Part shown: piece by piece, positions 1 through 64,000 of the stretch
Layout of the letters: the number at the start of each line of letters is the position of its first letter
How positions within the stretch are numbered: position 1 is the first letter of the stretch
IMG/VR virus record: IMGVR_UViG_3300033170_000307
Length of the DNA stretch: 64,000 nt
DNA from: an uncultured virus (IMG/VR IMGVR_UViG_3300033170_000307)
Taxonomy: Duplodnaviria > Heunggongvirae > Uroviricota > Caudoviricetes
Reading direction: 5' to 3' (one strand)
Position numbers and translations under genes: made by a program
Notes under the pieces: model-generated
Databases searched by the model: none
Told to the model about the DNA's origin: nothing
The model's input: only the letters and a program-made list of their open reading frames with translations

Positions 1-3000
1 CCGCTCCGTCAAGCGGTTGAAGCCCCGCCCCATGCTCGGGAACAAGTCCCCAGCCTCGTTACCCATGATGAATTGAGACAGGCGGTCGAGGCGACCGGAA
101 GCACCGGCACGCAGACGACCGATGCCGGCCATTGCTGGCCTGAAGCCGCCCTCAGTCTCGAACATCCAGTCGGCGGCGCGCTGGCCCCACGCCATAGGTC
201 GTGAGGTCAGACGGTTGAAGCCCCGACCCAAGCGCGGGAACAGGTCCCCAGCCTCGTTCCCCATGATGAACTGCGATGTGCGGTCCATGCCGGCCCCGAT
301 ACCGCCTACCATGCGGTTGAAGCCGCGCCCCAGGGCCGCAGATGAGCGCTCGTAAGCCGACATGAACGCCTCTTCGCCACGACCAATGGTTCCCAGGAAG
401 CTATCCCAGGCGGGGCCTACACGGCGAAGCGTGGTTGCAGGCCAACTGTGATAGCGGCCAGCAGCCTGTGCCTGCTCCGCCAAGCGAGAGAAGCGCGTTG
501 CGTTTGACGCGGCGGGCAAGCCAGCATCGGCGAGCCGCTGCCTGATTACATCAGTGTACTGCGGGCCGAACGCCCCGCCCTTCCGCAGGAGCCAGTTCAG
601 GTCGGCCAAAGCACGTGAGCTGCTACCGGCTGTGGGGTCGAAACCATCTCGGAGCAGACCCGGTTCGGTGTTCAGTTGCTCAGCAATGCGGAGGAGCAAG
701 TCCGGGGAGCGGCGAAGAGCCGCGCTACCGAACGGAATCTCACCCGCAGCAGAGCCGTAGCGCTGGCCTCGCTGAATGAAGCGTCGCGCGGTCTCTTCAT
801 CTGGAGAAACGTAGCCGCCTTCGGCGTACCCACGGATACCGCTCAGCAGGCCAAGCAGGGCGCCGGTGCCGCCCTTGGTGCGCCCCTGCTCCAGTGCCGG
901 GCCCAATACGGCAGCCATGCCAGCAGGCAGCACATACTCGCCCTTGTTGAGCCAGGCGAGGAAGCTGTCCTTGCTCTTGTGAGGAGACTGAGCTACGATG
1001 CGGTCAGAGAACCCGCCTTCGGCCAGCCCCGCCCCAAAGATACGCCCCTTGCTCGTGTCAGCACCCTCGGTGCTTCCACCGGGGGCCCCAACCGCACCAG
1101 CGAAGATGCCCACAGCGCGGTAGAACGTCATCGCGGCTTCGTTCAGCACATTCTCGGGCGCGCCGCTGTAAGCTCCGCTTCCCGCCAAGTCTGAGGATGC
1201 GTAGAGCTGGTTCTCCAGCAGCGAGTACGCAGAAGGACCGCCCTGAGCGAAGCTGGGCAGCCTGATGCCCATGGGCATCTCGCCCCCAAAGGCTCGGGCG
1301 TTTGCGGCCATCCCGCCAACGTAGGCGCCGGCAATCTGAGAGATGGCCCGCGACGATGCCTCTTCGTACTTGCGGTCAAGCGCCAAGGCGGCTTCGTGCT
1401 GAGAGCCCCCGAGTCCGATGGACGCTGACATGGAAGACGCCATGGCGTCTGCGGCCATGGTCTTCTGCACCTCGTACATCGCCCACGCGGCGTCTCGGCT
1501 CGCCTTGACGGCCTGCCCCACTTCGCTCCACACGTTGTAGAGCTCAAGCGATGAGTCCTGGAGGCTCTTGATGTTCTCGACGGCTTCACGCAGGGCCTCG
1601 GCCGTCTGGCGGGTGACATCCAACGCCCGGCGCGCACTATCCAGATAACCATTGAGAGCTTGGTCTGCCTCGGAGATTTCCAGCGATACGTAGTCTGCGG
1701 CGCCGGCCTGATTTTGCTTGGCGGCGCGTGCGTCCTCGCGAGCATCGCGGATAATCTCTTCATCACTGCGGGTGTCGCCCTTGCGGCGCCGTTTCATGAT
1801 GCTAGACTGCAGGTTGCGCCGGGCGAGGGCCGCCTGGCCCATGGATTCATTGTACTGCTGCTGGGCCTCGTACATCTGGTTCATGGCGCCAGCCATGGGG
1901 CCGGTGAGCCGACTCGCGGCGGTGGAGCCGTAGGCGCCCACACCAACGGCTACGCCACTGGTTGTGAACTGCTTGTTGATGGACGACATGACCCGCATGA
2001 CTTCGGTCGTGGTCTGGCCCAGCCGCTTGATGCGGTCATCAAAGACTTCCAGAGACTTGGTGGTTTCCTGGAATGTCAGCTCGGCCTTGCGGTCGCCGGC
2101 GATAGCCTTGAAGTTGTCGCCGGAGGCAGCAATGTGCCTTTGCGCCTCTTCTACTGTCTTGAAGAGGCCGACCAGGGAAGTGTCGCCCTTCTCTGTGGCT
2201 TGGGTGAGCGCGTACTGCTTGGCGTCATTATCCCAACCCAACGAGTAGACGCGACGGTCGGTGCGGCGGTCGTTGGAACCCCGCCAGGAGTACAGCATGG
2301 CGTCCTTGCCAGACTGTGCCGCCTGCCCGAACGCGCCCAAAGCAGAGTCTCCCTCGACCACATACCGATTGGGACTGAGAGACTCGAAGATTTCGAAGAC
2401 AGAGGCGTCTTGGCGCAACTGAGGGGCCGCGATGCCGAGACGCATAGCGACTTCACGGGTAGCTTCACCCATGTGCCCAGCCATCAATTGGTTCTGGAGC
2501 TTGGGGTCTGCCCCGGCCTTTTGGCCGCCGATGGTTACCGCCATATCGCGCAGGTCCAGCGACTGACGGATGCCGGTCATGCCGCCTTCGTTGGCGGGGA
2601 CCCAGGTAGTGAGTCCTCTAACTGTGGCTCCAAGGGCAGACAAGCGCTCGGTGCCACGGCCTCGGCTCATGTCACCGATAGCCCCAGCGTAGGCGTTGAG
2701 CGCGGCCTGCTTGGATGCGCTATCGAGCCCCACAACGCCGCTGCCATCGCCAACTCCAAACTTGTACCCGAGTTCCTGTATGCGACGCTGGAGCTCGTCG
2801 CGCTCAATGACTTGGGCGATACCAAGAGCCCCGAACTTGCGTTCGTCCTGGTTGATTTGGTCTACCCGCTCGCGAGCCTCATAGAGGGGCCGCAGGCGAA
2901 TCTGGCGGTTCTGTACCCGCTCGATTTCGCGCTCTTCGGGCGTGGTCTTCAGATAGTGGGCGGCAACCCCTACCCCGGTCAGCAGGCCGACAGCGGATAT

Positions 3001-6000
3001 CACGATGGCCATGACGCGGCTCATGTTCTTGATGTGGCCGATGAAGCCGCCGATGATAGAAGTGCCACCCAGAAGCGAACTCGTGAAGCCTTCCACGGCG
3101 CCACGAGCGGCTACCGCCTCGGCCGCCTCGGCAGCGACAATGGGGGAACGAGCCGTCAGGCGGTAACCCTCCTGCAGGGCTCGCCCGAAGCTGTTGCGAC
3201 CCAGCCACCCAGAAACTGCTGACCCAGCCGCGCCTACCGCCTTGGCTCCTGCATTGATGACGCCCCCAACTCCGGTCTCAACAGCTCCTACGGGACCCAC
3301 TGCTCGGCCTGCGTTGGCCAGCATGCGTAAGTGGCCCATGTTGAGAGCGGCCTCTCCCCCAAAGATGCGGGACATCATGTTGAGGCCGGTCACACCAGCG
3401 ATGCCGTAGAGGGAGTTGACAAGAACGCCCTGAGCCATGGGCGGAGCTGCGCTTACAGCGCCGACGACATTCTGCGCGACGCTGACGCCGCTTCGCGCAA
3501 TATTGAGGCCGCCGCCCTCGAAGAACGAGCTGGACATGACACCTTGGACATTGGCCTTGAGCTTGGCGAACTGGCCCGCCAAGGTGTCCATTCGGATGCC
3601 TACCTCTCGGTTGGCAGCCCCGAAGCCCTCGGAGCTTCTGGCTGCAGCATCCAAAACCGTGCGGTAGTCGCCCAGAACGGCGGAGAGGCGGTTGACCTGC
3701 CTTACGCCACCAGCCATACCCAGGGCGATGGATTCCTGCTGAGCTCGGGTGAGCGTGCCCCACTTGCTAGCCAGGTCGCCCAAGATTTCCTGCGCCGGGC
3801 GCAACTCTCGCACGCCGTTGACGACTTCATGAGTGGCGACACCAATCTGGTTGAGCTCACGAGCCGCGTCCGTCGTGTACATCTTCGCGAACACGGTCTT
3901 GAGCATGTTCCCGATTTCGGAACCAGCGGCGCCAGTGGCGCGCACGCCGCCAGCGATAAGACCGTTGAGCGTGTCGAAGTCAACGCCGGCCATCTTGGCC
4001 GAGGCGCCGGCCCGAGCCACACCCTCAGCCAGGTCTTCCATCGTAACCTGGGCGTTGTTGGTGACGTTGGTCCAGCTATCAACGATGCGGCCAACATCAG
4101 ATGCCGCGAAGCCCATTTCGTTAATGGTGGCTTCGAGGTACTTGTTAGCCTGGGCCAAGTCAATGTTGTCCACCTTGGAGAGCTTGATGCTCTCGCGGGT
4201 GAGTTCCAGGACCTGGTAGACGTTCTTGTACTGGCGCTCCCAGAGGTGAGCCGCCTGGGTAACGTTGGTCAGAGACTGGCCGTAGTCATTGGCGATGCCG
4301 ATGAACTCTTTGCGCACGCGCCCCAGGTCGCTGTAGCCGGGCTGCAGAACGCGGCTGGTGGCCAGCTCTTCTTCGAACTTGGTCATGAGGCTGTAGGCGC
4401 CACGAACCGCCGCCATGAAGTTGTAGACGGCGCCGGTGGCTACCGCCCACAGACCAACCTTCTCGATGGCGTTGGTGATGTCTCCGCCCACACGAGCGAA
4501 GCCGAGCTGCCCCTGCTCAGGGATGGCCTTGACGCCGCGAGCCGTCTGCGTCATGCTGTACTGCTGTTCGAGGAGAGTGTGCCCGCCAGGGCTGGTCCAC
4601 TGGACCGGAACCTTGTCGTAGACACGCCCCATGCTGCGCAGGTTACCGATGCCAGGAACCTGTGAGAGAGCGTCCAGGCTCTTCTCGATTTCCTGGGCCC
4701 TCATCCTGAGCAGGTTCTGGACCTCAGCGTGTGCCTGGGGTGTGGGCAGTGCCTGGATGGAGCGTCCCATTTCTGGAGACGCGATGACTTCGCCGCCAGC
4801 AGTGCGGAGGAAGCGCACGCCAACCTCTTGGCCCGCGACCCGCATCTTCTCGCGGCCGACTTCACCGTAGAACGCGCCCTCATCAGTCATGGCGTTGCCG
4901 GCGCCGCGAGCGTCTCGGGCCAGCTCGTCAAACACGGCGCTCAGGTTGCGGGCGTGTGTGGCAACCTCATCGAATGAGCGGAAGACCTTGCCTTCTGGAG
5001 CGACATCCTGCAGATGGGGCGAGACCCTCCCATTGGGGTCGGCGGAGATTCCCCAGCGCAGCATGCGCCGGTTCATGTTCCCGTAGGAGTCCACGACATT
5101 GATGGGGCGGATGTTCTCGCCAACTCGTTCCAATTGTGCGCGGCGCATGTCGCGGGCGATGTCTGCTTCACTAGCATTGGCGCCCAACTTCTCGCGGGCC
5201 TTCTCCCGCATCTTCTCGTTCTCTGCCGCTTCGAGTGCCCGGAGGACGCCCGGCAGGTCAGTCCGGTTGACCGGCATCATCCCGGACGGAGTGCGCGGCA
5301 CAACCTGAACTCCAGAGCCGGTGGCGATGTAGTCTACGGCCGTTGATGCCAGGCCGTGGCCCACCTTGCCAGAGGCTACTGACTGGCCCAGGAACCCGTA
5401 ATCAAGAGCGTGGCCCGCGCGCTCGGCGCGGATTTCGTCGGCGGTCATACCCGGTCGAGACGGGTGGTAGTTGCTGAACAATTCCTTGGCGTACACTTCG
5501 GCTTGCGCCCTGGCCTGCTCCATGTTGGCGGCGTTCGCGTTGCCGCGAATGACGCGCTGCAGATTGCCTTCGGTGTCGGGACGGAACTCTAGCCCGATGC
5601 TGGCTTCTTCCGAGCCAACCTGGTACTGGCGCCCGAAGCGGCCGTACCCCACGCTCTGGGCATACTGCCTTCTAGCACTCGACACATCCTCCGAACCCAG
5701 TTTCGGGAAGGCCCCCACAGCCTGGGCGTCAAACTGCTTCTGCAGCTCACGCTGTAGCCTGAAGCTCTCTTCGTATGCCCAGACCCTCTGCTTGAAATCG
5801 CCATCTTCGGGCGGTGGGGGGTTGTCACCGCTGCCACCGTTGCCGCCGCCGTTATTGCCGCCCCCCATGGGGGCGATGGGACGAACCCGGCCATCGGGAG
5901 GAGGTGTTTGACCTCCGCCGCCTCCGCTGCCTCCGCCGCCCGTCTGAGTGGGCGGGGCAATTCCAACCGACTGTACGCTTCCACGTTCTACCTGCGGGGT

Positions 6001-9000
6001 GGCGGCGCTTCCACCACGCTCGGTGAGGGTGCCAATCTGCTGGCTCAGGCTGGCGATAGCCTGGGACAGGTGGTTGATGGGCCCAATGAGGGCATCGAGG
6101 GTGAAAGCACCACCCGAGCCGATACCTACGGTTCCGGGAACTGAGCCAATGCCCACTCCCGCCCCAGAAGAGAACTCTCCTGGGTAGTGTTCATTGATGG
6201 CATTCATCAGGGAACCACCTTCTCCAGTGATTTGGCCGGCTGGCCACGCGCCGTGTCTTTGGGCCAGCACACTTGCATCATCCACAACCCAGGGCGGCAG
6301 TTCGCCTGTAGCCTTGGCCGAGTGGAGACCGGCAGACATAGCATGCAATTCCTGCATGCCAGCCCCGCCTGGTCGGTATCTGCGGCCGGTAGCATCTGCC
6401 CACTGGGAAATGAAGTCGTCTAGGGTTATGAACTGCTTGGCAGACGAGAGGCCATACGCCTTGGTGAGGGCGCCCATCTCGTCCTTCATCACGTCTTGCA
6501 AAGGCATCCCCGAGAGCTGAGACAGGTGTTGGGCGGCCGCGTTGGTGACGCCACCTCCCACGCCGAGCGCTCCGAGGTACTTAGTGAGGTTGCCGCCGAA
6601 CGCTTCCAGAAGGCCGCGTCGGCTCAGGTTTCCGGTCTGCTCCTGGGACAGGCCGGGGAGCATCTTGGTCAGCTCTCCCTGCGACATACCCCCGGTCTCA
6701 AAGAATGGGACATTGGCAGCCTGGGTCCTGAAGAAATTGGCGATGGCTTCGAGCTTGGCCGGGTCGCCCTTGGCGGCAGTGATGGCCTGGATGAGGTTGG
6801 TGTCGCCGTACTTCATACCGGACGCAACCTGGTGCAGGCGCAGGAGGCCGTAGCCCCTGTGGTTAGCCTTGGAAACCCCGCCAAAGAGAGCGGCATAGTA
6901 GGGGTCGCGGTTGTACAGCCCCATCATGCTGCTGGCGTTAGCCATCCCTGAGAGCTTGGGCATGCCGCTGGTCATACGACCAGAAGCCAGGACGCCCAAC
7001 GAGCTCGGGGTGAGGAACTCTGGCGCCAGCGGCGTCAGGACCCCGCCGCCCAGGCCGCCTTCTCCCATCGGGACTCCCAGGCGCTCTCCCCACAGCCGCA
7101 TGGCCTGGTTGACGTAGGCTCCACCAGACCCCCAATTGGACGGGCCTTCCTTGCCAGGGAACAGGCCGCCGAGAGATTCCATCAGGGAACTGAAGTGGGA
7201 CCTGGCGTTCGTCATGGCAGCGCCGGTGGGGTTGGCGCGGAACTCGGCGGCCACCTTGCGGCGGAACTCGATGAAGTGGCCCGAGAGAGCCTTCATCTGC
7301 TCTTCGTTGATGCCTACCGTGCCCTTACCCTTCTTTTCATCGAAGAAGCCGGGCGCAGCCTTCTCGAACGCCTTGGCCACATCGGCCACGAACGCCGTAT
7401 CGCTGCCGCTGTAGTTGGCGGCGGCCAGCGCCAACGCCTCTTCGCTTGTCGGAAGCGATGAGTAGAAGCGCCAGGCGTCAAGCGGAGTTGAACGCTTACC
7501 GGAGCGGCCACCGGAGGAGTCCTGCTTCCAGAACTCGCCCATGCCCGAGCCCTTGCTGAGGGCGTTGAACCATTCTCGGCCGGCCCCGGAGTGGAACTCT
7601 CGGAAGGAGCGGATGTTCTGGGAAACGAGAGCCTGCAGCGGGCGGACGAAACTATCGGGCCTGGTCTGGACGCCGGGGCCCAGACGAGACATCACTCGCT
7701 GCACCTGCCGCATGGGGAACTGCCCGCCCTCGTAGCCGATGATGGGGAGAGAGCCCTGCTGCAGGGATTCGATGATGGTACCCAGCTCCGCGCCGGCGCT
7801 GGCTATGAACTGTCCGATGGCCCCCTTGGCCACGCTCGCGCGCGCCCCACCAGTGGCAAACTGCAGAGTGTCCTGGCCGTACATCGGGGCGCCCGCCACA
7901 GACAGCATGCGGAGCATGTCCCCGAGCTCGGCAGCGAGTGCGCGGCGGGAGTCTGAGCCCGGAGCGGCGGCGCCACGGCGGCGGATGAGGTCGGCCAAAA
8001 CGCGCCCGACCTGCTCGCGTTCGGTGGCGGTCAGGCGAAGCTGGTTATTGAGCCCCTGGGGCGTGAACGACGAAGCGGCGTAGGACTGGCCACCCATGCT
8101 GATGGGCTGGCCTGGCCGGGAGCCGAGGTTGCCCGTGTACAGGTTCATCATGGCTGAGATGCCATGGCTGGTGCCCTGCCACTGCAAAAGCGTCTGCAGG
8201 TAGCCTCGGATGTCTTGCGGGGAGCGGCCGAAGATGGCTACGGGGGCCATGAAGTCGGGCTCGGCGGTTGAGCCGAAACCAGAACCCCCCGTGGACACGC
8301 GCCCGTACCGGGTCATCATCCGCTGGGTTGTCCAGCCGGAGTCTGAGCGGGTGATGGGCATGTAGGGGATGGTCTCGCCGTTGGCGTCCAGGGCGCGGGC
8401 ACCGCTGGGCGGCACCGTAGCCAACAGGTTACGGAGCTCAGCCAAGTCGGCGCGCCCGGACGTGCGGTAGTGCTTCGCAATCATGTCCAAGATGGCCTGG
8501 CGAACCGGGGCTTCGGTGAGCGGGTTCTTATGGCCGGCGCCGCCAGAGTAGCCTGTGGCGCTCATGAACGTGCGGAAAGCCTGGGGGTCCACTCCGGCGC
8601 GGCGAAGCTGCTGCTCGAACTCTGTGGCGTAACCGGCGCCCTTGCTGCTGGTGTCCAGGTTGAGGCGCGGGTTGGTGCGCGACGCAATCTGCTGGTCCCA
8701 CATGCCTCGCAGCATGCTGGCTTCAACATAGCGAGGGGCGCTGCCAACTACCTGCTGCTCGTCAACGCGCTGCAAGTTGCTGAAGCGGCGCGCCGACTCT
8801 TCGATGGCGCGCGTCACGGCGGCCTCGACCTGAGCCCGAGTGGCCTGGTTCAGCTTCGATGCGAACTCCTGGGAGTTGCCGGCCCCGAACTGCTGCGCCA
8901 CGGCGCGGCGCACCATCTCGACGGCTTCGGCCCAGAGACTGCCGGGGCGCTTGTCGGTGGTGATGAGCGCGCCGGATGAGTCGCGCAGGTTGCCCTGGTT

Positions 9001-9534
9001 CTTCGTGAGCCAGTCGTTGACGCTTCGACCTACGGCCTGGTCTACCGTGGTCTTGATGATGCGGTCGAAGTTCGTCTTGAGAGAGTCCAGGTCTTTCTGG
9101 AAGCCAGCCTGGACCTTCTGCCGGTCGGGGTGAGTGGACTGGTAGAGCGGATGCGCGTAGCTGCCGCCATAGACCGTGCCGGCGCCGCCACCGGAGCGAG
9201 CGGTGCCGACCCCTTGGTTGGTAGCGGTGCTCATGACACGGCGCATTTCGTCAAGACTGCGCTGCATAGCGGCAGTCTCGCGGCGGATGCTATCGTGCAC
9301 GCTGTGGATGCGCGCGAGCATGGCTTCAGCTTCGGAGACTTGGGTGCGAAGAGCTGAGAGGTTGATGCCGGTTGCCTTGCCGGCGCCAGCAGAGGTGCCC
9401 ACTCCGGTATCGTTCAGTCTCTGGTTGAGGCTCGACACCTCGGAGACCAAGCGCTCGAAGTCGGTGATGTGCTGTTGGGCTGAGAAGTTGATGCCCGCTA
9501 CGGAATTGTAGGGGCCCTGGCCCTGGGGATTCAT
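1..9534 (-). CDS. Giant tail tape measure protein (>3,170 aa, runs off the left edge)
   Basis: ATG at 9534 with GAGGT RBS. No minus-strand ORF in the track terminates in this frame, so it appears open to position 1 (which is why it is absent from the track). Manual translation of ~4440-3700 gives a TP901-type TMP segment (IANDYGQSLTNV...IVDSWTNVTNNAQVTMEDLAEGVARAGASAKMAGVDFDTLNGLIAGGVRATGAAGSEIGNMLKTVF). It lies directly downstream of the tail chaperones. Confidence 0.9.
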   Translation of the reverse strand, partial: MNPQGQGPYNSVAGINFSAQQHITDFERLVSEVSSLNQRLNDTGVGTSAGAGKATGINLSALRTQVSEAEAMLARIHSVHDSIRRETAAMQRSLDEMRRVMSTATNQGVGTARSGGGAGTVYGGSYAHPLYQSTHPDRQKVQAGFQKDLDSLKTNFDRIIKTTVDQAVGRSVNDWLTKNQGNLRDSSGALITTDKRPGSLWAEAVEMVRRAVAQQFGAGNSQEFASKLNQATRAQVEAAVTRAIEESARRFSNLQRVDEQQVVGSAPRYVEASMLRGMWDQQIASRTNPRLNLDTSSKGAGYATEFEQQLRRAGVDPQAFRTFMSATGYSGGAGHKNPLTEAPVRQAILDMIAKHYRTSGRADLAELRNLLATVPPSGARALDANGETIPYMPITRSDSGWTTQRMMTRYGRVSTGGSGFGSTAEPDFMAPVAIFGRSPQDIRGYLQTLLQWQGTSHGISAMMNLYTGNLGSRPGQPISMGGQSYAASSFTPQGLNNQLRLTATEREQVGRVLADLIRRRGAAAPGSDSRRALAAELGDMLRMLSVAGAPMYGQDTLQFATGGARASVAKGAIGQFIASAGAELGTIIESLQQGSLPIIGYEGGQFPMRQVQRVMSRLGPGVQTRPDSFVRPLQALVSQNIRSFREFHSGAGREWFNALSKGSGMGEFWKQDSSGGRSGKRSTPLDAWRFYSSLPTSEEALALAAANYSGSDTAFVADVAKAFEKAAPGFFDEKKGKGTVGINEEQMKALSGHFIEFRRKVAAEFRANPTGAAMTNARSHFSSLMESLGGLFPGKEGPSNWGSGGAYVNQAMRLWGERLGVPMGEGGLGGGVLTPLAPEFLTPSSLGVLASGRMTSGMPKLSGMANASSMMGLYNRDPYYAALFGGVSKANHRGYGLLRLHQVASGMKYGDTNLIQAITAAKGDPAKLEAIANFFRTQAANVPFFETGGMSQGELTKMLPGLSQEQTGNLSRRGLLEAFGGNLTKYLGALGVGGGVTNAAAQHLSQLSGMPLQDVMKDEMGALTKAYGLSSAKQFITLDDFISQWADATGRRYRPGGAGMQELHAMSAGLHSAKATGELPPWVVDDASVLAQRHGAWPAGQITGEGGSLMNAINEHYPGEFSSGAGVGIGSVPGTVGIGSGGAFTLDALIGPINHLSQAIASLSQQIGTLTERGGSAATPQVERGSVQSVGIAPPTQTGGGGSGGGGGQTPPPDGRVRPIAPMGGGNNGGGNGGSGDNPPPPEDGDFKQRVWAYEESFRLQRELQKQFDAQAVGAFPKLGSEDVSSARRQYAQSVGYGRFGRQYQVGSEEASIGLEFRPDTEGNLQRVIRGNANAANMEQARAQAEVYAKELFSNYHPSRPGMTADEIRAERAGHALDYGFLGQSVASGKVGHGLASTAVDYIATGSGVQVVPRTPSGMMPVNRTDLPGVLRALEAAENEKMREKAREKLGANASEADIARDMRRAQLERVGENIRPINVVDSYGNMNRRMLRWGISADPNGRVSPHLQDVAPEGKVFRSFDEVATHARNLSAVFDELARDARGAGNAMTDEGAFYGEVGREKMRVAGQEVGVRFLRTAGGEVIASPEMGRSIQALPTPQAHAEVQNLLRMRAQEIEKSLDALSQVPGIGNLRSMGRVYDKVPVQWTSPGGHTLLEQQYSMTQTARGVKAIPEQGQLGFARVGGDITNAIEKVGLWAVATGAVYNFMAAVRGAYSLMTKFEEELATSRVLQPGYSDLGRVRKEFIGIANDYGQSLTNVTQAAHLWERQYKNVYQVLELTRESIKLSKVDNIDLAQANKYLEATINEMGFAASDVGRIVDSWTNVTNNAQVTMEDLAEGVARAGASAKMAGVDFDTLNGLIAGGVRATGAAGSEIGNMLKTVFAKMYTTDAARELNQIGVATHEVVNGVRELRPAQEILGDLASKWGTLTRAQQESIALGMAGGVRQVNRLSAVLGDYRTVLDAAARSSEGFGAANREVGIRMDTLAGQFAKLKANVQGVMSSSFFEGGGLNIARSGVSVAQNVVGAVSAAPPMAQGVLVNSLYGIAGVTGLNMMSRIFGGEAALNMGHLRMLANAGRAVGPVGAVETGVGGVINAGAKAVGAAGSAVSGWLGRNSFGRALQEGYRLTARSPIVAAEAAEAVAARGAVEGFTSSLLGGTSIIGGFIGHIKNMSRVMAIVISAVGLLTGVGVAAHYLKTTPEEREIERVQNRQIRLRPLYEARERVDQINQDERKFGALGIAQVIERDELQRRIQELGYKFGVGDGSGVVGLDSASKQAALNAYAGAIGDMSRGRGTERLSALGATVRGLTTWVPANEGGMTGIRQSLDLRDMAVTIGGQKAGADPKLQNQLMAGHMGEATREVAMRLGIAAPQLRQDASVFEIFESLSPNRYVVEGDSALGAFGQAAQSGKDAMLYSWRGSNDRRTDRRVYSLGWDNDAKQYALTQATEKGDTSLVGLFKTVEEAQRHIAASGDNFKAIAGDRKAELTFQETTKSLEVFDDRIKRLGQTTTEVMRVMSSINKQFTTSGVAVGVGAYGSTAASRLTGPMAGAMNQMYEAQQQYNESMGQAALARRNLQSSIMKRRRKGDTRSDEEIIRDAREDARAAKQNQAGAADYVSLEISEADQALNGYLDSARRALDVTRQTAEALREAVENIKSLQDSSLELYNVWSEVGQAVKASRDAAWAMYEVQKTMAADAMASSMSASIGLGGSQHEAALALDRKYEEASSRAISQIAGAYVGGMAANARAFGGEMPMGIRLPSFAQGGPSAYSLLENQLYASSDLAGSGAYSGAPENVLNEAAMTFYRAVGIFAGAVGAPGGSTEGADTSKGRIFGAGLAEGGFSDRIVAQSPHKSKDSFLAWLNKGEYVLPAGMAAVLGPALEQGRTKGGTGALLGLLSGIRGYAEGGYVSPDEETARRFIQRGQRYGSAAGEIPFGSAALRRSPDLLLRIAEQLNTEPGLLRDGFDPTAGSSSRALADLNWLLRKGGAFGPQYTDVIRQRLADAGLPAASNATRFSRLAEQAQAAGRYHSWPATTLRRVGPAWDSFLGTIGRGEEAFMSAYERSSAALGRGFNRMVGGIGAGMDRTSQFIMGNEAGDLFPRLGRGFNRLTSRPMAWGQRAADWMFETEGGFRPAMAGIGRLRAGASGRLDRLSQFIMGNEAGDLFPSMGRGFNRLTER

Positions 9535-9759
9535 CAACCGTGACCTCTTGGAAGGAAAAGCCTTCCGAGAATGAAGCACAGAGGCAGAGGCGGCCCGCTG
9601 TATGGAACCAGCTCGTACCTGGCTGTGCGCCGGTACGTATGGCTAGACCGCGAGTAGCCCTGACGGTAGATTCCGTCAGCGAAGGAAGCGGCGTAACAAA
9701 TGGGTTTGATAGCCGTTACCCCACCAGGGGGTGCCTTGCCATACACCATTTCCAGATAG

Positions 9760-9770
9760 GAAGTATTCCG
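9760..9770 (-). promoter_or_regulatory. Late-promoter-like motif CGGAATACTTC upstream of TMP
   Basis: Exact 11-mer shared with six other sites in the structural module; lies just after a terminator hairpin. Confidence 0.7.
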
Positions 9771-9777
9771 TGGCAAA

Positions 9778-9808
9778 CAGAAGCGCCCCCAAAAAGGGGG
9801 CGCTTCTG
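9778..9808 (-). terminator. Hairpin terminator after the tail chaperone
   Basis: Inverted repeat CAGAAGCGCCCCC-n-GGGGGCGCTTCTG. Confidence 0.6.
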
Positions 9809-9827
9809 CTGTCACGAGAGGGTGACA

Positions 9828-10322
9828 TTACTGAGTGGGGTGGATGCGCTGCATGTCCTCGAACGTCGGTTCTTCTAACACCATGACCGGCACGACGTTT
9901 TGGTTGGGCAGACTGATGGTACCACCCTTCTGGATGAGGTGCATTGGGTTCTCGGCGGCGGCAACATCTCGGGCGGTAAACGAGCCCTCAGACACATCGC
10001 CCAGAGCCTGTGGGGACCCAGGGGACTGTTTGGCAAACCGTTTGGCCGTCTCTATGTCGTGTTCCCGCTTACGCCGCTGTAGCCAGTCGTCCAGCAGATG
10101 GTCGTTGTTCACGATGTGGTCAGGAGGCCGGTCCATGCTGGCATTGACATCATCGTAGAACGCCGTCAGTGAACAGAGCATGACTTGCGCCTCCGTCCAT
10201 TCCTGCTGCGACTTACCAGGGAACGGAGGCACACCCAGCTCTTTGGCTACTCGCCAGATGTCGCGCCATCGTCGGCCGGCTGTGCCGGCTCCTCGGGCGA
10301 GGGCGCGGAGAACTTCAAAGGG
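9828..10322 (-). CDS. Tail assembly chaperone, -1 frameshift extension (lambda gpT-like)
   Basis: The -1 frame is open from the slippery site at 10316-10322 into ORF 9828..10232; position is immediately before the TMP. Confidence 0.75.
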   Translation of the reverse strand, partial: PFEVLRALARGAGTAGRRWRDIWRVAKELGVPPFPGKSQQEWTEAQVMLCSLTAFYDDVNASMDRPPDHIVNNDHLLDDWLQRRKREHDIETAKRFAKQSPGSPQALGDVSEGSFTARDVAAAENPMHLIQKGGTISLPNQNVVPVMVLEEPTFEDMQRIHPTQ

Positions 10323-11017
10323 TAGCCAGCTCGCACCCGGTTGAAGCCATCCAGGATTTCGTTGACATCGGCGTCCTGCACTTCATCGCGCAGGGCCTGG
10401 ACGGAGCTCCACAGCGGCATGCCGGCCGTGATGCCCTTCTCCAGGTCGTCCTTCTTGTAGCGGACGCAGCGCGTGGCCACGAACAGCCAGCGGTCGGATT
10501 CCGCGAGGGCCTCGGCGGAGGTCTCCAGCTCCTGCTGCAGCGGCTGGTTGATGAAGTCAATCTTGGCCTGGAGGTCGGTCATCTTGTCTTCCAGCTCCTT
10601 CTTGGCGGCGGCCTTGGCATCCGCGTCGGTGACCTTCTCGGTCTCCGCGTAAGCCTTCTGGTAGCCCTCCATCGTCTGGCCCATGCGGCGGAGCTCTTGC
10701 TCCTCCTTGACCGTGTAGACGCCGGTCTCGTTGAGGCGCTTGAGGATGCCGCCGCGCGAGACAACGCCGGAGTTGATGTGGTGCTGGACCGCCTTGCTGT
10801 AGAACTGGCGCGAGTCAAAGGTGGCGCCTACGGTCGGCGCCGTGACCTGCACCCAGCCGAAGCGTTCGGTCCTGATGGCGTCCGGGTAGTCCTCGGATGG
10901 CTCCACGGCCACGTCCGCCATGACGATTGCCATGGCCTGGTCGAGCTGCTCTTCAGGGATGTTGGTGTCGGTAGGGGTCGCCTGGGCGTCCCCACCAGCG
11001 GGGATAACGTCGCTCAT
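10247..11017 (-). CDS. Tail assembly chaperone (lambda gpG-like), 256 aa
   Basis: Start MSDVIPAGG with AGGTGAG RBS; acidic helical protein between tail tube and TMP; in-phase slippery C-CCT-TTG near its end. Confidence 0.75.
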   Translation of the reverse strand: MSDVIPAGGDAQATPTDTNIPEEQLDQAMAIVMADVAVEPSEDYPDAIRTERFGWVQVTAPTVGATFDSRQFYSKAVQHHINSGVVSRGGILKRLNETGVYTVKEEQELRRMGQTMEGYQKAYAETEKVTDADAKAAAKKELEDKMTDLQAKIDFINQPLQQELETSAEALAESDRWLFVATRCVRYKKDDLEKGITAGMPLWSSVQALRDEVQDADVNEILDGFNRVRAGYPLKFSAPSPEEPAQPADDGATSGE

Positions 11018-11057
11018 TGTCTGTCTCACCTGTCCTTTGTGGATGACTGCCTTGCCG

Positions 11058-11402
11058 TTATTGCGGCTTTTCTTCCGACACCAGCATGCCGCGCCCCTGG
11101 GCACATTCGGGGAGCACGACGGCAATCTGCTGGACATCGGTCTTCTCTACCACTTCGTATCTGTCCAAGAGCAGCCGGGTGTCGCGGTCCATCCCGTTCA
11201 GCAGGTCGAGAACCTGCTTGCGGGCGATGGCGAAGACATGCGGGTCTGAACAGTCGCGGCCCTCGAACGCCGACAGAATCGGACGAATGAGGCCACGCGT
11301 GCTGAAAGAGAGCTGGTGCTTGAGGGACGAGCGGTCAAAGTCGGGATGACGCTCTTCGGGGGCGGGCGCCGGGGGCGCGCCCGAGTTGGTATCGGGTGTC
11401 AT
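11058..11402 (-). CDS. Hypothetical protein in the tail module
   Basis: ATG with AAGGA RBS, co-oriented, fills the gap. Confidence 0.7.
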   Translation of the reverse strand: MTPDTNSGAPPAPAPEERHPDFDRSSLKHQLSFSTRGLIRPILSAFEGRDCSDPHVFAIARKQVLDLLNGMDRDTRLLLDRYEVVEKTDVQQIAVVLPECAQGRGMLVSEEKPQ

Positions 11403-11436
11403 TGCCTTGTCCTTTCCTTTGGGGTAACCTTGCTAC

Positions 11437-11466
11437 AGAGGGGGCGGGCACCTGCCCGCCCCCTCT
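11437..11466 (-). terminator. Hairpin after the tail tube gene
   Basis: AGAGGGGGCGGGCA-n-TGCCCGCCCCCTCT inverted repeat. Confidence 0.55.
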
Positions 11467-11483
11467 TCACTTCCTTGGTGCGT

Positions 11484-12569
11484 CTACGCGGTCTCGGACG
11501 TGTACTTCAGGTCGTACCCGCGCAGGGAGTACGTCAGGGCGCCGTAGTCGCTCGTGCTGCCGCTCAGGCCGATGACCTGGACAGATGCGTTCGGGATGGT
11601 GAACGTGCACTTGTTGTGCGCCGTGTTCGAGCCGAAGTAGCCGCCGTCGCCGGTGGGCGTGAACATGATGAGCGTGGCATCCGCCGTCGCACTCGGGCGG
11701 GCGTAGATGGCCGGGTCGGCATTGGCGGTGTAGTACGAAATCACCTGGGCCGAGGTCTGCCCAACGGGGAAGGCCTCGATGGTGGCTTCGACTGCAACCG
11801 GCAGGGTGGGAACCGACGCGAAGGGCTCGTGCGTGCCGAGCTGCTTCAACGGGTCCCGCGCCAGGGTGGCGGTGATGCTCGCGTTCTGCACGCGGTGCTG
11901 CACGCCGGCGATGTTGGCAAACACGTTGCCCTGCTTGACGAAGACGGCCTGGGTCGTCACGTCCGGGCTTTCCCACCCGGTCTGGGTGAAGTTCACGTTG
12001 TTCGACAGTCTGATGTTGTAGCCGGTGAAGCCCCATTCCAGCGTCGCGAAGTTGCCGACAGCGGCCGAGACCGTAACACGGTCAAGGCGCATGCGGGGCA
12101 TCTCGGCGCGCATGGCGCCAACGGTGATGTCCAGGGCGTAGAACGGCAGGTCGCCGTTGGAGATTGTGGTCTGGGTGGTCACCATGCCGGCGTCGTCCTG
12201 CCCCAGCAGGCCGGGGCACGGGTCGCCGTATCCCATGTTCTGGGACACGGTGCAGCTTACGTCGGGCACGTCATAGGACAGCCACATGGTCGTGGTGCCC
12301 AGGGCACGGACATCGCTCTCGTTGCTGCGGGTCTGGATGGTGACGTTCTGCGCAGCGCCGAAGGTGTAGTTGGTACCACCAGCGGAGAACTGCGTCAGAG
12401 TGACGTTGTAGTAGGGAATCGTGGCAGCCAGACCCTGCAGGTCCTTGGCCTCGAAACCGCCAGCGTCACTGGCCTCGAACGCGCCACCGGACGGCGCAGC
12501 AGGAAAGTCGCCGAGCCCGCCGCTGTTGTCAGCGCCTTCGCCGAATGGGAAGTCTTTCTTGTCGGGCAT
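11484..12569 (-). CDS. Major tail (tube) protein, putative
   Basis: 361 aa, beta-rich (T/V/G/Y), strong GGAGG RBS, own late motif upstream and hairpin downstream, synteny before chaperone and TMP. Confidence 0.7.
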   Translation of the reverse strand: MPDKKDFPFGEGADNSGGLGDFPAAPSGGAFEASDAGGFEAKDLQGLAATIPYYNVTLTQFSAGGTNYTFGAAQNVTIQTRSNESDVRALGTTTMWLSYDVPDVSCTVSQNMGYGDPCPGLLGQDDAGMVTTQTTISNGDLPFYALDITVGAMRAEMPRMRLDRVTVSAAVGNFATLEWGFTGYNIRLSNNVNFTQTGWESPDVTTQAVFVKQGNVFANIAGVQHRVQNASITATLARDPLKQLGTHEPFASVPTLPVAVEATIEAFPVGQTSAQVISYYTANADPAIYARPSATADATLIMFTPTGDGGYFGSNTAHNKCTFTIPNASVQVIGLSGSTSDYGALTYSLRGYDLKYTSETA

Positions 12570-12628
12570 TGAGGGTTTCCTCCTGTGTGTCGTCTGAAAA
12601 GCTAAGCAGGACAGCGCACCTTACACTG

Positions 12629-12639
12629 GAAGTATTCCG
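12629..12639 (-). promoter_or_regulatory. Late-promoter-like motif CGGAATACTTC
   Basis: Exact copy upstream of the tail tube gene. Confidence 0.7.
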
Positions 12640-12641
12640 TG

Positions 12642-13124
12642 TCAGATGGCCTTGTGCACGAGAATCGGACAGATGATGACGAGCCGCACGTACCCGGAGT
12701 CTTCTTCGTCCTGTTCGGTGATGGTGCCGCGCTCGTCCAGGAACTGCTGACCGGCCGCCACTTGCGGCGCCGGGTTGGTGCCGTAGTCGTAGATTGGGAA
12801 GATGCCGCCATTGGTCGCAAACAGAAGAATGTCCCAAACCTTCTCCGCCAGCGCGCGTCCCTGGCTCATGTTCTTGGCCCAGATGTGGACCGCAATGTCC
12901 ATTTCGCGAGCCCGGCCAATCTCACCCAATCCAGTTGGGAAGCCGCTGTTCGTCGCCTGGTCTACGGCTACTTTCGGGAGGGTCTTGAGCTTCTCGCCAT
13001 GCTTGTAGCTGGGCACAACCTGAGTGTTGAGTGAGGTGCCCGGCCCCAGCCCTCCCTGGCCGGTACCCAAGCCGGAGATGATGGCGCGCACGAGGCTATT
13101 GAGGGTGCAAGTGGTGAAGTCCAT
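12642..13124 (-). CDS. Tail terminator/completion protein, putative
   Basis: 160 aa; LPKVAV...IAVHIWAK...ALAEKVWDIL pattern typical of gpU/gp17-like proteins; synteny. Confidence 0.55.
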   Translation of the reverse strand: MDFTTCTLNSLVRAIISGLGTGQGGLGPGTSLNTQVVPSYKHGEKLKTLPKVAVDQATNSGFPTGLGEIGRAREMDIAVHIWAKNMSQGRALAEKVWDILLFATNGGIFPIYDYGTNPAPQVAAGQQFLDERGTITEQDEEDSGYVRLVIICPILVHKAI

Positions 13125-13916
13125 TTAGCCTCCCATGAGTTTCTTCATGTACTTGGCTTTGATGGCCCGCAGGCGAGTGTTGAAGAGGCTTTGGAACCTC
13201 CGCTCCATGTCGCGCTGGGCCCGCAGGAACATGTAGGTTGGTCTGACCCCAGGGTGTCCGCCAGCGCGGCTGCGAACCATGAAGCCTACTCCCGCATTGC
13301 CATAGAACCTGGAGCCGGCGCCGGCCGGCCGTTTCGGCAGCAGGTTCTTCTTCATGTTGAACATCGGCGAGCGAGCGATGGGCACGAGCATGTTGCGGCT
13401 CTCTTTGCGGCTCACGCCCCAGTCGTTGATGCGGGCCATACCCTTAGTGCGTCCTACCCCTCGCCTGGACCAGGGGCTGAGACCAACCGGCACAAAGCGG
13501 TAGCTGGAGTTGGGCTGCACGCCGTACTCCAGGTACCACCAGTAGCCATGGCGCTGGCTGTTGTTGCGCTTGATGGTCCTGTTCTGGCCGGGCACGAAAA
13601 AGGACGGAGGACGAAGATTGTCCAGGACGTTGATGTCGCCGATACCCACGTACACTCTGTCCCCGGTGACGAACGGGCCGACGAGATTCACGGCCTGGTA
13701 CAACTGCCCGCTGTGAAAGCCTGGGCGGGACTTGGCCGACCCCCACAATGACTTGCCTCCCGCTTGGACCCCGCGCCGAGAACCCCAGATGGCGGGGCTC
13801 TTCAACCGTTGCAGGGCTTGCTGGGCAGCTTCCAGGGCGGAGCGCCGGGCGGCTTCAAGAACTTCAGCCCGGAAGGCTTCGACAAGCTCTCGCTGGTTGA
13901 TGAGGGGGCGTCGCAT
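13125..13916 (-). CDS. Neck/tail completion protein (HK97 gp10-like), putative
   Basis: Basic protein with SGQL, YWWYLEYG and HPG.RP.YMF motifs; synteny. Confidence 0.55.
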   Translation of the reverse strand: MRRPLINQRELVEAFRAEVLEAARRSALEAAQQALQRLKSPAIWGSRRGVQAGGKSLWGSAKSRPGFHSGQLYQAVNLVGPFVTGDRVYVGIGDINVLDNLRPPSFFVPGQNRTIKRNNSQRHGYWWYLEYGVQPNSSYRFVPVGLSPWSRRGVGRTKGMARINDWGVSRKESRNMLVPIARSPMFNMKKNLLPKRPAGAGSRFYGNAGVGFMVRSRAGGHPGVRPTYMFLRAQRDMERRFQSLFNTRLRAIKAKYMKKLMGG

Positions 13917-13921
13917 TCACG

Positions 13922-14371
13922 CTACTGCTCCACTACCTTCTGGCACTCAACGATGATGCGGTTGACTTGCCCTATGCCCGATGCGGCGATGTTCACGACG
14001 GTGACGCGCTGGCCGTCAACCATGAGCTCCATGCCTTCCTTGAAGTACGGGCGCCACTGCGGCTCGACTTCAACGGTGCAGCTACCCAGGTCCACCCGGC
14101 CCGGCTCCGTGTACTTCAGGTCGTCAGTCTTCACCCAGCGCACAGCGGCCTGAATCTGTACCGGCTGTTCGGTGTGGCTCTCTCCAGTTCCATCGCAGGT
14201 CGGGCACAGTGGGTTCTTAGGGAAGCCAGTGGTCTGGTCTACCCCGCCACAGACTGGGCAGCTTGCTGTCGTGACAACCTGCACGGTGATGGGTCGGCCT
14301 ACGGCGCGCATCACATCATGGGTGTCCTGAGCAATCTGCGCCCTGTCTTCTGGTGAGAGCAGCATGTCCAT
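13922..14371 (-). CDS. Head closure/head-tail joining protein, putative
   Basis: 149 aa with CxxC...CxxC insert and a beta-rich C-terminus (LMVDGQRVTVVNI); synteny. Confidence 0.5.
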   Translation of the reverse strand: MDMLLSPEDRAQIAQDTHDVMRAVGRPITVQVVTTASCPVCGGVDQTTGFPKNPLCPTCDGTGESHTEQPVQIQAAVRWVKTDDLKYTEPGRVDLGSCTVEVEPQWRPYFKEGMELMVDGQRVTVVNIAASGIGQVNRIIVECQKVVEQ

Positions 14372-14382
14372 TGCTTACCTCG

Positions 14383-15417
14383 TTACGGATTAAGCTCGAA
14401 GATGGTGCTTATCATCACCTGGGGCTCGGGACGGTCGGCGTCGGCGGGCGGCGCGGTAGCCACGGTGTCCATGGCCGCAGCGCATACCTGGTCTTCCAAC
14501 TGCTGCTTGAAGTCCTTGAGCACCTGGGCCTCATTGCGCGGGATGCTGCTCCGCTTCATGGACAGGCCGGCGTCAGTGAAGTCGAAGCTGCGGCGCGCGT
14601 CCACCTGGACCTGCATTTCCAGGACCGCAATCTGGGCGGAGAGCATGAGCATGCCCAAGATAGTGGCGGGGTTGGTGTCTATGGTGGGTTGGCCATTGAC
14701 GTTGGATACTGCCAGGAGCCCACGGTTGGATAGCGCGGTACAGGCGCGCATTGCGGCCTGCGTGAGCTGCCCTCGGCTGTAGGTCTTGTGGAAGTAGCTG
14801 ACGATGATGCTGTCGCCGGCAGCGGGCGCCGCCGTGAGGTCGAAGACGCCGTTGTCGTAATCGGCGGTGTAGCCGTTGCTCTGGGCCCCCGCCGTGAAGC
14901 CGGTCTGGGTGCCGCTGGCCGCCATCTTCGTCACGGTTTCAGAGCCAGGCACCAGGTTATTCCCCATGACAGAGAAGCGCCTGTTGGTGCCGTTAGACGC
15001 GCCGAACGCCATTTCCCCCATGGCGGAATGGGGGCCATTGCCGATGGCTTCCTCCAAGAAGGGGATGATGTCGGCGATGAAGTATTGGTTGCCGCTCGGG
15101 GTGAAGACGTAGCTCTTGAGGATGACGAGCTCGGCGCTCATGGAGACGGCCGTGCCGGAACCGTTGAAGCCACTGAACGTCACATTGTAGGTGCCCTCTT
15201 CCCACTGCCCATGGTAGAAGGTGTTCTGGAAAGAGTAGACACCATCTGAGCCAGACCCCGTGCTGGTGAGCATGGACACCCCGCCGCGCTTGATGACCAC
15301 GTTGACGCCCTCGGCACCCCCGGCCGTCTTGTAGACCGGCACATTGACACCGGCTGTGGTGCGAAACGCCACTTCGAGGGTTGCGTTCTGTCCTTGGTAG
15401 ACGGTGATGGTTGCCAT
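14383..15417 (-). CDS. Head-tail adaptor with N-terminal beta domains, putative
   Basis: First structural gene after capsid/TnpB; helical C-terminus (FDFTDAGLSMKRS); GGAGG RBS. Confidence 0.5.
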   Translation of the reverse strand: MATITVYQGQNATLEVAFRTTAGVNVPVYKTAGGAEGVNVVIKRGGVSMLTSTGSGSDGVYSFQNTFYHGQWEEGTYNVTFSGFNGSGTAVSMSAELVILKSYVFTPSGNQYFIADIIPFLEEAIGNGPHSAMGEMAFGASNGTNRRFSVMGNNLVPGSETVTKMAASGTQTGFTAGAQSNGYTADYDNGVFDLTAAPAAGDSIIVSYFHKTYSRGQLTQAAMRACTALSNRGLLAVSNVNGQPTIDTNPATILGMLMLSAQIAVLEMQVQVDARRSFDFTDAGLSMKRSSIPRNEAQVLKDFKQQLEDQVCAAAMDTVATAPPADADRPEPQVMISTIFELNP

Positions 15418-15443
15418 TGCCGAACCCTCCGTAGTGTCTCTAT

Positions 15444-15454
15444 GAAGTATTCCG
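15444..15454 (-). promoter_or_regulatory. Late-promoter-like motif CGGAATACTTC
   Basis: Exact copy 27 nt upstream of the ATG at 15417. Confidence 0.7.
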
Positions 15455-15455
15455 C

Positions 15456-15566
15456 GATAGAGAAGCGGGGGCGTCTTGACGCTACCGCCTAAGCGGCTTC
15501 TCGCTTGCGCGAGCTACATGCCGGGCGTCCCCCGGAACTACCTGGAGCGATGACCCCAGGATACTT
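15456..15566 (-). ncRNA. TnpB omegaRNA (reRNA) scaffold/right end plus putative guide
   Basis: Hairpin-rich segment overlapping the tnpB 3' end and ending GCGTCAA (15476), the typical IS200/IS605 right-end tetranucleotide; following 20 nt GACGCCCCCGCTTCTCTATC would be the guide. The 5' boundary is uncertain. Confidence 0.65.
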
Positions 15567-16682
15567 GTAGGTCCAGACGTTAGGCACGTCACAGCCTGGA
15601 ACAAGCTCGCCGCGCATCCCGATGCAGCGGATGTTGGCGGAACCCACCACGTCACGATGGGCAGTAAAGCCGCAGTCACAACAGCGGTAGGTTCGCCGAC
15701 ACTTGTTCCGAGTTCCGCAAACGGGACACGTTTGGGAACTATACGCCTCGCCTACCGTAATGGCACCGGCCGTCTTGTAGTCGAGTTGCGTAATAATGCG
15801 AGAATTGCAGGCTTCTGAAACCTGTTGAGCCTGGCGTCTGCCGAGCTTCTGAGCGGCGTCATTGAACGGCTCGCCGACGTAACACTTAGCTCCTGGGAAC
15901 GCGTCCGCAATCGTGCGCGTAGCCTTGTGAGTGAGGTCTTTGACTCGGTTCTCAGACTTCTTCAGCAGCTTATGCTTGCGGCGCTGGAGCCGGCCATACT
16001 GACGGGAGCCCCGGTGACAGTTGGACTGCTTACTGCGGAGAGACGCCAGACGCTTAGCGCGCCATTGGACTGTGGCTTTTGCTTCGCGACCCGAGACGAG
16101 AACTGCGGTCTGGCCATCTGTGGCGGCGAGGAGCGTATTGACGCCGAGGTCTATGCCGAGAATGGGGCCGGTCGGGGTAATCTGGGCTTCACATTGGCAG
16201 ACCAAGATTACTGCACCATAGGTGAGTCTGGCCTCCATAAGTCGGCCAGGAAGAACAATGGTACGCGGGAGCGGGATGTAGAGATAGCCGGCAGAACCAT
16301 TGGACAACCGCAAGTTGGCATCCCGCACCACCGCGCCCTGGTTCGTATGCGGGACCCCATGGAACTCACGAGGCTTATGTGGGTAGTTGGCCTCTGGGTG
16401 CCCATTGCGGCGCAGGGTAGCTGCCGAAGCAAGTGCTTCGCAGAACTCGGATATGATTAGTTGCACGGACTGGCTATGGAGATTGGGGTACTTGCCTTTG
16501 GCCCATTTGCGCCAGCGCTTTTCTGACGGCCACTTGAGTTGGCGGCGACGGATGCGCAGATGGCGCTCTACCAAGTCGGACCAGAGTCGGCCAGCTTCAC
16601 GGCGGGCAGCCGTGAATGTAGCCCACTCGGCCTGCGAGCGGGGGAGCCAGTCAATGGTTACAGACCTGTAAGCGGTTGGCAA
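15489..16682 (-). CDS. tnpB: RNA-guided endonuclease TnpB (IS200/IS605 family)
   Basis: RuvC-I GIDLG, RuvC-II VGE, SSQTCPVCG...CCDCG zinc finger, RuvC-III HRDVVGSANI; D-E-D triad intact. No tnpA nearby. Confidence 0.92.
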   Translation of the reverse strand: MPTAYRSVTIDWLPRSQAEWATFTAARREAGRLWSDLVERHLRIRRRQLKWPSEKRWRKWAKGKYPNLHSQSVQLIISEFCEALASAATLRRNGHPEANYPHKPREFHGVPHTNQGAVVRDANLRLSNGSAGYLYIPLPRTIVLPGRLMEARLTYGAVILVCQCEAQITPTGPILGIDLGVNTLLAATDGQTAVLVSGREAKATVQWRAKRLASLRSKQSNCHRGSRQYGRLQRRKHKLLKKSENRVKDLTHKATRTIADAFPGAKCYVGEPFNDAAQKLGRRQAQQVSEACNSRIITQLDYKTAGAITVGEAYSSQTCPVCGTRNKCRRTYRCCDCGFTAHRDVVGSANIRCIGMRGELVPGCDVPNVWTYKYPGVIAPGSSGGRPACSSRKREAA

Positions 16683-16708
16683 TGGTTACAGACCTGTAAG
16701 CGGTTGGC
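16653..16708. repeat. 28-bp perfect tandem duplication at the tnpB start
   Basis: AATGGTTACAGACCTGTAAGCGGTTGGC at 16653-16680 and 16681-16708. Confidence 0.95.
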
Positions 16709-16718
16709 ATTGGTACTT

Positions 16719-16729
16719 GAAGTATTCCG
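16719..16729 (-). promoter_or_regulatory. Late-promoter-like motif CGGAATACTTC upstream of tnpB
   Basis: Exact copy 8 nt upstream of the ATG at 16710. Confidence 0.7.
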
Positions 16730-16748
16730 TACCGCAGGGTCCGGGCGC

Positions 16749-16776
16749 AAAAAAGGGGGCGCCTCGCGACGCCCCC
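16749..16776 (-). terminator. Rho-independent terminator after the major capsid gene
   Basis: GGGGGCGTC-GCGA-GGCGCCCCC followed by TTTTTT on the minus strand. Confidence 0.8.
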
Positions 16777-16807
16777 TCTCCTATCCTGCTGTCTGGCTCG
16801 TGGCTAA

Positions 16808-17764
16808 CTACGTGCCCACGATACCCTTGAGGAGGTACCGGGCATCCTTCACGAGGAAGCCGATAATCTCGCGGACCCGGACACCCACGCGCCAGTTGTC
16901 GGCGGCCCCGACCAGCTCTTCGGACTCGAAGGCGCCCTGGAGAGCCATGTTGAAGGCCTCTTCCTTGGCGCTCAGGTCGAACCCGTAGAGCTCGTACTGG
17001 GTCAGGCCCCAGTACGGGGTGAGCTGGACGCCCATCACGCGGTCAATGGCCCCGCTGCGGATGACGGCAGACTTCTCGGCGTTGCCGTACATGGAAGTCC
17101 AGTCAATGGTGTCGAGGAGGCGCGTCGGCGCGCCGTAGATGTCGGTGAGCTGCCGGCCCATCTGCTGGCGCGGGTTGGTGGGGTGTTCCATCATCCGGGC
17201 TAGCATGAGCTTCAGGAGCTGAGGCGAGAACGAGTCGTGACCCGCGGCCCCGTCATCGAGCTGCACGGCGGTGTTGGCGGCGGTGGATGCGGTCTTCAGG
17301 AGCGCCCAGCCGGAGGCTTCCTCGGCGGCGGCGATGGCCTCGCTGATGAGACGGAGGCACATGTTGACCACATCAATGCGTCCGTCCTGCTGCATGCGCT
17401 TCGGCCACTCCATGGAGGTGCCGAGCTCATACGTGGTCGGGTACGCGATGTCCGCGATGGGGAGCTGAGTGGGCTGGCTGTAGAGCTGCGGCACAGTCCA
17501 AATCTGGCTCACCAGTTCGTCCTTGTTGAAGACCGGGAACGAAATCTCCTGGCCGACCGAGAACGACTGGACGGAGAAGATGCCGCGCACGGTGCTCATG
17601 TCGTCCAGTCCGATGACGATGGGGTCAGTCAGACTGGCGGCCCACTTCCTGAACTCGTCGGGGCTGGCTACGGCGGCAGCGAGGCCCGCCTTGATGTCAT
17701 TGTCTGCCAGCTTCGGGTTGAAGAAGGAGGCGATGCGCTTGCGCTGGAAGGCTGTCTTGCTCAT
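16808..17764 (-). CDS. Major capsid protein (HK97 fold), putative
   Basis: 318 aa, strongly biased codons, GGAGGT RBS, downstream terminator, synteny after scaffold and decoration genes. Confidence 0.8.
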   Translation of the reverse strand: MSKTAFQRKRIASFFNPKLADNDIKAGLAAAVASPDEFRKWAASLTDPIVIGLDDMSTVRGIFSVQSFSVGQEISFPVFNKDELVSQIWTVPQLYSQPTQLPIADIAYPTTYELGTSMEWPKRMQQDGRIDVVNMCLRLISEAIAAAEEASGWALLKTASTAANTAVQLDDGAAGHDSFSPQLLKLMLARMMEHPTNPRQQMGRQLTDIYGAPTRLLDTIDWTSMYGNAEKSAVIRSGAIDRVMGVQLTPYWGLTQYELYGFDLSAKEEAFNMALQGAFESEELVGAADNWRVGVRVREIIGFLVKDARYLLKGIVGT

Positions 17765-17781
17765 TACTCATCTACCTCCTG

Positions 17782-18339
17782 TTAGGCCACGTAGCTGTAG
17801 TATGTAGCGTAGGGTCCCAGCAGAAGGATACGGATGTTTCCATCTGCCGTGGGGGCGCTCTCACAGACCGCCGCCATGAGGCCGCCTTCGGTCGCACTCG
17901 GGGTGGCGTTGTAGGCAGCGGTGAGCTTGCCTGCGTTCGTCACGTAGAGCGGATTGCTGGGGGCCGGGGTCCCGACGTAACACTCGTCGGGGATGATGCA
18001 GTGGGCCGGGCCGATGGTTACGGCGCACACGTCGCCTTCTTCGGCCTCGTGCGTCAGGCGGCGTCGGAAGTTACCTTCCGTCTTGGAGCCGACCACATAC
18101 CCGAGGGTAGAGGCGGCACGGGACGGGGTAACATCCTGGTTCAGGAGCCCGATGGCGGAAGTACCGTCGCTCAGGACGATGGGCTGGGCTTCGTCAATGT
18201 CAGCGACCGGAGAACCGGACTTGTACATGACGGCCAGACCCGCTTCCACCAAGGAGGCACCGTTGGGGATGAAGCCGCTCTCCGTCTTGAAGAACGGAGC
18301 CTCATACCCACCAAGAATCCTCTGGAACTTGCGAGCCAT
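17782..18339 (-). CDS. Capsid decoration/cement protein, putative
   Basis: 185 aa between scaffold and capsid; AIGLL and LYVTNAGKLT motifs typical of such proteins. Confidence 0.6.
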   Translation of the reverse strand: MARKFQRILGGYEAPFFKTESGFIPNGASLVEAGLAVMYKSGSPVADIDEAQPIVLSDGTSAIGLLNQDVTPSRAASTLGYVVGSKTEGNFRRRLTHEAEEGDVCAVTIGPAHCIIPDECYVGTPAPSNPLYVTNAGKLTAAYNATPSATEGGLMAAVCESAPTADGNIRILLLGPYATYYSYVA

Positions 18340-18434
18340 TGGTTACACCTCGTGCTCAGGATGCTCCGCCACTAAAGTGGCGGGTATTGGGAACGTCTAT
18401 CGGTCAAACGACTGGTTGCTGCCTTGGTCAGGTA

Positions 18435-19403
18435 CTACTCGTCGGACGACTTGAGCTGCTCGTGCCACAGCTTCTGGTAGCCCTGGGTCAGGGCCTCGTA
18501 GCTACCCTTCGCGGACACTTCGCCGACTGAGCCGCCCGCAGCGGTCTCGCCGCCAGGGCCACGGAAGACGAACATGCTCTGCGCGCTGCCGCCGCCGCCG
18601 CTGGTCACGGGGAGTTGGGCGCCGGCCGGTGGCTGCTGCTGGGAGGCCTGAGCCTCGCCGCCTTCGCCACCTTCGGTCTGGGCGCTGGCTTCCTCGTCCT
18701 GCGTCTCGGTCTCGGCCTGGGCCTCGCCACCCTCAGCGAGGGTCTCGGTCTGGGTCTCGGCCTGGGCCTGGGCTTCGCCGCCATCGGCGGGCGTCTCGGT
18801 CTGGGTCTCAGTCTCGGCCTGGGCCTCGCCGCCCTCAGCGGGGGTCTCGGTCTGGGTCTCGGTCTGGGTCTCGGTCTGGGCCTGGGCTTCGCCGCCATCG
18901 GCGGGCGTCTCGGTCTGGGTCTCAGTCTCGGCCTGGGCCTCGCCGCCCTCAGCGGGGGTCTCGTTCTGGGTCTCGGTCTGGGCCTGGGCCTGGGCTTCGC
19001 CGCCATCGGCGGGCGTCTCGGTCTGGGTCTCAGTCTCGGCCTGGGCGGTCTCCGTCTCGGCCTGGGCGGTCTCCGTCTCGGCCTGGGCGGCTGCGGCGGC
19101 GTCCTTCGCGGCCTGGATGAACGGCTGGGATGAAGCGACGTACTTGCCCCACATCTCGTCGCTCATGTCGTTGGCCAGGGCGCGCACATCGTCCGTAATC
19201 GGGAGCGGGTCGAGCTGGGCCAGGCGGGTCTCGGTGCGCTGGGCGGTCAGCAGTCCGTCGAGCTGGCTGCCGCGCGACTTGAGCTCTTCCTGGACCTCGC
19301 CGAGTCCGCTGGCGAAGGTTTCGAGCTTGTCGCCGATGGGCTTGATAGCGGTGGCGACGCTCTCGTCGAGCATCTGCTTGAAGTCTTCAGTGGTCATAGG
19401 CAT
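18435..19403 (-). CDS. Nested in-frame scaffold protein (MPMTTEDFKQ...)
   Basis: Internal late motif at 19426-19436, GAGGTG RBS and ATG at 19403; coiled-coil and acidic sequence. Confidence 0.7.
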   Translation of the reverse strand: MPMTTEDFKQMLDESVATAIKPIGDKLETFASGLGEVQEELKSRGSQLDGLLTAQRTETRLAQLDPLPITDDVRALANDMSDEMWGKYVASSQPFIQAAKDAAAAAQAETETAQAETETAQAETETQTETPADGGEAQAQAQTETQNETPAEGGEAQAETETQTETPADGGEAQAQTETQTETQTETPAEGGEAQAETETQTETPADGGEAQAQAETQTETLAEGGEAQAETETQDEEASAQTEGGEGGEAQASQQQPPAGAQLPVTSGGGGSAQSMFVFRGPGGETAAGGSVGEVSAKGSYEALTQGYQKLWHEQLKSSDE

Positions 19404-21008
19404 TGCCGTGTCACCTCTCGTGTCAGAAGTATTCCGTGTATCTGTGGCCTGTGTCAGAGAACTTTTGCCACTATCGCCCTTGAGCAACACCTTAGCGTGT
19501 GCAGCGAGGTGCGACTTCATGCGCTTCTTCATGCTGCTCGGGCACTGCGTCATCGGCAGACGCGCCAACGCGTTGCGCAGAGGGGCAAGGCCCACACTGC
19601 CATTCTCGTCGGACTTCTTGACCGAAGCATCATGATGGGGGAGCTTCCGCTTGGCGCGGGGAGCAGTGTTGCCGCCCTCGTCCTTCTTGCCGCCCGGCAG
19701 GAGACCGGCGAAAGCCGCGTCAGGAAGGTCGTTGACGTACTTCTGCGTCCATACGGCTGCGTCAGTGCTGTCGCTGATGATGAACATGCCGGCTTCGGCC
19801 GCCATCGCTTCATCGAGCTCGCCAACCAGTTCGCCTACATCGTCCAGGCCGTCAGCTAGTACCGTGACCCACTCTTCGATGCGCTGTCCTGCGATGTCGT
19901 GTGGGACGGTGTTGCTTTCGTGCTCGGACCAGGAGCCGTCCGGGTTCTTGATGAGGACTTGGAGAATGACGCCGGCGTCCGTCTCGGATACCTGCAGCTT
20001 GTACAGGTCGTTCTCGAAGCCCGACAAAGCAGACCCCTCAGCCGGCTCGGGGCTGACGGAACTCTGCTGCTCGATGACATCCACGATGGGGGTTATATCC
20101 AGTGGTTCGGTGCCGGGGTCGTAGTTGCTGCAAGTCGCCGACACGGGGTCGAAGTTCAGGCAGGCCAGGCCGTCCGCGCTCGGCTTCGCCATGGCGCAGT
20201 CCCCGTAGCTGAGGGGGCAGATGTTGGAAATGGAGTTCGCGGCGCGGCGCTCGGCCACGGTCTCGCGCAACTCTTCGATGCGACGGGAGACATCGCTAGC
20301 CGTAGCCAGACTGCCGCGCGACAAGACAACCGGCTCGGGCGAGACGCGGATGATGCGGGACGCCACCGATGCGTCGTAGGTCTTCTCGGCGGCCTTGCCA
20401 TCGTTGTCAACGTACTTGACGGAGAGGATGCGCGCGTTCGTGTCGGCGGGGACCTTGACCAGCGCGGCGCCGCTGAAGAAGACGCGAGAGTCATCCTCCG
20501 CACCACCGAGGAGCCGCACGACGGGCTTGCCGTCGTAGAGCGCGCCCATGTAGGGTGAGAGCTCTTTCCAGCGTTCACTCTTCTCGGTGTACGTGCGCCC
20601 CTTGTAGGAGAGCGCCACCTTATCGAAGTAGCACTCCATGCTGACGCGCCAGTTGTTGCCCTCTTCCTCGTTGTTCTGCAGGTCGTGCGCGAGGCAGTAG
20701 AAGATGTCGCGGTAGATGACGGCGGCGCCGACGATGAAGACCTGCCCGTCCTGCTCGATGAGGGCGGCGTCGTAGGTGTGGCCCACGATGTCGGTGTCCC
20801 AGTGCTCGATGTTGAACGGGCTGTGGATGACGGACTTGAATGAGTTGGCCAGGGTGGCCGGGGTCCAGCTATCGCTATTGGCGTTAATGGCCGGCAGCGC
20901 ATGACACAGGACATAACTCATGTAGAGCTGCGTCCAGTTGTCGGCCACTACCGGGGTCAGGTCAATGGGTGCCGATAGCACTTTGATGTGCTGCTGTGTT
21001 TCGGGCAT
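18435..21008 (-). CDS. Prohead protease fused to scaffold (likely start MPETQQ at 21008)
   Basis: INANSD, FNIEH...IVGH, WRVSMECYF and FSGAALV..PAD motifs of herpes/HK97-type maturation proteases; GAGGT RBS before 21008. Confidence 0.75.
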   Translation of the reverse strand: MPETQQHIKVLSAPIDLTPVVADNWTQLYMSYVLCHALPAINANSDSWTPATLANSFKSVIHSPFNIEHWDTDIVGHTYDAALIEQDGQVFIVGAAVIYRDIFYCLAHDLQNNEEEGNNWRVSMECYFDKVALSYKGRTYTEKSERWKELSPYMGALYDGKPVVRLLGGAEDDSRVFFSGAALVKVPADTNARILSVKYVDNDGKAAEKTYDASVASRIIRVSPEPVVLSRGSLATASDVSRRIEELRETVAERRAANSISNICPLSYGDCAMAKPSADGLACLNFDPVSATCSNYDPGTEPLDITPIVDVIEQQSSVSPEPAEGSALSGFENDLYKLQVSETDAGVILQVLIKNPDGSWSEHESNTVPHDIAGQRIEEWVTVLADGLDDVGELVGELDEAMAAEAGMFIISDSTDAAVWTQKYVNDLPDAAFAGLLPGGKKDEGGNTAPRAKRKLPHHDASVKKSDENGSVGLAPLRNALARLPMTQCPSSMKKRMKSHLAAHAKVLLKGDSGKSSLTQATDTRNTSDTRGDTAMPMTTEDFKQMLDESVATAIKPIGDKLETFASGLGEVQEELKSRGSQLDGLLTAQRTETRLAQLDPLPITDDVRALANDMSDEMWGKYVASSQPFIQAAKDAAAAAQAETETAQAETETAQAETETQTETPADGGEAQAQAQTETQNETPAEGGEAQAETETQTETPADGGEAQAQTETQTETQTETPAEGGEAQAETETQTETPADGGEAQAQAETQTETLAEGGEAQAETETQDEEASAQTEGGEGGEAQASQQQPPAGAQLPVTSGGGGSAQSMFVFRGPGGETAAGGSVGEVSAKGSYEALTQGYQKLWHEQLKSSDE
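18690..19090 (-). repeat. Coding tandem repeat AQAETETQTETPA(D/E)GGE
   Basis: About six long imperfect units plus shorter AQAETET units in the scaffold C-terminus. Confidence 0.95.
19426..19436 (-). promoter_or_regulatory. Intragenic late-promoter-like motif CGGAATACTTC
   Basis: Exact copy inside the protease ORF, about 23 nt before the internal ATG. Confidence 0.7.
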
Positions 21009-21033
21009 TAAATGACCTCTTCTGGAAGAAGTT

Positions 21034-21143
21034 CGGTGCAGGACGTAAGACATGTGACGCTGCCGCTTGTGCGACTTCTCGCTTTCACGAGCTACTTGCC
21101 GGGCGCCCCCCGGAACTACCTGGAGCTTGACCCCAGGATACTT
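21034..21143 (-). ncRNA. Orphan TnpB omegaRNA/right-end copy with a different guide
   Basis: 21054-21143 aligns by eye to 15476-15566 with about 12 differences in 91 nt; ends GCGTCAC, followed by ATGTCTTACGTCCTGCACCG. Confidence 0.75.
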
Positions 21144-21326
21144 TTGGGCTTTATTGTGCCCACACGCTGAGAGTTTTGCGCGACAGACGCTTCTCTGTCG
21201 CAACCTGATACGCTCAAGTGTCAAGGTGCATACGACACCATCCCGTTATGGTACGGGCCAACCCGAAATCTCGTTGAGACTTCGCGCGCCGTAGGCGGAG
21301 ACGCATCCGGTGCAAACTCCACAGTG

Positions 21327-21337
21327 GAAGTATTCCG
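21327..21337 (-). promoter_or_regulatory. Late-promoter-like motif CGGAATACTTC
   Basis: Exact copy between portal and protease. Confidence 0.7.
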
Positions 21338-21371
21338 TCATTTCTCGGTCGTGTCAGGCAAGAACGGCCAC

Positions 21372-22967
21372 TTATGCCTGTGGAGTGGGTTGGTCGCCTG
21401 TCGGCTGCCGGCCCGGAGGGTAGTCCTGGCCGGGGCCGCTCGGCGGCCGTCCGGGGTCCTGCGCCATCTTGGTCTGGGTCTGCTGAGAGATGAAGAGACC
21501 CTTCTTCTGGAACTCAAGCTCTTCCTCAAGACGGGCGATTTCCGTGGCCGGGTCGTGGCCCGCCTCTTCCAACGCTGTCTGGCCCGAGATGAGGCCCAAA
21601 TGCCGGAGACCGAGTACGATGGCCTTGAAGCGGTCCTGTGGTCGCAGGTCCACCTTGTCGAACACGATGTGGACGCGTTCCTTGATGCCGAACTTCTGGG
21701 CTACGGCGTTGAGCTCGCGCTCCCAGAACGCCTTGACTTCGAGCCGGGCAACATCCAGGCGCCGCAACAGGACTTCGACCTGGACCCACTGGTTGCTGTA
21801 GCCGCTGCCGCCCCCGCCCGCCGATGCGTCAACGAGGAACATGGGGACGCCGATGCCAGCATAGAGCTCGGCGTTGACGGCCTCGTACTTGTCGCGACCG
21901 AGAATCTCACCGGCCGGTGGGCGCAACATCTGGACATTGAGCGTGTGGTTCCAGTACACGGTGAAGCTGCGCTTGTCCGTCTCGAACGCGCGCTGGATTT
22001 CGCGAATCTGCTTCACGTTCGCCGGGTACTTGTCGTTGCCCACCGTGACCAGCACGATGCAGTTCACCATGTCCTCGGCGGTCGCTTCGTCCATGAGCTG
22101 CATGATGCGCTTGGTGCGGTACGAGAAGCTGGCGCGCAGCAGGAACGGCACGGGGTAGCGCGAGTAGGGTTGCTTCTTGCGGTCAATGAAGTTGACCACA
22201 TTGGGGTCGAAGACGTAGTAGTCCTTGCTCCCCACGCTGAACGGCTTCATCCACGGCGGTGGCTTGTACTCGCTCTCGTTCTGCAGGCCCATGTAGGTGA
22301 GGTTCTGTGGCTTGAGAACGTCGGCCGGCACGCCCACCTTGATGATGTTGCTGGTGTCCTGTGCGGGCTGAAGCATGTCATCGAACTGCACATTGAGGGC
22401 GCCGAGCACGGCGCAGTGGGCGGGGTTGTACAGGGTGTAGAACCTGTTCTTGCCGTCTACCTCGCCCAGGCGGATGGGGACGGCGCGGCCGAACAGGGTA
22501 TGGTCGCGGATGGACCAGCGCATCAGGTCGTTGAGGCCGATGGTCTCCACCCAGTTGTAGAAGTCGGCGACATTGCCGCTGCTGCGCTTCTTGTTGGTAG
22601 CTTCCTTGCCGGAAAGCACGACGCGGCAACCGGCAGAGATGAGGTCGCACAGGGTGTCAATGCTGGTGCCCACGACGGCATCCCAGTAGTAGAGCTTCAG
22701 CACATAGTCGCAGCGCTTCTGCCACTCCAAGAACGGGTCGCCGCCAGTGGAAGAAATTGGAATCTGGAACAGGCCGGTGGCGTCGGTGCCGCCCCCGGAG
22801 TATGAGGTGTTGATGGTGTCGAAGAGCCCGGCGCGCGCTTTGCCGCCAAAGAGATTGGTCCCTTGGCCCCCCATCGCCAACTCCCGATGGCCGGCGAGAA
22901 CGTCCTGCCGCAGGAGCATCTTGAATTGCCCCTGGCCGGTCTGCTTGGCTGTGATGATTTCCGCCAT
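21372..22967 (-). CDS. Portal protein
   Basis: 531 aa directly after TerL; YYWDAVVGTSID, DRKKQPYSRYPVPFL, GLISGQTALEEAGHD...E portal-like C-terminus. Confidence 0.85.
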   Translation of the reverse strand: MAEIITAKQTGQGQFKMLLRQDVLAGHRELAMGGQGTNLFGGKARAGLFDTINTSYSGGGTDATGLFQIPISSTGGDPFLEWQKRCDYVLKLYYWDAVVGTSIDTLCDLISAGCRVVLSGKEATNKKRSSGNVADFYNWVETIGLNDLMRWSIRDHTLFGRAVPIRLGEVDGKNRFYTLYNPAHCAVLGALNVQFDDMLQPAQDTSNIIKVGVPADVLKPQNLTYMGLQNESEYKPPPWMKPFSVGSKDYYVFDPNVVNFIDRKKQPYSRYPVPFLLRASFSYRTKRIMQLMDEATAEDMVNCIVLVTVGNDKYPANVKQIREIQRAFETDKRSFTVYWNHTLNVQMLRPPAGEILGRDKYEAVNAELYAGIGVPMFLVDASAGGGGSGYSNQWVQVEVLLRRLDVARLEVKAFWERELNAVAQKFGIKERVHIVFDKVDLRPQDRFKAIVLGLRHLGLISGQTALEEAGHDPATEIARLEEELEFQKKGLFISQQTQTKMAQDPGRPPSGPGQDYPPGRQPTGDQPTPQA

Positions 22968-22976
22968 TAAGGACTC

Positions 22977-24662
22977 CTAGCGACGCTGGCCGAATACGCC
23001 CGTACTGACTGAGCCACCCGGCAAGGGGTCGCCTTCGCTCGTGGTTTGCAGAGTTACGCGCTTCGCAGCGTAGTTCCCCAGACAGGTCACTATCGCGCGG
23101 TCTTTGGGCTGGTTGCCCGGTGTGTCGAAATGCAGGGTGCCGTTGTTGTTGGCGCTCATCTGGATAGCGCGAAGTTCGCGCTGGGCGGCCATGATGTGGT
23201 CCTGAGCTTGCTCGGCCGCTTCGAGTAGAGGGCCCCCGGTGACGAACGGGTCAACCTTGCCCGCGAACTGGATGCGCTTAGTTTCCAGGCCGCTCTTCAG
23301 GCCCATGTAGAGCTCTTTGTTGACTTCGGTGCTTTGCGCCACCGGGTCCAGGATGTTCTTGGGGTCGCCGGGGTTCTCCTCATCGAAGAGCCCGAACTGC
23401 CCGTAGGGAATCACCACGTTTGAGAGCGGCGGCATGAAGCCTTCCTTGTCCCCCGGCTCGCAGAGCAGGTCCACGAGCGCCAAGCCACCGCCTCCTCTAT
23501 CTATGCAGATGTGAGCCACGTTGAACCTGGCGGCGATGCCCCCGATGATGTCGCGCATGACGGGGGTGCTGAGCCCTTTGTCCGCGAAGCAGTAGACCAT
23601 GGCCCACAGGCCGGGCTCGACTTCTTCGAACACCGAAATCGCGAAGTAGTCACCCGTGCGGGCGGGGTCAACAGCCATCACATAGCGCCGGCCAGGGACC
23701 GGGGCCAGGCGCACGGACAGTTGCGGGTTCACGCACTGCTGGATGAGGCTGGCGTTGAAGAAGCCGTCGCTGTCGGCAGGGAAGTAGGCGCACCACTCCA
23801 TCAGGAACTCGATGACGCCCATCGTCTTCATGGCGTCATTGATGACGGAAGCGGACATGAACCCTTCAGGCAGGTCGCGGTAGTCGAACACGTAGAGCCC
23901 ATAGGCCGGGTCGTACTCGGGGTTGTGGCTGCCATCCTCAAGGAACTCTGCGGTGTACCTCAGGTACTGCTTGTACTTCTCATAGAAGTGATTGAACTGG
24001 TAGTAGGCAGAAGACGACAGGATGAGGCGGTTGCTCCGGGACAGCCGGTCGAAGTCAATGCCGGCTTCGCGGATTTCGGCTTCGTATCGCTTCAGGCGCG
24101 CCAGGCGCACTTGGGCAGCCGGGTCAGCAGCCGTGGCCGCCAGCGGCTTGATAACCAGGTCAATGACCTCTGGCGTAATCTGCGCCGCCTCGTCCATGAG
24201 GATGCTGTTGGCGCGAGCGCCGCGAATCTTGTTGCCATCACCCAGCGGCAGGGCAAAGACCATGCTGCCGTTCCTGAGCTTCCAGATGGACTGGTCAGCC
24301 AGGTTCGATGGGCCGCCGTTTCTCATCGTGCAGCGCTGCAGGAACGGGCTCTTGTTAATGGCACGCTCGATTTCGGCGAAGACGAACTTGGCCTGACGGA
24401 ACGACGGGCCGACGATGCCGACCTTCCAGCCCGAGTACAGGATGGCTTCCAGGATGGCCATGCGGCTGAGGTCGAACGTCTTGGTGGTACCACGACCACG
24501 CGCGTTCATGATGAACGTCTTGTTCCACGAGTCCCGGTAGAAGAACCGCTGGTGCGGCATGTACTCATCGCCGATGAGAATGGTGCCGGCGAATACGGGG
24601 TCGCTTCTGAACAGCCTCAGCAGAGCAATGTCGTTCTTGGTGAGTGGGCTAAGACGGGGCAT
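22977..24662 (-). CDS. terL: Terminase large subunit
   Basis: Walker A RGRGTTKT, IRGARANSILMDEAA Walker B, RNase H-like AVDPARTGD and KDR. Confidence 0.92.
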   Translation of the reverse strand: MPRLSPLTKNDIALLRLFRSDPVFAGTILIGDEYMPHQRFFYRDSWNKTFIMNARGRGTTKTFDLSRMAILEAILYSGWKVGIVGPSFRQAKFVFAEIERAINKSPFLQRCTMRNGGPSNLADQSIWKLRNGSMVFALPLGDGNKIRGARANSILMDEAAQITPEVIDLVIKPLAATAADPAAQVRLARLKRYEAEIREAGIDFDRLSRSNRLILSSSAYYQFNHFYEKYKQYLRYTAEFLEDGSHNPEYDPAYGLYVFDYRDLPEGFMSASVINDAMKTMGVIEFLMEWCAYFPADSDGFFNASLIQQCVNPQLSVRLAPVPGRRYVMAVDPARTGDYFAISVFEEVEPGLWAMVYCFADKGLSTPVMRDIIGGIAARFNVAHICIDRGGGGLALVDLLCEPGDKEGFMPPLSNVVIPYGQFGLFDEENPGDPKNILDPVAQSTEVNKELYMGLKSGLETKRIQFAGKVDPFVTGGPLLEAAEQAQDHIMAAQRELRAIQMSANNNGTLHFDTPGNQPKDRAIVTCLGNYAAKRVTLQTTSEGDPLPGGSVSTGVFGQRR

Positions 24663-25641
24663 CAGCTTCTTCCTCCGTCACAGCGAACTCGTTACGCTGA
24701 ATGTCGGCACGGATACCGAACTCGGCTTCCAGGACCGCTTCCGCCGTGCCCGGCGAGAGCTCGCGCTGCTGGCGCTCGCGGGCCCGCTCGATGATGGGCT
24801 TCTCTTCCTCGATGTCGCGCTCGAACTGTCTCAGCGCCTGGCGCTGCAGCTCGTCATACTGCGCCGCCAGGTCGGCGATAGAGGAGCCAAGCGTGTCGCC
24901 CTGCTTGAGCCGCTGTGTGCGGGTCACGCCCAGCGCCATGGCCGCGCTCATCCAGTTCTCCTGGGCCTTGGCAATCTGGTTGGGGTTGACATCCTTGCCC
25001 TGCGCCACGTCGCGCTGCAGCCGGTAGGTCGTGAGCTCGTTAATCATCAATGCCGCGACCAGCGTCTCGTCGGGAGCGATGTTGAGCTCCGGGAAGTCCT
25101 GGAAATACTTGGCTATCCGCTGCTGAGCGAAGAGATTCTCTTTGCGGTCCTGGATGGCGTCAATGAGACTCAGCACCAGGGTGTGCTCGGTGATGCTGGG
25201 GAGCAGGCGCCTGAAGCTGTCGTCCATGGCCTCCCCAGTGTCTTCTTGGGGCGGCTCGGTGGAAGGCTCCTCCGCCTGGGCCTCGTCGTCCAGCTTGCGA
25301 ACCGGGGCTTTGCTCTCGGGCAATTCGATGGTGATGCTGTGCGCGGCCAACTGTCGCCGAACGTCATTGAGCGACACGTACTGGTCGCGCGGGGTGTTGT
25401 TGCCGTCAAGGGTCGCCCAGGTGGAATCGCTCTCCACCTGAAGCACAATCTTGGCGCCCGAGAGACGGCGGTTGAGGCCGGTCTTCTTTGCTCCGGCCAC
25501 GCGGCCCATGTACGTGGGCCGGCCGGTGCCGTTGGGATACGTCTCCTCGATGATGAACCAATCCGCCAATACCTTCAGGGCGTCAGTGTTCTCCCCGAGG
25601 AGAGCCAGTATGGCGGGGTTGACCCACAAAGTATGCGCCAT
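24649..25641 (-). CDS. Hypothetical protein, possible terminase small subunit
   Basis: Overlaps the TerL start; helical C-terminal half (ALGVTRTQR); GGAGGT RBS. Confidence 0.45.
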   Translation of the reverse strand: MAHTLWVNPAILALLGENTDALKVLADWFIIEETYPNGTGRPTYMGRVAGAKKTGLNRRLSGAKIVLQVESDSTWATLDGNNTPRDQYVSLNDVRRQLAAHSITIELPESKAPVRKLDDEAQAEEPSTEPPQEDTGEAMDDSFRRLLPSITEHTLVLSLIDAIQDRKENLFAQQRIAKYFQDFPELNIAPDETLVAALMINELTTYRLQRDVAQGKDVNPNQIAKAQENWMSAAMALGVTRTQRLKQGDTLGSSIADLAAQYDELQRQALRQFERDIEEEKPIIERARERQQRELSPGTAEAVLEAEFGIRADIQRNEFAVTEEEADAPS

Positions 25642-25670
25642 TGAGAGTAGACCTCCAAAACGCTACCTTG

Positions 25671-25681
25671 GAAGTATTCCG
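25671..25681 (-). promoter_or_regulatory. Late-promoter-like motif CGGAATACTTC at the head of the packaging operon
   Basis: Exact copy about 30 nt upstream of the ATG at 25641. Confidence 0.7.
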
Positions 25682-25773
25682 AAGAGGGGGCCAAGAACTG
25701 CAGCAGAAATGCAGAAATGGCTGTAAAGATAGCTCTGGTACTAGTATCTGAGCAGAACGCCAGGAGGAAGTTA

Positions 25774-26145
25774 ATGCCTGTCGAAATCCAAGAGAACAAG
25801 GGGTTCGCGCAGCACGCCCCCGGTCAGTTCCCAACCAAGGCCTTCGCCCAGACCATCCGCGAGAACCTGGCTAAGTTCCAGCACGACCTGGACGACGCTA
25901 CGGCCGGCGCCCTGCAGCGGGTAGTGGAGAAGGTGGACACGGAGGAGACGTTCCAGCACCTGGCCACCATTCCGAAGCACATGGTGGCGCAGCACCTGGG
26001 GCGCATCTGTGGGGAGCTGGCGCCTCAGGGCGACCAGTTGAGGTTCATCAACATGCTGGAGCGCGTGATGGTGGAGGGGAAGTTCGTGTCGTCGTCCGAG
26101 GTGCGGAAGTTCAAGGAAGCGGTCGGTCGGCATATGCCGATGTAG
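25774..26145 (+). CDS. Hypothetical protein (MPVEIQENK...)
   Basis: AGGAGG RBS before the ATG at 25774; biased codons. Confidence 0.7.
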   Translation: MPVEIQENKGFAQHAPGQFPTKAFAQTIRENLAKFQHDLDDATAGALQRVVEKVDTEETFQHLATIPKHMVAQHLGRICGELAPQGDQLRFINMLERVMVEGKFVSSSEVRKFKEAVGRHMPM

Positions 26146-26503
26146 CCCCGGCGCGAATGTCTGGGGGTGTGGCCAGAGGAGGCTCGCCTTCTTTGTCCCA
26201 CCCCCAGGACGCTACGCGCGCCTTCTCTTCACTTGACAGCCGGCCACCGCCCTTGTAGCGAAGATACAGGTCAGTATCTGAGCCCATCAACAAGCCCACC
26301 ATCTGTTGGACGGCCGACCGAAATGGGGACGCGGGAAGTTCGCCCGGCGCGACCAATACGAATGTCCTGCATGCACAGTAGCGGCAGCCGGCCACTTCGT
26401 CTTGTACTCGCTCTATGAAGTGGTTGATGTAGGTGTGCCCGCACGAGCAGATGGCATCCGGGTTGTGTGTCTGGTCGAAAGTCATTCCGGTCCCGCCTTT
26501 CAT
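26111..26503 (-). CDS. Hypothetical zinc-binding protein
   Basis: CxCGH...H...CxxCxC motif; coupled to the upstream gene. Confidence 0.6.
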   Translation of the reverse strand: MKGGTGMTFDQTHNPDAICSCGHTYINHFIERVQDEVAGCRYCACRTFVLVAPGELPASPFRSAVQQMVGLLMGSDTDLYLRYKGGGRLSSEEKARVASWGWDKEGEPPLATPPDIRAGATSAYADRPLP

Positions 26504-27417
26504 TGTAGCGACAGAGCGATGGCCATGCCTTCGCTGTCCAGCCCCTGACGCTCCAACGTCTCACGCCAGATGGCGTCAACCAGGAGCATCACGTTGGTGT
26601 AGGACTTCTCGGGCATGGGCTCCAGACCCTCGAAATTGATGAGGAACGTCGGCTTAGAGAGGGCCATGGCCACCTGCAGGTCCGCCGCGATGCCCTGCGA
26701 CTTAGGATGCCACAGGACGTGGATTTCGCTCGCGCGGGATATGGCGTCAATGTTGTGGCAGACGATACCAAACCCGTGCGGCTCCTCCTGGTAGGTATCG
26801 CGGATGGGGGAATGGACCTTGACCCCATGCTGCTCCAGCATCTTCGTGTGCCGTTCGGCCAACCGCTTGAGCTCTTCATCATCTGTCCGCACGGGGCTGA
26901 TGAGGAAGACGCTGGGGGTCTCCGCGTCGAAGTCGCTGGGGCCCCGGAGCGTCACTACCACGGGGTCCGTCAACACCTCCCACACGACCTCCACGACCTT
27001 CTTGCCGTCCTGGCCGGCCAGTTCCTTCGCCAGGTCCCCCACCTGCTTGGCTGATGGCAGGGAGTGCTTGTAGCGCCAGAAGGCGATACACAGCTCCGCC
27101 GCGAGACCGGCCATGTCCTGGCCCATCCCGCGCAGCTTGGCGCGATGGAAGGCGCTGGAGCCGATGACCGCTACCTGGCCCGAGTTCTCCCAGCCGCCGC
27201 CGATGAACTGCGCGAGCTTACTAAGCGGCATGATGTCCTGGGGTGCACACTTCAGCTCGGCGCATACCAGATTCAGCATGGCGGCAGTGGACGGCTTGTC
27301 GGGGTTGGACAGGTCGTAGAGGCTGGTGCGGCTGATGTCGAGCTTCTTGGCGAGCTCAGAGATGTTGAGCCCGCGCTTCTGGACCATCTGTGTGATAAGG
27401 GGTTTGTTGTCGCTCAT
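26500..27417 (-). CDS. XRE/Cro HTH protein fused to a nucleoside 2-deoxyribosyltransferase-like domain
   Basis: N-terminal GLNISELAKKLDISRTSLYDL; C-terminal VFLISP...VHSP...NIDAI...SQG...AMALSKP. Confidence 0.7.
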   Translation of the reverse strand: MSDNKPLITQMVQKRGLNISELAKKLDISRTSLYDLSNPDKPSTAAMLNLVCAELKCAPQDIMPLSKLAQFIGGGWENSGQVAVIGSSAFHRAKLRGMGQDMAGLAAELCIAFWRYKHSLPSAKQVGDLAKELAGQDGKKVVEVVWEVLTDPVVVTLRGPSDFDAETPSVFLISPVRTDDEELKRLAERHTKMLEQHGVKVHSPIRDTYQEEPHGFGIVCHNIDAISRASEIHVLWHPKSQGIAADLQVAMALSKPTFLINFEGLEPMPEKSYTNVMLLVDAIWRETLERQGLDSEGMAIALSLQ

Positions 27418-27435
27418 AGTTCTCTCACCGAGGCG

Positions 27436-27464
27436 ATGATAACAAGGTTGGCGAATCCTGTCAA
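27436..27464 (-). promoter_or_regulatory. sigma70-type promoter
   Basis: TTGACA-17-TATCAT upstream of the HTH gene. Confidence 0.75.
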
Positions 27465-27745
27465 CCTTTTTTTGACACCAGGCCCTCGGTGATTTCTGCG
27501 AGCACTTTCAGAGCTTCGTCTGGTTCGGCGGGGTTCTTGAACAGCAGCACGGAAGCGACGGTGACGCGACGGGCCAGGTGCTCCTCATGTACGTCCTTGC
27601 ACGACTTAGCCGTCTGGCGCAGGGCCCGTGCGCTCCCATGTAGGCGGTGGGTCCGCACAGGCTCGTGAAAGCCGGCCACTCGGGTGATGGTCTCACTAAT
27701 CGTCTCCAGTCTCTGCCGAAGCACCTGCCTTCCTATTTCGTTCAT
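27461..27745 (-). CDS. Hypothetical protein (MNEIGRQ...)
   Basis: GGAG RBS, co-oriented, fills the gap. Confidence 0.5.
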   Translation of the reverse strand: MNEIGRQVLRQRLETISETITRVAGFHEPVRTHRLHGSARALRQTAKSCKDVHEEHLARRVTVASVLLFKNPAEPDEALKVLAEITEGLVSKKG

Positions 27746-29549
27746 CGTCTGTCTCCGTAGCGATAATGTCCAGAGGGCTAAGTTTCTTGAGACGCCCACG
27801 TCCCGCCTCCGCATACTTAGCTATCTGCTCAATCACTACGAAGTTGCGGCGCATCTGCTTGCAGGCCACGGCGGTGGTGCACGTACCACCCATCGGGTCC
27901 AGCACCAGGTCCCCCTGCGCGGTACAGACACTCAGCATCCGGCGCAGGAGCTCCAGTGGCTTCTGAGTGCTGTGCAGAGACTCCCCGTCGCTCTTCAGCC
28001 GCTCTCCCCCCTGACACAGAGCCACCTTCCAGATACCCATGCCGCCAGCCGACCCGTGGTCATTGATGCCATACTCCCGCATGAGCTCGAAGTTGAACTT
28101 GCGGCTAACCTGTTTGGAGCTCTTCTCGTTCTTGCAGAACCAGAGCAGGGTCTCGAAGCTGTTGGTGGGGCGCGCCTTGAGGAAGTTGGGCATCGGGTTG
28201 CTGTTGTGGCTAAGTATGCCCGAAGCTAGTGCGAACAGGTGGGGCTCTTCCTCTAGACAGATGTCGTAGAATACGGCATCGGCCTTGGAGCCAACGATGG
28301 CGACGACCTCTCCACTGTTCGCACGCTGACGAGACGCGCCATTGCTGACCCACCCAGAAAACCCGGCGTCCACATTGTCCTTTTTGGATGCTCTCGTCGG
28401 TTTCACATACACTTGGTAACCCAACCGAGCCCCCAAAGTACGGAGTTGGCTGGCTAAAGTATCATTGCGAGAGAAGCCCAGCCTCCACTGCCCCACACCA
28501 TAGCTGCTTCCGTCTCCGTCGAGATACCCTTGGAATAATTCTTCTAGGAATAGATTGCTTCGGTCCCACACTACTGGCCGAAGATGCTTGGTTCTAGAGC
28601 TGTCTCCGCTGATATACGTTGAGACTATCTGGCATAGGACCCGGCCGCAAACTCGGATGTAAGTCCTGTTCCCGGACGTGTATGTCGAGACGGTGCTGTC
28701 GTACCAGTCTGCGGCTTCCCGAACGCGAGGGAGAAACGCCCCGAGCTCATCTGTATGGATAGACAGCTTGAAAGCGTATCCGCCATCCTTGTCAACGCGG
28801 TCCCAACTGCCCTCGGCAAGAAAGAGTCCAACCAGCCACCCAATTGCATCCGGTATGTGTTTGTTCTTTGCTTTTGAGGGCGGCTCGGGTAGCCGGCAGG
28901 TCTCAATGATGTCTCCGGGACGCACTTCGTCAGCACGCAACAGCCCGCGATTGGTCGGCCACCGATGATTAGCGGTGCACCGCACAATTTCCCCATTACG
29001 CAGTCTGAGGCCTAGCGGCGCTTCCGGCTGTGCAGTACGGGCTATCTGCTTTACGCGATTCCATTTTACCCCATCCCAGAGATATACCTGGGACTTGGCT
29101 TCAGCCACGTCTTCTAGTGTCGCGACCCCTTCACGCTCACCTTCTTCCCCCCACCTCACGTACAGCCTGGTAGTTCGTGAGAGACATTTCTGCCATATAC
29201 ACTCACTGAAGTGCCACATGCCAAGGTCCTCGGCAAGCCGTCCGATACGATGCACGCAATGGTAGGTTCCGCTGGCCCACAGGCTTCCAGATGGCTTGAG
29301 CACCCGCTGAAGTTCGGCTATGACGGTGCCCATCTTCTGGTCATAGTCTTCCAGGCTCTCGAATTGGTCCCACTCCTCGAAGCAGCCATTGACTTCCCGG
29401 CCGCTCTCCAGCGTAAGCAGGCGCTCGCGCCCGAGCCGCAGGTAGTACGGCGGGTCCCAGTAAATCATGTCGAACGTGTTGTCCGGGATGCTGGGCAGGA
29501 TGGTCTCGCACTTGGCGTGGGCAATCTTGTTGAGCAGGGCAGGGTCCAA
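27696..29549 (-). CDS. Beta-class DNA adenine methyltransferase (CcrM/M.HinfI-like) with intein
   Basis: DPPY, RVLKPSGSLW, NPMPNF...TNSFETLLW, HSTQKP, VLDPMGGT motifs. Confidence 0.88.
   Translation of the reverse strand: MDPALLNKIAHAKCETILPSIPDNTFDMIYWDPPYYLRLGRERLLTLESGREVNGCFEEWDQFESLEDYDQKMGTVIAELQRVLKPSGSLWASGTYHCVHRIGRLAEDLGMWHFSECIWQKCLSRTTRLYVRWGEEGEREGVATLEDVAEAKSQVYLWDGVKWNRVKQIARTAQPEAPLGLRLRNGEIVRCTANHRWPTNRGLLRADEVRPGDIIETCRLPEPPSKAKNKHIPDAIGWLVGLFLAEGSWDRVDKDGGYAFKLSIHTDELGAFLPRVREAADWYDSTVSTYTSGNRTYIRVCGRVLCQIVSTYISGDSSRTKHLRPVVWDRSNLFLEELFQGYLDGDGSSYGVGQWRLGFSRNDTLASQLRTLGARLGYQVYVKPTRASKKDNVDAGFSGWVSNGASRQRANSGEVVAIVGSKADAVFYDICLEEEPHLFALASGILSHNSNPMPNFLKARPTNSFETLLWFCKNEKSSKQVSRKFNFELMREYGINDHGSAGGMGIWKVALCQGGERLKSDGESLHSTQKPLELLRRMLSVCTAQGDLVLDPMGGTCTTAVACKQMRRNFVVIEQIAKYAEAGRGRLKKLSPLDIIATETDDERNRKAGASAETGDD
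28203..29186 (-). mobile_element. LAGLIDADG intein (328 aa) in the methyltransferase
   Basis: K|CLSRTT start, CTANHRW block B, LVGLFLAEGS and FQGYLDGDGS, ILSHN|S end. Confidence 0.9.
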
Positions 29550-29564
29550 GGGTCTTCCTCCGGG

Positions 29565-29810
29565 TCAGGGGATGCTGATGGAACATGAGACGGTAGCGGC
29601 CGGCCCCAGTTTGCAGAGGCCGGCCACTAACGCTTCGGCAGCGATAAACGCCTGTTCTTCCGTTCCGTGCTGGCCGGCCATAAGCAGGGCGGCCCCCACG
29701 GTCTCGACAGTCGCAGCCAGACAGATGGTGTCCCCGTCACCAAGCACACCGCGCCCCATCTGCTCGCTGAGTGAAACGTTGCAAGGAAAGTTCCAGGCGA
29801 TGGTGGTCAT
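29565..29810 (-). CDS. Hypothetical protein
   Basis: ATG immediately after the upstream stop codon. Confidence 0.5.
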   Translation of the reverse strand: MTTIAWNFPCNVSLSEQMGRGVLGDGDTICLAATVETVGAALLMAGQHGTEEQAFIAAEALVAGLCKLGPAATVSCSISIP

Positions 29811-29811
29811 G

Positions 29812-30153
29812 TTATACGAGCTGCGCGCACTCGGCGACGGTGGCCTCGATAACGACTTCGACCACGCATTCGACGCCCCGCTCCTGCAACAGCGCAGTGA
29901 GAGCGTCCTTGCCGTACTTCTCGGTGACATGCGCGGTGATGCGCTCCGCCGCCTTCTCCTTGAGCAGCGCAGAGACGAGCGGCGTCAGGAACGAGCGGAT
30001 GAGGGTCTTCCAGTTGAACTGCAGGAAGCCGAGCTCCTGCATGCCGGCGCCCCGGATGTCGAACGCGGGCGGTCTCACCGCGCAACTGATGTTGCTGCCG
30101 CCGTCCGACGACGGGGTGACGTAGATAGTAGCCTGGTCGGGATGGCCTGCCAT
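29812..30153 (-). CDS. Hypothetical protein
   Basis: AGGAG RBS, biased codons. Confidence 0.65.
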   Translation of the reverse strand: MAGHPDQATIYVTPSSDGGSNISCAVRPPAFDIRGAGMQELGFLQFNWKTLIRSFLTPLVSALLKEKAAERITAHVTEKYGKDALTALLQERGVECVVEVVIEATVAECAQLV

Positions 30154-30165
30154 TGGATTTCTCTC

Positions 30166-30375
30166 CTACGTGAACACGATTTCCTTGAGCTTGGCGCCAT
30201 GTTGGCATTGGACGGTGTGAAGTTCGCCGCATACGCTGCACTTGACGACTTGCTCTGCATCGAGGCTGGCGTTCATGAAGCCACCCTTGCGCGGAGGGTC
30301 AATGCGTGCTATGCTACGACCGCACTTTCTGCAATAAGCCTCTAGTTGGTCGCCTGCAAGAATGATGTCGGCCAT
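30166..30375 (-). CDS. Small zinc-ribbon protein
   Basis: CRKCG...CSVCG; first gene after a promoter. Confidence 0.65.
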   Translation of the reverse strand: MADIILAGDQLEAYCRKCGRSIARIDPPRKGGFMNASLDAEQVVKCSVCGELHTVQCQHGAKLKEIVFT

Positions 30376-30393
30376 TCGTGGTTACCTGTACGC

Positions 30394-30422
30394 ATTGTAT
30401 CTGCACGCGGCGCCGGCGTCAA
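30394..30422 (-). promoter_or_regulatory. sigma70-type promoter
   Basis: TTGACG-17-TACAAT. Confidence 0.7.
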
Positions 30423-30468
30423 GCTGCACAGATAGGTTCCCTCTGCAACTCGCCGAGAGGAGTATCTG

Positions 30469-31188
30469 ATGAAGAAGGGTCTTGAACGCACCGTATCGGG
30501 GGATTTCCAGGAACTGATGCGCCAACTAACCGAAGGCGTCTCCGAGGCTGATGAGTGTCTCGAAGCTGGCTGGGGTATTGTGGCCGCTAGCGACCGCGCT
30601 TGCGAGACCGTGTGGCGCACCTATGCCGATGACGCCATGGCCGCCGCGCGTCCATTGTTCCGTCGCATCGGGCAAGTCGTGCGCACGCAGAGCTACCCGC
30701 ACTGCTACAGGTCGTGCTTCGGGGCCCTGGTCTACAACCCCGACTCCAAGGAAGTCGTGGCTGGTCCCGGCTTCAACGCCCCGCCCGGCCCGGCGCTATC
30801 GGTTTGCAAGGAGTCATGCGACACCTGTATCCGCGCGCTCACCGGGAAGAGCAAGACGAACAACTACAACAACTGCCCCGCCGTACACGCGGCCAGCAAC
30901 CTGTTCCCACCAAAGACAGCGGGTACCGACCTGCTGTGGTTGGAGGGCGGCGCTGTCCGCAACGCCAGCGGCGAGTACCAGTGGGCCCGCAAGGACATGG
31001 CGGCGGCGAACCCGCTGGACCGCATCTACCGCTGCTCGATGTGCCTGACGCAGATGCTGTCGCGCGATGTGCACTACGTCGGCTGCTTCTCCATGGACGA
31101 GAACGGCAAGCCGGTGGTGTCGTTCCACCTGGTAGCCGCCCACCTGTCCATGCTGCTCCTGCTGGAGACCGCCGCCGCGCTGAAGTGA
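30469..31188 (+). CDS. dCMP deaminase-like protein (HAE changed to HAA)
   Basis: FGALV...GFNAPPG...C..CIR...CPAVHAASN...CSMC. Confidence 0.7.
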   Translation: MKKGLERTVSGDFQELMRQLTEGVSEADECLEAGWGIVAASDRACETVWRTYADDAMAAARPLFRRIGQVVRTQSYPHCYRSCFGALVYNPDSKEVVAGPGFNAPPGPALSVCKESCDTCIRALTGKSKTNNYNNCPAVHAASNLFPPKTAGTDLLWLEGGAVRNASGEYQWARKDMAAANPLDRIYRCSMCLTQMLSRDVHYVGCFSMDENGKPVVSFHLVAAHLSMLLLLETAAALK

Positions 31189-31199
31189 GGGGATGACCA

Positions 31200-32078
31200 A
31201 TGCTAGTTGCCGCCGCACAGTTGGACTACCGTCTGCAGCTTATCCCGCAATTGAAGCACTGTGCCGAGTTGTGCCGCAGCAACAGCGTTGATGTCGTCGT
31301 GCTGCCTGAGATGCTCAACATGCCGGCCGTGGTGCGGGGCTACAAGGACGGGTTCGGCCCGCTGGAAGTCAAGCAGGGTTGGTGGGACAAAGCGGGGGAC
31401 TGGCTCGCGCGGCACCCGCCTTCCATTCCCTGGCTCGGCCTGCACGAAGCCATGGACGAAGCGCTCTACGAGCAGGTCATCAGGAACGTCTCAAAGGACT
31501 CCCCCAAGACCTACATCGTTGGGGGCAGCGTCGTGGTCAAGCGGGAAGACGGCTTGTACAACGTAGGGGTGGTGGCTTACGACGGGGAAGTTGTGGCGCG
31601 CTACGACAAACTGAACCCCATCCACGTCGAGAAGATGATGGGAGTGAAGACGGGGAAGTTGGGGCCGGCCTGCATACCGTTGGACGGCATCGGCTCTTAC
31701 CACTTCCCTGACGACGGCCGCTACCTCCATGCCGCCATCTGCTACGACATCGAGTTCGTTGACCAGTGGAAGCACCAGCCGCTCTCGGGTGACATCGTTG
31801 CCATCCCGAGTTGGGGCTGGCGCCCCGAGGGCTGGAGCGAGACCGAGTATGACCTACAATTTGTTGACACGGCCCGGAATCTTGGTGTAGTATTGGTGCG
31901 CTGCTTCTGGGCCGGAGACATGCCCCTGGGCCGGATGGGCGGCAACAGCGCCATCGTAGTTCCCGACAAGCCGCTGCTGCGCGCCAGCCTGACAGACGGG
32001 CAATTCATCGGGGCCAAGTTTGAGAGCGGCAGAGGAGGCTTCTCATTACGAGCAACCCTACGACAGAGCACGAAATGA
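31200..32078 (+). CDS. Carbon-nitrogen hydrolase (nitrilase superfamily)
   Basis: VVVLPE, YDKL and ICYDI giving the E-K-C triad; GGNSAIVVP. Confidence 0.85.
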   Translation: MLVAAAQLDYRLQLIPQLKHCAELCRSNSVDVVVLPEMLNMPAVVRGYKDGFGPLEVKQGWWDKAGDWLARHPPSIPWLGLHEAMDEALYEQVIRNVSKDSPKTYIVGGSVVVKREDGLYNVGVVAYDGEVVARYDKLNPIHVEKMMGVKTGKLGPACIPLDGIGSYHFPDDGRYLHAAICYDIEFVDQWKHQPLSGDIVAIPSWGWRPEGWSETEYDLQFVDTARNLGVVLVRCFWAGDMPLGRMGGNSAIVVPDKPLLRASLTDGQFIGAKFESGRGGFSLRATLRQSTK

Positions 32079-32479
32079 TAGACGAAATCCCCATCATCAA
32101 GGAAGTGGCCGAGCCAGCCTTTGAGCTGGTCGGTGCCGAAGCCGATGACACCAAGGGCGCCACCATGCTTATCCAGCCGTATGAGAGCCCGCTGCTCGTG
32201 CGGCTCTGGAAGGAGCGGGAAGTTGTCCAGCCTTCGGCCGACATCGAGTTCATCGGCCAGTTCGACCCGAAGATGACGGCGGGCGGGTCATTCCGCGCCA
32301 TCGCCGGCTCAGTCGGTGACGGCCGGGTCCGCATTGACACCATGTACTTCCCTGCCAACTCCACCATAAAGCTGCAGGCCGTCACGGTGGACGGCCTGCG
32401 CTCGAACGTACTGCTGGTGATACTGGCAGGGGAAGAGTCCAAGTACGACGAGCCATTCATCCCGGACGGGAGCGGCTAA
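32075..32479 (+). CDS. Hypothetical protein
   Basis: ATGA overlap with the nitrilase stop. Confidence 0.65.
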   Translation: MIDEIPIIKEVAEPAFELVGAEADDTKGATMLIQPYESPLLVRLWKEREVVQPSADIEFIGQFDPKMTAGGSFRAIAGSVGDGRVRIDTMYFPANSTIKLQAVTVDGLRSNVLLVILAGEESKYDEPFIPDGSG

Positions 32480-32925
32480 GTCGCCGGCACGTCGAGCAAC
32501 CGCCGCACCGCTTCGACTACCAGCGCTTTCAACTCGTCGCTCTTCTCCATCGCCACCCCGACCAACAACTCCTCGCCGCCAGAGTTCATCAGGGCCGCAT
32601 AGTCGGCTTTGCTGAGCTTGGCGGCGAGTTCACTATTCCCCTTGCCTACCAGCTCCGACAGACCCATCGTGACAACGGGAGCCAACACCCCGCCGCTCTG
32701 CTTCGCCGCCTTGGCGATGAGGTCAGTTTCGGTGACCTTCAGGCCCTTGGTGAAGACCTCGCCCAGGATGCTGAGCAGCTCCGTGCCCTTCGTCGCATCC
32801 GTCAGCGCCTTCTCCAGCTTGCCCACGAGCTCCCGCACGTCAGCCTCGTCCACGGTGGCCTTGGTGATGACCTGCACGATGCAGTTGAATAGGAACTTCC
32901 TCCACCACATCTCGAACCAACTCAT
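32476..32925 (-). CDS. Hypothetical protein (MSWFEMWW...)
   Basis: AGGAGGT RBS; start overlaps the upstream stop. Confidence 0.7.
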   Translation of the reverse strand: MSWFEMWWRKFLFNCIVQVITKATVDEADVRELVGKLEKALTDATKGTELLSILGEVFTKGLKVTETDLIAKAAKQSGGVLAPVVTMGLSELVGKGNSELAAKLSKADYAALMNSGGEELLVGVAMEKSDELKALVVEAVRRLLDVPAT

Positions 32926-34028
32926 TAGACGACACCTCCTGGCGACCAGATGGTCAACCACTTCATGATGGTTTCGGCTTTGTCCGGTGTGAAACCGGGG
33001 ACCAACCGCTGCAGCGAGTTCTTCATGTACACCCGCCACAACTCTTCAATGGCAAGCGACGGATGGACACGCTTGGTGCCGGCCAGAAGTTCGCGCAGGA
33101 GCTCCGCTCTGACCATCGGGGCCGCGCGCTCGGCCTCCGCGACGGACGCGGACACCCGGCTGTCGGAGCAGTAGAGGTGGATGCAGCGCTCCTGCAGCCG
33201 CACCCGCTGGCGCGCCCCCAGAAAGTAAGCCATGGGGACACGCGACAGCCTGACGCGGATGTTGTCGCCCACGAGGCGGACGCTGGTGCGCTCCGACATG
33301 GGAACCTCAAAGCCAGTGCGGGCTACGACCGGCTCTCCGCCCAATACTGCAGCCGTCAACCTGAAGAGCAGAGCACCATCGGCGTTCCCGTTGGCCCACA
33401 AGACCAGAGGGGGCAGCTTGCCGGGGAACCCGCTCAACGCCAGCGCAAGCCAACTGCGCCATACCTGGTATTGCACTGTGGCGGTCCAGCGGCCGACAGC
33501 TCGTTTTGGTAGCAGGCTAGACTGGTCGTCAAACAGGCCGGGGGACAGCGGCAGGCCAGAGGCGCGCTCGTCCTGCAGCCACTTGTGGTGGCAGGACGAA
33601 GGGGAGACGAAGACGCCATCCTTGCCGGGCAGACAGCGCAACGCGAAGGTGCGGTTGCCCAGAGCCCAACAGAGTAGTTCGTCGTTACCGTGAGAGAGGT
33701 AGACGCGGCCGTTGGCCCAGACCCCAAAATGCTGAAGCGCCACCTCGGGTATCTCGCACTGTTGGGCTTGACGATACAGCGCCGCGCTCGCGCGAGCGCG
33801 CGGCACCCAACTTACCGGGTTCCGCGCCGAAAGAGTGCGGGGCGTGCCGTCGCTATCCAGTATGAGGAGCCGGCCTTGGTTGCGGCATACCATCTCGTGG
33901 CGAACAGCCACACGCATGATGGCCGCAAGCAGGTCGTCATCCGTATCGCGCGTGAAACCGGCGAGCCGGCCCATGGCTGCTATCGTCTCCAGAGCCTGGC
34001 GCCGGTGCTCGTCTACCTTGAAGTTCAT
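32925..34028 (-). CDS. Hypothetical protein
   Basis: 367 aa, translationally coupled on both sides. Confidence 0.6.
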   Translation of the reverse strand: MNFKVDEHRRQALETIAAMGRLAGFTRDTDDDLLAAIMRVAVRHEMVCRNQGRLLILDSDGTPRTLSARNPVSWVPRARASAALYRQAQQCEIPEVALQHFGVWANGRVYLSHGNDELLCWALGNRTFALRCLPGKDGVFVSPSSCHHKWLQDERASGLPLSPGLFDDQSSLLPKRAVGRWTATVQYQVWRSWLALALSGFPGKLPPLVLWANGNADGALLFRLTAAVLGGEPVVARTGFEVPMSERTSVRLVGDNIRVRLSRVPMAYFLGARQRVRLQERCIHLYCSDSRVSASVAEAERAAPMVRAELLRELLAGTKRVHPSLAIEELWRVYMKNSLQRLVPGFTPDKAETIMKWLTIWSPGGVV

Positions 34029-34621
34029 CAGTCAACATTCCTTACCGACAAAGGTACAATGACATCGTGCGCCTGTTTGCGCCGTCGCGGCCACAGGAAT
34101 CGCAGCAGCTTGCGCAGCCAATGGTACTTCCCCTTCCAGGTCCCCACCACAGTCGTGTTGTCGGGCACATCCGCAAGCACGATGGCTCCGGCGCCGATGG
34201 TGCAGTGGCTGCCGATGGTGATGTTGGCCAGGATGGTGCAGTTGGCGCCGATACGGGTGTAGGGGCCCACGGTGGTGCAGCCGAAAGACCAGGGCGGGTG
34301 CTCCTCACCTTCCGGCCAGGGGGCCGAGAACATGTCGTTCGTAAAGGTGACTTCGGGCCCTACGAAGACATGGTGCTTCAGCCACACCCCGTTGTAGACC
34401 GAGACCCCGTTCTGGATGCGGCAGCAGTCCTCGATGATGGCCCCAGTGTCTATGAAGCAGCGCTCTGCAATCATGCAATGCTTTCCGATACTGCCTCCGC
34501 TGCGCACGTGCGTCCAGCCCCAGATTGTGGTGCCTTCTCCAACATGCGCGCCGGGTTCTACTTCTGCGGTCGGGTGAATCTTCACGTCAGGTCCGAAAGC
34601 ATTGTCTGCAGGCGAGGCCAT
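34028..34621 (-). CDS. Hexapeptide-repeat acyltransferase (WbpD/sugar N-acetyltransferase-like)
   Basis: IHPTAEV, IQNGVSVY, FVGPEVTFTND, IGANCTIL, IGAGAIV..DVP. Confidence 0.88.
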   Translation of the reverse strand: MASPADNAFGPDVKIHPTAEVEPGAHVGEGTTIWGWTHVRSGGSIGKHCMIAERCFIDTGAIIEDCCRIQNGVSVYNGVWLKHHVFVGPEVTFTNDMFSAPWPEGEEHPPWSFGCTTVGPYTRIGANCTILANITIGSHCTIGAGAIVLADVPDNTTVVGTWKGKYHWLRKLLRFLWPRRRKQAHDVIVPLSVRNVD

Positions 34622-35586
34622 TCAATGCGTACTCCTTGCTGCTCGGCAGCGTGGATGCGCGGCGGCAGCGTGTAGGCTAGTTCAGCGAGGAGGTCGGGGC
34701 GAGAATCGAGTAGAGAGTCTTCGCTGGCCCGGCCGCCCTTGAACGACATGTTGATGCGGATACGACTGACTATGGACGCCAGTTTGTCTACCAGGTCGGG
34801 AAGCTCGGGGGCATTGTGGGCAGATGCGGTCACCAGTACCACCACTCGACTGCTGTACAGCCGCGCCGCTTCCGTCAGGTTCTCCCACAGGAGGTCATAG
34901 TTGATGCCGGGCCGCAGGAACTTGTGCAGAGAGCGCGAGGCCGCATCCATGCTGAACCTCAACTCTCCCCATTGGTATCTGCTCAGGAACTGGCCCAGCA
35001 CCCCGTCGCCGGCCGTCGTCACCCCAATGCTGCCGCCCAGTGTCGTGGCCCAGTCCAGCGCGCGCTCCACCTGCTCCTGAGGAAGATGGAAAACTTCTCC
35101 CCCCATCAGGAAGACTTTGCGCACCCGCAGGTTGGCGGCGAGGTCGTCAAGCACGAACTGCGGCACCGAAATGACATCCTTCACGTCACAGCGCTGGAAG
35201 CAGATGCGGCAGCCTCCTTTGCAGTAGTCCGTCAGGCTGAGCGCCATGGTATCCAACTCGTACTTGCCGTCGTGTCGGTCCAGATACCCGCGCGCTTCGA
35301 CACGCCCGAGCTCGATGGGCGCCATGTCATTTGGCGAGCAGTTGCGGTCGCCGCAGATGGCCGGACCGCGCTCCAGCATGCCCTGCCGAAACGCCATCAG
35401 TTCACCCGCATGCAGCAGGCTTGTGGTTGTGGAGAAATAGTCCCAGCTCTTCCCGCGCACGCGGAACGGCTGCGCGGCCACCGCGCCCATGATGGGACAG
35501 TTGTAGGCGCAGTCTTCCGTCAGATACAGGAAGCGCCAGGGTCTATCGCAAGCGGCGCAGGCTTTCGGGCAGGTATTGGTCTGCAA
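34582..35586 (-). CDS. Radical SAM protein
   Basis: CKGGCRIC (CxxxCxxC), MGGE, FSMDAAS; N-terminal Cys-rich segment. Confidence 0.75.
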   Translation of the reverse strand: MQTNTCPKACAACDRPWRFLYLTEDCAYNCPIMGAVAAQPFRVRGKSWDYFSTTTSLLHAGELMAFRQGMLERGPAICGDRNCSPNDMAPIELGRVEARGYLDRHDGKYELDTMALSLTDYCKGGCRICFQRCDVKDVISVPQFVLDDLAANLRVRKVFLMGGEVFHLPQEQVERALDWATTLGGSIGVTTAGDGVLGQFLSRYQWGELRFSMDAASRSLHKFLRPGINYDLLWENLTEAARLYSSRVVVLVTASAHNAPELPDLVDKLASIVSRIRINMSFKGGRASEDSLLDSRPDLLAELAYTLPPRIHAAEQQGVRIEWPRLQTMLSDLT

Positions 35587-38560
35587 GGTGTCTCAGGCTC
35601 CTTTCGGCATACTGGGTGCTGCCGGCTCGAAGATGCAGCACGCGGCTGTTGAGCTTTTGGTACGGGGCATAGCCCGCCTCCCCCAGGCGAGCGGCCAACT
35701 CGGTCTCGCCGTGGTAGACGAATGTGCTTGTGTCGAACGGGCCCACGTCGCAGAGCTTGTTGCGCTGGACTACCGAGGCGAAACCAACGAACCTGTTGGG
35801 GTCCACGGGGGCGGATGTCTCGCTCCCCAAGGGGATGTCTTCAGGTCGTCTGATTGAGTAGTCCCCGCTCAGGTACGCCCGGTGCTGGGAGGTGTTGGAG
35901 CAGACGTACCCCACATGCGGCAAAGCGGCAATCTCAAGCAGGCGCTCCAACCAGCCCTCTGACGCAATGATGTCGTCATTGAGAGTGGCCAGGAACGGGG
36001 CCCATGTGCAGGCCAGCGCCGCATTGTAGCTCTTGGCGATGCCCCAGTTGCCCCGGAAGTTGATGACGTGCGCCAGGGTGTTACGCTCCAGCAGGGCGCG
36101 CCTGGTCAAGAGCGCCCACTCCACGACTTTGCTGGGCGCGTTGTTGCAGACGAAGACTATCTCGACCGGCAGGTGAGTGTTGGAGACACAAGTGTCCACC
36201 GCGCGCTTGACCATATCCAGGTTGGAACTGCGCAACGTGAAGCAGAGCGCCACCTGGGAGGGCAGTATGCGCTGGTTGCTGAACGCCATGGTCGCCCCCG
36301 GAGAGAGCGAGAAGAGTGGGTTGACCGGGCGCTGGATGTAGCTCTCCTCGCGGGTCTTGAGTACGTCCGTGTAGTGCAGGGTGTAGGCTTTGCTGACTTC
36401 CAACATACGCCGTTTGTACTCAGACTCGGCGGTCTTGCCCTTGGGTGAGAGGTGCTCCCCAGCGTGCACGCATCGAGTGCCGTCAACGTAGGCAACCTTG
36501 TAGCCTGCCGCCCTGGCGCGCCGGCAGTAGAGCGTGTCTTCTCGGCCGTACTTCCCGAGCTCAACATTGAAGTAGCCCACCCTGCGGAAGATGTCGTTCG
36601 GGAATGAGAACGCGGGCCCTATGGCAGCATCGTCGGGCGGGAACAGCAGGCCGGGGTAGTCCGGGTCGCGACGCAGAATGTCGTTGGGGATGCCATCGTA
36701 AGTGACGCCCGAGACGGCCAGGTTAGGGTACCTGTTGTAGGAGCCAAGAAGGCGGCTCAGCCAACCATCCTCCATGTGGATGTCGGAAGCAGCGTGTAGG
36801 AACACGTCGCCTTCTTTCAGCAGCAAACCCTGGTTCAGGGCGTTAGGGATGCCGGCGTTCCAGCCGTTGAAGATGATTTTGTGCCCGTCCAGCACTAGCT
36901 CTTCGTAGCGGTCGTCCAGCCACTGTGTTGTTCCGTCGCTGCTGCCGTTGTCAATGATGATGAGCTCATAGGGCGTCTCGTTCTGGTTGATGGTGCTGCG
37001 TAGGTTGTCCAGTGTGCCCGGTACGAAGTGCAGGCGATTCCAGGCCAGCATCGTGAGAGAGACCATGGATGCGCGCGCGGGGTACTCCGCCGCTACGGTC
37101 TGCGGCCTTGTGGCCAGGCGTAGGCGCCAGCGGTCTTCCTTGGTCCACTCACCGCTGCGGTTCTGGCTATCCCGGTGATGGATGATACGCACGAGGTTCT
37201 CCGGCAGGCAGACGAAGCGGGCGCCCTTGGCCAGCATGCGCTCGTACATCTCGGCATCTTCGCCTTTGTCAACATCTTCGTCGTACCCCAGAAACCACTG
37301 GCGCCGGTAGATGCAGTGCTGCGGCCCTATCCAGATGCGGTTGTGGTTCGGGTTGCGAATCTGGTCGGGTATGTTAATCCACCCGTACTGCTCGGGCTTC
37401 AGGGTGCCATCATCAGTCACGGTGAAGAACGACACGAAGCTCCACACTAGGTCGGCATTGCGGCCTTCCAGGGCGGCAACCATCTTCTCCAAGTACGTCG
37501 GCTCCCACTGGTCATCGCTGTCTATGCAGGCGATGTAGCGGCCCCGCGACTTCTCGAAAGCTACGTTGCGCGCGAAAGACTCCCCCTGGTTGTGGCTGAG
37601 CTTGATGAAGCGTAGCCGGCCAGGGAAGTTCTCGCGGAACCAGAATGTCTCGCCCCAGGTGTTGTCGGAGCTTGCGTCGTCAACCACAATCACCTCAAAG
37701 TCCTGGTAGGTCTGGGCAAAGACTGAGGCAATGGTGGCGAAGATGCAGTGGGCACGGTTGTACGCGGGGATGATGACGCTCACGGCAGGAGCGCCGGTCG
37801 TCGGCGCATAGCTGCTGGGGGTGAGTGGTTTCACTCGTCGCTTGGGCGCGGGCGCGGCCTCCGCCTGCTCTTCTTCCCCCCAGACGATTTCGAGGCGCTC
37901 CACGTGCGCGCGCTGACCTCTCGTGCCGCGCACATCCACTTGGATGCTGTCCACGACGGCGCCCTGAGTATCTGCGCTATTGCTGCGGCCGGCCTTGTAG
38001 AAGGTGCTATCGCCACCGAGGTTGGCCCACACGCCTTCCAACTTTCCACCAGAGACATCGGCTCGGACAGACGCGATGCGCTCGCCGGGCTTGAACCCCG
38101 ACACCAGAATACTCATCTTCGCATTGGGGGAGTTGGCGATAGAGACGCCCCGGCTGGTGCGCTCGCCTTCCACGACATCGAACTTGTACGGGAAGGAGGA
38201 AGAGCCGCCAGACTTGTTGACGGCGGTCGAGCGGGCCGGGGACAGTTCGACAGAAGCCACGATGGAGTCAGCGTTGGGCACAAACTTAGGCACAACCAAA
38301 GCGAAGAGAGCGCGGCTGCCGCTTGGCACCGTCTGGTGACAGTCGTAGCCGTGGACGGCCCGGTCCCAGTCTTCGGCGTCTACCAGCTCACCACTGGCGT
38401 CACACACAAGTAGCCGAAGCACCGGGACGCCAGGGTCCCACGTGATGTGCTTCAGCATTTGTTCGCGACCCAACGTCGTGATGGCCAGAAGCATGAGCTC
38501 CTCGCCTTGTTCGCGGATGTGCCACGTCGTACCGTTACGACCCCAATGCAGTTGTGCCAT
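35543..38560 (-). CDS. Multidomain glycosyltransferase with three GT2-like domains
   Basis: VSVIIPAYN...VVDDAS.D...DSDD; second LIIIDNGSSD...EDTLYC; third LNDDI; unknown ~250-aa N-terminus. Confidence 0.88.
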   Translation of the reverse strand: MAQLHWGRNGTTWHIREQGEELMLLAITTLGREQMLKHITWDPGVPVLRLLVCDASGELVDAEDWDRAVHGYDCHQTVPSGSRALFALVVPKFVPNADSIVASVELSPARSTAVNKSGGSSSFPYKFDVVEGERTSRGVSIANSPNAKMSILVSGFKPGERIASVRADVSGGKLEGVWANLGGDSTFYKAGRSNSADTQGAVVDSIQVDVRGTRGQRAHVERLEIVWGEEEQAEAAPAPKRRVKPLTPSSYAPTTGAPAVSVIIPAYNRAHCIFATIASVFAQTYQDFEVIVVDDASSDNTWGETFWFRENFPGRLRFIKLSHNQGESFARNVAFEKSRGRYIACIDSDDQWEPTYLEKMVAALEGRNADLVWSFVSFFTVTDDGTLKPEQYGWINIPDQIRNPNHNRIWIGPQHCIYRRQWFLGYDEDVDKGEDAEMYERMLAKGARFVCLPENLVRIIHHRDSQNRSGEWTKEDRWRLRLATRPQTVAAEYPARASMVSLTMLAWNRLHFVPGTLDNLRSTINQNETPYELIIIDNGSSDGTTQWLDDRYEELVLDGHKIIFNGWNAGIPNALNQGLLLKEGDVFLHAASDIHMEDGWLSRLLGSYNRYPNLAVSGVTYDGIPNDILRRDPDYPGLLFPPDDAAIGPAFSFPNDIFRRVGYFNVELGKYGREDTLYCRRARAAGYKVAYVDGTRCVHAGEHLSPKGKTAESEYKRRMLEVSKAYTLHYTDVLKTREESYIQRPVNPLFSLSPGATMAFSNQRILPSQVALCFTLRSSNLDMVKRAVDTCVSNTHLPVEIVFVCNNAPSKVVEWALLTRRALLERNTLAHVINFRGNWGIAKSYNAALACTWAPFLATLNDDIIASEGWLERLLEIAALPHVGYVCSNTSQHRAYLSGDYSIRRPEDIPLGSETSAPVDPNRFVGFASVVQRNKLCDVGPFDTSTFVYHGETELAARLGEAGYAPYQKLNSRVLHLRAGSTQYAERSLRHLADQYLPESLRRLR

Positions 38561-38630
38561 GCGAATACACCTACCTGAGTAGCCACTGGGTATATCTGCT
38601 CGGTCTTCTCCAATCTTTTTGCAATGGTTC

Positions 38631-38659
38631 TTGACAAGAAGCTAACGAGCAGATATTAT
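38631..38659 (+). promoter_or_regulatory. sigma70-type promoter
   Basis: TTGACA-17-TATTAT. Confidence 0.8.
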
Positions 38660-38704
38660 CCCACAGCGCGAGGCTACGCGACTACGATACCCTGGAGACT
38701 CCCA

Positions 38705-39298
38705 ATGTACAAGACGCTCCCTGTCATGCTGCTGCTAGTGCTGCTCATGACGCTCGTCGTAACCACCACCCTCGCCGGCACCGCCTACGCGGCCGATGAG
38801 CCCACCGTGGTTCTCCCCGCTCCCCCGTCGCCGGCCACTGACTTTGCCCCGGATACACACACGTTCAAGCCGTTGGCGGCAGACACGCTGCCGGCAGTAC
38901 CGCTGTCCGATGCGCAGGACTACTCAGACAAGGTTGACCGCGCCATCGCGAATGTCGCGTTCGACAACCTACCTGGCTTCGAGACCGGCATCGTGACTGG
39001 TCTATTCACTGGCGAACTGCTCGGCAACAGCGGCGTCAACCTGTCGCGTAAGCTCGGCGCGTTTCCGAACTCCTGGCCCATCCTGGGCAACCGCGCGCTG
39101 TTCGTTACCTTTATCGGCGTAGATACGGATAAGCCCGGCTTCAACATCGGCTTCAACATCGGCCTCGACGTGAGCCTGAGCCGGCTCGACCAGAAGGACT
39201 ATGGACTGCGCGCTGGCGCCTGCGTACTGCGTGAAGGCGGCGACGGCGGCGACATCGGCTTCGAGTTCTACCTGCGGCAGGCCCTCATCAACTTCTAG
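38705..39298 (+). CDS. Exported protein with signal peptide
   Basis: MYKTLPVMLLLVLL...AYA|A cleavage-like site; alternating beta-strand pattern; terminal Phe. Confidence 0.65.
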   Translation: MYKTLPVMLLLVLLMTLVVTTTLAGTAYAADEPTVVLPAPPSPATDFAPDTHTFKPLAADTLPAVPLSDAQDYSDKVDRAIANVAFDNLPGFETGIVTGLFTGELLGNSGVNLSRKLGAFPNSWPILGNRALFVTFIGVDTDKPGFNIGFNIGLDVSLSRLDQKDYGLRAGACVLREGGDGGDIGFEFYLRQALINF

Positions 39299-39332
39299 CG
39301 GGCGCCGCGCAAGACCTGAGAGGAAATAGACA

Positions 39333-39845
39333 ATGGCCACCTATGAACTGGAGCCCAAAGCAGTCGCGGAGTATTCCCTGCGCATCCCGCAGGTGAACCT
39401 TCCCGCGATGTCTCAAGCGAGCTCCGTTCTCGCAGCGATGGGCGCCCTGCTTCGGGCTCTCCACATCCCCTGCGATGACGGGGTGGCCAACCCATCTGAC
39501 GGCTCAGCCATCCTCTCACTGACAGCCAATTTCCTCTCGTGGGAGCAGTTCATGGCTTGTAACCTGCGCCTGATGGGCGCCATGGGTTCGAGCTACCTGC
39601 CGCCCCGCGAGGTTCGGATAACCTATGGCGAGCAAAACACCCACTACATCCAAGACGCGAGGTGGCTGCTCGCCGCCGCATGCGTAGCCAAACGCGCCCC
39701 AGAGCAGCTCTTCCTGGGCGTCACTACCCCCACCGAGACACAGGTCATCACAGTAGCATGGAAGGGGAACGACGCCCAGGAGAGTAGCCTGGACATCAGT
39801 GTCGGCTCAGAGAACCCAGAAGAGCCGGCTGGAGAGCAACAGTAA
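39333..39845 (+). CDS. Hypothetical protein
   Basis: GAGGA RBS, operonic. Confidence 0.65.
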   Translation: MATYELEPKAVAEYSLRIPQVNLPAMSQASSVLAAMGALLRALHIPCDDGVANPSDGSAILSLTANFLSWEQFMACNLRLMGAMGSSYLPPREVRITYGEQNTHYIQDARWLLAAACVAKRAPEQLFLGVTTPTETQVITVAWKGNDAQESSLDISVGSENPEEPAGEQQ

Positions 39846-40057
39846 TGAGCCAACCAACTGAGGGGCCGTACACCATCTGCCACAATTGCGCTTCCACGTG
39901 CCCACTGGGTGAGAACCCTTGCCCAAAGTGTGGCGCCATGGTCTCACCAATGGCGAAGGTGTATGGGGTCCCGCCCAGCGAACTGCGGCAGCGGCGCGCT
40001 GAAGAAGGCGGAGAGCCGGTTACCCCGGCCGGCATGACCAAAGCAACAGGCAACTGA
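39845..40057 (+). CDS. Small zinc-ribbon protein
   Basis: CHNC...CPKCG. Confidence 0.65.
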   Translation: MSQPTEGPYTICHNCASTCPLGENPCPKCGAMVSPMAKVYGVPPSELRQRRAEEGGEPVTPAGMTKATGN

Positions 40058-40068
40058 AAGGAACCAAC

Positions 40069-42279
40069 ATGTACGCACTACATCTCAGCGACGCACGCGG
40101 CATCGCCATCCCCCAAGACGCAACCTCCGCCTACTGTCTCATTGAGACTACCGGCTTCCCTACCATACACGCCTACGGCCAGAACCTTCCCAGTGTCTGG
40201 GAGAAGGCCGTGCGGGCGGCTTGGTTGGGCGGGGCCCCTCAGCCCACTGAGTACGACGCCCCTGCCGACCCCAACAGCCGTGATGTCATGGCCACCCTGA
40301 CCGTCTTCGACCCGCTGAGCGAGCCACGCATCCATCGCGGCATCCCTGGCGGCATCACCGAGTTGGTAACCTACGTCGAGGAGGTTGTGGCCGGCATCCA
40401 TGACTCGTGGATTGACCTGGACGACCCGCAGAAGTGGTGGTACTGCGTGGGCCCTGAGACGCCCGTATTGATGTCGGATGGCAAGCAGAAGCCAATTCGG
40501 GACTGTGCTGTAGGGGACAACGTGGTGGTCTTCAACCCTGCTGGCAACAAGTACGAGACAGGGGCCATCAAGCAGGTCGTGGAATCTCGGGATGTGGAAG
40601 CAGTGTCGCTCCGCATTGGGGGGAAGAGCGAAAGACTGGTCGCGTCTTTGACACACCCTCTGCTCACACGGGAGCGAGGATGGGTGAAAGCTGGTGACCT
40701 GAGCCTGGGGGACGAAGTGGCTGTTTCTTGGGTAGACGGCGTGGAGCTTTCCCCACCAACAGCTCCGATTGGGCACTCTCTACAATGGGTACGCGACGAG
40801 ATTGAGAAGCTAGAAGGCTTCAACACCGATAGAACCACCGGAGAACTATCGGCGCAGGGTCTTCTCCCCCTGCGTCTCAGCGACCACAAAGGGGCGCTCG
40901 TGTGCTGGCTGTTGGGGTATCTCTTTGGAGATGGCTGGTTGGAAACGCCAAAGAAGAAGTCGACGAGCCAATTCCTTTCGGGCAAGGTGGGTTTCAGCGG
41001 AGACGTGTCCACGCTTGAGACTATCAGGCGAGCGCTCAGAACTCTGGGTTTCAGTTGTGGTGAGACTCGCATCATTCAACAGAAAGCGAATCTTAGGGGG
41101 AGCGATGTCGCCGGTGCGTCGCCATCCATGGTGTGTTGCCACAGTGCTCTCTGGGTCCTATTTAGGGCCCTCGGGGCTCCGGTGGGCGACAAATCAACCG
41201 TGGAGTACGAAGTTCCCGAATGGCTGACTGACGCCCCCATTGAAGCCAAGCGAGCGTTCCTACTCGGCTTCGTTGACGCCGAAGCCAGTGCGCCATGGAA
41301 AGCCGCAGAACGCTCTGGTGCCGGCGCACGAATTGAGTTCCGGCAGTCGAAGCGCGCAGAACTCGAAAACAACCTCGCCATCTTCATGAGCCAGATGAAG
41401 GACCTCATGGAGCAGTGCGGGGTGCGTGACATCACCGAGGGGAGCTGGCTGGAAGACTGCGCATCTGTCTCGCACGTGATAAAGGTACTTAGCGCCGGTG
41501 GTGTAGATAGTTGGCTTACCGAGCTACCGTTCACGGCCTGCCAGACGAAGATGGAGCGCGCCGACATCTACACCGCGTATGTGGAGCAGGGTGCAGACAT
41601 ACCGTGGGGGGAGTGGGAGGCCGAAAGAAGGAGAATGTGGAAGGTGCTGTTTAGGCCCGTCATAGAAATCACTGCATGTCGAGAGCCTGTACTCTATGAC
41701 ATTGCCGTTGACCACAAGGACCACAACTTCATTGGTGGTGGCATTGTGTGTCATAACAGCTACCATCAGCGCTTATTCGACTACCCCATGCCAGATGGCA
41801 GCAAGGTCAACCAGGTCGAGTACGCGCTGAACAAGCTCGTGGAAGCGCCACACACGCGCCGGGCCCAGATGATTACCTGGCAACCGTGGTTCGACACGAC
41901 CTACGGCCACTGCCCGTGCCTGCAGCGCATGTGGTTCCGCGTTTTCGAGGACAAGCTCCTCATGAACGTGCATATCCGCAGCAACGACGCGTTCAAGGCC
42001 GGCTTCATGAACGCCTACGCCTTCATCGAGTTCCAGAAGTGGATGGCCGGCGAGTTGTCCAACCGTCTCGGCCGCGAAATCGGCGTGGGCCAGTACACCC
42101 ACCATGCCGACAGCTTCCACATCTACGGGTCGTACTTCGAGGACTTCAAGAAGTTCCTGGAGCTGTCCGACTCGCGGACCTGGGAGAACCGGACCTACCG
42201 CTCGGACGACGAGGCCGTCAAAGCCGAAATGGACATGGCCTATGCCATGATGCGAAGCAGGGGCGAACTGCCGGCCTAA
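40069..42279 (+). CDS. thyA: Thymidylate synthase family protein with intein
   Basis: TRRA, catalytic PCLQ, RSNDAFKAGFMN, SFHIY. Confidence 0.85.
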   Translation: MYALHLSDARGIAIPQDATSAYCLIETTGFPTIHAYGQNLPSVWEKAVRAAWLGGAPQPTEYDAPADPNSRDVMATLTVFDPLSEPRIHRGIPGGITELVTYVEEVVAGIHDSWIDLDDPQKWWYCVGPETPVLMSDGKQKPIRDCAVGDNVVVFNPAGNKYETGAIKQVVESRDVEAVSLRIGGKSERLVASLTHPLLTRERGWVKAGDLSLGDEVAVSWVDGVELSPPTAPIGHSLQWVRDEIEKLEGFNTDRTTGELSAQGLLPLRLSDHKGALVCWLLGYLFGDGWLETPKKKSTSQFLSGKVGFSGDVSTLETIRRALRTLGFSCGETRIIQQKANLRGSDVAGASPSMVCCHSALWVLFRALGAPVGDKSTVEYEVPEWLTDAPIEAKRAFLLGFVDAEASAPWKAAERSGAGARIEFRQSKRAELENNLAIFMSQMKDLMEQCGVRDITEGSWLEDCASVSHVIKVLSAGGVDSWLTELPFTACQTKMERADIYTAYVEQGADIPWGEWEAERRRMWKVLFRPVIEITACREPVLYDIAVDHKDHNFIGGGIVCHNSYHQRLFDYPMPDGSKVNQVEYALNKLVEAPHTRRAQMITWQPWFDTTYGHCPCLQRMWFRVFEDKLLMNVHIRSNDAFKAGFMNAYAFIEFQKWMAGELSNRLGREIGVGQYTHHADSFHIYGSYFEDFKKFLELSDSRTWENRTYRSDDEAVKAEMDMAYAMMRSRGELPA
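40444..41757 (+). mobile_element. LAGLIDADG intein (438 aa) in thymidylate synthase
   Basis: Y|CVGPET start, THPLLT, LLGYLFGDG and FLLGFVDAEAS, IVCHN|S end. Confidence 0.9.
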
Positions 42280-42301
42280 CGCCGGGGAAGGAGTTGCAGC
42301 A

Positions 42302-45443
<3,142 letters not shown>

Positions 45444-45789
45444 GTAGCCACCATGTCTGCGATGATTCTACCGCCGCAACCCAAGAACGCCATGTTCGGA
45501 CGCATCCTACCGGAGCGGGTTATGGACGCCCTATTGCTACGTGAGGCGTCTGCTGTGGGTTCAAGCCGTTAGCCGAGCGCACTACCTGCACTTGCGGGGA
45601 GTGCCAGTATTGCGGGGATGGCAACGTGCTGGCGTCCGTCATTGCCGAGCACAGGTCAACCCCCATCCATGCCGTGGAATTGGGGATACCACAGCATCAC
45701 GACAAGGTGTGGGTGAGAAGCTACCGCCTACGCCTGTCGTTGGCGGTGCCAGAGCACACGTCATTCCGGGGCACCGGCGATGTGATGTA

Positions 45790-45818
45790 TTGACATGGTT
45801 CTCCAAGAAGCATATACT
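45790..45818 (+). promoter_or_regulatory. sigma70-type promoter
   Basis: TTGACA-17-TATACT. Confidence 0.8.
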
Positions 45819-45846
45819 GAGCACATCAACAGCAAAGGATGAAACC

Positions 45847-46335
45847 ATGAGCGAGACGGTCCCCAAAATCACCCCCACCTGCCTTTCCAATAGCCACCTG
45901 CCCGACCTGGGCACCTCGCTTCACGCCTATATCTGGCGCGACGACGCCGGGCAGGTTGTGGCCAAGAGCAGCATCTACCTCGAACTGGATGAAGCCCGGA
46001 CCATGCCCGGCGCCGACCCGTTGATGCCCCCGCAGGTTCGCGCGGCGCGGGCGGTCACCTTCGTATACTCGCAGGGTGGCCGCTTCCAGATGGTTTCAGA
46101 CTTCGCCGACCCCACGGCTCCCAACACCATGCTTGGTGGTGGCGCGTTCCGCCACTCACAGGCGGGGAGCCATGACATTCTCATGCTCAAACCTCTGGAC
46201 GAGGCGCTCTTCTGTCTCGGGCGCGAAATCGCCGGCGTCGTCTATGGCGGCCAAGTGGAGCCGATTAGGCGGGTCCACGATGACATCCCCATCGAGGACT
46301 GGCCGACCGCTTCATCGCGGGGCACTGCCCAGTAG
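45847..46335 (+). CDS. Hypothetical protein (MSETVPK...)
   Basis: AAGGA RBS just after the promoter. Confidence 0.65.
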   Translation: MSETVPKITPTCLSNSHLPDLGTSLHAYIWRDDAGQVVAKSSIYLELDEARTMPGADPLMPPQVRAARAVTFVYSQGGRFQMVSDFADPTAPNTMLGGGAFRHSQAGSHDILMLKPLDEALFCLGREIAGVVYGGQVEPIRRVHDDIPIEDWPTASSRGTAQ

Positions 46336-46394
46336 AACCGGACAGGTGGGGCCTACAGGGCATCGAAGGCGGCATCCCGCAGCGCATCAGCCAG

Positions 46395-46625
46395 ATGGCC
46401 CAGTACAAGTGCTACCTGGCGCTGCCGCGCCCCCTGCTGCAGGAAATGCCGCTGGAGTGGCAGTACCAGGTGACCGACCTGATTCGCATCATCGGCGAGT
46501 ATTGCGAACCGCATGACGGGTACCAGGTGTGGCTCCGCGCCAAGCAGGGCTACCAGAAGATGGACGACCCACTCGCCAACTACCGCTACCCAGACCGTGA
46601 ACTACTGCGAAGGATACAGGGATGA
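46395..46625 (+). CDS. Hypothetical protein
   Basis: Coupled to the downstream gene; start uncertain. Confidence 0.55.
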   Translation: MAQYKCYLALPRPLLQEMPLEWQYQVTDLIRIIGEYCEPHDGYQVWLRAKQGYQKMDDPLANYRYPDRELLRRIQG

Positions 46626-47467
46626 TACAGTTCAACTCCAAAGACACGCGCTGGTCGGTACTCTCCAACTTCCACCCGGTCTCGCTGCGCATTGATGGCG
46701 AGTCCTATCCCAGCGTGGAGCACTACTACCAGTCGCAGAAGTTCATACCCCACGACCCGATGTACGCCGGCATCATCCAGAACGCCGAGACCCCCGGCAA
46801 GGCCAAGCGCCTGGTGCGCGGCGAGTGCCACGTCATCCGCGACGATTGGGAGACCGTCACCACGGAGCTGCTCACCGGCTTCGAGGCCCCGGTCAAGGAA
46901 CTCGTGATGCTCAAGGGTCTCCGCTACAAGTTCGTGCTGGACATGGACTGCCGCGCGGTGCTCCTGGCCACGGGCTTCGAGGACATCGTGGAGCATAGCC
47001 CCTGGGGCGATGCCTACTGGGGTGACGGCGGCGATGGCGCCGGCAAGAACCGGATGGGCGAGCTCCTGATGATGGTGCGAGACGAGCTCTACCTGCGGCC
47101 GGAGTGCCAACCCAAGCCTCCGTTCAAGGCCGTTCGTGATGGTATCCCTGGCCTCGTTGCCGCGCGCAACGAGTTGCACCTGGCCGACATCATCGCCATC
47201 CGCTCCCCACACGCCTGGCGCCAGTTGCTCCAAGACAAGCTGCTCGAAGAGGCCAGGGAAGTCATCTCGGCTCCCGGCAAAGACGACAAACTCGCGGAGC
47301 TGGGAGACCTGTACGAGGTCATCCGTTCGCTGGCGCGCGAGTTTGGTTTCGCGGAGGCCGACGTAGTGGCCGCCGCCGACAAGAAGCTCGCCGAGCGCGG
47401 GGGGTTCAATGACCGGGTGGCGTTTCGGCTGAAGCCCGGCATCACGTTCGCACTACCACAGCAATAG
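46622..47467 (+). CDS. NADAR (YbiA-like) domain fused to a MazG-like NTP pyrophosphohydrolase
   Basis: LSNFH...SVEHYYQSQKF...D.YWG...GKNRMGELLM; then VRDGIP...KLLEEARE...ELGDLYEV...ERGGF. Confidence 0.85.
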   Translation: MIQFNSKDTRWSVLSNFHPVSLRIDGESYPSVEHYYQSQKFIPHDPMYAGIIQNAETPGKAKRLVRGECHVIRDDWETVTTELLTGFEAPVKELVMLKGLRYKFVLDMDCRAVLLATGFEDIVEHSPWGDAYWGDGGDGAGKNRMGELLMMVRDELYLRPECQPKPPFKAVRDGIPGLVAARNELHLADIIAIRSPHAWRQLLQDKLLEEAREVISAPGKDDKLAELGDLYEVIRSLAREFGFAEADVVAAADKKLAERGGFNDRVAFRLKPGITFALPQQ

Positions 47468-47476
47468 GAGACAGCC

Positions 47477-47827
47477 ATGAAACAGCAGAAGCCAATACAA
47501 CCGGCGCCAGAGTACGGGAAGGTCAGCGCGGGCTGGGTCAAGGCCCTGGGCAACATGCTCTTCCATCACCAGTTCATCCGCAACCTGCCCGAGCGCATTG
47601 TCGAGGAGTTTGACGCGGCGGCCGCGCGCGGCGAAGGCCTCGAAGTCGCGTTCTTGCAGGACCCGATGTCCAAGCTGTTCGAGCTCCACCCCATCGGCGT
47701 CATCAACGGCCTGTTGGCCAAGAAGGGCATGACCCTGGTGGGCGAGTTCGATGAGGCCGGCGAGTTCATCGGCCTGGACGTGAAGCCCAACACCCGCTTC
47801 GGGGAGCCCACAGATGCCACTCAGTAG
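47477..47827 (+). CDS. Hypothetical protein
   Basis: AGGAG RBS, biased codons. Confidence 0.7.
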   Translation: MKQQKPIQPAPEYGKVSAGWVKALGNMLFHHQFIRNLPERIVEEFDAAAARGEGLEVAFLQDPMSKLFELHPIGVINGLLAKKGMTLVGEFDEAGEFIGLDVKPNTRFGEPTDATQ

Positions 47828-48101
47828 CGCCCCCACATTGCTGGACTGGATGGCCCCGGCCGGCGCAGACTGCCAGAGCTGCTGGAACACCTTGATAAGC
47901 TGCTGGACCGGGCCTACAACGGACAATGAGACGCTGGTGGGAGCAACACTCGGTCGAGGCCATCTGGTGGGGGCTCAGCCCCTGGACCATCACCGCCGTT
48001 GCAGTCGTCGCTCTGCTCGTTTGGATGTTGCTCTCGGGCCCGCCTAATCCGGCCGCGCTACAGGAGCAGGTACGACGCGCACATACACTGGGAGAGTAGC
48101 C

Positions 48102-48524
48102 GTGGTCTTCACCAAAATCGTCTGCCGTCCTGATGGCGCCTGCTACCACATGTTCCACGGTGGCAATGAAGTGGCCCACCGGGTCACCAAGCTGCTCTGC
48201 AAGGCTCTCGACCTGGTGTCCTTCCGCAAGGAGCTGGACATCCACCTGGAAGACCAGCAGCTTGAGCAGGACACCCACGCCATCACCAAGCTCTCAATGT
48301 GGGGCCAGCCCCCAAGAATCACCCTGCTGCCGTCCGCTCTGGCGCTCGATGACGACCAGCTCGGAATCACCTTGACCCACGAGCTCTTCCACTGCCGGCA
48401 GGGGGCCTGGAAGGTCTTTTGGCAGAACTTGCTTTGGGCGGTCTTGCGTCGCTCGGGCTTCCCGCCCATAGAGGTCGAAGCCTACGAGGCCGTGAACCTA
48501 TGGCCGCCCAAGGAGACGCCGTGA
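48102..48524 (+). CDS. Putative zinc metallopeptidase-like protein
   Basis: HELFH (HExxH) with downstream EVEAY. Confidence 0.55.
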   Translation: MVFTKIVCRPDGACYHMFHGGNEVAHRVTKLLCKALDLVSFRKELDIHLEDQQLEQDTHAITKLSMWGQPPRITLLPSALALDDDQLGITLTHELFHCRQGAWKVFWQNLLWAVLRRSGFPPIEVEAYEAVNLWPPKETP

Positions 48525-48922
48525 CCCAGCCAGCCCTTGTCTCAACCAACGACCAGCGTTCGTGGCCCATCGCCAGAAGCGTGAAGCCCTTCCGGTTCGG
48601 GGACTACGATGCCGCCCGCACGGGAGCCCTTGGCCGCGCGCGCTTCTTTCTTACCCTGGAGGGGGAAGCGACTGACGAGGCGGGCCGCAACCTCTGGGGC
48701 TCGGCCTGCGAGAATGAGGCCACTGGCGTTTGCCGTCACATCCCCGTACCGGCCCAATGCCCGCGCTGTCAGCACAGTGAGTTCGTGCGCTTCTCGCCCT
48801 TTCCCAGCGAAGGCGGGCCCTACGTTTTCGGAGCCAAGAGCCGCTGCCGGCAATGCGGTTGGGTCGCCGATGACCGGCCCGACGAGTTCCAACCATCCTA
48901 CACGCCCGGAGAATCATCATGA
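48521..48922 (+). CDS. Hypothetical zinc-ribbon protein
   Basis: AAGGAG plus GTGA overlap; CPRC...CRQC. Confidence 0.55.
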   Translation: MTQPALVSTNDQRSWPIARSVKPFRFGDYDAARTGALGRARFFLTLEGEATDEAGRNLWGSACENEATGVCRHIPVPAQCPRCQHSEFVRFSPFPSEGGPYVFGAKSRCRQCGWVADDRPDEFQPSYTPGESS

Positions 48923-49910
48923 TAGACCACGTGCTTATCTTCAACACCGAGAGCGGCGGCCTGCTCTACTCCTGCCCGGCTGACACCTACAAGGGCGGCG
49001 ATGACCCCGAAGTCAAGGCCCTGGCCGCCGAGTACAGTTGCGACGGCATCGAGGTCCACATGGGCCGGCCCAATGATACCCTGGCCACCTGCCGCGCGCT
49101 GCGAGCGCCTGAAGAAGCGCTACGGGTTCGTCACCTACGGCAAGGTGACCCATGAGGACTTCCAGCCCGGAATCAGCGCCGTGGCCGTCACCGAGGAAAT
49201 CCTGATGGACGCCCGTCAAGCCGTGGAGCGCGCCAAGGAGAACATCCCGCCCCGCAATGAGCCGATGGAGCCGCTCGTGGTGGCCTGTGATGCCATACTG
49301 GAAGTCGCTGAGCTGCTCCACAAGCGCATGCTCGCGAGCTTCACATAGCCGTTCGCTCCGTGCCATCCAGGAGACGCGCCGGCGCCGCCGAAATGTGGCG
49401 CCGCGCGCGTTCCTGGGCGACATGTCCCCCTTCAAAACCTGGCATTCCGTCCCCACTCTCTCCTACCCCCCATTCTCAGCCCCACACGCTTCTCCCCACT
49501 CTCTCCAGCCCCCCAAACATCCCTGAGCCCATCTGGCCCACTTTTCGACCACAGAGCGCTTCCTGGCGCTCCGACAGGTAGCTTTCGCGACCTGATAGGC
49601 CCCACAGACGCTCTTTTCGACGCTCTCACAGTGATTTCGACGCTCACAGGGTCCACGGTTGCGCAAAATGGTGGGGTTTCTGTCTACGTAAACAGGGGAT
49701 TTTACGAAACCTGGGGCTCCCGAGGGACGTTTCGCCCTCGCTCGCCCCCTGGCGCGGGGGCTCGGCTCGGATGGCACAACACAACTGCTTGTTGAAGGTC
49801 GGGAAGAATAGAGCCATCCTCCACTCTACGCTTAACCCCTACAAACGCCAAAGCCCTCCAGGGGAAGGGGAGGGCTCGGGCAAGTGGGGGTTTCTTTCTC
49901 AACCACGTCC

Positions 49911-49939
49911 ATTGTACCAGATGCGTAGCTTGTTGTCAA
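49911..49939 (-). promoter_or_regulatory. sigma70-type promoter facing a gene-poor region
   Basis: TTGACA-17-TACAAT. Confidence 0.7.
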
Positions 49940-50099
49940 TCTCCGACCCCCCATCCCTGGCGGGCTGGGCGATGAGGTGATTGTCAACCGCTTTCAGTTC
50001 AGGTGATGAGGTGAAAAAAGAACCCGGCCAACTGCCGCCGGCCGGGCCACTCGATAGGAGAGTGAAAGGAGGTCACGATGAACTATCTGTACCAACCGT

Positions 50100-50429
50100 C
50101 TATCTGACCAGCTCCAGGTGCTGCCGGCTGTCGAGCGTGTCGCTCCAGTACAGGCCGATGTCTACCCAGTGCTCGTACTGCCGGAACACGTCTACGGTGA
50201 CATGGGGCAGGACGATTTCCTCGGCCTGGCGCTCCAGGTCCAGCAGGTGGTCATGGAGGGTGGCGCGCAGGACCCTGGCCCAGTAGCGCATCCGGTCGTC
50301 GGTCTGCGGGTGGGCGATTAGCTCGTGGAGCATCTGTTCGAGCAGTTCATCAAAGAGCCCCTGGGCCTGGGCCGTGAGGAGCTCGGGCAGCTCAACGCTT
50401 GCGGGCCCGACAGGCGGGCGACGGTACAT
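50100..50429 (-). CDS. Hypothetical protein
   Basis: AAGGAG RBS; last gene of the leftward operon. Confidence 0.6.
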   Translation of the reverse strand: MYRRPPVGPASVELPELLTAQAQGLFDELLEQMLHELIAHPQTDDRMRYWARVLRATLHDHLLDLERQAEEIVLPHVTVDVFRQYEHWVDIGLYWSDTLDSRQHLELVR

Positions 50430-50676
50430 ACGGGCATCCGCTCCTTGAGCAAGGAGGGACGCTCGGTGGCGCCGGCCGGTTCAGCAGGGCGCGCAGGAAG
50501 CCCTGCAGGAACCACAGCAGCACGAGGCCAGCAAACAGCCCGAGCCAGGGGTAGCCGAGCACGTTGCCCAGCCCGCACATGGCGGTGACAAAGAACAGGC
50601 TGACGAGACAGCCGCAGCCATCAAGCAGGATGCCGATAGCCCCCATCAAGACGAGACAGAGCAGGATGACTTCCAT
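50392..50676 (-). CDS. Small membrane protein (MEVILLCL...)
   Basis: Two to three hydrophobic segments. Confidence 0.55.
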   Translation of the reverse strand: MEVILLCLVLMGAIGILLDGCGCLVSLFFVTAMCGLGNVLGYPWLGLFAGLVLLWFLQGFLRALLNRPAPPSVPPCSRSGCPYVPSPACRARKR

Positions 50677-50681
50677 GGCAC

Positions 50682-51014
50682 TCAGTCCCCAATCGCGCGC
50701 CGGTAGCGCTCGTCTTCGTCCAGCTTGTCCAGCAGTTTGGCCACGACCCGGTAGGGGTCGGCATCGGCCGGAAACCCGAGGGCCGGCAGCCGGGCATAGA
50801 CGCTCTCGATGCGCACGCCGCCCCACGCCATCAGGTACAGGGTGATGCTGGCCCGCGACTTGCCGGCCGGGGGTTCGTTCTGGCTGCGCACCGTGAGCTG
50901 GTGCCGGTACTGTACCCCATGGAGCGGACTGCGGACGGAGACAGCCGCCGTGTGGCACTCGTAGCCGAGCCTGGTGAGCAGTTTGCACAGGTGCTTGAGG
51001 TTGTTGGCGGTCAT
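50682..51014 (-). CDS. Hypothetical protein (MTANNLK...)
   Basis: GGAG RBS, ATGA overlap. Confidence 0.6.
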   Translation of the reverse strand: MTANNLKHLCKLLTRLGYECHTAAVSVRSPLHGVQYRHQLTVRSQNEPPAGKSRASITLYLMAWGGVRIESVYARLPALGFPADADPYRVVAKLLDKLDEDERYRRAIGD

Positions 51015-51465
51015 ACCGGCTCCGCTCCCTGGCTGACGACGATGAAGGTGGCGGTTGGTGAGTGGAACTGGGCCGTCTTCCAGGTCCCGGCCGCGTAGGC
51101 TTTGAAGCGCCCGTTGGTCAGGCGCAAGAGCAGCTCGCCCATGGCACTGACTTCGACAGCGGTGATGGCGGCCTGGATGCCTCTGCGCCCACTGGCGTGG
51201 GAGATGGCGGCCTGCGCCCACTGGCGTGGGAGATGGCGGCCTGGGGTCCCAGGCGGTGGACCATGTGGGAGAAGTTCTCGGACGCCCACTGCCCCCGGCC
51301 GGGCCGTGAGCCCTGGGCGATAGCCAGATGAGCGTCAATGGGGGGAGAACAGACAGCGCCGTAGACGGTGACGCCCCGGAGGCTCCAGGCATGGTACTCG
51401 ACTTGGGCTGCGTGCAACGGGGTGATGAAGAGAACAAGCAGCAGTGTGATGAAGAGTAGGCGCAT
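51011..51465 (-). pseudogene. Exported protein gene frameshifted by a 29-bp tandem duplication
   Basis: Signal peptide MRLLFITLLL...; duplicated unit at 51183-51211 and 51212-51240; removing one copy gives a single 141-aa ORF. Confidence 0.7.
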
Positions 51466-51493
51466 TGGTACCTCCCTGGTCCAAAGGGGGTAT

Positions 51494-51985
51494 CTATGCG
51501 CTCTGCGCCCTTCTTTGCGCCTGTCGCTCCCGAAAGCAAGGCTTGCACTCGGCAAAGGGCACGCCGGTGCCAGTGACTTTGTAGAACTCGCTCAACGGGA
51601 GAACCTTCTCGCACTTCTTGCAGGGCTTGGCCGCCCATTCGCCATCCTCGCCCATGACCCAACCCCCAGCTTGGCGGTCAAGGAAGTGATGGAGACTGAT
51701 GTGCTCTTCATGAGGCATCGAGCGCAAGTTCTCCAGGCGCCAGTCCAGTTTGTTCTGGTTGATGTGATGCAGGTGGAAACCAGGGGGCAAAGGCCCGTAG
51801 TGCTTCTCCCAGACAAGCTGATGCACCTTGCGGTAGCGTTTGCCTCTGCGTTTGCCATCGGGTCCCCAGCGTGTGGCCGGCACGCACACGACGGGATAGC
51901 CATGTTCGTCCACGCGTACCTTGCCCTCGATGGGCTCGCCAAAGAACGGGGGATAGCCAGGGACTTGGTTGGGGTGTTCAGACAT
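51494..51985 (-). CDS. HNH homing-type endonuclease with C-terminal zinc finger
   Basis: VHQLVWE..YG..P.G.HLHHIN.NKLD..LENL; CKKC...CKPC. Confidence 0.85.
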   Translation of the reverse strand: MSEHPNQVPGYPPFFGEPIEGKVRVDEHGYPVVCVPATRWGPDGKRRGKRYRKVHQLVWEKHYGPLPPGFHLHHINQNKLDWRLENLRSMPHEEHISLHHFLDRQAGGWVMGEDGEWAAKPCKKCEKVLPLSEFYKVTGTGVPFAECKPCFRERQAQRRAQSA

Positions 51986-52017
51986 GAGTGCCTCGATGAG
52001 AGCTGCGATGAACCGGC

Positions 52018-52046
52018 ATGGTAGTGGTTCTTGGAGAACGTGTCAA
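52018..52046 (-). promoter_or_regulatory. sigma70-type promoter
   Basis: TTGACA-17-TACCAT. Confidence 0.65.
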
Positions 52047-52216
52047 GAAGGCAACCGAATCGGTTGGGCGAAAAACGGGCTAGCTTTATGTCCGTGGGTG
52101 CCATAGTCTGAGAATGGGCGCGAGTCGTTTCCAACGAATAAATGCCCCTGGTCTATAACCTGTTTATACTTCGTTGCGTGCTATCCTGCGCGTATGATGC
52201 GCGCAATCCTGTGCAC

Positions 52217-52266
52217 CAAAAAACTGAAAAAAAGGTCTTGACTAATGCCGGATATGGTGGTATGGT
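52217..52266 (+). promoter_or_regulatory. Strong sigma70-type promoter with A-tract UP element
   Basis: AAAAAACTGAAAAAAA, then TTGACT-17-TATGGT with extended TG. Confidence 0.75.
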
Positions 52267-52407
52267 AAGGCGTTTCAAGCAACAAGGGCACCTTGACAAC
52301 GCAGGAAGGGCGCACTCCTGCTGCATAGCAGATACGCAAGAAACCTGACGTTCCTGCGCTATTGGCGCAGGCATGGTTTCCCTTTCGCAAGACGTTACAC
52401 CTGTCGC

Positions 52408-53469
52408 ATGAAAGGGAAGTCAATGAAGGCACAGCAGCAGTATCAAGATGAGTATCGCAACGAGCATCTAGCGCGCTATGCTGACGCTCCAGAGGGGTAC
52501 GTGCAAGGGGTACGGCAGAAGGGTATCCTGAATCCGAAAGCATACCTTGTGGCGCTTTGGTGTGGGGATGGACTCCGCGCCCTCCGCGCCCTTGAGGGGG
52601 AGGAAAAGAAGCGCGCCTCCCGCGCCTTCCGAAGGACTGAGGCAAAACTGAGGGAGGGTGGCACCTTTACGGCATCTTCCCTCCTCGCGTGCATTAAGGC
52701 GGCGTTCCTCGCCCTAACGGCGGTCCCCTCCTTGTCACAGGACTTCGCTTCCGAAGTGGAGTTCGTGGCAAAGTCGGCAGACCTCGCCGACAAGGACCTT
52801 GGCGAGACCATTCGCCTCCTCGCTGGTTACAGAGGGTGTGGAGGAAAGTCCTCACGAGGCGAGGACTTGAGCGACGAGGGAAAGAGGGGGCAGGCTTACA
52901 TACGCGCATGTCGCGCGGTAAACGGCATCGCAGGCAAGCCGAGAAATATCCTGCGCAAGACACAGGTTATCCGTAACCTGTGCCAAGACTCGCCCTTCGG
53001 CGAGGCCTTGTGCGAGGTGGTCCTGTACCTCGTAAAAGTGAGGCAAGCAATGGAGCTGTTTCTCTCCTGCCTCACAAACCCGGACGTTTCCGCCGATGTG
53101 ACCGCTGAGGCTTGCGCTGAATACGTGACGCTGAGGCTAGGGGTCGCCGAAGTCCTGCAGGAGTTCAAGACGCGAGGCGGGGCCCTCTACGACGCGTATA
53201 TTGAAAAGGCCAAGGAAAAGCGCGCTGAGGTCCTGCAGGAGAAGGCGGAGGCGGAGGCGGAGGTGGGTACAATCAAGTTCCGTAGGTCCCTTGACGGAGG
53301 GCGGACTTGGACTGACGAGGAGGTTCCGCTGAGCAAGCCGCAAGGCAAGATGCGCAACCGTAGGCGAGTCCACGGAATCCAGACAGTCTCGTGGGAAGTC
53401 CTGCAGGAGAAGGCGTGGAGGCAGGAAGAGGCGCTGCAGGAAGCGGAGGAGGAGGCAGTCTGGGAGTAG
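52408..53469 (+). CDS. Hypothetical helical protein (353 aa), solitary transcription unit
   Basis: Long ORF between a strong promoter and a terminator; start may be the second Met (52423). Confidence 0.75.
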   Translation: MKGKSMKAQQQYQDEYRNEHLARYADAPEGYVQGVRQKGILNPKAYLVALWCGDGLRALRALEGEEKKRASRAFRRTEAKLREGGTFTASSLLACIKAAFLALTAVPSLSQDFASEVEFVAKSADLADKDLGETIRLLAGYRGCGGKSSRGEDLSDEGKRGQAYIRACRAVNGIAGKPRNILRKTQVIRNLCQDSPFGEALCEVVLYLVKVRQAMELFLSCLTNPDVSADVTAEACAEYVTLRLGVAEVLQEFKTRGGALYDAYIEKAKEKRAEVLQEKAEAEAEVGTIKFRRSLDGGRTWTDEEVPLSKPQGKMRNRRRVHGIQTVSWEVLQEKAWRQEEALQEAEEEAVWE

Positions 53470-53473
53470 AGAC

Positions 53474-53512
53474 AAAAAGGGCCCGCGCCGAGAGGCGCGG
53501 GCCCTTTCGTTT
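53474..53512. terminator. Bidirectional terminator
   Basis: AAAAAGGGCCCGCGCC-GAGA-GGCGCGGGCCCTTTCGTTT at the convergence point. Confidence 0.85.
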
Positions 53513-53800
53513 GTGTAGCCAGGTGTTGGCGTTAGAGGCTGAGCTGCTGCTGGGGGTGGGTGGGGATGATTGCGGATGGGGCATGAACTGAACGGCAATC
53601 ATCCTGGAGCCAAGTTTCCTGAACGGTCTTGGCGTTAGAGCCCAGCCCCTGCCCCCGCTGCTGTGCGCAGGATTGCGGGTTGGTCTTGATATGAACGGCC
53701 CGTCTCTCGGGCCCATGTTTTCCTGTCTACACTCTACGGCGCACGATTGCGGGTAGGAATAGCAACGGGCCGGCCCGAAGGCCGGCCCGTTCGTCCGTGG

Positions 53801-54142
53801 TTAGGCGACGGCCTCCGCGTTGGCGCCGAGTGCGATAGCGGCCCGTTCGTGGGGATAGCGGCCGAAGTTGGCATTGAAGACTTCGGCTTGCGCGCGGATG
53901 AAGCTGAGGGCGCGCGGCCCGGTGAAGTTGGGGTATCGACCGAAGGTGCGCCGATACCAGTTGCGATTGGCGTGGTCATCGCCATAGGGCGCGACGGCGA
54001 GGAGGTCCAGCGGCACGCCGGTGTAGACTTCGGCGACGGGTTTCGGGTGATTCTTCGACGGCCCCTGCTGGTACAGGTCACCCTTGCGGAAATTGACCTG
54101 CGCGTTCGGCTTGTAGTACACTTGGTTCGGGTTCGTGCGCAT
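53801..54142 (-). CDS. Array hypothetical protein
   Basis: Motif A upstream; hairpin at 53764-53791 downstream. Confidence 0.7.
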   Translation of the reverse strand: MRTNPNQVYYKPNAQVNFRKGDLYQQGPSKNHPKPVAEVYTGVPLDLLAVAPYGDDHANRNWYRRTFGRYPNFTGPRALSFIRAQAEVFNANFGRYPHERAAIALGANAEAVA

Positions 54143-54305
54143 AGCCTATCACTTCCCTATGGTGTGTTGTACGTCCGTCCTACACTACTGTGCGCATGAT
54201 TGCGGGCCGACCTCCTCGGCCCTACAGAAGAGAGTTTAGCATAGCAGAAGAGTTGTGTAAACTACTTTCTTACACTACGTATGCGCACGATTGCGGCCCG
54301 GTCGT

Positions 54306-54365
54306 CTACCCAAAGAGTGCGGCGAGTCCTAACATCACGAGTCCGATGAGTGCGAGTGCTATCAT
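54306..54365 (-). CDS. 19-aa hydrophobic peptide MIALALIGLVMLGLAALFG
   Basis: GGAGGT RBS; flanked by two motif A copies. Confidence 0.6.
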   Translation of the reverse strand: MIALALIGLVMLGLAALFG

Positions 54366-54560
54366 AGGCGACCTCCGAAGTGTAGTTGGTACACTACCCG
54401 GCGCACGATTGCGCGGCCCTTGGCGTTAGAGCCCAGCCCTGGCTCACGGCGGCGCTGGATGATTGCGTTTGTGACTTTCGCTGAACGGCACTGAACAGGG
54501 AGCCATGGAATCAGGAGGGGCCGAAGTCCCTCCCTACATCACTGGGCGCACGATTGCGGG

Positions 54561-54824
54561 CTACTCTGCGTCGAGCTCTACCCGTCCGGTCATATCGGTG
54601 AGCTTGCGCTGGCGCAGGATTGCGATGCGCGTCTGCGCGTGCTGGGCGCGCAGGGCGGCGACCGCCTGCGTGAAGGCGACAATGAGCACGGCGGCGGCCA
54701 GGGCGCAGCAGCCGGGGATGATGTCGCCCCGCTGCAGGTCGTGGGCCTTGAGGAATTGGTAGTAGTGGACCGAGAAGACACCGACCAGTGCTGTGATGAT
54801 GTGGCTGATGATGAGTCGTGTCAT
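54561..54824 (-). CDS. Array membrane protein (MTRLIISH...)
   Basis: GGAGG RBS; two hydrophobic helices; stop abuts motif A. Confidence 0.65.
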   Translation of the reverse strand: MTRLIISHIITALVGVFSVHYYQFLKAHDLQRGDIIPGCCALAAAVLIVAFTQAVAALRAQHAQTRIAILRQRKLTDMTGRVELDAE

Positions 54825-55779
54825 GCGTCTGCCCTCCGGCATGTTTTTGGTGCGTACACAGCTATGCGCACGATTGCGGGGGCGGGGGCGGGGGCGACGG
54901 TGCCCCCGGCTCCCCGGCACGACTTCCATACGCTTCCGCCACCACTTACCCCGCAGGGCCTCTAGAAGGCGGGTGGCGGACAACGTAGCAACACTCAGCG
55001 CATAGGCATCACCTTTGGTAGGGGGAGTTGCCGGAGGTTCGCGTTCGCTTACTCCGTACACTACTCTGCGCACGATTGCGGCCCTACTGCCGGGGCGGCG
55101 GGTAGCAGTAGGACATCAGGTTGAGCAGCAGCGCGACTATGTACATCGGCATCACCTCACACGACTGGGCGCACGATTGCGGCTCACTCACCTGCCGGGA
55201 AGAGCCACGCGAGGAAGTCGAGTGTCTTCTCCAGACAGACGGGCAGCATCACCAGCAGCCACATAGGGCATCACATCATGCCATTGTGCGCATGATTGCG
55301 GCCGGCCGCAGTGCCTGGCGTTAGAGCCCAGCCCCTGCCCCCGCTGCTCTGCGCACGATTGCGGTTAAGACTTCGATTGAACGGCTGAACAGAAGAGCCA
55401 AGGGAAAGCAGGTGTGAGCCTTCCCTTGGCCCTCCGGTGTACCTGTGTGCCTTCCCCGGAGAGGGCGGAGGCGTTGAGTTAGGCGCCTCCGGCAGCCGCT
55501 AGTCTGCGATGCCGGGACGGTGGGTAGCTCACCTTTGCAGGTGCCCGAACCTCTCTAGAACCCACCAAGTTCATCTTGGGATAGGCAGCAGGATTACTCT
55601 GTACACTACTCTGCGCAGGATTGCGGGTGGCTTTGGCGCTGGTCTGGCGCCGCTTTTGAGCCCGCTTTTCGCCCGATTGAGACGGCGAGCGTCTCACGCG
55701 ATGTTTCTGGGCGCCACCCGCTTCATACACTACTGTGCGCATGATTGCGGGGGAGGGGTTGTCTCCCCCGCGCACCTGT

Positions 55780-56172
55780 CTACATACTGTCGGCGGCGAC
55801 CATTCCGGTCGTGGCCACGCCGAAGCGCGCCTGCAAGACCTCGGCGTGCTTCTCTTGCGCGCGGCGCTGGTCGTGCTCCACGGTGCGGCGGTACCCGGTG
55901 TCATGCTTCATGCGATAGTCGTGCAGCGCCTGCCACGCGGTCTTGTAGACCGCTTCCGTTTCGGCGGTGCGGTTGCGCATCATGGCGTGGAAGGCGCGGA
56001 CTTCCGCCTGCTTGAGGTCGTGCACCGGGTCCGCTTCCGCTTCCGCCTGCCGGGCGGCGAGGTGGCGGCGCTTGGAGGCGGTGAGCCGAGCGCAATACTG
56101 CTCAAACTCCCCCTCCTCATACTGGAAGTTGTGACGGGAGTCGGGCTTGAGGGTCTTCTGCACGCGTTTCAT
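55780..56172 (-). CDS. Array hypothetical protein
   Basis: GAGG RBS; motif A on both sides. Confidence 0.7.
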   Translation of the reverse strand: MKRVQKTLKPDSRHNFQYEEGEFEQYCARLTASKRRHLAARQAEAEADPVHDLKQAEVRAFHAMMRNRTAETEAVYKTAWQALHDYRMKHDTGYRRTVEHDQRRAQEKHAEVLQARFGVATTGMVAADSM

Positions 56173-56413
56173 GTTGCCTCACCTGTTAGGTGGTATTGGT
56201 CAGGTTGACACCTGACACTACTCTGCGCACGATTGCGACACAATTACCCCTTGGGATGATTGGCTCTGGCGTTAGAGCCCGGCGCCCCGGCACGGCAGGG
56301 GCACGATTGCGGATGTGTGCAATCGATTGAACGGTCTTGAACTGGGACCCATGAAATGGAAAAGCCCCCGGCTCTCACCGGGGGCCCTTCCGCAATCATC
56401 TAGCCGCGCCGCA

Positions 56414-56560
56414 TCAGCGTGCCTCCTTGGGTATGAGTGGCTGCACACGCCACTTCGGGCGCGTGATGTTCTGGTTCGGGCGGTTCCACGCGCAGCCAAC
56501 GCTGCAGCCGACTTGGCCGCAGCGCGGGCACTTGCCTTCGTCACTCTGCCTGTAGGGCAT
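56414..56560 (-). CDS. Array small Cys-rich protein (48 aa)
   Basis: GGAGGT RBS; CPRC...C...C. Confidence 0.6.
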   Translation of the reverse strand: MPYRQSDEGKCPRCGQVGCSVGCAWNRPNQNITRPKWRVQPLIPKEAR

Positions 56561-56591
56561 ATCCAACCTCCAGAGTAGCTGGGTTCTTACA

Positions 56592-56888
56592 CTACTCTGC
56601 GCAGGATTGCGGCTTCGCCCGCCAGTGCCTGTCGCGCACAAGCGTGCGCATACGCAGGGCGGGGTGCTCCGTGATGCGTTCGTCTACCATCCGCGCTTCT
56701 TCGTCGCTGGCAGTGAAGACCAGGACCTCCGGCTGATTCTCCCAGCCGTGCTCGTGCTCCCAGGTGGGGTTCGGCCTCTTCAGGCCGGCCAGCAGGACCT
56801 CCCAGTCCACCGGCTCCTGCACCGGGAAGGTGATGCCCGTCTTGTCATAGCCGGTGCTGCCCGTCGCCCGTATGTATCGCCGTCTCAT
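56592..56888 (-). CDS. Array hypothetical protein (98 aa) ending inside motif A
   Basis: GGAGGT RBS; C-terminal PQSCAE* is encoded by the motif. Confidence 0.7.
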   Translation of the reverse strand: MRRRYIRATGSTGYDKTGITFPVQEPVDWEVLLAGLKRPNPTWEHEHGWENQPEVLVFTASDEEARMVDERITEHPALRMRTLVRDRHWRAKPQSCAE

Positions 56889-56952
56889 GATGCAACCTCC
56901 ACAGCGTAGTGGGTTCTTACACCACTCTGCGCACGATTGCGGGGCAGAGCCC

Positions 56953-57393
56953 CTACCCGTTGGGGTCGGGGGGCTCCACCTCTGCCGGGATGATTTCGCA
57001 GTAGACCTCATCGAGTTCGCCCTCGTCATTCAGTTCGTCGGGGCGGTGCTCCTGAATCCACTCCTCCATGATTCTGTAGCACTCCTGTTCGGCGTGCGCC
57101 GGCATCACGTTGCTGCAGAAGACCGCGACCGTGAGCTTGACGTAGCCGCTGCCGATGTGGAACATATAGGCGGGGTCGGGCTCGGGGAAGTCGGGCGTCT
57201 CGCTGGCGCGCTGCTTGAGCCATTCATCGCGCGCGAGATTGCGGCGCCGGGCGTACTCTGCGCCGCGCTCCCATGAGGGCAGTTCGTCCAGGTCCTTGCC
57301 GCCAGGGAAGGGTACTTCGTCGCCGGCCTGATTCAGGTAAATCATGGCGACCGCCTGCCGCGCTTCGTCGCTGTGCAGTCCGGGTGTGGGCAT
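56953..57393 (-). CDS. Array acidic hypothetical protein
   Basis: GGAGGT RBS; motif A on both sides. Confidence 0.75.
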   Translation of the reverse strand: MPTPGLHSDEARQAVAMIYLNQAGDEVPFPGGKDLDELPSWERGAEYARRRNLARDEWLKQRASETPDFPEPDPAYMFHIGSGYVKLTVAVFCSNVMPAHAEQECYRIMEEWIQEHRPDELNDEGELDEVYCEIIPAEVEPPDPNG

Positions 57394-57447
57394 GTGAGAC
57401 CTCCAGAAGTGAGTGGTTACACTCCTATGCGCACGATTGCGGCCGCC

Positions 57448-57786
57448 CTACGACGGCGGCCAGATGTCGTAGCAGCGGGTATTGCCGCAGCGCCCCACAA
57501 TGAGGTGCAGGGGAGCGAGCGCCGGGTATTCGGGGAAGCCGTAGAGCGTGCAGAAGACCGCCCGCATGACATCGGGCGTGCCACGGCGCAGCTTCTGATT
57601 GCGCTTCGTCGCTTCGGGGTGCTCCCAGACCTGTTTCTCCTCAGGCGTCCACGTATGGCGGCCCGACTCGATGCGGAAGCCCGCGTTCGTCAGAGCATCA
57701 ATCGGGTGGATGATGTGGCCGGGCGCCAGTTCTTCTGTCTGCTTGAGTGCGGCCAGCGCAGCCGCGAGCGCTTCGTCGTAGGACAT
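57448..57786 (-). CDS. Array hypothetical protein (MSYDEAL...)
   Basis: GGAGGT RBS; motif A on both sides. Confidence 0.7.
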   Translation of the reverse strand: MSYDEALAAALAALKQTEELAPGHIIHPIDALTNAGFRIESGRHTWTPEEKQVWEHPEATKRNQKLRRGTPDVMRAVFCTLYGFPEYPALAPLHLIVGRCGNTRCYDIWPPS

Positions 57787-58169
57787 GATGCGACCTCCAC
57801 AGTGTAGTGGGTACACTCCTCTGCGCACGATTGCGGGGCACACGCCGACAGCCACTCTTTCTCCCCGTGCCTCTGCTTCGCCTCATGAGGGGCACTCCAC
57901 AGAGCGAACACTTGGGAGCGAGAGGATTGGCCTGCCGGCGTCTGCCTCGCCATCTGGCGTTAGACCTGGGCCCCTGGTCCACACGTCTGCGCATGATTGC
58001 GGGTCGGATTACGATTGAACGGCAACTGAACGGGGACCTAGAAAACTGCGACCGGACGGCGCACTGGGCATTGCTGCTCCCGCTGCTACGCCCCTGTAGC
58101 CGGCTACGGGGTTCGCTGCTGTTACTCGGGATGCGCCGTCCGCTCACATCTCTATGCGCACGATTGCGG

Positions 58170-58496
58170 CTACCCCTCGTCGCCGAGGGGCACCACTATC
58201 ATCACGCCACTGAGCACGAGCACCGGGGTGGGCTCGGGCACGCCGTAGACGTGGGCATACGTCTGCAGCGCGGGGTCGGTGCTCAGCAGGCTCACGTCGC
58301 GTACCCAGTCCTTGCCACTCTCACCGATGATAGTGCAGAGGTGGGCGCAGCACTGCACGGGGCAGGTGAAGCGCGCGGCGTTGCAGCGCACGCACACTTG
58401 GTGCATTCGGTCGAGCTTGGCCAGTTCGTCAACGTCCGGGCCGTTCAGGTAGCCGTGGTTCCTGACAATCTTCTCCAGTAGCTTCTGCAGGGGCAT
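58170..58496 (-). CDS. Array hypothetical protein
   Basis: GGAGGT RBS; stop abuts motif A. Confidence 0.7.
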   Translation of the reverse strand: MPLQKLLEKIVRNHGYLNGPDVDELAKLDRMHQVCVRCNAARFTCPVQCCAHLCTIIGESGKDWVRDVSLLSTDPALQTYAHVYGVPEPTPVLVLSGVMIVVPLGDEG

Positions 58497-58568
58497 GATG
58501 CGACCTCCCGGTATGGGGTTGGGGGCAGGTCACCCTGCCCCCTATACTACTCTGCGCACGATTGCGGG

Positions 58569-58793
58569 CTACTTGATGGCGTACTTCGCGTGGAAGCGCT
58601 CGGTGTGGCTGAAGCTCTGGGTGATGCAGCGGCCGATGCGCACGGCCCCCGCGTTGCCCACGAAGACCTTGCGGTCCTCGCTCATCTTCGGGTGCGTGAA
58701 GCAGCGGTACTTGCGCCCTCTGGTCTGGGTCTCGGTGTACCCGAGTTCCTGCAGCTTGGCGATGACCTGCTCCGTCTTGGTCAGCTTGGCCAT
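58569..58793 (-). CDS. Array basic protein (MAKLTKT..., 74 aa)
   Basis: GGAGGT RBS; stop abuts motif A. Confidence 0.7.
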   Translation of the reverse strand: MAKLTKTEQVIAKLQELGYTETQTRGRKYRCFTHPKMSEDRKVFVGNAGAVRIGRCITQSFSHTERFHAKYAIK

Positions 58794-58869
58794 GGGTGCG
58801 ACCTCCATAGATGTGATGGATACGTGGGGAGCACTGCGGCTCCCCACGATACTCTGCGCACGATTGCGG

Positions 58870-59154
58870 CTACCGTATCGTGCGACCGGGGCGCTGGTCC
58901 ACAGCCTCCTGAATGTGATGGCCCACGTCGTCGCCGAGTTGCTCGGCGATGGGCTTGGTCTTGTCGTCGCCTGCAGGCAGCCCGGCCTTCTCGCGGAAGG
59001 CGGACTCCACTGCGCCGATAACGCTGCTGGTGGCATAGACGTGCCCCTTCTGGCGGGGGAACTTCTCGCCGCGCAGGGTCACCTGCATACCCTGAAAGAC
59101 GCCCATGTACCAGACCTCACGGACGCGACACGCTTCCTTCTGAATGGGTCTCAT
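58870..59154 (-). CDS. Array hypothetical protein (MRPIQKE...)
   Basis: GGAGGT RBS; stop abuts motif A. Confidence 0.7.
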   Translation of the reverse strand: MRPIQKEACRVREVWYMGVFQGMQVTLRGEKFPRQKGHVYATSSVIGAVESAFREKAGLPAGDDKTKPIAEQLGDDVGHHIQEAVDQRPGRTIR

Positions 59155-59389
59155 GACGACCTCCCTGTCGGGGTGTGTGCTACACTGTTGTGCGCACGAT
59201 TGCGGCAGGCTTGTCGTGTACCGCCAACGGCCTTCCTGCTGGTCGGTGCCAACCGTAGCCAGTTGGAAGTGGCAATGCCATTGACGATACCCGACAAGCC
59301 TGGCGTTAGAGCCAGGCCGGCCGCTCTCCACACATCTCTGCGCAGGATTGCGGCAAGGGAGGCCGCCTGAACGGCCTCCCTTTCGGGAC

Positions 59390-59833
59390 CTAGAATGTGG
59401 GAACCGTCTCGAAGCCGCGCCCCGTGAAGATGGGGACGCTCGGCTCCGGCTCCTCCTGCTCCTCCCACAGGTGCCGGGGCTGCAGCGGCCACCCGCTCTT
59501 GTCATAGAGTTGGCCGCAGTTGTCGCAGCAGGACGTGAAGTCATCGAGAGTCACTTCGGCTCTGCACACTACACAGCGCGCGATTGCGGGCTCGACGTAG
59601 CTCCATTCATACTTCTGCACGTAGATGGGGAAGCGCTTGGCGCCCGTGATGAAGTCGGTGACGACCTTGCGATAGTTGTCAAGCCACGTCTGGGACTTGC
59701 CCTCGAAGTCCACACAGCCGCGCTCGTCGGACTTGAAAGCGAAGCCGGAGCCGCGCCCGTGCACATCGCACGCCAGACTGTACTCCACGCAATCGACCGG
59801 CTTGGCCTCACTGATGATTTCCGCCTGGGGCAT
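59390..59833 (-). CDS. Array protein with C-terminal zinc ribbon (MPQAEII...)
   Basis: AGGAGGT RBS; CVVC...CDNC; contains an internal motif A-like copy. Confidence 0.75.
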   Translation of the reverse strand: MPQAEIISEAKPVDCVEYSLACDVHGRGSGFAFKSDERGCVDFEGKSQTWLDNYRKVVTDFITGAKRFPIYVQKYEWSYVEPAIARCVVCRAEVTLDDFTSCCDNCGQLYDKSGWPLQPRHLWEEQEEPEPSVPIFTGRGFETVPTF

Positions 59834-59868
59834 GGTACGACCTCCTGAGTTCATGGTTCGTGCTTACA

Positions 59869-60042
59869 CTACTCTGCGCACGATTGCGGAGACAGGACTG
59901 GCTTGCCGGCGCGCACGACTCGGTAAGTGCCGCTGAATTGGGGGTGCTTGCCTGCCACGGCCAGCCGCGCATAGCGCATGTCGGACTCGTCGCGGATGGT
60001 GGCGAAGTCCATATAGGGCTCCAGGACCACATCATCGGGCAT
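59869..60042 (-). CDS. Array protein (57 aa, MPDDVVLEP...PQSCAE)
   Basis: AGGAGGT RBS; translated by hand; stop lies inside motif A. Confidence 0.65.
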   Translation of the reverse strand: MPDDVVLEPYMDFATIRDESDMRYARLAVAGKHPQFSGTYRVVRAGKPVLSPQSCAE

Positions 60043-60114
60043 GGTACGACCTCCTGTGAATCAGGGTGCGGGGAGGGTTGCCCCTCCCCGATACTTCTCT
60101 GCGCACGATTGCGG

Positions 60115-60396
60115 CTACTCGATGGGCGGCGGGACCGGGATAGACCATGCCGCTTGGATGACGTTGGCCGGAGCGTCCGGGTACTTGCGGTCGGGAATCT
60201 CGAAGCCCTTGGCGGCGAAGTTGAGTTCGCCATTGGGCAGGGTGGGGACTTCCACCACGTCACCGCGCCGGGGCACGTTCAGGTCGTTGGCCGCGACCTC
60301 GTAGAAGTGGCCCTCCTGCGTGAGTAGGCGCACACCCAACATACCAAAGTCATTGCGACTCTCTGAGACGCCGAAGCACTTCATCTCGACTGGCAT
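60115..60396 (-). CDS. Array hypothetical protein
   Basis: AGGAGGT RBS; stop abuts motif A. Confidence 0.75.
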   Translation of the reverse strand: MPVEMKCFGVSESRNDFGMLGVRLLTQEGHFYEVAANDLNVPRRGDVVEVPTLPNGELNFAAKGFEIPDRKYPDAPANVIQAAWSIPVPPPIE

Positions 60397-60470
60397 GAGA
60401 CGACCTCCTGTGAGACAGGGTGCGGGGGCGGTTGCCCGCCCCCGATACTACTCTGCGCACGATTGCGGGG

Positions 60471-60830
60471 CTACCGTTCCCGCATCTGCACGTCATCGAG
60501 CGAGGGCGTATCCTCGCAGGTGCATTCGCTGTCATAGTTGCCGCAGCGGCGGCAACGGCCATCGCGGCCCCCGTCTTCGTCTTCGTCGCTCTTGGGCTTG
60601 GCGGGCTGCCATTCGCCGTCAATCAAGACGCCGAGGAAGGTGCGCCCCCCGCTGCCCCCGCTGCCCCCGGTGGCGTAGACGTTGAAGTGGTCCTGCCCGC
60701 CGCCGTGGTGGGCGACAACCTCGATACCGCAGTGCCAGCCGTTGACGTGGGCGGTGAGCCCCGTCTGCTTGTCACCGAGCCGCGACGCTTCGCCACGACC
60801 GCCCCGCAAAGTCCCTCTGAACTGTGCCAT
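60471..60830 (-). CDS. Array hypothetical protein (MAQFRGT...)
   Basis: GGAGGT RBS; C-terminal Cys cluster. Confidence 0.75.
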   Translation of the reverse strand: MAQFRGTLRGGRGEASRLGDKQTGLTAHVNGWHCGIEVVAHHGGGQDHFNVYATGGSGGSGGRTFLGVLIDGEWQPAKPKSDEDEDGGRDGRCRRCGNYDSECTCEDTPSLDDVQMRER

Positions 60831-60974
60831 GTGCGACCTCCCGTGAATTGGGGTGCGGGGAGGGTTGCCCCTCCCCGATACTACTCTGCGCACGATTGCG
60901 GGGCTACTTCCACGCTGCGCCCAGACCCTCCTGCATGATGTCCTGCACGGCCTTGACCTGAGCGGCGACGCTCA

Positions 60975-61184
60975 TTAGGACACCACCTGGCCCTGGCGGG
61001 CGGCGCGGTTGCGGACGCGGCGGCCTGCGGCGCGGTGGTTGAGCATGGCCTGCGTGTCGGCGAAGGTGAGCTTGCGGGCGTTGCCGTTGCGGTCCTTCGG
61101 GGTGCGGCGCTGGCTGCAGGAGCTGCAGTTGGGCGTGCCGTTGGGGCGGGAGCAGGTGTTCGCATTGCACGTCGAGATGACCAT
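60975..61184 (-). CDS. Array small basic Cys-rich protein
   Basis: GGAGGT RBS; followed by a coupled 23-aa ORF at 60904..60975. Confidence 0.65.
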   Translation of the reverse strand: MVISTCNANTCSRPNGTPNCSSCSQRRTPKDRNGNARKLTFADTQAMLNHRAAGRRVRNRAARQGQVVS

Positions 61185-61259
61185 GGGTGAGACCTCCAGA
61201 GGTATGGGTTGGGGCAGCAGATGCTGCCCCGTTGTACACTTGTCTGCGCAGGATTGCTG

Positions 61260-61628
61260 CTACCCGAACTTCGTGGGGTTGGCCTCCACGAGGTCGCCCC
61301 AGCTACCGACCCAGAAGCGGCCCTGCCGAGCGTCATAGAGCAGGGTGGCGTCGTAGGTCTCCCCGGTGTTGCAGTAGTACACACCGTGGCCGAGGGTCTC
61401 GACCCCGAAGGTGCCGAGCAGGTGGTCGGCGATGAGGAGAATGTTGCTGCTGCGGTTGCCCGCAGGCAGGTAGTCGTGCTTCCCCGGCTGCACACCGAGC
61501 ATATCGGCGACCGGGATAGACTTGACCTCGCGCTTGATGAGGGCCCGAAGCAGTGCCAGCTTGCAGGTGGCTATCTTCGGGAAGAGAGCCTGCAGAGTCT
61601 TCATCGAAGCGAAGCCGTGCTGTGCCAT
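61260..61628 (-). CDS. Array hypothetical protein
   Basis: GGAGGT RBS; stop abuts motif A. Confidence 0.75.
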   Translation of the reverse strand: MAQHGFASMKTLQALFPKIATCKLALLRALIKREVKSIPVADMLGVQPGKHDYLPAGNRSSNILLIADHLLGTFGVETLGHGVYYCNTGETYDATLLYDARQGRFWVGSWGDLVEANPTKFG

Positions 61629-61656
61629 GATGCGACCTCCATGCTGTGATGGGTGC

Positions 61657-62166
61657 TTACACTACTGTGCGCAGGATTGCGCGCAGGTCGCTGGCGTGAT
61701 GGCGGGTGCTGGCGGAGACGGCGGCGTCAGAGGGCATGGCCTGTCCTTCGGGCATGTTGTCCAGCACCTTAGCGTTCGCTTCCCACCTGTCCGCGAGCTT
61801 CTCCAGTTCCTCCTCCAGCGTGGGAATGCTGTCGCCGAAGTTGATGCAGCCCCGAAGCTGGATGGGGTTCAGGACCTCGGGTCCGTGCTGCTCGCAGGCG
61901 TCCGTGACGATGTGCTGCGCCAGTTCGTAGGCGGACGCTGGCGGCAGGTCGGTGCGGCGTGTGAGCAGTTGTGTATCCTGCAGCGTGGGCGTCTTGTCTT
62001 CCCCGGCCAGATGCACGCGGCCGGCAGTGACGCAGCCCAGTTCGTGCCGGATGAGGACGAAGCCCGGCTTGCCCACCTGCTCCTCGTCCACTTCCTGCTC
62101 GGGCAGCCAGAGGCAGCCCACGTCGTACTTTGTCGCCGGGTCGTTCCCCGGCTGTCCGCTGACCAT
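61657..62166 (-). CDS. Array hypothetical protein (MVSGQPG...)
   Basis: GGAGGT RBS; reads through motif A as AILRTVV*. Confidence 0.7.
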   Translation of the reverse strand: MVSGQPGNDPATKYDVGCLWLPEQEVDEEQVGKPGFVLIRHELGCVTAGRVHLAGEDKTPTLQDTQLLTRRTDLPPASAYELAQHIVTDACEQHGPEVLNPIQLRGCINFGDSIPTLEEELEKLADRWEANAKVLDNMPEGQAMPSDAAVSASTRHHASDLRAILRTVV

Positions 62167-62218
62167 GATGTGACCTCCATGCGGTGATGGGTACACTGCT
62201 CTGCGCAGGATTGCGGGC

Positions 62219-62728
62219 TCAGCCATAGACTTCGGACTGCGCCCGCTTGTGGAAGTCTTCCGGCGTCTCGCTCCAGTGCTGCTTGAGAAGCCAGTCCCGG
62301 CGCTTGCCGTCGCGTACCTGGTAGGCCAGCAGGCCACAGTAGGCGGTGATTTCGTAGCCCAGCCAGTACATGGTGATTGCGGCGTTGCCGCAGAAGTCCC
62401 CGGCGCGGCTCATGCTGTACTGCGGGCCGGGAGGTGTGGCGAGTTGCGGGTCAACGTCCCTCGATTCGCTGGTGGTCTCGACGCCCGTGGCATACAGGCG
62501 CTCGATGACCCAGAGCGTATCGCCAGACAGCAGCTTGTAGCAGGTCTGCTGGCGCGGGTAGCTGCTGTAGTAGTAGATGCCTGCGGCGTCGTGCACGTGA
62601 GCGTGCAGCGTCTCGGCGCTCTCCAGCTTGGCCGTCGCCATCTGGCCCCTGGCCTGCTGTGCCGTGATGTAGCTCTTGGTGCCGTCTGGCCCCTCCAGCA
62701 GGTAGACCTTGCGCGTGTACGTCCTCAT
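62219..62728 (-). CDS. Array hypothetical protein (MRTYTRK...)
   Basis: GGAGGT RBS; stop abuts motif A. Confidence 0.75.
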   Translation of the reverse strand: MRTYTRKVYLLEGPDGTKSYITAQQARGQMATAKLESAETLHAHVHDAAGIYYYSSYPRQQTCYKLLSGDTLWVIERLYATGVETTSESRDVDPQLATPPGPQYSMSRAGDFCGNAAITMYWLGYEITAYCGLLAYQVRDGKRRDWLLKQHWSETPEDFHKRAQSEVYG

Positions 62729-63252
62729 GAGCGACCTCCCGTGAATTGGGGTGCGGGGAGGGTTGCCCCTCCCCGATACTACTCTGCGCACGATTGCGAT
62801 GGGCCTGGCGTTAGAGCCCGGCCGGCCGGCGCCCGCGCGTGCGCGCGATTGCGGGTTGGGAATCGTCTGAACGGCAACAGAACAGGGAGCCAGGAATACG
62901 AAAAGCCCCCGGCCATTGCGTCTTCAGGCCGGGGGCTCTCTCATTTCTGTGCTCAGAAACCTGACAGTCTGCTTATTGAGCGCGCTGCCTGCGCTGGGGG
63001 GCTGGGGCTTCGTCAGCCATACCCTGTCGGGTACAGGGGAATGGGCCTCACCTCCAACGGTTCGACTGCGCTGCCTTGACTTAGTAGATGGCAGCAGGAC
63101 AACGGCTTGGACAGCAGCGCGTCAGTGGGCGCCACGTCTTGTGGGGGCAGAGCAACGAAGCTCAGGCCAACCAAGACAACCGTCATTACTACCATGCGCA
63201 GCCTCATCCCGCAGTGATGTACAACTCACGTATCTGAGCGCTTGATTGCGGC

Positions 63253-63552
63253 TCAGGAGTTTGCTACGGCGTCCACGTCCGTGACGTGCAGGCGCTTGCC
63301 GCGCAACTGCAGGCGCACGTGGATGGGGAGCTTGGCGGGCTGGCCGATGGCGCGGTACTTGACCGTGGCGCTGGTGTTGCCACTCGGGAGCACCAGAGCG
63401 TGCTTGCCCGTGGTGGCCACGTCATCGAGCTTGTAGAGCGCATCGCTCAGGACGAACTGCTCGGGCAGGGCGGTGCCGGGCTTCTTGATGTGCTCGGCTA
63501 CGTCGGTGAGGCTACGGAAGACCAGAGCCAGCGTCGGCTTCTTTCTGGGCAT
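63253..63552 (-). CDS. Array hypothetical protein (MPRKKPT...)
   Basis: GGAGGT RBS; motif A on both sides. Confidence 0.7.
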   Translation of the reverse strand: MPRKKPTLALVFRSLTDVAEHIKKPGTALPEQFVLSDALYKLDDVATTGKHALVLPSGNTSATVKYRAIGQPAKLPIHVRLQLRGKRLHVTDVDAVANS

Positions 63553-63604
63553 GTTCAACCTCCACAGCGTGTAGTGGGTTACACTACTTGGCGCACGATT
63601 GCGC

Positions 63605-64000
63605 CTATGCTATCGCGACCAGCGGGGTGCCGTCAACCTGTTTCGTGCTGGCGCTGGCCACAGCGGCGCGAGCGCGGAGCATGAGACCGGGTACGAACTT
63701 GGGCGCGCCCATGCCCGCAGGCACACCGGCGGCTTCCTGAACGGTGCCTTCGATGACCCGCAGGAGTAGGGGCTGGGTGTAGCCCACACGGTCCTCGGCC
63801 CATTGCAGCGTAAGGTCGTACATACTGTCGGTGTGAGTGGCCTTGGCGGTGAACGCGTCCAGCAGCGGAGCGCTATGCACAGTGCACAGGTACACGCCTT
63901 CCATGGTGCGGCCGTCTACGGTCAACTGCCGGGTGGAGCGAGCGTGTGGCGTGCGGGTGTACTCACGCATCCACGGTTCCAGCTTCTCGAACGGCACGAA
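63605..64000 (-). CDS. Array hypothetical protein, start probably beyond the window
   Basis: Open frame to the right edge; stop abuts motif A. Confidence 0.65.
   Translation of the reverse strand, partial: FVPFEKLEPWMREYTRTPHARSTRQLTVDGRTMEGVYLCTVHSAPLLDAFTAKATHTDSMYDLTLQWAEDRVGYTQPLLLRVIEGTVQEAAGVPAGMGAPKFVPGLMLRARAAVASASTKQVDGTPLVAIA

Follow-up and report, generated by a model that had tools for sequence, protein, structure and literature searches.

A TnpB-omegaRNA cassette between virion genes of a wastewater phage: a candidate for homing-like spread, probably now in decay

The DNA analysed here (the window, a 64-kb stretch of a 215-kb contig) belongs to a large wastewater (sludge) phage, and at 15476-16710 on its minus strand it holds a TnpB gene together with a conserved omegaRNA. 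This cassette sits between a capsid-like gene, with its stop at 16808, and the next gene of the virion block, which opens with an ATG at 15417 (Table 1). The upstream gene probably encodes an HK97-fold major capsid protein, as suggested by a Protein Atlas feature score of 0.98 and by TM-scores of 0.74-0.81 to clusters of “putative major capsid protein”; its match to the Pfam family Phage_capsid_4 (E 0.012) lies below the Pfam cut-off. An AF2 model of the same protein had a pLDDT of 32.7 and was discarded. The downstream protein has no match in Pfam or PHROG, scans of IMG/VR with both flanking proteins found no relatives, blastn of 14300-17900 against the INPHARED phages gave no match, and Rfam gave no family over 14000-18000. 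A metagenome scan with the capsid alignment returned only the phage's own contig (L003, identical, whose metagenome record is the 215-kb contig) and a weak match over 35 residues (L004), and a second site lacking the cassette was not found among these.

Table 1. Features at and around the tnpB cassette, in window positions.
Feature	Position	Strand	Basis
Upstream gene, probable HK97-fold major capsid protein, 318 aa	16808..17764	-	Protein Atlas
Complete intrinsic terminator hairpin, AGGAGAGGGGGCGTC-GCGA-GGCGCCCCC-T6	16749..16783	-	Fold
Promoter-like motif CGGAATACTTC; the ATG at 16710 follows after 8 nt	16719..16729	-	
28-bp tandem duplication, 2.2 copies, over the tnpB start	16652..16714	-	TRF
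tnpB reading frame, 397 aa from TTG	15489..16682	-	Pfam, structure matches, conserved residues
omegaRNA 3' scaffold module, four hairpins, ending GTCAA	15476..15566	-	Alignment and RNAalifold
Predicted guide template GACGCCCCCGCTTCTC, the initial 16 nt beyond the scaffold	15460..15475	-	Homology to relatives ends here
Second copy of CGGAATACTTC and promoter for the next gene, 5 nt beyond the 16-nt guide template	15444..15454	-	
Downstream gene, virion-block protein, 344 aa	14383..15417	-	ORF list
Solo omegaRNA-like module with no accompanying tnpB ORF, sharing 91% identity with part of the main module	21054..21143	-	

The tnpB reading frame matches Cas12f1-like_TNB (PF07282, E 2.4e-14) and OrfB_IS605 (PF01385, E 6.7e-12), both above the Pfam cut-offs, as well as the ISDra2 TnpB structures 8bf8/8exa (E 2.2e-12). 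Across an alignment of 121 sequences D178 and E312 are present in every one and D344 in 120, and the cysteines C319, C322, C334 and C337 of a C4 zinc finger lying between RuvC-II and RuvC-III, all present in the window copy, are conserved in 118-121. TldR proteins are nuclease-dead forms of TnpB that have lost RuvC catalytic residues or are truncated at the C-terminus; neither hallmark is seen here, as the window protein retains D178, E312, D344 and the zinc finger. Unlike in canonical IS200/IS605 TnpB, the RuvC-II position is variable in this family (E in the window copy; E in 59 and K in 54 of the 121 sequences) and the invariant E312 lies downstream of it. By analogy with the “RuvC-II rearranged” TnpBs described in PMC10691335, E312 would be a relocated RuvC-II glutamate. 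One substitution beside the catalytic D344, P342H, is unique to the window copy among the 121 sequences.

The closest protein, from a sister phage (P0006), is 97% identical and starts at an ATG with MPTAYRSVTIDW. A paralog on the same 215-kb contig (P0015) is 75% identical and has a degenerate N-terminus, and every other homolog is at most 66% identical; judged by these identities, P0015 and the window copy form a phage-specific TnpB clade. Where the window allele departs from P0006, the changes cluster at residues 247-271 and are mosaic with P0015, a pattern suggestive of gene conversion between the paralogs.

Compensatory changes at 15 of 20 pairs (RNAalifold, 18 sequences) support the omegaRNA scaffold. 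A covariance model gave the window module, itself a member of the training set, 69.5 bits, and its only finds in the window were the two copies from which it had been built, so that it adds nothing independent. When aligned with 16 relatives, all modules end in GTCA(A/C) and then diverge, and therefore the guide would start at GACGCCCCC; contigs from other cassette copies in four runs diverge at 15477. The guide is thus predicted to be templated by the 16-20 nt after GTCAA, at the same start as had been proposed in the initial annotation of this DNA. A search of the window with the guide gave no second target. The solo module, whose “guide” would be ATGTCTTACGTCCTGC (21038-21053), lies about 190 nt downstream of a further copy of the promoter-like motif at 21327-21337.

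That motif, CGGAATACTTC, resembles a promoter of the phage's structural genes. The window contains seven exact copies, all on the minus strand, and with up to one mismatch there are eight matches as against 0.39 expected, a count reached in none of 100 shuffles; two copies other than the one ahead of tnpB score as sigma70-like promoters of the form CTGACA-N17/18-AATACT. The late motif that had been noted ahead of tnpB is the phage's own, and its distance from the ATG was given correctly, although that ATG turned out not to be in frame with tnpB (see below). It occupies the position in which the relatives of the cassette have their own sigma70 promoter, and at the other end of the cassette there is overlap between the guide template and the -35 position of the motif that precedes the next gene. 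A scan of IMG/VR with the promoter-tnpB junction ACTTCNAGTACCAATG gave 68 matches, none of which encodes a TnpB relative or has GGAAT upstream.

The likely origin of the cassette is a non-autonomous element of the IS200/IS605 type, from a lineage that is common among Chloroflexota MAGs. The left end of its relatives comprises about 130 nt of LE hairpins and a sigma70 promoter with its end 6 nt ahead of the ATG (10 of 16 relatives have a TAnnnT box at this distance from the start), and a left end with subterminal hairpins similar to that of the right end was not found in the window, where just 8 nt separate motif and ATG. As the initial annotation had held, there is no room for an IS left end, and neither is there a tnpA: in tblastn searches of the whole 64-kb window with three Y1 TnpA proteins the best E was 0.06. 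The terminator hairpin upstream was considered as a left-end hairpin and rejected, being unlike both the RE hairpin (CCGC-TTAG-GCGG) and the LE hairpins of the relatives and carrying a T6 tail. The left ends of the relatives are flanked by YTAC in six of seven copies of one genome (G003) and in four of four of a second group, and from these 10 of 11 relatives with clear borders we infer YTAC as the TAM of the family. Upstream of the window tnpB no YTAC occurs, the TACs there being GTAC, ATAC and GTAC, and none was found at any recognisable joint of the cassette.

The start of the window copy is broken. The ATG at 16708-16710 is out of frame with tnpB, its own frame stopping after 19 codons, and the long reading frame opens instead at a TTG (16682) that is supplied by the second copy of the 28-bp duplication and has no Shine-Dalgarno sequence. 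The duplication is found in contigs of two runs (X2 and X4), where it is gap-free, and a sister contig of a third run (X3) is shorter by exactly 28 nt, so that it represents a real variant; a -1/+1 frameshift or an assembly artefact is excluded by these contigs. Since the duplication breaks the frame from a near-leaderless ATG, the window copy is probably dead in cis. In the sister alleles of P0006 and the X3 contig the reading frame is unbroken.

Among near-identical sister phages the cassette is polymorphic, being intact, frameshifted or absent, and it is dispensable. Contigs of X2, X3 and X4 cross both junctions of the filled site, and the one empty allele seen is a single 4557-nt contig of run X6 (depth 13), with flanks about 99.3% identical to the window (about 10 differences per flank of some 1400 nt). 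This contig agrees with the window as far as 15420, 3 nt ahead of the next gene's ATG, and again from the capsid stop codon (16808); between these points the whole intergenic region of 1387 nt has given way to 88 letters unrelated to it, in which neither the GGGGGCGTC arm nor the GACGCCCCC arm, the promoter or the 5' UTR is kept at 85% or more. The same run holds two further copies of the cassette, about 89% identical and in other flanks; ahead of the start one shows TTCCAGTACCA-ATG and the other GTACCA-ATG, both reminiscent of the window junction, CTTCAAGTACCA-ATG. Separately, runs X5 and X7-X12 contain roughly half of the query words (share about 0.5), which would fit more empty alleles, an observation that we do not count as evidence.

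TnpB retains transposons by cutting the empty donor site. “Restorative homing” by TnpB has reportedly been described by Meers et al. (preprint 10.1101/2023.03.14.532601). For the present locus we favour, with a probability of roughly 45%, the reading that a phage-adapted TnpB lineage, unable to transpose, persists by homing-like copying between co-infecting phages and is decaying in this genome. Having lost its left end, the cassette would no longer be movable by TnpA. It would be transcribed together with the virion genes. In a co-infection, intact TnpB-omegaRNA would cut cassette-free genomes bearing the TAM and GACGCCCCCGCTTCTC, and recombinational repair from the filled genome would copy the cassette in, a mode of “non-restorative homing” as for free-standing homing endonucleases. 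The window copy would then stand in the decay phase of a selfish-element cycle, which its probable death in cis fits.

Several observations are consistent with such homing-like copying: the identity of the protein as TnpB, with its invariant residues and a covarying omegaRNA scaffold; the disappearance of the family's left end and the phage motif in the place of the promoter; filled and empty alleles at one locus, with intact sister alleles; a phage-specific clade; and X6 copies at other loci with similar start junctions. The concept is established for plasmids (PMC11870625), and the review PMC13565253 lists co-infecting phages as a possible case. Against homing-like copying stand the broken start and unique P342H of the window copy, the degenerate N-terminus of the P0015 paralog and the lack of a YTAC at a recognisable joint. 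The sole empty allele has an unrelated 88-letter region and the target may be wholly absent from it, and homing copies an element into the same locus, which leaves copies at several loci unexplained. We are more doubtful of an extended version, in which a TnpB lineage would have moved from a bacterial IS to a phage genome, dropped its left end, gained a virion-gene promoter motif and come to live solely by RNA-guided homing or competition between jumbo phages that infect the same cell, with intact, broken and empty alleles and trans-usable solo omegaRNAs cycling like classical homing endonuclease genes.

The main rival, which we regard as a real possibility though not our expectation, is that an IS605-type tnpB element transposed in, had its left end deleted and has since been a neutral passenger that ordinary phage recombination duplicates, converts, breaks and deletes, the filled and empty alleles reflecting this turnover rather than spread driven by the nuclease. 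All three known copies on the phage contig are damaged, with the 28-bp duplication here, the degenerate N-terminus of P0015 and the solo omegaRNA at 21054-21143, and the suggested gene conversion at residues 247-271 also agrees with an inert remnant. So does the empty allele, which differs over the entire intergenic region, as module replacement predicts, rather than by a clean insertion or excision. A neutral passenger would, however, hardly be expected to persist as intact reading frames in P0006 and the X3 contig, or to keep its catalytic and zinc-finger residues and its omegaRNA pairs across paralogs diverged by 11-25%. The precise fusion to the phage promoter is moreover common to copies at different loci, which suggests that expression has been maintained.

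Alternatively, the cassette might have entered the loop of the capsid-gene terminator, as the initial annotation had proposed, bringing a replacement 3' arm, T-tract and promoter, so that the displaced 3' arm (GACGCCCCCGCTTCTC) would template a guide directed at the hairpin as it stands unbroken in phages lacking the cassette. The layouts quoted for the left and right flanks are both as described, and the complementarity between the guide and the 5' arm of the terminator is real and unusually strong: the guide matches 13 of 16 positions on the plus strand at 16768-16783 (the 5' arm in an MFE structure with 16 stacked pairs), and the duplex of -30.7 kcal/mol is equalled by just 2 of 12,795 minus-strand windows. 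A similar build of hairpin, 8 nt and motif recurs in the phage at about 9760-9810 (AGAAGCGCCCCC-T5-GGGGGCGCTTCT-GTTTGCCA-CGGAATACTTC). In IMG/VR the 16-nt guide has 13 matches in unrelated contigs, and in at least seven of them it is a hairpin arm; TAC precedes none of the 13. Read from these matches, the guide 16-mer appears to be a common type of terminator arm, which is all that they say. The idea of a terminator-arm-like template stood. The X6 empty allele keeps neither arm and joins elsewhere than at the loop, which for this allele is an outcome that the initial annotation had itself named as refuting its model; siblings filled and empty at one locus do exist, as had been expected, but the one empty allele seen lacks that joint. 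Nor does the layout imply a split hairpin, since GGGGGCGTC-GCGA-GGCGCCCCC-T6 is already a complete terminator by itself. The family TAM YTAC is likewise absent from the proposed joint, which would follow GGGGGCGTC (..CGTC), the reconstructed hairpin would lack a U-tract, TATCGCGG coming next, and the plus-strand site is preceded directly by CTCGC and mismatched at guide positions 10, 13 and 16. The solo copy at 21054 has no such complementary upstream arm by blast. Taken together, we consider insertion into the terminator loop improbable.

Least likely of all, in our view, is that TnpB-omegaRNA serves the phage itself, cutting rivals without self-copying or tuning late transcription at the terminator/promoter junction like TldR-type repressors, for although the cassette lies behind a phage promoter motif, its guide template reaches into the -35 position of the following promoter motif and a second, solo omegaRNA is available in trans, the nuclease and zinc-finger residues are kept, unlike in nuclease-dead TldR, the guide has no second target in the window, and a 99%-identical sister phage does without the cassette, which is broken here.

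Phage-borne TnpB and homing by TnpB have each been described before. Spread of TnpB between co-infecting phages is so far theoretical according to the review PMC13565253, and our literature search found no natural or experimental case of it. Should homing-like copying prove true, phage mosaicism and interference competition would be brought about by RNA-guided nucleases as well as by protein homing endonucleases. The locus offers a non-transposing TnpB, a phage motif replacing the family promoter, a defined guide and, in public metagenomes from wastewater and digesters, naturally occurring alleles that are filled, frameshifted or empty, and the question of homing in phages thereby becomes testable.

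With regard to known systems, the cassette resembles non-autonomous IS200/IS605 tnpB elements of the ISDra2 type in its TnpB fold signature, zinc finger, omegaRNA overlapping the 3' end and guide in the right flank, and its closest bacterial relatives, with ends of the form YTAC-LE...RE(GTCAC), likewise have no adjacent tnpA. It differs from these elements in having neither LE hairpins nor a left-border TAM, nor a tnpA in the window, and in carrying a phage motif in the promoter position. The TnpB gene drive of IS605 in multicopy plasmids (Mears et al., PMC11870625), and the “transposon non-restorative homing” of the review PMC13565253, share with our proposal the cutting of an element-free replicon and copying in without TnpA; the plasmid cases as described there concern complete IS elements with experimental evidence, whereas here we have a phage element without a left end and a natural filled/empty pair only. 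Among phage-borne examples of TnpB or miniature type V nucleases, those of cyanophage A-1(L) (10.64898/2026.02.14.705889), the Thermus Lalka phages (PMC11437467) and landfill megaphages (PMC12607003) are similarly carried by phages and sometimes missing from sister phages. The A-1(L) tnpB is described as identical to IS copies of its host, in contrast to the phage-specific clade with a phage motif seen here, and the Lalka and landfill examples as adjoining CRISPR-like arrays, whereas the window locus has no array. Finally, like the free-standing homing endonuclease genes of T4-like phages (SegF and others, as covered in PMC13565253), the cassette is a dispensable nuclease gene between conserved virion genes, in an allele-specific intergenic region and present or absent among close relatives; unlike for those enzymes, its target would be recognised by an RNA guide and a TAM rather than by protein, and would lie in an intergenic module rather than in a flanking gene.

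We note that the population evidence bearing on the tnpB-omegaRNA cassette consists throughout of contigs, namely Logan contigs from four wastewater or digester metagenome runs (X2, X3, X4 and X6) aligned to the window at a threshold of 85%, and the window itself may derive from one of these runs. The filled form of the locus downstream of the capsid gene was found in contigs spanning both junctions in X2, X3 and X4. The empty allele was seen as one contig, in X6 (4557 nt, depth 13), which aligns over 14000-15420 and 16808-18200, differing at about 10 positions per side, the 1387 nt between the two stretches being replaced by 88 other letters; it comes from a cassette-free sister phage. Homology ends 3 nt before the ATG of the next gene and at the stop codon of the capsid gene, and hence the terminator, guide template, second promoter copy and 5' UTR are all not shared with the window. 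Two further tnpB copies in X6, about 89% identical, have other flanks. On the coding strand the 5' loose end of the first reads ...TTCCAGTACCA-ATG-TCC..., with the spacer and last motif bases of the window (CTTCAAGTACCA-ATG), while that of the second reads ...GTACCA-ATG-GGA..., the common part being GTACCA-ATG only within the 30 letters seen. Copies at different loci thus have, at least in part, a common join of promoter motif to gene.

The window (GC about 62%) is part of a 215,187-bp metagenome contig, with L003 as an exact sub-match, and also carries genes for a DNA methyltransferase, a NAD-ligase and a thymidylate-synthase-like domain. Genes around the tnpB locus run on the minus strand. 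The assignment of the gene directly upstream as an HK97-fold major capsid protein is probable: its product compares with capsid clusters of the Protein Atlas at a feature score of 0.98 and TM of 0.74-0.81, and matches Pfam Phage_capsid_4 at E 0.012 only.

Coordinates of the principal features in the window
Feature	Position	Strand	Remarks
tnpB ORF	15489-16682	-	Pfam OrfB_IS605 and TNB domain; aligns with ISDra2 TnpB structures
Major capsid protein, HK97-fold (probable)	16808-17764	-	directly upstream of the tnpB locus
Solo omegaRNA module	21054-21143	-	91% identical over 70 nt to the tnpB-linked one; without tnpB ORF
Large terminase	22977-24662		phage gene

The motif CGGAATACTTC occurs in seven exact copies, all on the minus strand and within the virion-gene block at 9.7-25.7 kb, against a chance expectation of about 0.39 matches (number reached in 0/100 shuffles). 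A start codon follows 8-60 nt after six of the seven, the copy at 9760-9770 being without one nearby, and two copies were scored as CTGACA-N17/18-AATACT promoters. One copy ends 8 nt ahead of the ATG at 16710, and a second stands 5 nt past the 16-nt guide template and 26 nt ahead of the next gene's ATG. The initial annotation had called the former a late motif: motif and position are borne out, as are both flank strings it quoted, "late" was its own label, and from the sequence we can only speak of a promoter-like motif of the structural-gene block. At 9760-9810 (minus strand) a terminator-promoter module reads AGAAGCGCCCCC-T5-GGGGGCGCTTCT-GTTTGCCA-CGGAATACTTC, its arms resembling the guide template as well as the 3' arm and T-run of the terminator preceding tnpB (exact match of 13 nt). 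G5C-rich arms seem to recur in the phage's intergenic modules and could promote their recombination with one another. The motif at 9760-9770 and a hairpin terminator (about 9780-9810) are followed, about 180 nt downstream, by a frame open for more than 3193 aa (1-9579, minus strand) that runs past the window end, probably a giant virion or tail protein.

The reading frame of the window's tnpB is disturbed by a 28-bp tandem duplication after the ATG at 16710 (16652-16714, 2.2 copies, 97% matches); the frame from that ATG stops after 19 codons, and the long ORF opens at a TTG from the second repeat copy. The duplication is a real variant, since it is carried by contigs of X2 and X4, exactly these 28 nt are missing from one X3 contig (16094-17687, two other differences), and the 97%-identical database protein P0006, a sister allele, begins MPTAYRSVTIDW. 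A -10-like box lies 6 nt before the ATG at 10 of 16 relatives' loci, so the family's genes look leaderless, and with the ATG frame broken we infer that little or no TnpB would be made from the window copy. Alignment of the window protein with 120 homologs shows D178, E312 and G270 in every sequence, D344 in 120/121 and the four zinc-finger cysteines in 118-121/121; P342H, beside D344, is unique to the window protein among these 121. At position 271, the canonical RuvC-II site, 59 sequences have E and 54 have K, a residue pattern that would fit the TnpBs termed "RuvC-II rearranged" in PMC10691335, whose glutamate is relocated.

Aligned with 16 relatives, the gene's 3' end and the following 60 nt or so form four hairpins, with compensatory changes in 15 of 20 predicted omegaRNA pairs. 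All aligned sequences end in common at ...AG(n)GTCA(C/A) and are unrelated past it; contigs of other copies in all four runs likewise diverge at 15477. As homology ends there, the template of the guide runs from 15475 downwards (GACGCCCCCGCTTCTC), which bears out the boundary first proposed.

The TnpB family comprises 931 homologs at E<=1e-20, with 15 loci found in species genomes, mostly Chloroflexota MAGs. In one genome with seven full-length copies, homology begins about 130 nt before the ATG, right after CTAC or TTAC in six (CTAT in one), and ends at GAGTGTCAC; in a second group of relatives YTAC stands at the left border in 4/4, and YTAC is likely the family's TAM. In relatives the left end combines a TTGACA-17-TAnnnT promoter with hairpins similar to the one at the right end. 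This apparatus is not present in the window: 38 nt, phage motif included, separate the terminator T-tract from the tnpB ATG, and no Y1 TnpA is encoded within the 64 kb, in line with the initial annotation, which saw no tnpA and no room for an IS left end. Y1 TnpA genes occur in 5/5 genomes of complete family elements and, by coordinate comparison, always more than 5 kb from any family copy, so the family is normally non-autonomous. Two further copies differ as to the left end: the tnpB of the IMG/VR viral contig L002 (2950-4220, 55% identical) starts 44 nt from the upstream gene's stop and has a small hairpin and no canonical left end, so left-end-less tnpB may be common in phages, whereas that of L001 (64% identical) keeps left-end hairpins and a TTGACA-N17-TAGAAT promoter. 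At two bacterial loci of an Ardenticatenaceae MAG, L006 (3640-3900) and L007 (3640-4000), arrays of short GC-rich units (GTCCCCTACGGGGGA...) interrupt the omegaRNA region after its third hairpin and ahead of the closing GAGTGTCAC.

Beyond the window, the 215-kb contig holds the gene of a paralog, P0015, that is 75% identical and has a degenerate N-terminus; no other homolog exceeds 66% identity, which sets the phage copies apart as a clade of their own. The window allele and P0006 differ at nine amino acids, seven of which fall at residues 247-271 (15870-15945) and alternate in matching P0015, a clustered mosaic that suggests a gene-conversion tract among paralogs. The solo omegaRNA module has its own flank, ATGTCTTACGTCCTGC (21038-21053), and lies about 190 nt downstream of the motif at 21327-21337, inside a long 5' region up to an ATG near 21007; it could be what is left of a deleted cassette, or could supply a second guide in trans. 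A listed 929-aa ORF (18435-21224, minus strand) encloses this module and also the motif at 19426-19436 with an ATG 22 nt after it, so it is probably not a single gene and likely a spurious long frame typical of high-GC DNA.

The cassette would be immobile by TnpA; nevertheless its locus is polymorphic, and a phage-specific clade retains intact copies that look expressed. Most economically, this is read as a selfish element that RNA-guided cutting and copying would maintain and spread, with a putative target, TAM and nuclease activity. Cassette-free genomes would be cut at co-infection and the cassette then copied in by recombination, a process that does not explain spread to new loci. The broken window copy, degenerate P0015 and solo omegaRNA would belong to the decay phase of such a cycle, and are just as consistent with a dying IS remnant.

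The insertion into the capsid-terminator loop, with a guide against the empty allele of sibling phages, that the initial annotation proposed is a minority account of how the locus may have arisen rather than a demonstrated target. The guide template is indeed complementary to the upstream terminator's 5' arm at 13 of 16 positions (-30.7 kcal/mol, equalled by 2 of 12,795 windows), is itself arm-like (of 13 unrelated IMG/VR matches to this 16-mer, at least 7 have it as a hairpin arm), and another module of this phage has a hairpin, 8 nt, then the motif; however, the upstream hairpin is already complete with a T6 tail, the joined arms would have no U-tract and their joint no YTAC, the complementary site on the plus strand has three mismatches and is preceded by CTCGC, and the sole empty allele seen is not arm-loop-arm followed by the promoter.

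TnpB genes in phages have already been reported (PMC12607003, PMC11437467, 10.64898/2026.02.14.705889), and in the literature searched we found no natural phage case of TnpB homing or promoter replacement. The spread by cutting and copying that we favour would correspond to "non-restorative homing", listed in a 2026 review (PMC13565253) for co-infecting phages or plasmids and, for plasmids, reported from experiments in a preprint (PMC11870625).

Follow-up and report, generated by a model that had tools for sequence, protein, structure and literature searches.

The closest described counterparts of the locus studied here come from TnpB biology. In ISDra2, the omegaRNA scaffold lies over the 3′ end of tnpB, in the segment that encodes the C-terminal tail of the protein; it measures 116 nt and folds into four stems plus a pseudoknot in which the bases immediately preceding the guide take part, and sequence further 5′ is described as dispensable (Nakagawa et al. 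2023, PMC10097598). PATEs, as presented in a preprint, retain a right end with a complete guide scaffold, have no nuclease gene and often encode omegaRNAs that need the TnpB of other elements in trans (Meers et al. 2023, PMC10055086). TldRs, which are TnpB-derived RNA-guided transcription factors, combine a TnpB-family protein and a guide outside transposition, and offer a model for domestication (PMC10705468). Two phage systems are also related: in the strain-variable case of cyanophage A-1(L), one phage has tnpB and its close relatives do not, with related copies in host genomes (bioRxiv 10.64898/2026.02.14.705889), and the TnpB of Thermus Lalka phages may work with more than one guide, the guides lying in repeat-spacer (CRISPR-like) arrays beside tnpB (bioRxiv 10.1101/2024.08.14.607894).

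We analyzed a stretch of 64,000 nt (the window), which is part of a 215-kb metagenome contig from an uncultured virus. The genes of the region all lie on the minus strand, in the order terminase, portal-like gene, 857-aa gene, two small genes, tnpB and capsid-like gene. One omegaRNA scaffold (copy 1) coincides with the 3′ end of tnpB and a second, orphan one (copy 2) lies in the intergenic region upstream of the 857-aa gene (Table 1). The window resembles ISDra2 (PMC10097598) in the placement of copy 1 over the coding end of tnpB, in the several stems and in the guide-adjacent pseudoknot, while it differs in the scaffold length (90-91 nt versus 116 nt) and in the 5′ strand of the pseudoknot, which in the window is the loop of the second hairpin; there is no detectable RNA sequence similarity, and the protein similarity (E 2e-12) is confined to residues 157-354. 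Copy 2 shares with the PATEs the scaffold-bearing right end without a nuclease gene, but it has no demonstrable left end, is single in 64 kb and sits in the leader of a phage late gene. In contrast to the TldRs, the window TnpB keeps its RuvC triad, the guides match their own flanks only, and nuclease and guide are not co-inherited. The cyanophage report describes no nuclease-less guide scaffold, and the window TnpB is just 50-64% identical to its relatives (38% for one, L017). Unlike the guides reported beside tnpB in the Thermus phages, the second scaffold of the window is 5.5 kb away and forms no array. Protein-less omegaRNA elements are already in print; the present case draws its interest from the phage setting and the tnpB polymorphism.

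Table 1. Positions of the features discussed, and metagenomic contigs compared over copy 2 (window coordinates).
Feature	Position	Strand	Remarks
Large terminase	22977-24662	minus	PHROG 2, E 2e-25
Portal-like gene, 531 aa	21372-22967	minus	
Late promoter-like site	21327..21357	minus	-35 CTGACA 21357-21352; -10 AATACT 21334-21329, inside CGGAATACTTC
Intergenic region, 363 nt	between portal-like gene and 857-aa gene		holds copy 2
Stretch between late promoter and scaffold, 183 nt	21144..21326	minus	hairpins 21201-21180 and 21161-21146; TTGACA 21224-21219
OmegaRNA scaffold copy 2 (orphan)	21054..21143	minus	four helices and pseudoknot, ends GUCAC; R1 56.7 bits, E 1.4e-12
Guide position, copy 2	21034..21053	minus	ATGTCTTACGTCCTGCACCG
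Late gene, 857 aa	18435..21008	minus	ORF, ATG at 21008; copy 2 in its ~314-nt leader
28-nt tandem duplication, tnpB start	16652..16714	minus	Tandem Repeats Finder: period 28, 2.2 copies, 97% matches
tnpB, 397 aa from TTG (16682)	15489..16682	minus	Pfam PF07282, PF01385; PHROG 506
OmegaRNA scaffold copy 1	15476..15566	minus	overlaps tnpB 3′ end, ends GUCAA; R1 62.2 bits, E 5.3e-14
Guide position, copy 1	15456..15475	minus	GACGCCCCCGCTTCTCTATC; abuts the upstream side of the capsid-like gene's late motif
Capsid-like gene, 344 aa	14383-15417	minus	
Contigs of run X3	20485-21397		3 other letters
Contigs of run X5	19002-21500		49 other letters and 22 gaps
Contigs of run X7	21045-21257		9 other letters (depth 2.2)
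Contigs of run X10	21031-21394		1 other letter

The likeness of copy 2 to copy 1 is far beyond chance. When aligned, the two are identical in 79 of 91 columns (86.8%), with 11 substitutions and one 1-nt gap; a repeat search returned a 72-nt ungapped core common to both (88%, family D17), and a 20-mer that they share is present at two sites in the window and no more, where 100 shuffles give an expectation of 0. Searching the window by tblastn with 18 family proteins located a single tnpB, 5.5 kb from copy 2, while at the copy 2 locus the only TnpB trace is a 33-residue echo of the C-terminal tail; the segment has no minus-strand ORF except a stop-free read-through into the 857-aa gene, and beyond this echo no TnpB homology. 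Copy 1 overlaps the tnpB 3′ end, with the TAG stop codon falling in the loop of helix 4, and copy 2 neither overlaps nor abuts it. The original prediction, made by eye, had anticipated most of this: an identity of about 87% to the tnpB 3′ end without an accompanying tnpB ORF, hairpins reading CTCGC-GCAA-GCGAG and GCCGC-TTAG-GCGGT in one copy against CTCGT-GAAA-GCGAG and GTCGC-ACAA-GCGGC in the other, an end in TCAC (copy 2) instead of TCAA (copy 1), a different 20-mer after copy 2 (ATGTCTTACGTCCTGCACCG, 21053-21034), differences that mostly spare the structure, and one TnpB with two scaffolds behind late motifs. All of these readings agree with the sequence; each scaffold belongs to a late transcription unit preceded by one and the same motif. 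In front of copy 2 this motif, CGGAATACTTC, occupies 21327-21337, and the scaffold starts 184 nt downstream of it. No Rfam family reached its gathering score anywhere in the window, and an exact 20-mer of the scaffold had 0 matches in IMG/VR.

To place both copies in a family, we used the relatives of the window TnpB, which comprise two viral contigs and 15 loci in bacterial assemblies, 10 of these 15 being labelled as Chloroflexota groups. Sixteen of the 17 show the 50-64% protein identity given above, the 38% being that of a broken copy. Downstream of the protein core, the relatives have in common a nucleotide module made of AAGUAUC, helix 1, GUAGUUC, helix 2 (loop GGACAC), CAnGUAGCUC with helix 3, GAAGC, helix 4 and then AGUGUCAC; at the right end of copy 2, helix 4 is followed by AGCGUCAC where the family consensus has AGUGUCAC. 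A covariance model (R1) was built from 14 relatives, window sequences being left out, as were two loci whose scaffolds are interrupted by repeat units (L004, L005) and one cut by a contig end (L014). This alignment comprises 26 pairs and is 90.7% paired, with 20 pairs changed on both sides. Scanning the 64 kb with R1 found exactly two copies, both full length, at 62.2 and 56.7 bits, the next match reaching 14.6 bits; copy 2 covers model positions 1-99 of 99.

Adding the two window copies gave a 16-sequence fold, pseudoknot included, in which 95.5% of the cells pair and double changes occur in 22 of 30 pairs; its covariation score was reached by 0 of 500 shuffles, and slid controls pair at 35-43%. 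The pseudoknot joins the helix 2 loop to the five nucleotides before the last two bases of the scaffold, and it is found, covarying, in 16 of 16 rows: GACAC:GUGUC in most and GAACC:GGUUC in one relative (L002), while the window copies have GACGC:GCGUC (copy 1) and GGCGC:GCGUC (copy 2). All 26 pairs of the fold are standard in copy 2, the pseudoknot included, where one of them is G-U. Copy 2 is a true omegaRNA scaffold of the same family as the tnpB-linked copy, with the whole fold kept. Single-sequence folds further place a hairpin upstream of AAGUAUC in most relatives and in copy 2, at a varying distance that makes it not reliably alignable. A well-supported fold with a pseudoknot for the guide RNA of this Chloroflexota-associated TnpB clade is a useful by-product of the analysis. 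In the two loci set aside for their repeat units, which belong to one Ardenticatenaceae genome, the scaffold is broken after helix 3 by units of the GTCCCCTACGGGGGA type (L004 3618-3800, L005 3615-3800).

We then asked if copy 2 is intact or decaying. From copy 1 to copy 2, four of the 11 substitutions fall within the 52 paired bases (one in the pseudoknot, A>G; one in helix 3, C>U; two in helix 4, C>U and U>C), and all four leave standard pairs in copy 2. In a simulation, 11 random substitutions broke no pair in 0.13-0.77% of trials (P 0.0013-0.0077, depending on transition bias). The pairs are thus kept beyond random expectation, which indicates that the divergence between the copies ran under structural constraint; since this constraint may date from a time when both copies lay in complete elements, it does not prove present use. 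By the ISDra2 scaffold architecture, in which sequence further 5′ is dispensable, the 90-nt copy 2 plausibly holds the complete scaffold. These observations bear on the possibility that copy 2 is an inert relic, a leftover of a past insertion that is intact only through youth or luck, is never loaded and does nothing except lengthen the leader. Speaking against a fully healthy scaffold, each window copy scores lower with R1 than any of the 14 family members (73.8-112.4 bits), and helix 4 has five pairs in the window copies and up to nine in the family. In line with a relic, the score of copy 2 is the lowest of the 16 aligned sequences, and copy 2 has altered an A that all 15 others retain, with a G-U pair as the outcome. 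Copy 2 is moreover the single orphan in 64 kb, no left end could be demonstrated for it, its guide has no independent target, and tnpB is missing from the phage in 3 of the 3 DNA runs compared (see below). Against this stand the 11 substitutions and one indel that break none of the 26 pairs, at variance with a decaying remnant devoid of structural conservation, as well as two findings from bacterial genomes presented next. We regard the relic as unlikely, although it keeps appreciable weight.

Other members of the family also occur without tnpB. R1 gave 2, 16, 13, 17 and 2 matches in five genomes carrying the family, and in three of those genomes tnpB gave 64, 94 and 85 matches, a tally rather than a copy number. 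Three strong R1 matches that we fetched from Chloroflexota-type genomes (L064, L065 and L066, 78-85 bits) show no homology to TnpB in the 2 kb preceding them, two other fetched stretches (L063 and L067) being left out because contig ends cut them. The three do have left-end-like sequence and, upstream of the scaffold, share a non-coding domain of about 150 nt. The first finding concerns the 5′ edge of the conserved module: the likeness between copies 1 and 2 ends within a few bases of it, and the family match of these three bacterial tnpB-less elements begins there too, which argues against a relic. The second finding, the many cognate tnpB copies held by family-carrying genomes, offers a possible source of protein for an orphan scaffold and argues in the same direction. 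The ~150-nt domain may be an added RNA module of mini-elements; one hairpin in it appears to covary (CCGGGAG...TCCCGG versus CCGATGG...CCATCGG; L064 1800-2166, and L065 and L066 on the reverse strand) and is followed by GUAAAACA. A narrow scaffold pattern run on IMG/VR returned 40 loci, of which three had an R1 match and none was an orphan: one lies on the contig of a relative already in the set (L044, on the L001 contig), one is tnpB-linked (L039), and the third (L036) has no TnpB and was judged a false match.

If copy 2 came in as part of a miniature element, a left end might be found in the 183-nt stretch that separates the scaffold from the late promoter. Neither the phage collection nor the loci that we fetched contained a match to this stretch, and two profile HMMs of family left ends did not match it. 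Local alignment to left ends gave weak likeness, with the score reached by 0 of 200 shuffles for L001 and by 2 of 200 for L011, the other 12 loci being unremarkable; the best likeness is TTGACA plus spacer, a 15/17 match to L011 that is reached by those 2 of 200 shuffles. By eye, TCAA/CTAC followed by cgagatttcgggttgg, a hairpin and TTGACA is arranged as in L011, L013 and L064, whereas the profile HMMs found no match. Judging from the letters, the stretch may be a left-end remnant. The family has an internal tnpB promoter, TTGACA-17-TATAAT, a few bases before the ATG, and the TTGACA at 21224-21219 resembles the -35 box of that promoter, not a target motif; for the latter, our own reading of six left flanks suggests YTAC as the candidate target-adjacent motif of the clade. 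The last seven nucleotides of guide 2 (TGCACCG, 21040-21034) are repeated at 21314-21308, and this direct repeat is a possible junction of a block insertion. An alternative put forward originally, a nonautonomous MITE with TTGAC and a hairpin as its left end, is half retained: a nonautonomous element comes closer to the evidence, but its proposed TTGAC(A) looks like a -35 box and the left end was missed by both profile searches.

The motif CGGAATACTTC has seven exact occurrences in the window, all on the minus strand, against 0.39 expected even when one mismatch is allowed, and five occurrences in a relative phage (L019). A promoter scan of 21357-21329 reads it as part of a sigma-70-like site (CTGACA-17-AATACT), which places copy 2 within the ~314-nt leader of the 857-aa gene, the scaffold ending 45 nt before the ATG. 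This proximity, a leader fold (328 nt folded) more stable than shuffled sequences (z -2.65, 1 of 100 shuffles as good) and the presence of the insert in 4 of 4 runs compared would fit an exapted leader, that is, a structured 5′ UTR acting in cis on the stability or translation of the 857-aa mRNA, perhaps switched by TnpB near the ribosome-binding site. We give this a very slim chance: the homologous gene of the relative phage has a 26-nt leader without a scaffold, the structure is tied to the ribosome-binding site by proximity alone, and at about 96-99% identity the compared strains differ too little for selection to become visible.

Two features within the 857-aa gene were noted in passing. 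A late motif lies inside the ORF (19426-19436; L019 3372-3382) with an in-frame-looking ATG about 21 nt further on, an arrangement kept in the relative phage that suggests, from the sequence, either an internal start or a late gene nested in the ORF. The second feature is an array of 51-nt tandem repeats (18642-19099) whose length differs between strains: X3 has gained 12 nt, X5 has lost 21 nt, and X7 and X10 have 3-nt deletions.

Concerning the nuclease, D178, E271 and D344 of the window TnpB align with the RuvC residues of ISDra2 TnpB (chains 8bf8 and 8h1j), so the RuvC triad is present at the level of sequence. The start of the gene is disturbed: a 28-nt duplication puts the ancestral ATG (16710) out of frame, leading to a 19-codon ORF, and the remaining start is an in-frame TTG (16682) with no obvious ribosome-binding site. 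Contigs of X10 cover 16036-16325 and 16464-16754 of the tnpB region with no difference, the latter confirming the duplication independently. Translation of the phage TnpB is doubtful because of this duplication, and the nuclease would either have been knocked down recently or be translated in an unusual way. Upstream of tnpB lies phage intergenic sequence with the phage motif, not a left end of the family type, and the best TnpB match in the phage collection has 29% protein identity.

Among the 17 relatives and the window, the RuvC-II position reads VGEPF in eight sequences (window included) and VGKPF in eight, such that the canonical catalytic glutamate is absent from half of the TnpB relatives. 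On the plus strand, a 211-aa ORF antisense to tnpB (15825-16460) has tblastn matches on the antisense strand of two relatives (L001 and L002 tnpB), which probably are a mirror effect of the conserved sense frame; the cyanophage report claims an antisense product of another tnpB (bioRxiv 10.64898/2026.02.14.705889).

Whether nuclease and orphan scaffold belong together can be assessed from related phages. Neither 14000-22000 nor the 363-nt intergenic region had a nucleotide counterpart in the phage collection, which contains no close relative of the window, and IMG/VR searched with the portal-like and capsid-like proteins gave no relatives. The relative phage L019 is syntenic over 11 kb, with a portal that is 59% identical; the portal of another relative, represented by protein P0002, is 69% identical. 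About 70 nt separate its portal-like gene from its homologue of the 857-aa gene, with the motif 26 nt before the ATG; this intergenic region holds nothing comparable to copy 2 or to the 183-nt stretch, the phage has no R1 match, and the 135-nt intergenic region before its capsid-like gene contains no tnpB. Since L019 lacks both copy 2 and tnpB, both elements appear to have been gained in the lineage of the window; the comparison shows that copy 2 is absent there, in a phage too diverged to give the exact empty site.

Closer strains were found in metagenomes. Part of 15300-21500 is contained in 20 listed runs from 15 studies (sludge, wastewater and digesters), four of which were compared: X3, X5 and X7, which are DNA runs from three studies, and X10, an RNA library. 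In the contigs of 3 of 3 DNA runs, 15420 is joined to 16808, with 88 other letters replacing 1387, and this joint lies inside contigs of 4557 nt (X5) and 4269 nt (X7). As the 88 letters do not align, this allele is more than the window with the element cut out. The tnpB-less phages are about 99% identical to the window on both sides of the joint. In this allele (15421-16807 replaced), the breakpoints fall at the stop codon of a 318-aa gene and 3 nt before the capsid-like ATG; separately, CGGAATACTTCA occurs on both flanks of the tnpB cassette (16729-16718 and 15454-15443). Copy 2, in contrast, is covered in 4 of 4 runs compared, none of those strains being without it (Table 1); the X10 contigs over 21031-21394 come from an RNA library, where DNA carry-over is possible, and do not show ends or strand. 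Near-identical phages without tnpB hence keep copy 2, which means that the second guide is inherited separately from the nuclease; a strain-variable nuclease beside a fixed orphan scaffold argues against a co-evolved two-guide system.

The guides themselves point the same way. Each is the flank of its own scaffold. Allowing up to three mismatches, guide 2 had no match in the window beyond its own site, and guide 1 had one three-mismatch match, which is at chance level. Guide 2 had no match in IMG/VR, and among 401 genomes of the Chloroflexota phylum it had two two-mismatch matches versus one for a reversed control, again chance level.

That prediction had read the locus as a domesticated multi-guide system, in which one TnpB and two guides behind late promoters cut co-infecting relatives at intergenic sites among the head genes. 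Part of it stands, namely the true scaffold with its structure spared and the late promoter. The intact scaffold, the placement of both scaffolds in late units behind the same motif, the intact RuvC triad and the phage-type sequence upstream of tnpB are all compatible with it, and the circulation of tnpB+ and tnpB- alleles in similar habitats means that targets could exist. What does not stand is the pairing, as copy 2 is inherited without tnpB; the duplication disrupts the start of the nuclease gene, each guide is just the flank of its scaffold as in any IS, the window holds no further scaffolds, L019 has neither element, and no second target of either guide occurs in the window, which speaks against a dedicated two-guide system. 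We leave this reading a slim chance.

The account that we prefer, holding it with a little better than even confidence, is that copy 2 is an IS200/IS605 right-end module without tnpB. It would be a solo right end or a miniature element of the PATE kind, could be loaded in trans and would have a selfish role, rather than being a part of a co-inherited two-guide system. On this account, the module would have been inserted in an ancestor of this phage, downstream of the late promoter and ahead of the ribosome-binding site that serves the 857-aa gene, and become fixed there. The scaffold would be transcribed passively within the late mRNA leader and loaded in trans by a cognate TnpB, which could be the phage's own in tnpB-carrying strains or that of related host copies. 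In relatives without the insert, the resulting complex would recognize the element's own insertion site in its unbroken state, and repair following recognition would copy the insert into them, an ordinary selfish role. Copy 2 is, in this sense, an ordinary consequence of IS200/IS605 biology in an unusual place. If the scaffold is used, the phage carries the cheap RNA half of an RNA-guided nuclease whose protein is encoded elsewhere, which would bear on the spread of TnpB elements between phages and hosts and on competition between related phages. The natural tnpB+/tnpB- polymorphism in wastewater and sludge communities provides a setting for studying TnpB homing.

A further step beyond the right-end module, to which we assign a small chance, is that the phage itself profits by borrowing the TnpB of its host, whose relatives contain many cognate tnpB copies, or of a co-infecting strain with tnpB. 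Its late transcript would double as a guide for the cutting and conversion of competing relatives without the insert, at a site just upstream of a morphogenesis gene that they need. Such a gene-drive-like device for marker exclusion would cost the phage about 270 nt, and translation of the 857-aa gene could be held back by the same binding.

At some distance from this locus, positions 53500-63700 contain more than 20 copies of a ~25-nt motif (plus strand ...TACACTACTCTGCGCACGATTGCGG), spaced every 100-1400 nt and in some cases next to GC-rich hairpins, which look like separate phage promoters or operator sites of the early region.

Follow-up and report, generated by a model that had tools for sequence, protein, structure and literature searches.

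We begin by considering the described systems that come closest to the locus reported here. In the hyperplastic regions of T4-type phages, which are early and plastic, PeSL (promoter-early stem-loop) cassettes separate small ORFan genes by a short conserved promoter and a GGGG...CCCC stem-loop (PMC2839356, PMC4122927). According to the passages that describe them, these promoters are sigma-70-like (-35, -10 and an AT-rich upstream part), the stem-loops are terminators, close relatives differ by insertion, deletion or replacement with crossovers at varied points in the units, and no dedicated recombinase is known (PMC2839356, PMC4122927). In the part of the literature that treats jumbo-phage promoters, phiKZ and 201phi2-1 are credited with class-specific promoter motifs and their own polymerases; early motifs of this kind, ~30 bp long and AT-rich, lie upstream of hypothetical genes, and six early promoters have been mapped in 201phi2-1 (PMC11512511).

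The locus that we examine is a gene array at one end of a 64,000-nucleotide stretch of DNA (the window), which is the reverse complement of positions 7982-71981 on a 215,187-bp sludge metagenome contig. The source is a novel uncultured jumbo phage from sewage sludge. By analogy, the array resembles the PeSL cassettes of T4-type phages, yet its motif is not sigma-70-like. The likeness lies in a conserved unit between small ORFans and in cassette turnover with varied crossovers. The array differs in that its motif has no -35 box and a core unlike any host consensus, its hairpins follow the motif and have no U-tract, copies reach a density of roughly one for every gene (49 in 16.4 kb), blocks are set off by a second, composite element, and the phage is unrelated to T4 (its TerL stands at ~30% to Bacillus siphoviruses). 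With phiKZ and 201phi2-1 it shares a long motif directly upstream of the start, a presumed single temporal class, hypothetical genes and a genome above 200 kb; their motifs, however, are AT-rich and far fewer, and the promoter role in the array is read from sequence. The visible 70 kb shows no polymerase subunit of the phiKZ type.

Other systems share parts of this arrangement. A T7-type promoter with a phi10-like leader has ~23-25 contiguous conserved bp followed by a G-rich hairpin at the 5' end, a spacer free of structure, a strong ribosome site and ATG; the array's modules share this layout but not its sequence, the phage genome is five times as large as that of T7, and the visible DNA gave no single-subunit polymerase gene. 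In Bacillus phage SPO1, the host-takeover module holds about two dozen very small genes near a genome end, with strong ribosome sites and repeated strong early promoters of the host sigma-A type. The block of very small genes, the repeated signals and the strong ribosome sites are common to both, and we know of no strain-level cassette turnover reported for SPO1. Integron cassettes are likewise co-oriented, unrelated small genes, repeat-bounded and variable in presence, whereas the array has no IntI, attC structure or common Pc, and each gene has its own leader. The stoperators of cluster A mycobacteriophages, which are genome-wide and tied to the immunity repressor, and the start-associated sequences (SAS) of cluster K, which sit directly on the ribosome site, also form dozens of oriented short-site copies in intergenic DNA; the array motif, in contrast, stays within a single block, 21-52 nt ahead of the starts.

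Extent of the array

The part of the array within the window is as follows.

53527..64000 (-) gene array with 20 small ORFs, 33 class-1 copies and 8 class-2 elements

The core CGCAATCNTGCGC occurs in 49 copies, all oriented like the genes, within 16.4 kb: 40 in the window and nine in the 5.9 kb of source contig adjoining the window edge, where the array goes on for ~5.5 kb beyond position 64000. A sequence-only reading of this DNA had counted about 39 co-oriented minus-strand copies over more than 10 kb and had expected the array to run past the edge, and both statements are borne out. With at most one mismatch, the 12-base core GCAATCNTGCGC matches 42 times where 2.10 would be expected (at most 6 in any shuffle), 39 of them on the minus strand from 53665 to 63602 and three outside the array, at 15907(+), 52180(+) and 52203(+). 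The 25-mer, with at most three mismatches, has 24 matches in the window, all on the minus strand between 54181 and 63604, where 100 shuffles give 0.00. Both motif classes described below are absent from the remaining 53 kb of the window, which carries packaging, structural and DNA-metabolism genes, and were found in no other phage or genome searched. Within the array, repeats of 25-50 bp recur about every 350 bp.

The class-1 motif and its leader

Class 1 is the full motif, in 42 copies, with the invariant core CGCAATCNTGCGC followed on its 3' side by AGAGTAGTGTA. This 3' half is 60-88% conserved and alone in the motif is AT-rich, in a genome of 63% GC; the dyad is only 4 bp. As the sequence-only reading had it, the last "loop" base varies (G 29, C 8, A 4, T 1; n=42). 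In 27 of 29 genes the ATG follows the 3' edge of a motif at a distance of 21-52 nt, genes with a class-1 copy upstream carry a GGAGG-type ribosome site, and for 23 of the 39 copies outside ORFs the motif starts at -26 to +10 nt relative to the upstream stop codon, which upholds the earlier unit of stop, motif, leader, ribosome site, ATG and ORF. In long intergenic gaps, such as those after terminators, the motif keeps to the downstream start in eight cases (in one, 333 nt past the stop and 26 nt ahead of the ATG). Class 1 has no -35 box; canonical TTGACA-N17-TAnnnT promoters are present elsewhere in the same phage and, compared partly by eye, look quite unlike it. Blocks have n+1 motifs per n genes, some copies lying behind the last gene, as expected of repeated insertion at a resident motif. 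The class-1 sites are listed in descending order.

63580..63604 (-) motif, 28 nt ahead of the 99-aa ORF ATG
63227..63251 (-) degenerate copy, 8 mismatches, behind the block's last gene; no gene downstream
62775..62799 (-) motif and leader hairpin, upstream of a 169-aa ORF
62192..62216 (-) motif, upstream of the second 169-aa ORF
61658..61682 (-) motif; upstream ORF stops within it (TAA of GTGTAA)
61235..61259 (-) motif and leader hairpin
60877..60901 (-) motif and leader hairpin
60444..60468 (-) motif and leader hairpin, the latter with two compensatory pair changes
60090..60114 (-) motif and leader hairpin
59865..59889 (-) motif, exact consensus; its TAG ends the upstream 57-aa ORF
59565..59589 (-) motif-like copy, 4 mismatches, within the 147-aa ORF
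59181..59205 (-) motif, block's first
58845..58869 (-) motif and leader hairpin
58543..58567 (-) motif and leader hairpin
58145..58169 (-) copy behind the block's last gene, then long hairpin and U-tract
57812..57836 (-) motif, block's first
57418..57442 (-) motif
56918..56942 (-) motif
56588..56612 (-) motif, exact consensus; its TAG ends the upstream ORF
56214..56238 (-) motif and leader hairpin, block's first; left end of the 2037-nt deletion in run X4
55726..55750 (-) motif; no ORF downstream (~100 nt non-coding)
55602..55626 (-) motif, exact consensus, then ~190 nt non-coding and terminator
55277..55301 (-) degenerate copy, where a 119-nt motif-to-motif deletion of run X12 has its left end
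55158..55182 (-) copy ahead of a 20-aa ORF, where the X12 deletion has its right end
55057..55081 (-) motif, exact consensus; no clear ORF downstream
54855..54879 (-) motif, upstream of the 87-aa ORF
54535..54559 (-) copy behind the block's last gene, leading directly into a terminator-like hairpin
54390..54414 (-) motif, upstream of the 23-aa hydrophobic ORF
54272..54296 (-) copy with 1-nt insertion, then sigma-70-like promoter TTTACA-N17-TAAACT (54261-54233)
54181..54205 (-) motif, upstream of the 113-aa ORF; X4 deletion ends 5 nt behind it
53728..53752 (-) copy past the last terminator; no gene

Directly 3' of 11 class-1 copies (~40% of modules) stands a GC hairpin. It is found in 11 of 11 long leaders, starting 1-9 nt past the conserved GUGU/GUAU of the motif, at offsets of +19 to +27 counted from the motif's G. 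These hairpins have z values of -2.1 to -4.1, show compensatory changes between copies, lie downstream of the motif and have no U-tract. Such a hairpin fits a 5'-terminal stabiliser on transcripts that start at the motif edge.

Class-2 elements and blocks

The sequence-only reading took the whole array to be framed by one conserved motif; this holds for class 1, but a second, longer composite had not been separated from it. Class 2 is a composite of ~95 bp in nine copies, TGGSTCCC-N9-GCCGTTCA-N14-CGCAATC-N28-35-GGCTCTAACGCCA, which has only the CGCAATC core in common with class 1 and contains no sigma-70-like hexamers. Each block opens with exactly one such element, just past the preceding terminator.

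62806..62874 (-) class-2 element, after a terminator at ~62900-62945
59301..59374 (-) class-2 element; GCCGTTCA falls in the loop of a 12-bp hairpin (59355-59382)
57955..58022 (-) class-2 element
56267..56334 (-) class-2 element, after terminator 56358-56391
55316..55384 (-) class-2 element, after terminator 55392-55435
54421..54488 (-) class-2 element behind hairpin 54513-54534; only CGCAATC is left of the core
53630..53698 (-) class-2 element; no gene downstream
53527..53595 (-) class-2 element, the last ahead of the bidirectional terminator
53475..53508 (both directions) bidirectional terminator, closing the array and the convergent gene 52408-53469

Genes of the array and its neighbourhood

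The small ORFs are unrelated to one another, as had been claimed: among 28 array ORFs compared, no pair has E<0.01. A Pfam scan of 27 array proteins gave none at the family cut-off and one weak sub-threshold match. Small ORFan products of this kind, with neither family nor paralogues, are typical of early regions.

63253..63552 (-) ORF, 99 aa, no Pfam family
62219..62728 (-) ORF, 169 aa, no Pfam family
61657..62166 (-) second ORF of 169 aa, no Pfam family, not paralogous to the preceding one
61260..61628 (-) ORF, 122 aa, missing from a run X16 contig
60975..61184 (-) ORF, 69 aa
60471..60830 (-) ORF, 119 aa
60115..60396 (-) ORF, 93 aa
59869..60042 (-) ORF, 57 aa, cleanly deleted with one motif copy in a run X16 contig; 18 nt common at the joint
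59390..59833 (-) ORF, 147 aa
58870..59154 (-) ORF, 94 aa
58569..58793 (-) ORF, 74 aa, skipped in a run X16 contig (short side, 30 nt)
58170..58496 (-) ORF, 108 aa, inside 1110 nt swapped for ~720 other nt in run X4
57448..57786 (-) ORF, 112 aa, inside the same 1110-nt stretch replaced in X4
56953..57393 (-) ORF, 146 aa
56592..56888 (-) ORF, 98 aa
56414..56560 (-) ORF, 48 aa
55780..56172 (-) ORF, 130 aa
54561..54824 (-) ORF, 87 aa
54294..54365 (-) ORF, 23 aa, hydrophobic
53801..54142 (-) ORF, 113 aa, the array's last gene
52408..53469 (+) convergent gene, 353 aa, no family; candidate regulator by position only
52180..52214 (+) pair of sites resembling the core (each with 1 mismatch), ~25-60 nt ahead of the neighbouring gene's sigma-70-like promoter (52238-52266)

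The core-like sites at 52180..52214 may be chance matches. None of the 68 ORFs scanned (31 + 37) in the visible 70 kb of the 215-kb contig was recognised as an RNA polymerase or sigma gene (six more scanned ORFs include some repeats), and the same 70 kb holds no recognisable recombinase gene.

Strain variation at the motif

Compared with the window, contigs of other sludge and wastewater samples have single genes deleted or replaced. Of 23 joints, 13 were set aside, for the most part short cross-matches of the motif, and 10 structural variants were kept. In these, 9 of 20 breakpoints fall within -5 to +28 of the point where a motif begins, compared with an expectation of 10% (binomial P ~7e-5), although joints from contig comparison are biased toward repeats. 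Six others are in leaders or at a class-2 element's end. The check for gene gain and loss with breakpoints at the motif, proposed on the sequence alone, is positive in these contigs. One deletion spans 2037 nt in run X4, from the motif at 56214..56238 to 5 nt behind that at 54181..54205. The letters common at joints number 18 or three, or there are none with one inserted base, and crossover offsets range from -3 to +27 relative to the motif with no single fixed position.

Interpretation

The preferred solution, which we consider probable, is that class 1 is a lineage-specific early promoter and leader module used by phage-specified transcription machinery, and that its repeats are also homology handles for cassette turnover. 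A promoter is favoured as the primary job because the distance to the start is fixed, the motif is restricted to one block (as expected of a temporal-class signal), its 3' end is AT-richer and hairpins stand right behind it. In the sequence-only reading, a promoter at every copy was the outcome that would reduce the array to an ordinary repeated promoter. A phage-specified reader is most likely because the motif lacks a -35 box while canonical promoters exist elsewhere in the phage. Several observations stand against the promoter: the 68 ORFs scanned include no recognised RNA polymerase or sigma gene; if TAGTGT served as a -10 box, its key A would be only 69% conserved and the start would fall within a hairpin arm; giving every gene a promoter, without intervening terminators, exceeds what expression needs; some end-of-block copies point into a terminator (54535-54559) or non-coding DNA; and class-2 elements occupy the expected sites of block promoters and are left unexplained.

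In an alternative that we hold to be unlikely, the class-2 element contains the one promoter of each block and class 1, with its CGCA-AUCN-UGCG hairpin and tail, is an endonuclease cut site that frees single-gene messages, the downstream piece then starting with a protective hairpin. Exactly one class-2 element per block, just past the previous terminator, one class-1 copy per gene (better suited to processing than to initiation), genes flanked on both sides with copies also behind the last, and leader hairpins beginning directly behind the motif would all agree with it. Also in its favour, contigs of an RNA-labelled run, which may be DNA, span motif copies (and terminators), and as RNA the mini-hairpin is able to fold (-3.3 kcal/mol). 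Against it, this hairpin has only four pairs, no covariation and stem changes restricted to degenerate copies. A DNA promoter and an RNA cleavage site would have to share one core by coincidence, an opposite-strand sigma-70-type promoter likewise has core-like sites upstream, class 2 lacks sigma-70-like hexamers, and the ORFs scanned include no nuclease candidate. More doubtful is the idea that the core is a stoperator-like repressor or activator site over or beside weak host promoters, with no promoter activity of its own. The 13-bp core is conserved above the rest of the motif and holds a small dyad, truncated cores occur in class 2, cores with one mismatch lie upstream of the neighbouring gene's sigma-70-like promoter, and TAGTGT fits a loose TAnnnT -10 pattern, which we take to count in its favour. 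Its half-sites, however, are only 4 bp, the motif is limited to one block rather than genome-wide and stands at a fixed short distance from starts, and no repressor or integrase is seen close to the array, the sole Cro/C1-type HTH protein seen being 26 kb away.

Turnover bounded by the motif, with gain, loss and replacement of single genes between strains, the n+1 architecture, and the imperfect pairing of the class-2 GTT... and ...AAC words could also suggest that a site-specific recombinase acts at the motif, or at the class-2 element, to excise and insert cassettes as in integrons. This we regard as very improbable: crossovers are scattered, with 18, three or no common letters at offsets of -3 to +27; no recombinase family appears among the ORFs scanned; class 1, 25 bp with a 4-bp dyad, is unlike attC, lox or dif sites; the GTT/AAC word order is reversed relative to attC; and every gene comes with a leader and ribosome site of its own. 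Of the earlier cassette-module idea, the signal and leader for each gene and the turnover at the motif stand, and site-specific exchange is improbable (crossovers vary, no recombinase seen in the visible 70 kb). Ordinary short-repeat recombination fits better than an integron-like system because crossovers vary, no recombinase is seen and the dyad is 4 bp; that the repeats also act as recombination homology would follow from the same 25-50 bp recurring about every 350 bp.

Returning to the promoter and leader module, we infer promoter activity, a start site, a polymerase and early timing as follows. Each module would consist of a 25-bp lineage-specific promoter, with CGCAATCNTGCGC as the recognition core and AGAGTAGTGTA as the opening region, a leader that carries a GC hairpin at its start in ~40% of modules, a strong GGAGG ribosome site and the ORF. 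A phage RNA polymerase, a phage sigma, or the host polymerase redirected by a core-bound phage factor would read the motif, and transcription would start at its 3' edge or a few bases past it. The block would then be a hyperplastic, probably early (host-takeover) gene region of this 215-kb phage, in which recombination between repeats may delete, insert and replace single genes or gene groups.

The class-1 motif and its genes

We begin by considering the array at 53527..64000 (-), a real and very regular feature that is built from two repeats, a 25-bp motif before small ORFs (class 1) and a composite element of about 95 bp that opens gene blocks (class 2). The class-1 25-mer CCGCAATCVTGCGCAGAGTAGTGTA, with up to 3 mismatches, has 24 matches that span 54181-63604 and are without exception on the minus strand, and none in 100 shuffles. 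Its 12-base core GCAATCNTGCGC, with at most one mismatch, is found 42 times against 2.1 expected. Of these matches, 39 are on the minus strand and span 53665-63602, in agreement with the sequence-only reading, which counted about 39 co-oriented copies and expected the array to pass the edge of the window. It does so, running at least 5.5 kb further with 9 more copies; the combined stretch of 16.4 kb on the source contig (locus L061, whose positions are 69888 minus the window coordinate) holds 49 core copies. The other 53 kb of the window have neither class 1 nor class 2, save three isolated core matches.

In the class-1 set (n = 42), 34 copies are intergenic, 5 reach into the end of the preceding ORF and 3, all of them degenerate, lie within ORFs. 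The core, C-GCAATC-N-TGCGC, does not vary across the set, which is partly guaranteed by selecting the copies on GCAATC plus 2 mismatches, and the variation reported earlier at the last loop base is evident in its one variable position (G 29, C 8, A 4, T 1). This GC-rich invariant core is followed by the sole AT-rich stretch of the motif, and the 3' half (A-G-A-G-T-A-G-T-G-T-A) is 60-88% conserved. Positions -25 to -3 before the core carry no information (near 0 bits), and a TTGACA-like box 16-18 nt from TAGTGT is absent from the class-1 copies. The dyad is a 4-bp stem with a 4-nt loop (-3.6 kcal/mol as DNA), extended to 6 bp in only 2 copies.

With 30 ORFs called on ribosome site, ATG and GC3, 29 of them with the upstream side visible, a class-1 copy ends 21-52 nt before the ATG in 27 of the 29, and the spacing is bimodal, with 15 copies at 21-32 nt and 12 at 40-52 nt. 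The motif starts between -26 and +10 nt from the upstream stop codon in 23 of 39 copies, and five ORFs terminate within the motif, at its TAG or TAA. TAG is the commonest stop in the array (21 of 28 ORFs by script, plus one TAG and one TAA by eye). We reject TAG as a part of the motif, however, because it is also the commonest stop outside the array (17 of 33 ORFs), which is unusual at 63% GC. The products are 20-247 aa long; among the 27 submitted to Pfam none passes the cut-off, with one weak sub-threshold zinc-finger match, and no pair of 28 is alike at E<0.01, so that the earlier description of unrelated small ORFs holds.

Leaders are of two types. A GC hairpin of 7-10 bp (z -2.1 to -4.1) occurs in 11 of the 27 gene-proximal copies, and it starts 1-9 nt past the GUGU/GUAU of the motif in all 11 long leaders tested. 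Its arms vary between copies yet remain paired, as in GGGGAGGGG/CCCTCCCC versus GGGGGCGGG/CCGCCCCC. For 9 of the short leaders, folding is no stronger than in shuffles, and a hairpin of the motif's 3' half with the short leader is rejected for that reason. Behind some class-1 copies that are perfect or nearly so there is no credible ORF for 100-230 nt (55400-55750, 58030-58143 and 54900-55057), one such stretch ending in a terminator. Fold z-scores of -0.5 to -2.0 point to no clear RNA genes behind these orphan motifs; the stretches may be small RNAs or remnants of lost genes.

The class-2 element and the block architecture

In the class-2 elements (n = 9), four boxes recur with almost constant spacing: TGGSTCCC, 9 nt, GCCGTTCA, 14 nt, CGCAATC, 28-35 GC-rich nt, and GGCTCTAACGCCA. 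The CGCAATC box comes with or without the remainder of the core: 7 of the 9 elements have the core with at most 2 mismatches, one has CGCAATC only and one has none. Every element sits behind a terminator or a strong hairpin, and the first class-1 copy of the next gene run follows after 7-119 nt, except for the last two elements. Because class 2 follows terminators and precedes first class-1 copies, the array reads as blocks in the order class 2, one to eight units of class 1 plus gene, often an extra class-1 copy, and terminator. Most blocks have n+1 class-1 sites per n genes.

No conserved RNA fold is found for class 2 (consensus -2.98 kcal/mol, 6 pairs), and a closing helix TGGC/GCCA is dropped, since inspection by eye finds it in no more than 5 of 9 copies. 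Also by eye, spacings and words do not fit a sigma-54, ECF or sigma-70 promoter, and these are rejected. The last box resembles the boxA word GCUCUUUAAC; this is a lead only. No family that was found accounts for this boundary element.

Variation between samples

We turn to the contigs of four public metagenome runs, three of DNA (X3, X4, X12) and one RNA-labelled (X16), which are compared with L061:1-18500. As assemblies, that of X16 included, these show presence and joints, not transcription, starts, ends or levels. Out of 23 distinct joints, 10 are retained: both of their ends fall within the array, and either the flank is long or moderately long or the replaced letters are defined. The 13 others are left out because their inclusion would inflate the motif association; they are mostly 21-35-nt motif cross-matches jumping several kb, together with two touching position 1 of the stretch and two at or beyond the array edge.

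Six of the 10 retained joints between sample contigs and the array (window coordinates)
60115->59889, X16: deletion; a 57-aa ORF and one motif copy lost; 18 shared letters
55279->55159, X12: deletion; two motif copies joined at their 3' ends
56214->54176, X4: deletion; 2037 nt lost, the last base of a motif joined 5 nt behind another motif
61658->61209, X16: deletion from the last base of a motif; a 122-aa ORF lost and a different leader hairpin substituted
58516...57405, X4: replacement; 1110 nt with two ORFs and one class-2 element exchanged for about 720 other nt with a motif copy
57955->57835, X16: replacement; 119 nt from the end of a class-2 element to the following motif exchanged for 16 nt

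A second X4 contig retains the 2037 nt, so both forms co-occur in X4. Nine of the 20 breakpoints fall within -5 to +28 of a motif start, a zone that holds 10% of positions (binomial P ~7e-5, with paired breakpoints that are non-independent). A further 6 of 20 are in leaders or at a class-2 end, 5 of 20 are in neither, and the crossover points vary, with no single fixed position. Gene gain and loss with breakpoints at the motif, proposed earlier as a check, is thus observed in other samples, and the population-level variants directly document a turnover of cassettes at the repeats.

Two variants lie in coding DNA. A 137-nt deletion in X16 (flank 192 nt), at the end of a 155-aa ORF, is an example of the 5 breakpoints in neither group, being unrelated to the motif; it is located at L061 3228-3366, beyond the window (~66522-66660), where the reference has the 155-aa ORF and then a further open stretch in another frame with CxxC pairs. 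Close to the start of a 99-aa ORF (L061 6344, window ~63544), X4, X12 and X16 carry an in-frame insertion of 18 nt, which the reference and X3 lack.

Comparison with known systems

The closest known system is that of the promoter-early stem-loop (PeSL) cassettes of T4-type phages. The cassette logic and the pattern of variants are alike. PeSLs lie between genes in an ORFan-rich hyperplastic region, as the class-1 copies do (34 intergenic and 5 ORF-end overlaps of 42), and close relatives differ by indels and replacements with crossovers in the elements, as they do here with 9 of 20 breakpoints at the motif. Circular excision products (mini-circles) are a PeSL trait as well. A PeSL also has an adjacent stable stem-loop, often GGGG...CCCC, to which the GC hairpin beside 11 of 27 gene-proximal copies corresponds, the other leaders being unstructured. 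It has, however, a strong sigma-70-like early promoter (-35, -10 and AT-rich upstream region), which class 1 is without. Because logic and variants are the same while promoter type, the terminator function of the stem-loop and phage lineage differ, the array works like PeSL without being one.

An integron has an IntI tyrosine recombinase and attI beside its array; among the ORFs of the window and extension (70 kb of the 215-kb contig), no recombinase family is seen. Its attC sites are 57-141 bp long with the order R''-L''...L'-R' and the words RYYYAAC...GTTRRRY; class 1 has 25 bp and a 4-bp dyad, and in class 2, which lacks a conserved fold, the GTT and AAC words come in reverse order. Mycobacteriophage stoperators are genome-wide, transcription-oriented and bound by the immunity repressor, while all copies here are in one block. 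In T7-type promoters about 23 contiguous bp are conserved, up to the start site; class 1 has 25 contiguous conserved bp, at whose 3' edge the start may lie. The phage-encoded single-subunit RNA polymerase that T7-type promoters use is not among the ORFs scanned in these 70 kb. The N4-type virion polymerase promoter is a DNA hairpin upstream of the start with a 5-7 bp stem and a 3-nt loop, dimensions from which the class-1 stem of 4 bp and loop of 4 nt depart. The nearest analogue of the signal itself is the class-specific promoter motifs of jumbo phages (PMC11512511). A start at the 3' edge of the motif would match both T7-type and jumbo-phage polymerase promoters.

No copy of the motif or of class 2 is found in the other phages, viral contigs and genomes searched. 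The array has no megablast match in 50,697 phage records. IMG/VR contains neither the exact motif nor the class-2 pattern, and the degenerate motif gives 60 loci there with one chance copy each; GTDB genomes give 4 single matches, near the chance expectation, and a metagenome scan matched only the window's own contig. These searches yielded no relative with which synteny could be compared.

A proposed promoter-leader cassette model

Most likely, the array is a lineage-specific promoter-leader cassette array, in which the class-1 motif would be a promoter that provides each small gene with its own start signal and leader. We favor the promoter reading because motif and genes are strictly co-oriented, the distance to the gene start is short and fixed and is kept despite a long upstream gap, the motif is restricted to one ORFan gene block, and an invariant GC-rich recognition part precedes the sole AT-rich stretch. 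In addition, the hairpins sit where 5'-terminal stabilizers would, if the RNA began at the motif edge. Canonical promoters are found in the same DNA:

Sigma-70-like promoters
52238-52266: TTGACT-N17-TATGGT
52046-52018: TTGACA-N17-TACCAT
54261-54233: TTTACA-N17-TAAACT
Extension beyond the window, by eye: TTGACA-N17-TAGTAT

Since the motif has no -35 box in DNA that carries such promoters, its reader is probably phage-specified. Two placements of the start can be considered. A start at the motif's 3' edge would suit the hairpins and the shortest leader of 21 nt. Alternatively, with TAGTGT as the -10 box, the start would lie about 7 nt past it, used by the host polymerase and a core-bound factor; the leader hairpin would then form only in read-through RNA, as proposed for one subclass of PeSLs (PMC2839356). 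The strain variants and the n+1 pattern suggest that the repeats also recombine, for which repeat-mediated recombination, as argued for PeSLs, would be the simplest mechanism.

The ORFs scanned (70 kb of the 215-kb contig, window and extension) contain no polymerase, sigma or recombinase family, and no core-binding protein was identified. P0001, apparently the product of the convergent 353-aa gene beside the array (52408..53469, +), is rejected as a recognizable DNA-binding protein, having no Pfam or PHROG family and a low-confidence Atlas model. Its homologues are only in near-identical phages, and it has no relatives in IMG/VR. Beside this gene, the AT-richer divergent region 51494-52270 contains two canonical sigma-70-like promoters that point away from each other, as well as an HNH endonuclease gene; core-like sites at 52180 and 52203 (1 mismatch each) are just upstream of the 353-aa gene's promoter.

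Several features speak against the promoter reading: the ORFs scanned include no polymerase, sigma or core-binding protein that would read the motif, one promoter per gene is excessive, the terminal class-1 copies would fire into terminators, and class 2 occupies the position expected of a block promoter. If class 2 were instead the promoter and class 1 an RNA cleavage site, both the n+1 pattern and the position of class 2 would be accounted for; this arrangement demands, however, a 4-bp hairpin without covariation and a single core common to a DNA site and an RNA site, and we think it rather improbable. A class-1 core that acts as an operator only is less probable still, and a dedicated recombinase system for the cassettes, in an array whose crossover points have no fixed position, is very improbable indeed.

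The promoter reading also has a bolder form, which we consider unlikely as a whole. The 25-mer would be the start signal of a novel transcription machinery and, together with class 2, would make up a new punctuation of transcription units, class 2 being a terminator plus four fixed-spaced boxes, the last a boxA-like antitermination word. The genes would then be plug-in, self-expressing cassettes and the blocks larger exchange units, moved actively, for example in the form of excised circles, and not passively through recombination between repeats.

The source phage and its distribution

Taken as its reverse complement, the window corresponds to positions 7982-71981 of a metagenome contig of 215,187 bp, with the array block near one contig end. 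The GC of the window is 59-65%. It encodes a large terminase, an NAD-dependent ligase, glycosyltransferases, a radical-SAM protein, a NADAR protein, an HNH endonuclease, an IS605-type TnpB and an intein-bearing thymidylate synthase and DNA methylase. Most structural-size ORFs of the window have no family match, and Rfam (gathering scores) and ARAGORN give no matches on it. Terminase identity is at most about 31% to any cultured phage (tblastn, best to Bacillus phages) and at most 33% to any IMG/VR contig. Sludge, wastewater and digesters are the habitats in which array DNA is present, at least partly: 20 public runs of 14 studies have it, 11 of the 20 with at least half of the stretch's words, and two of the 20 are flagged as a possible source. 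Judged from its sequence, the source is a novel, widespread and uncultured jumbo phage, because the terminase is distant and the array DNA is in 20 runs.

Some of these genes have features of their own. The TnpB gene at 15489-16682 (-), with Cas12f1-like TNB and OrfB_IS605 domains, lies amid structural genes; an exact match to the core within this gene, CCGCAATCGTGCGC at 15905-15918 (+), is the only one outside the array, and just past the start of the gene a 29-nt unit occurs in 2 tandem copies (~16652-16709). Intein splicing domains are in the thymidylate synthase and the N6/N4 DNA methylase (loci 40069-42279, +, and 27696-29549, -). The NAD-dependent DNA ligase (42885-45443, +) has an N-terminal extension of about 125 aa without a family match, and a pattern scan of GTDB genomes finds no close ligase relatives.

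Significance

The array would supply a very regular series of natural variants, about 40, of a single phage-specific promoter with leaders of two types, a set that could help to find out which polymerase or factor serves this uncultured jumbo phage, widespread in wastewater plants. It also takes the PeSL idea, that genes are exchanged as modules with regulatory repeats as the handles, beyond T4-type phages and host-type promoters, here on evidence drawn directly from population-level variants.
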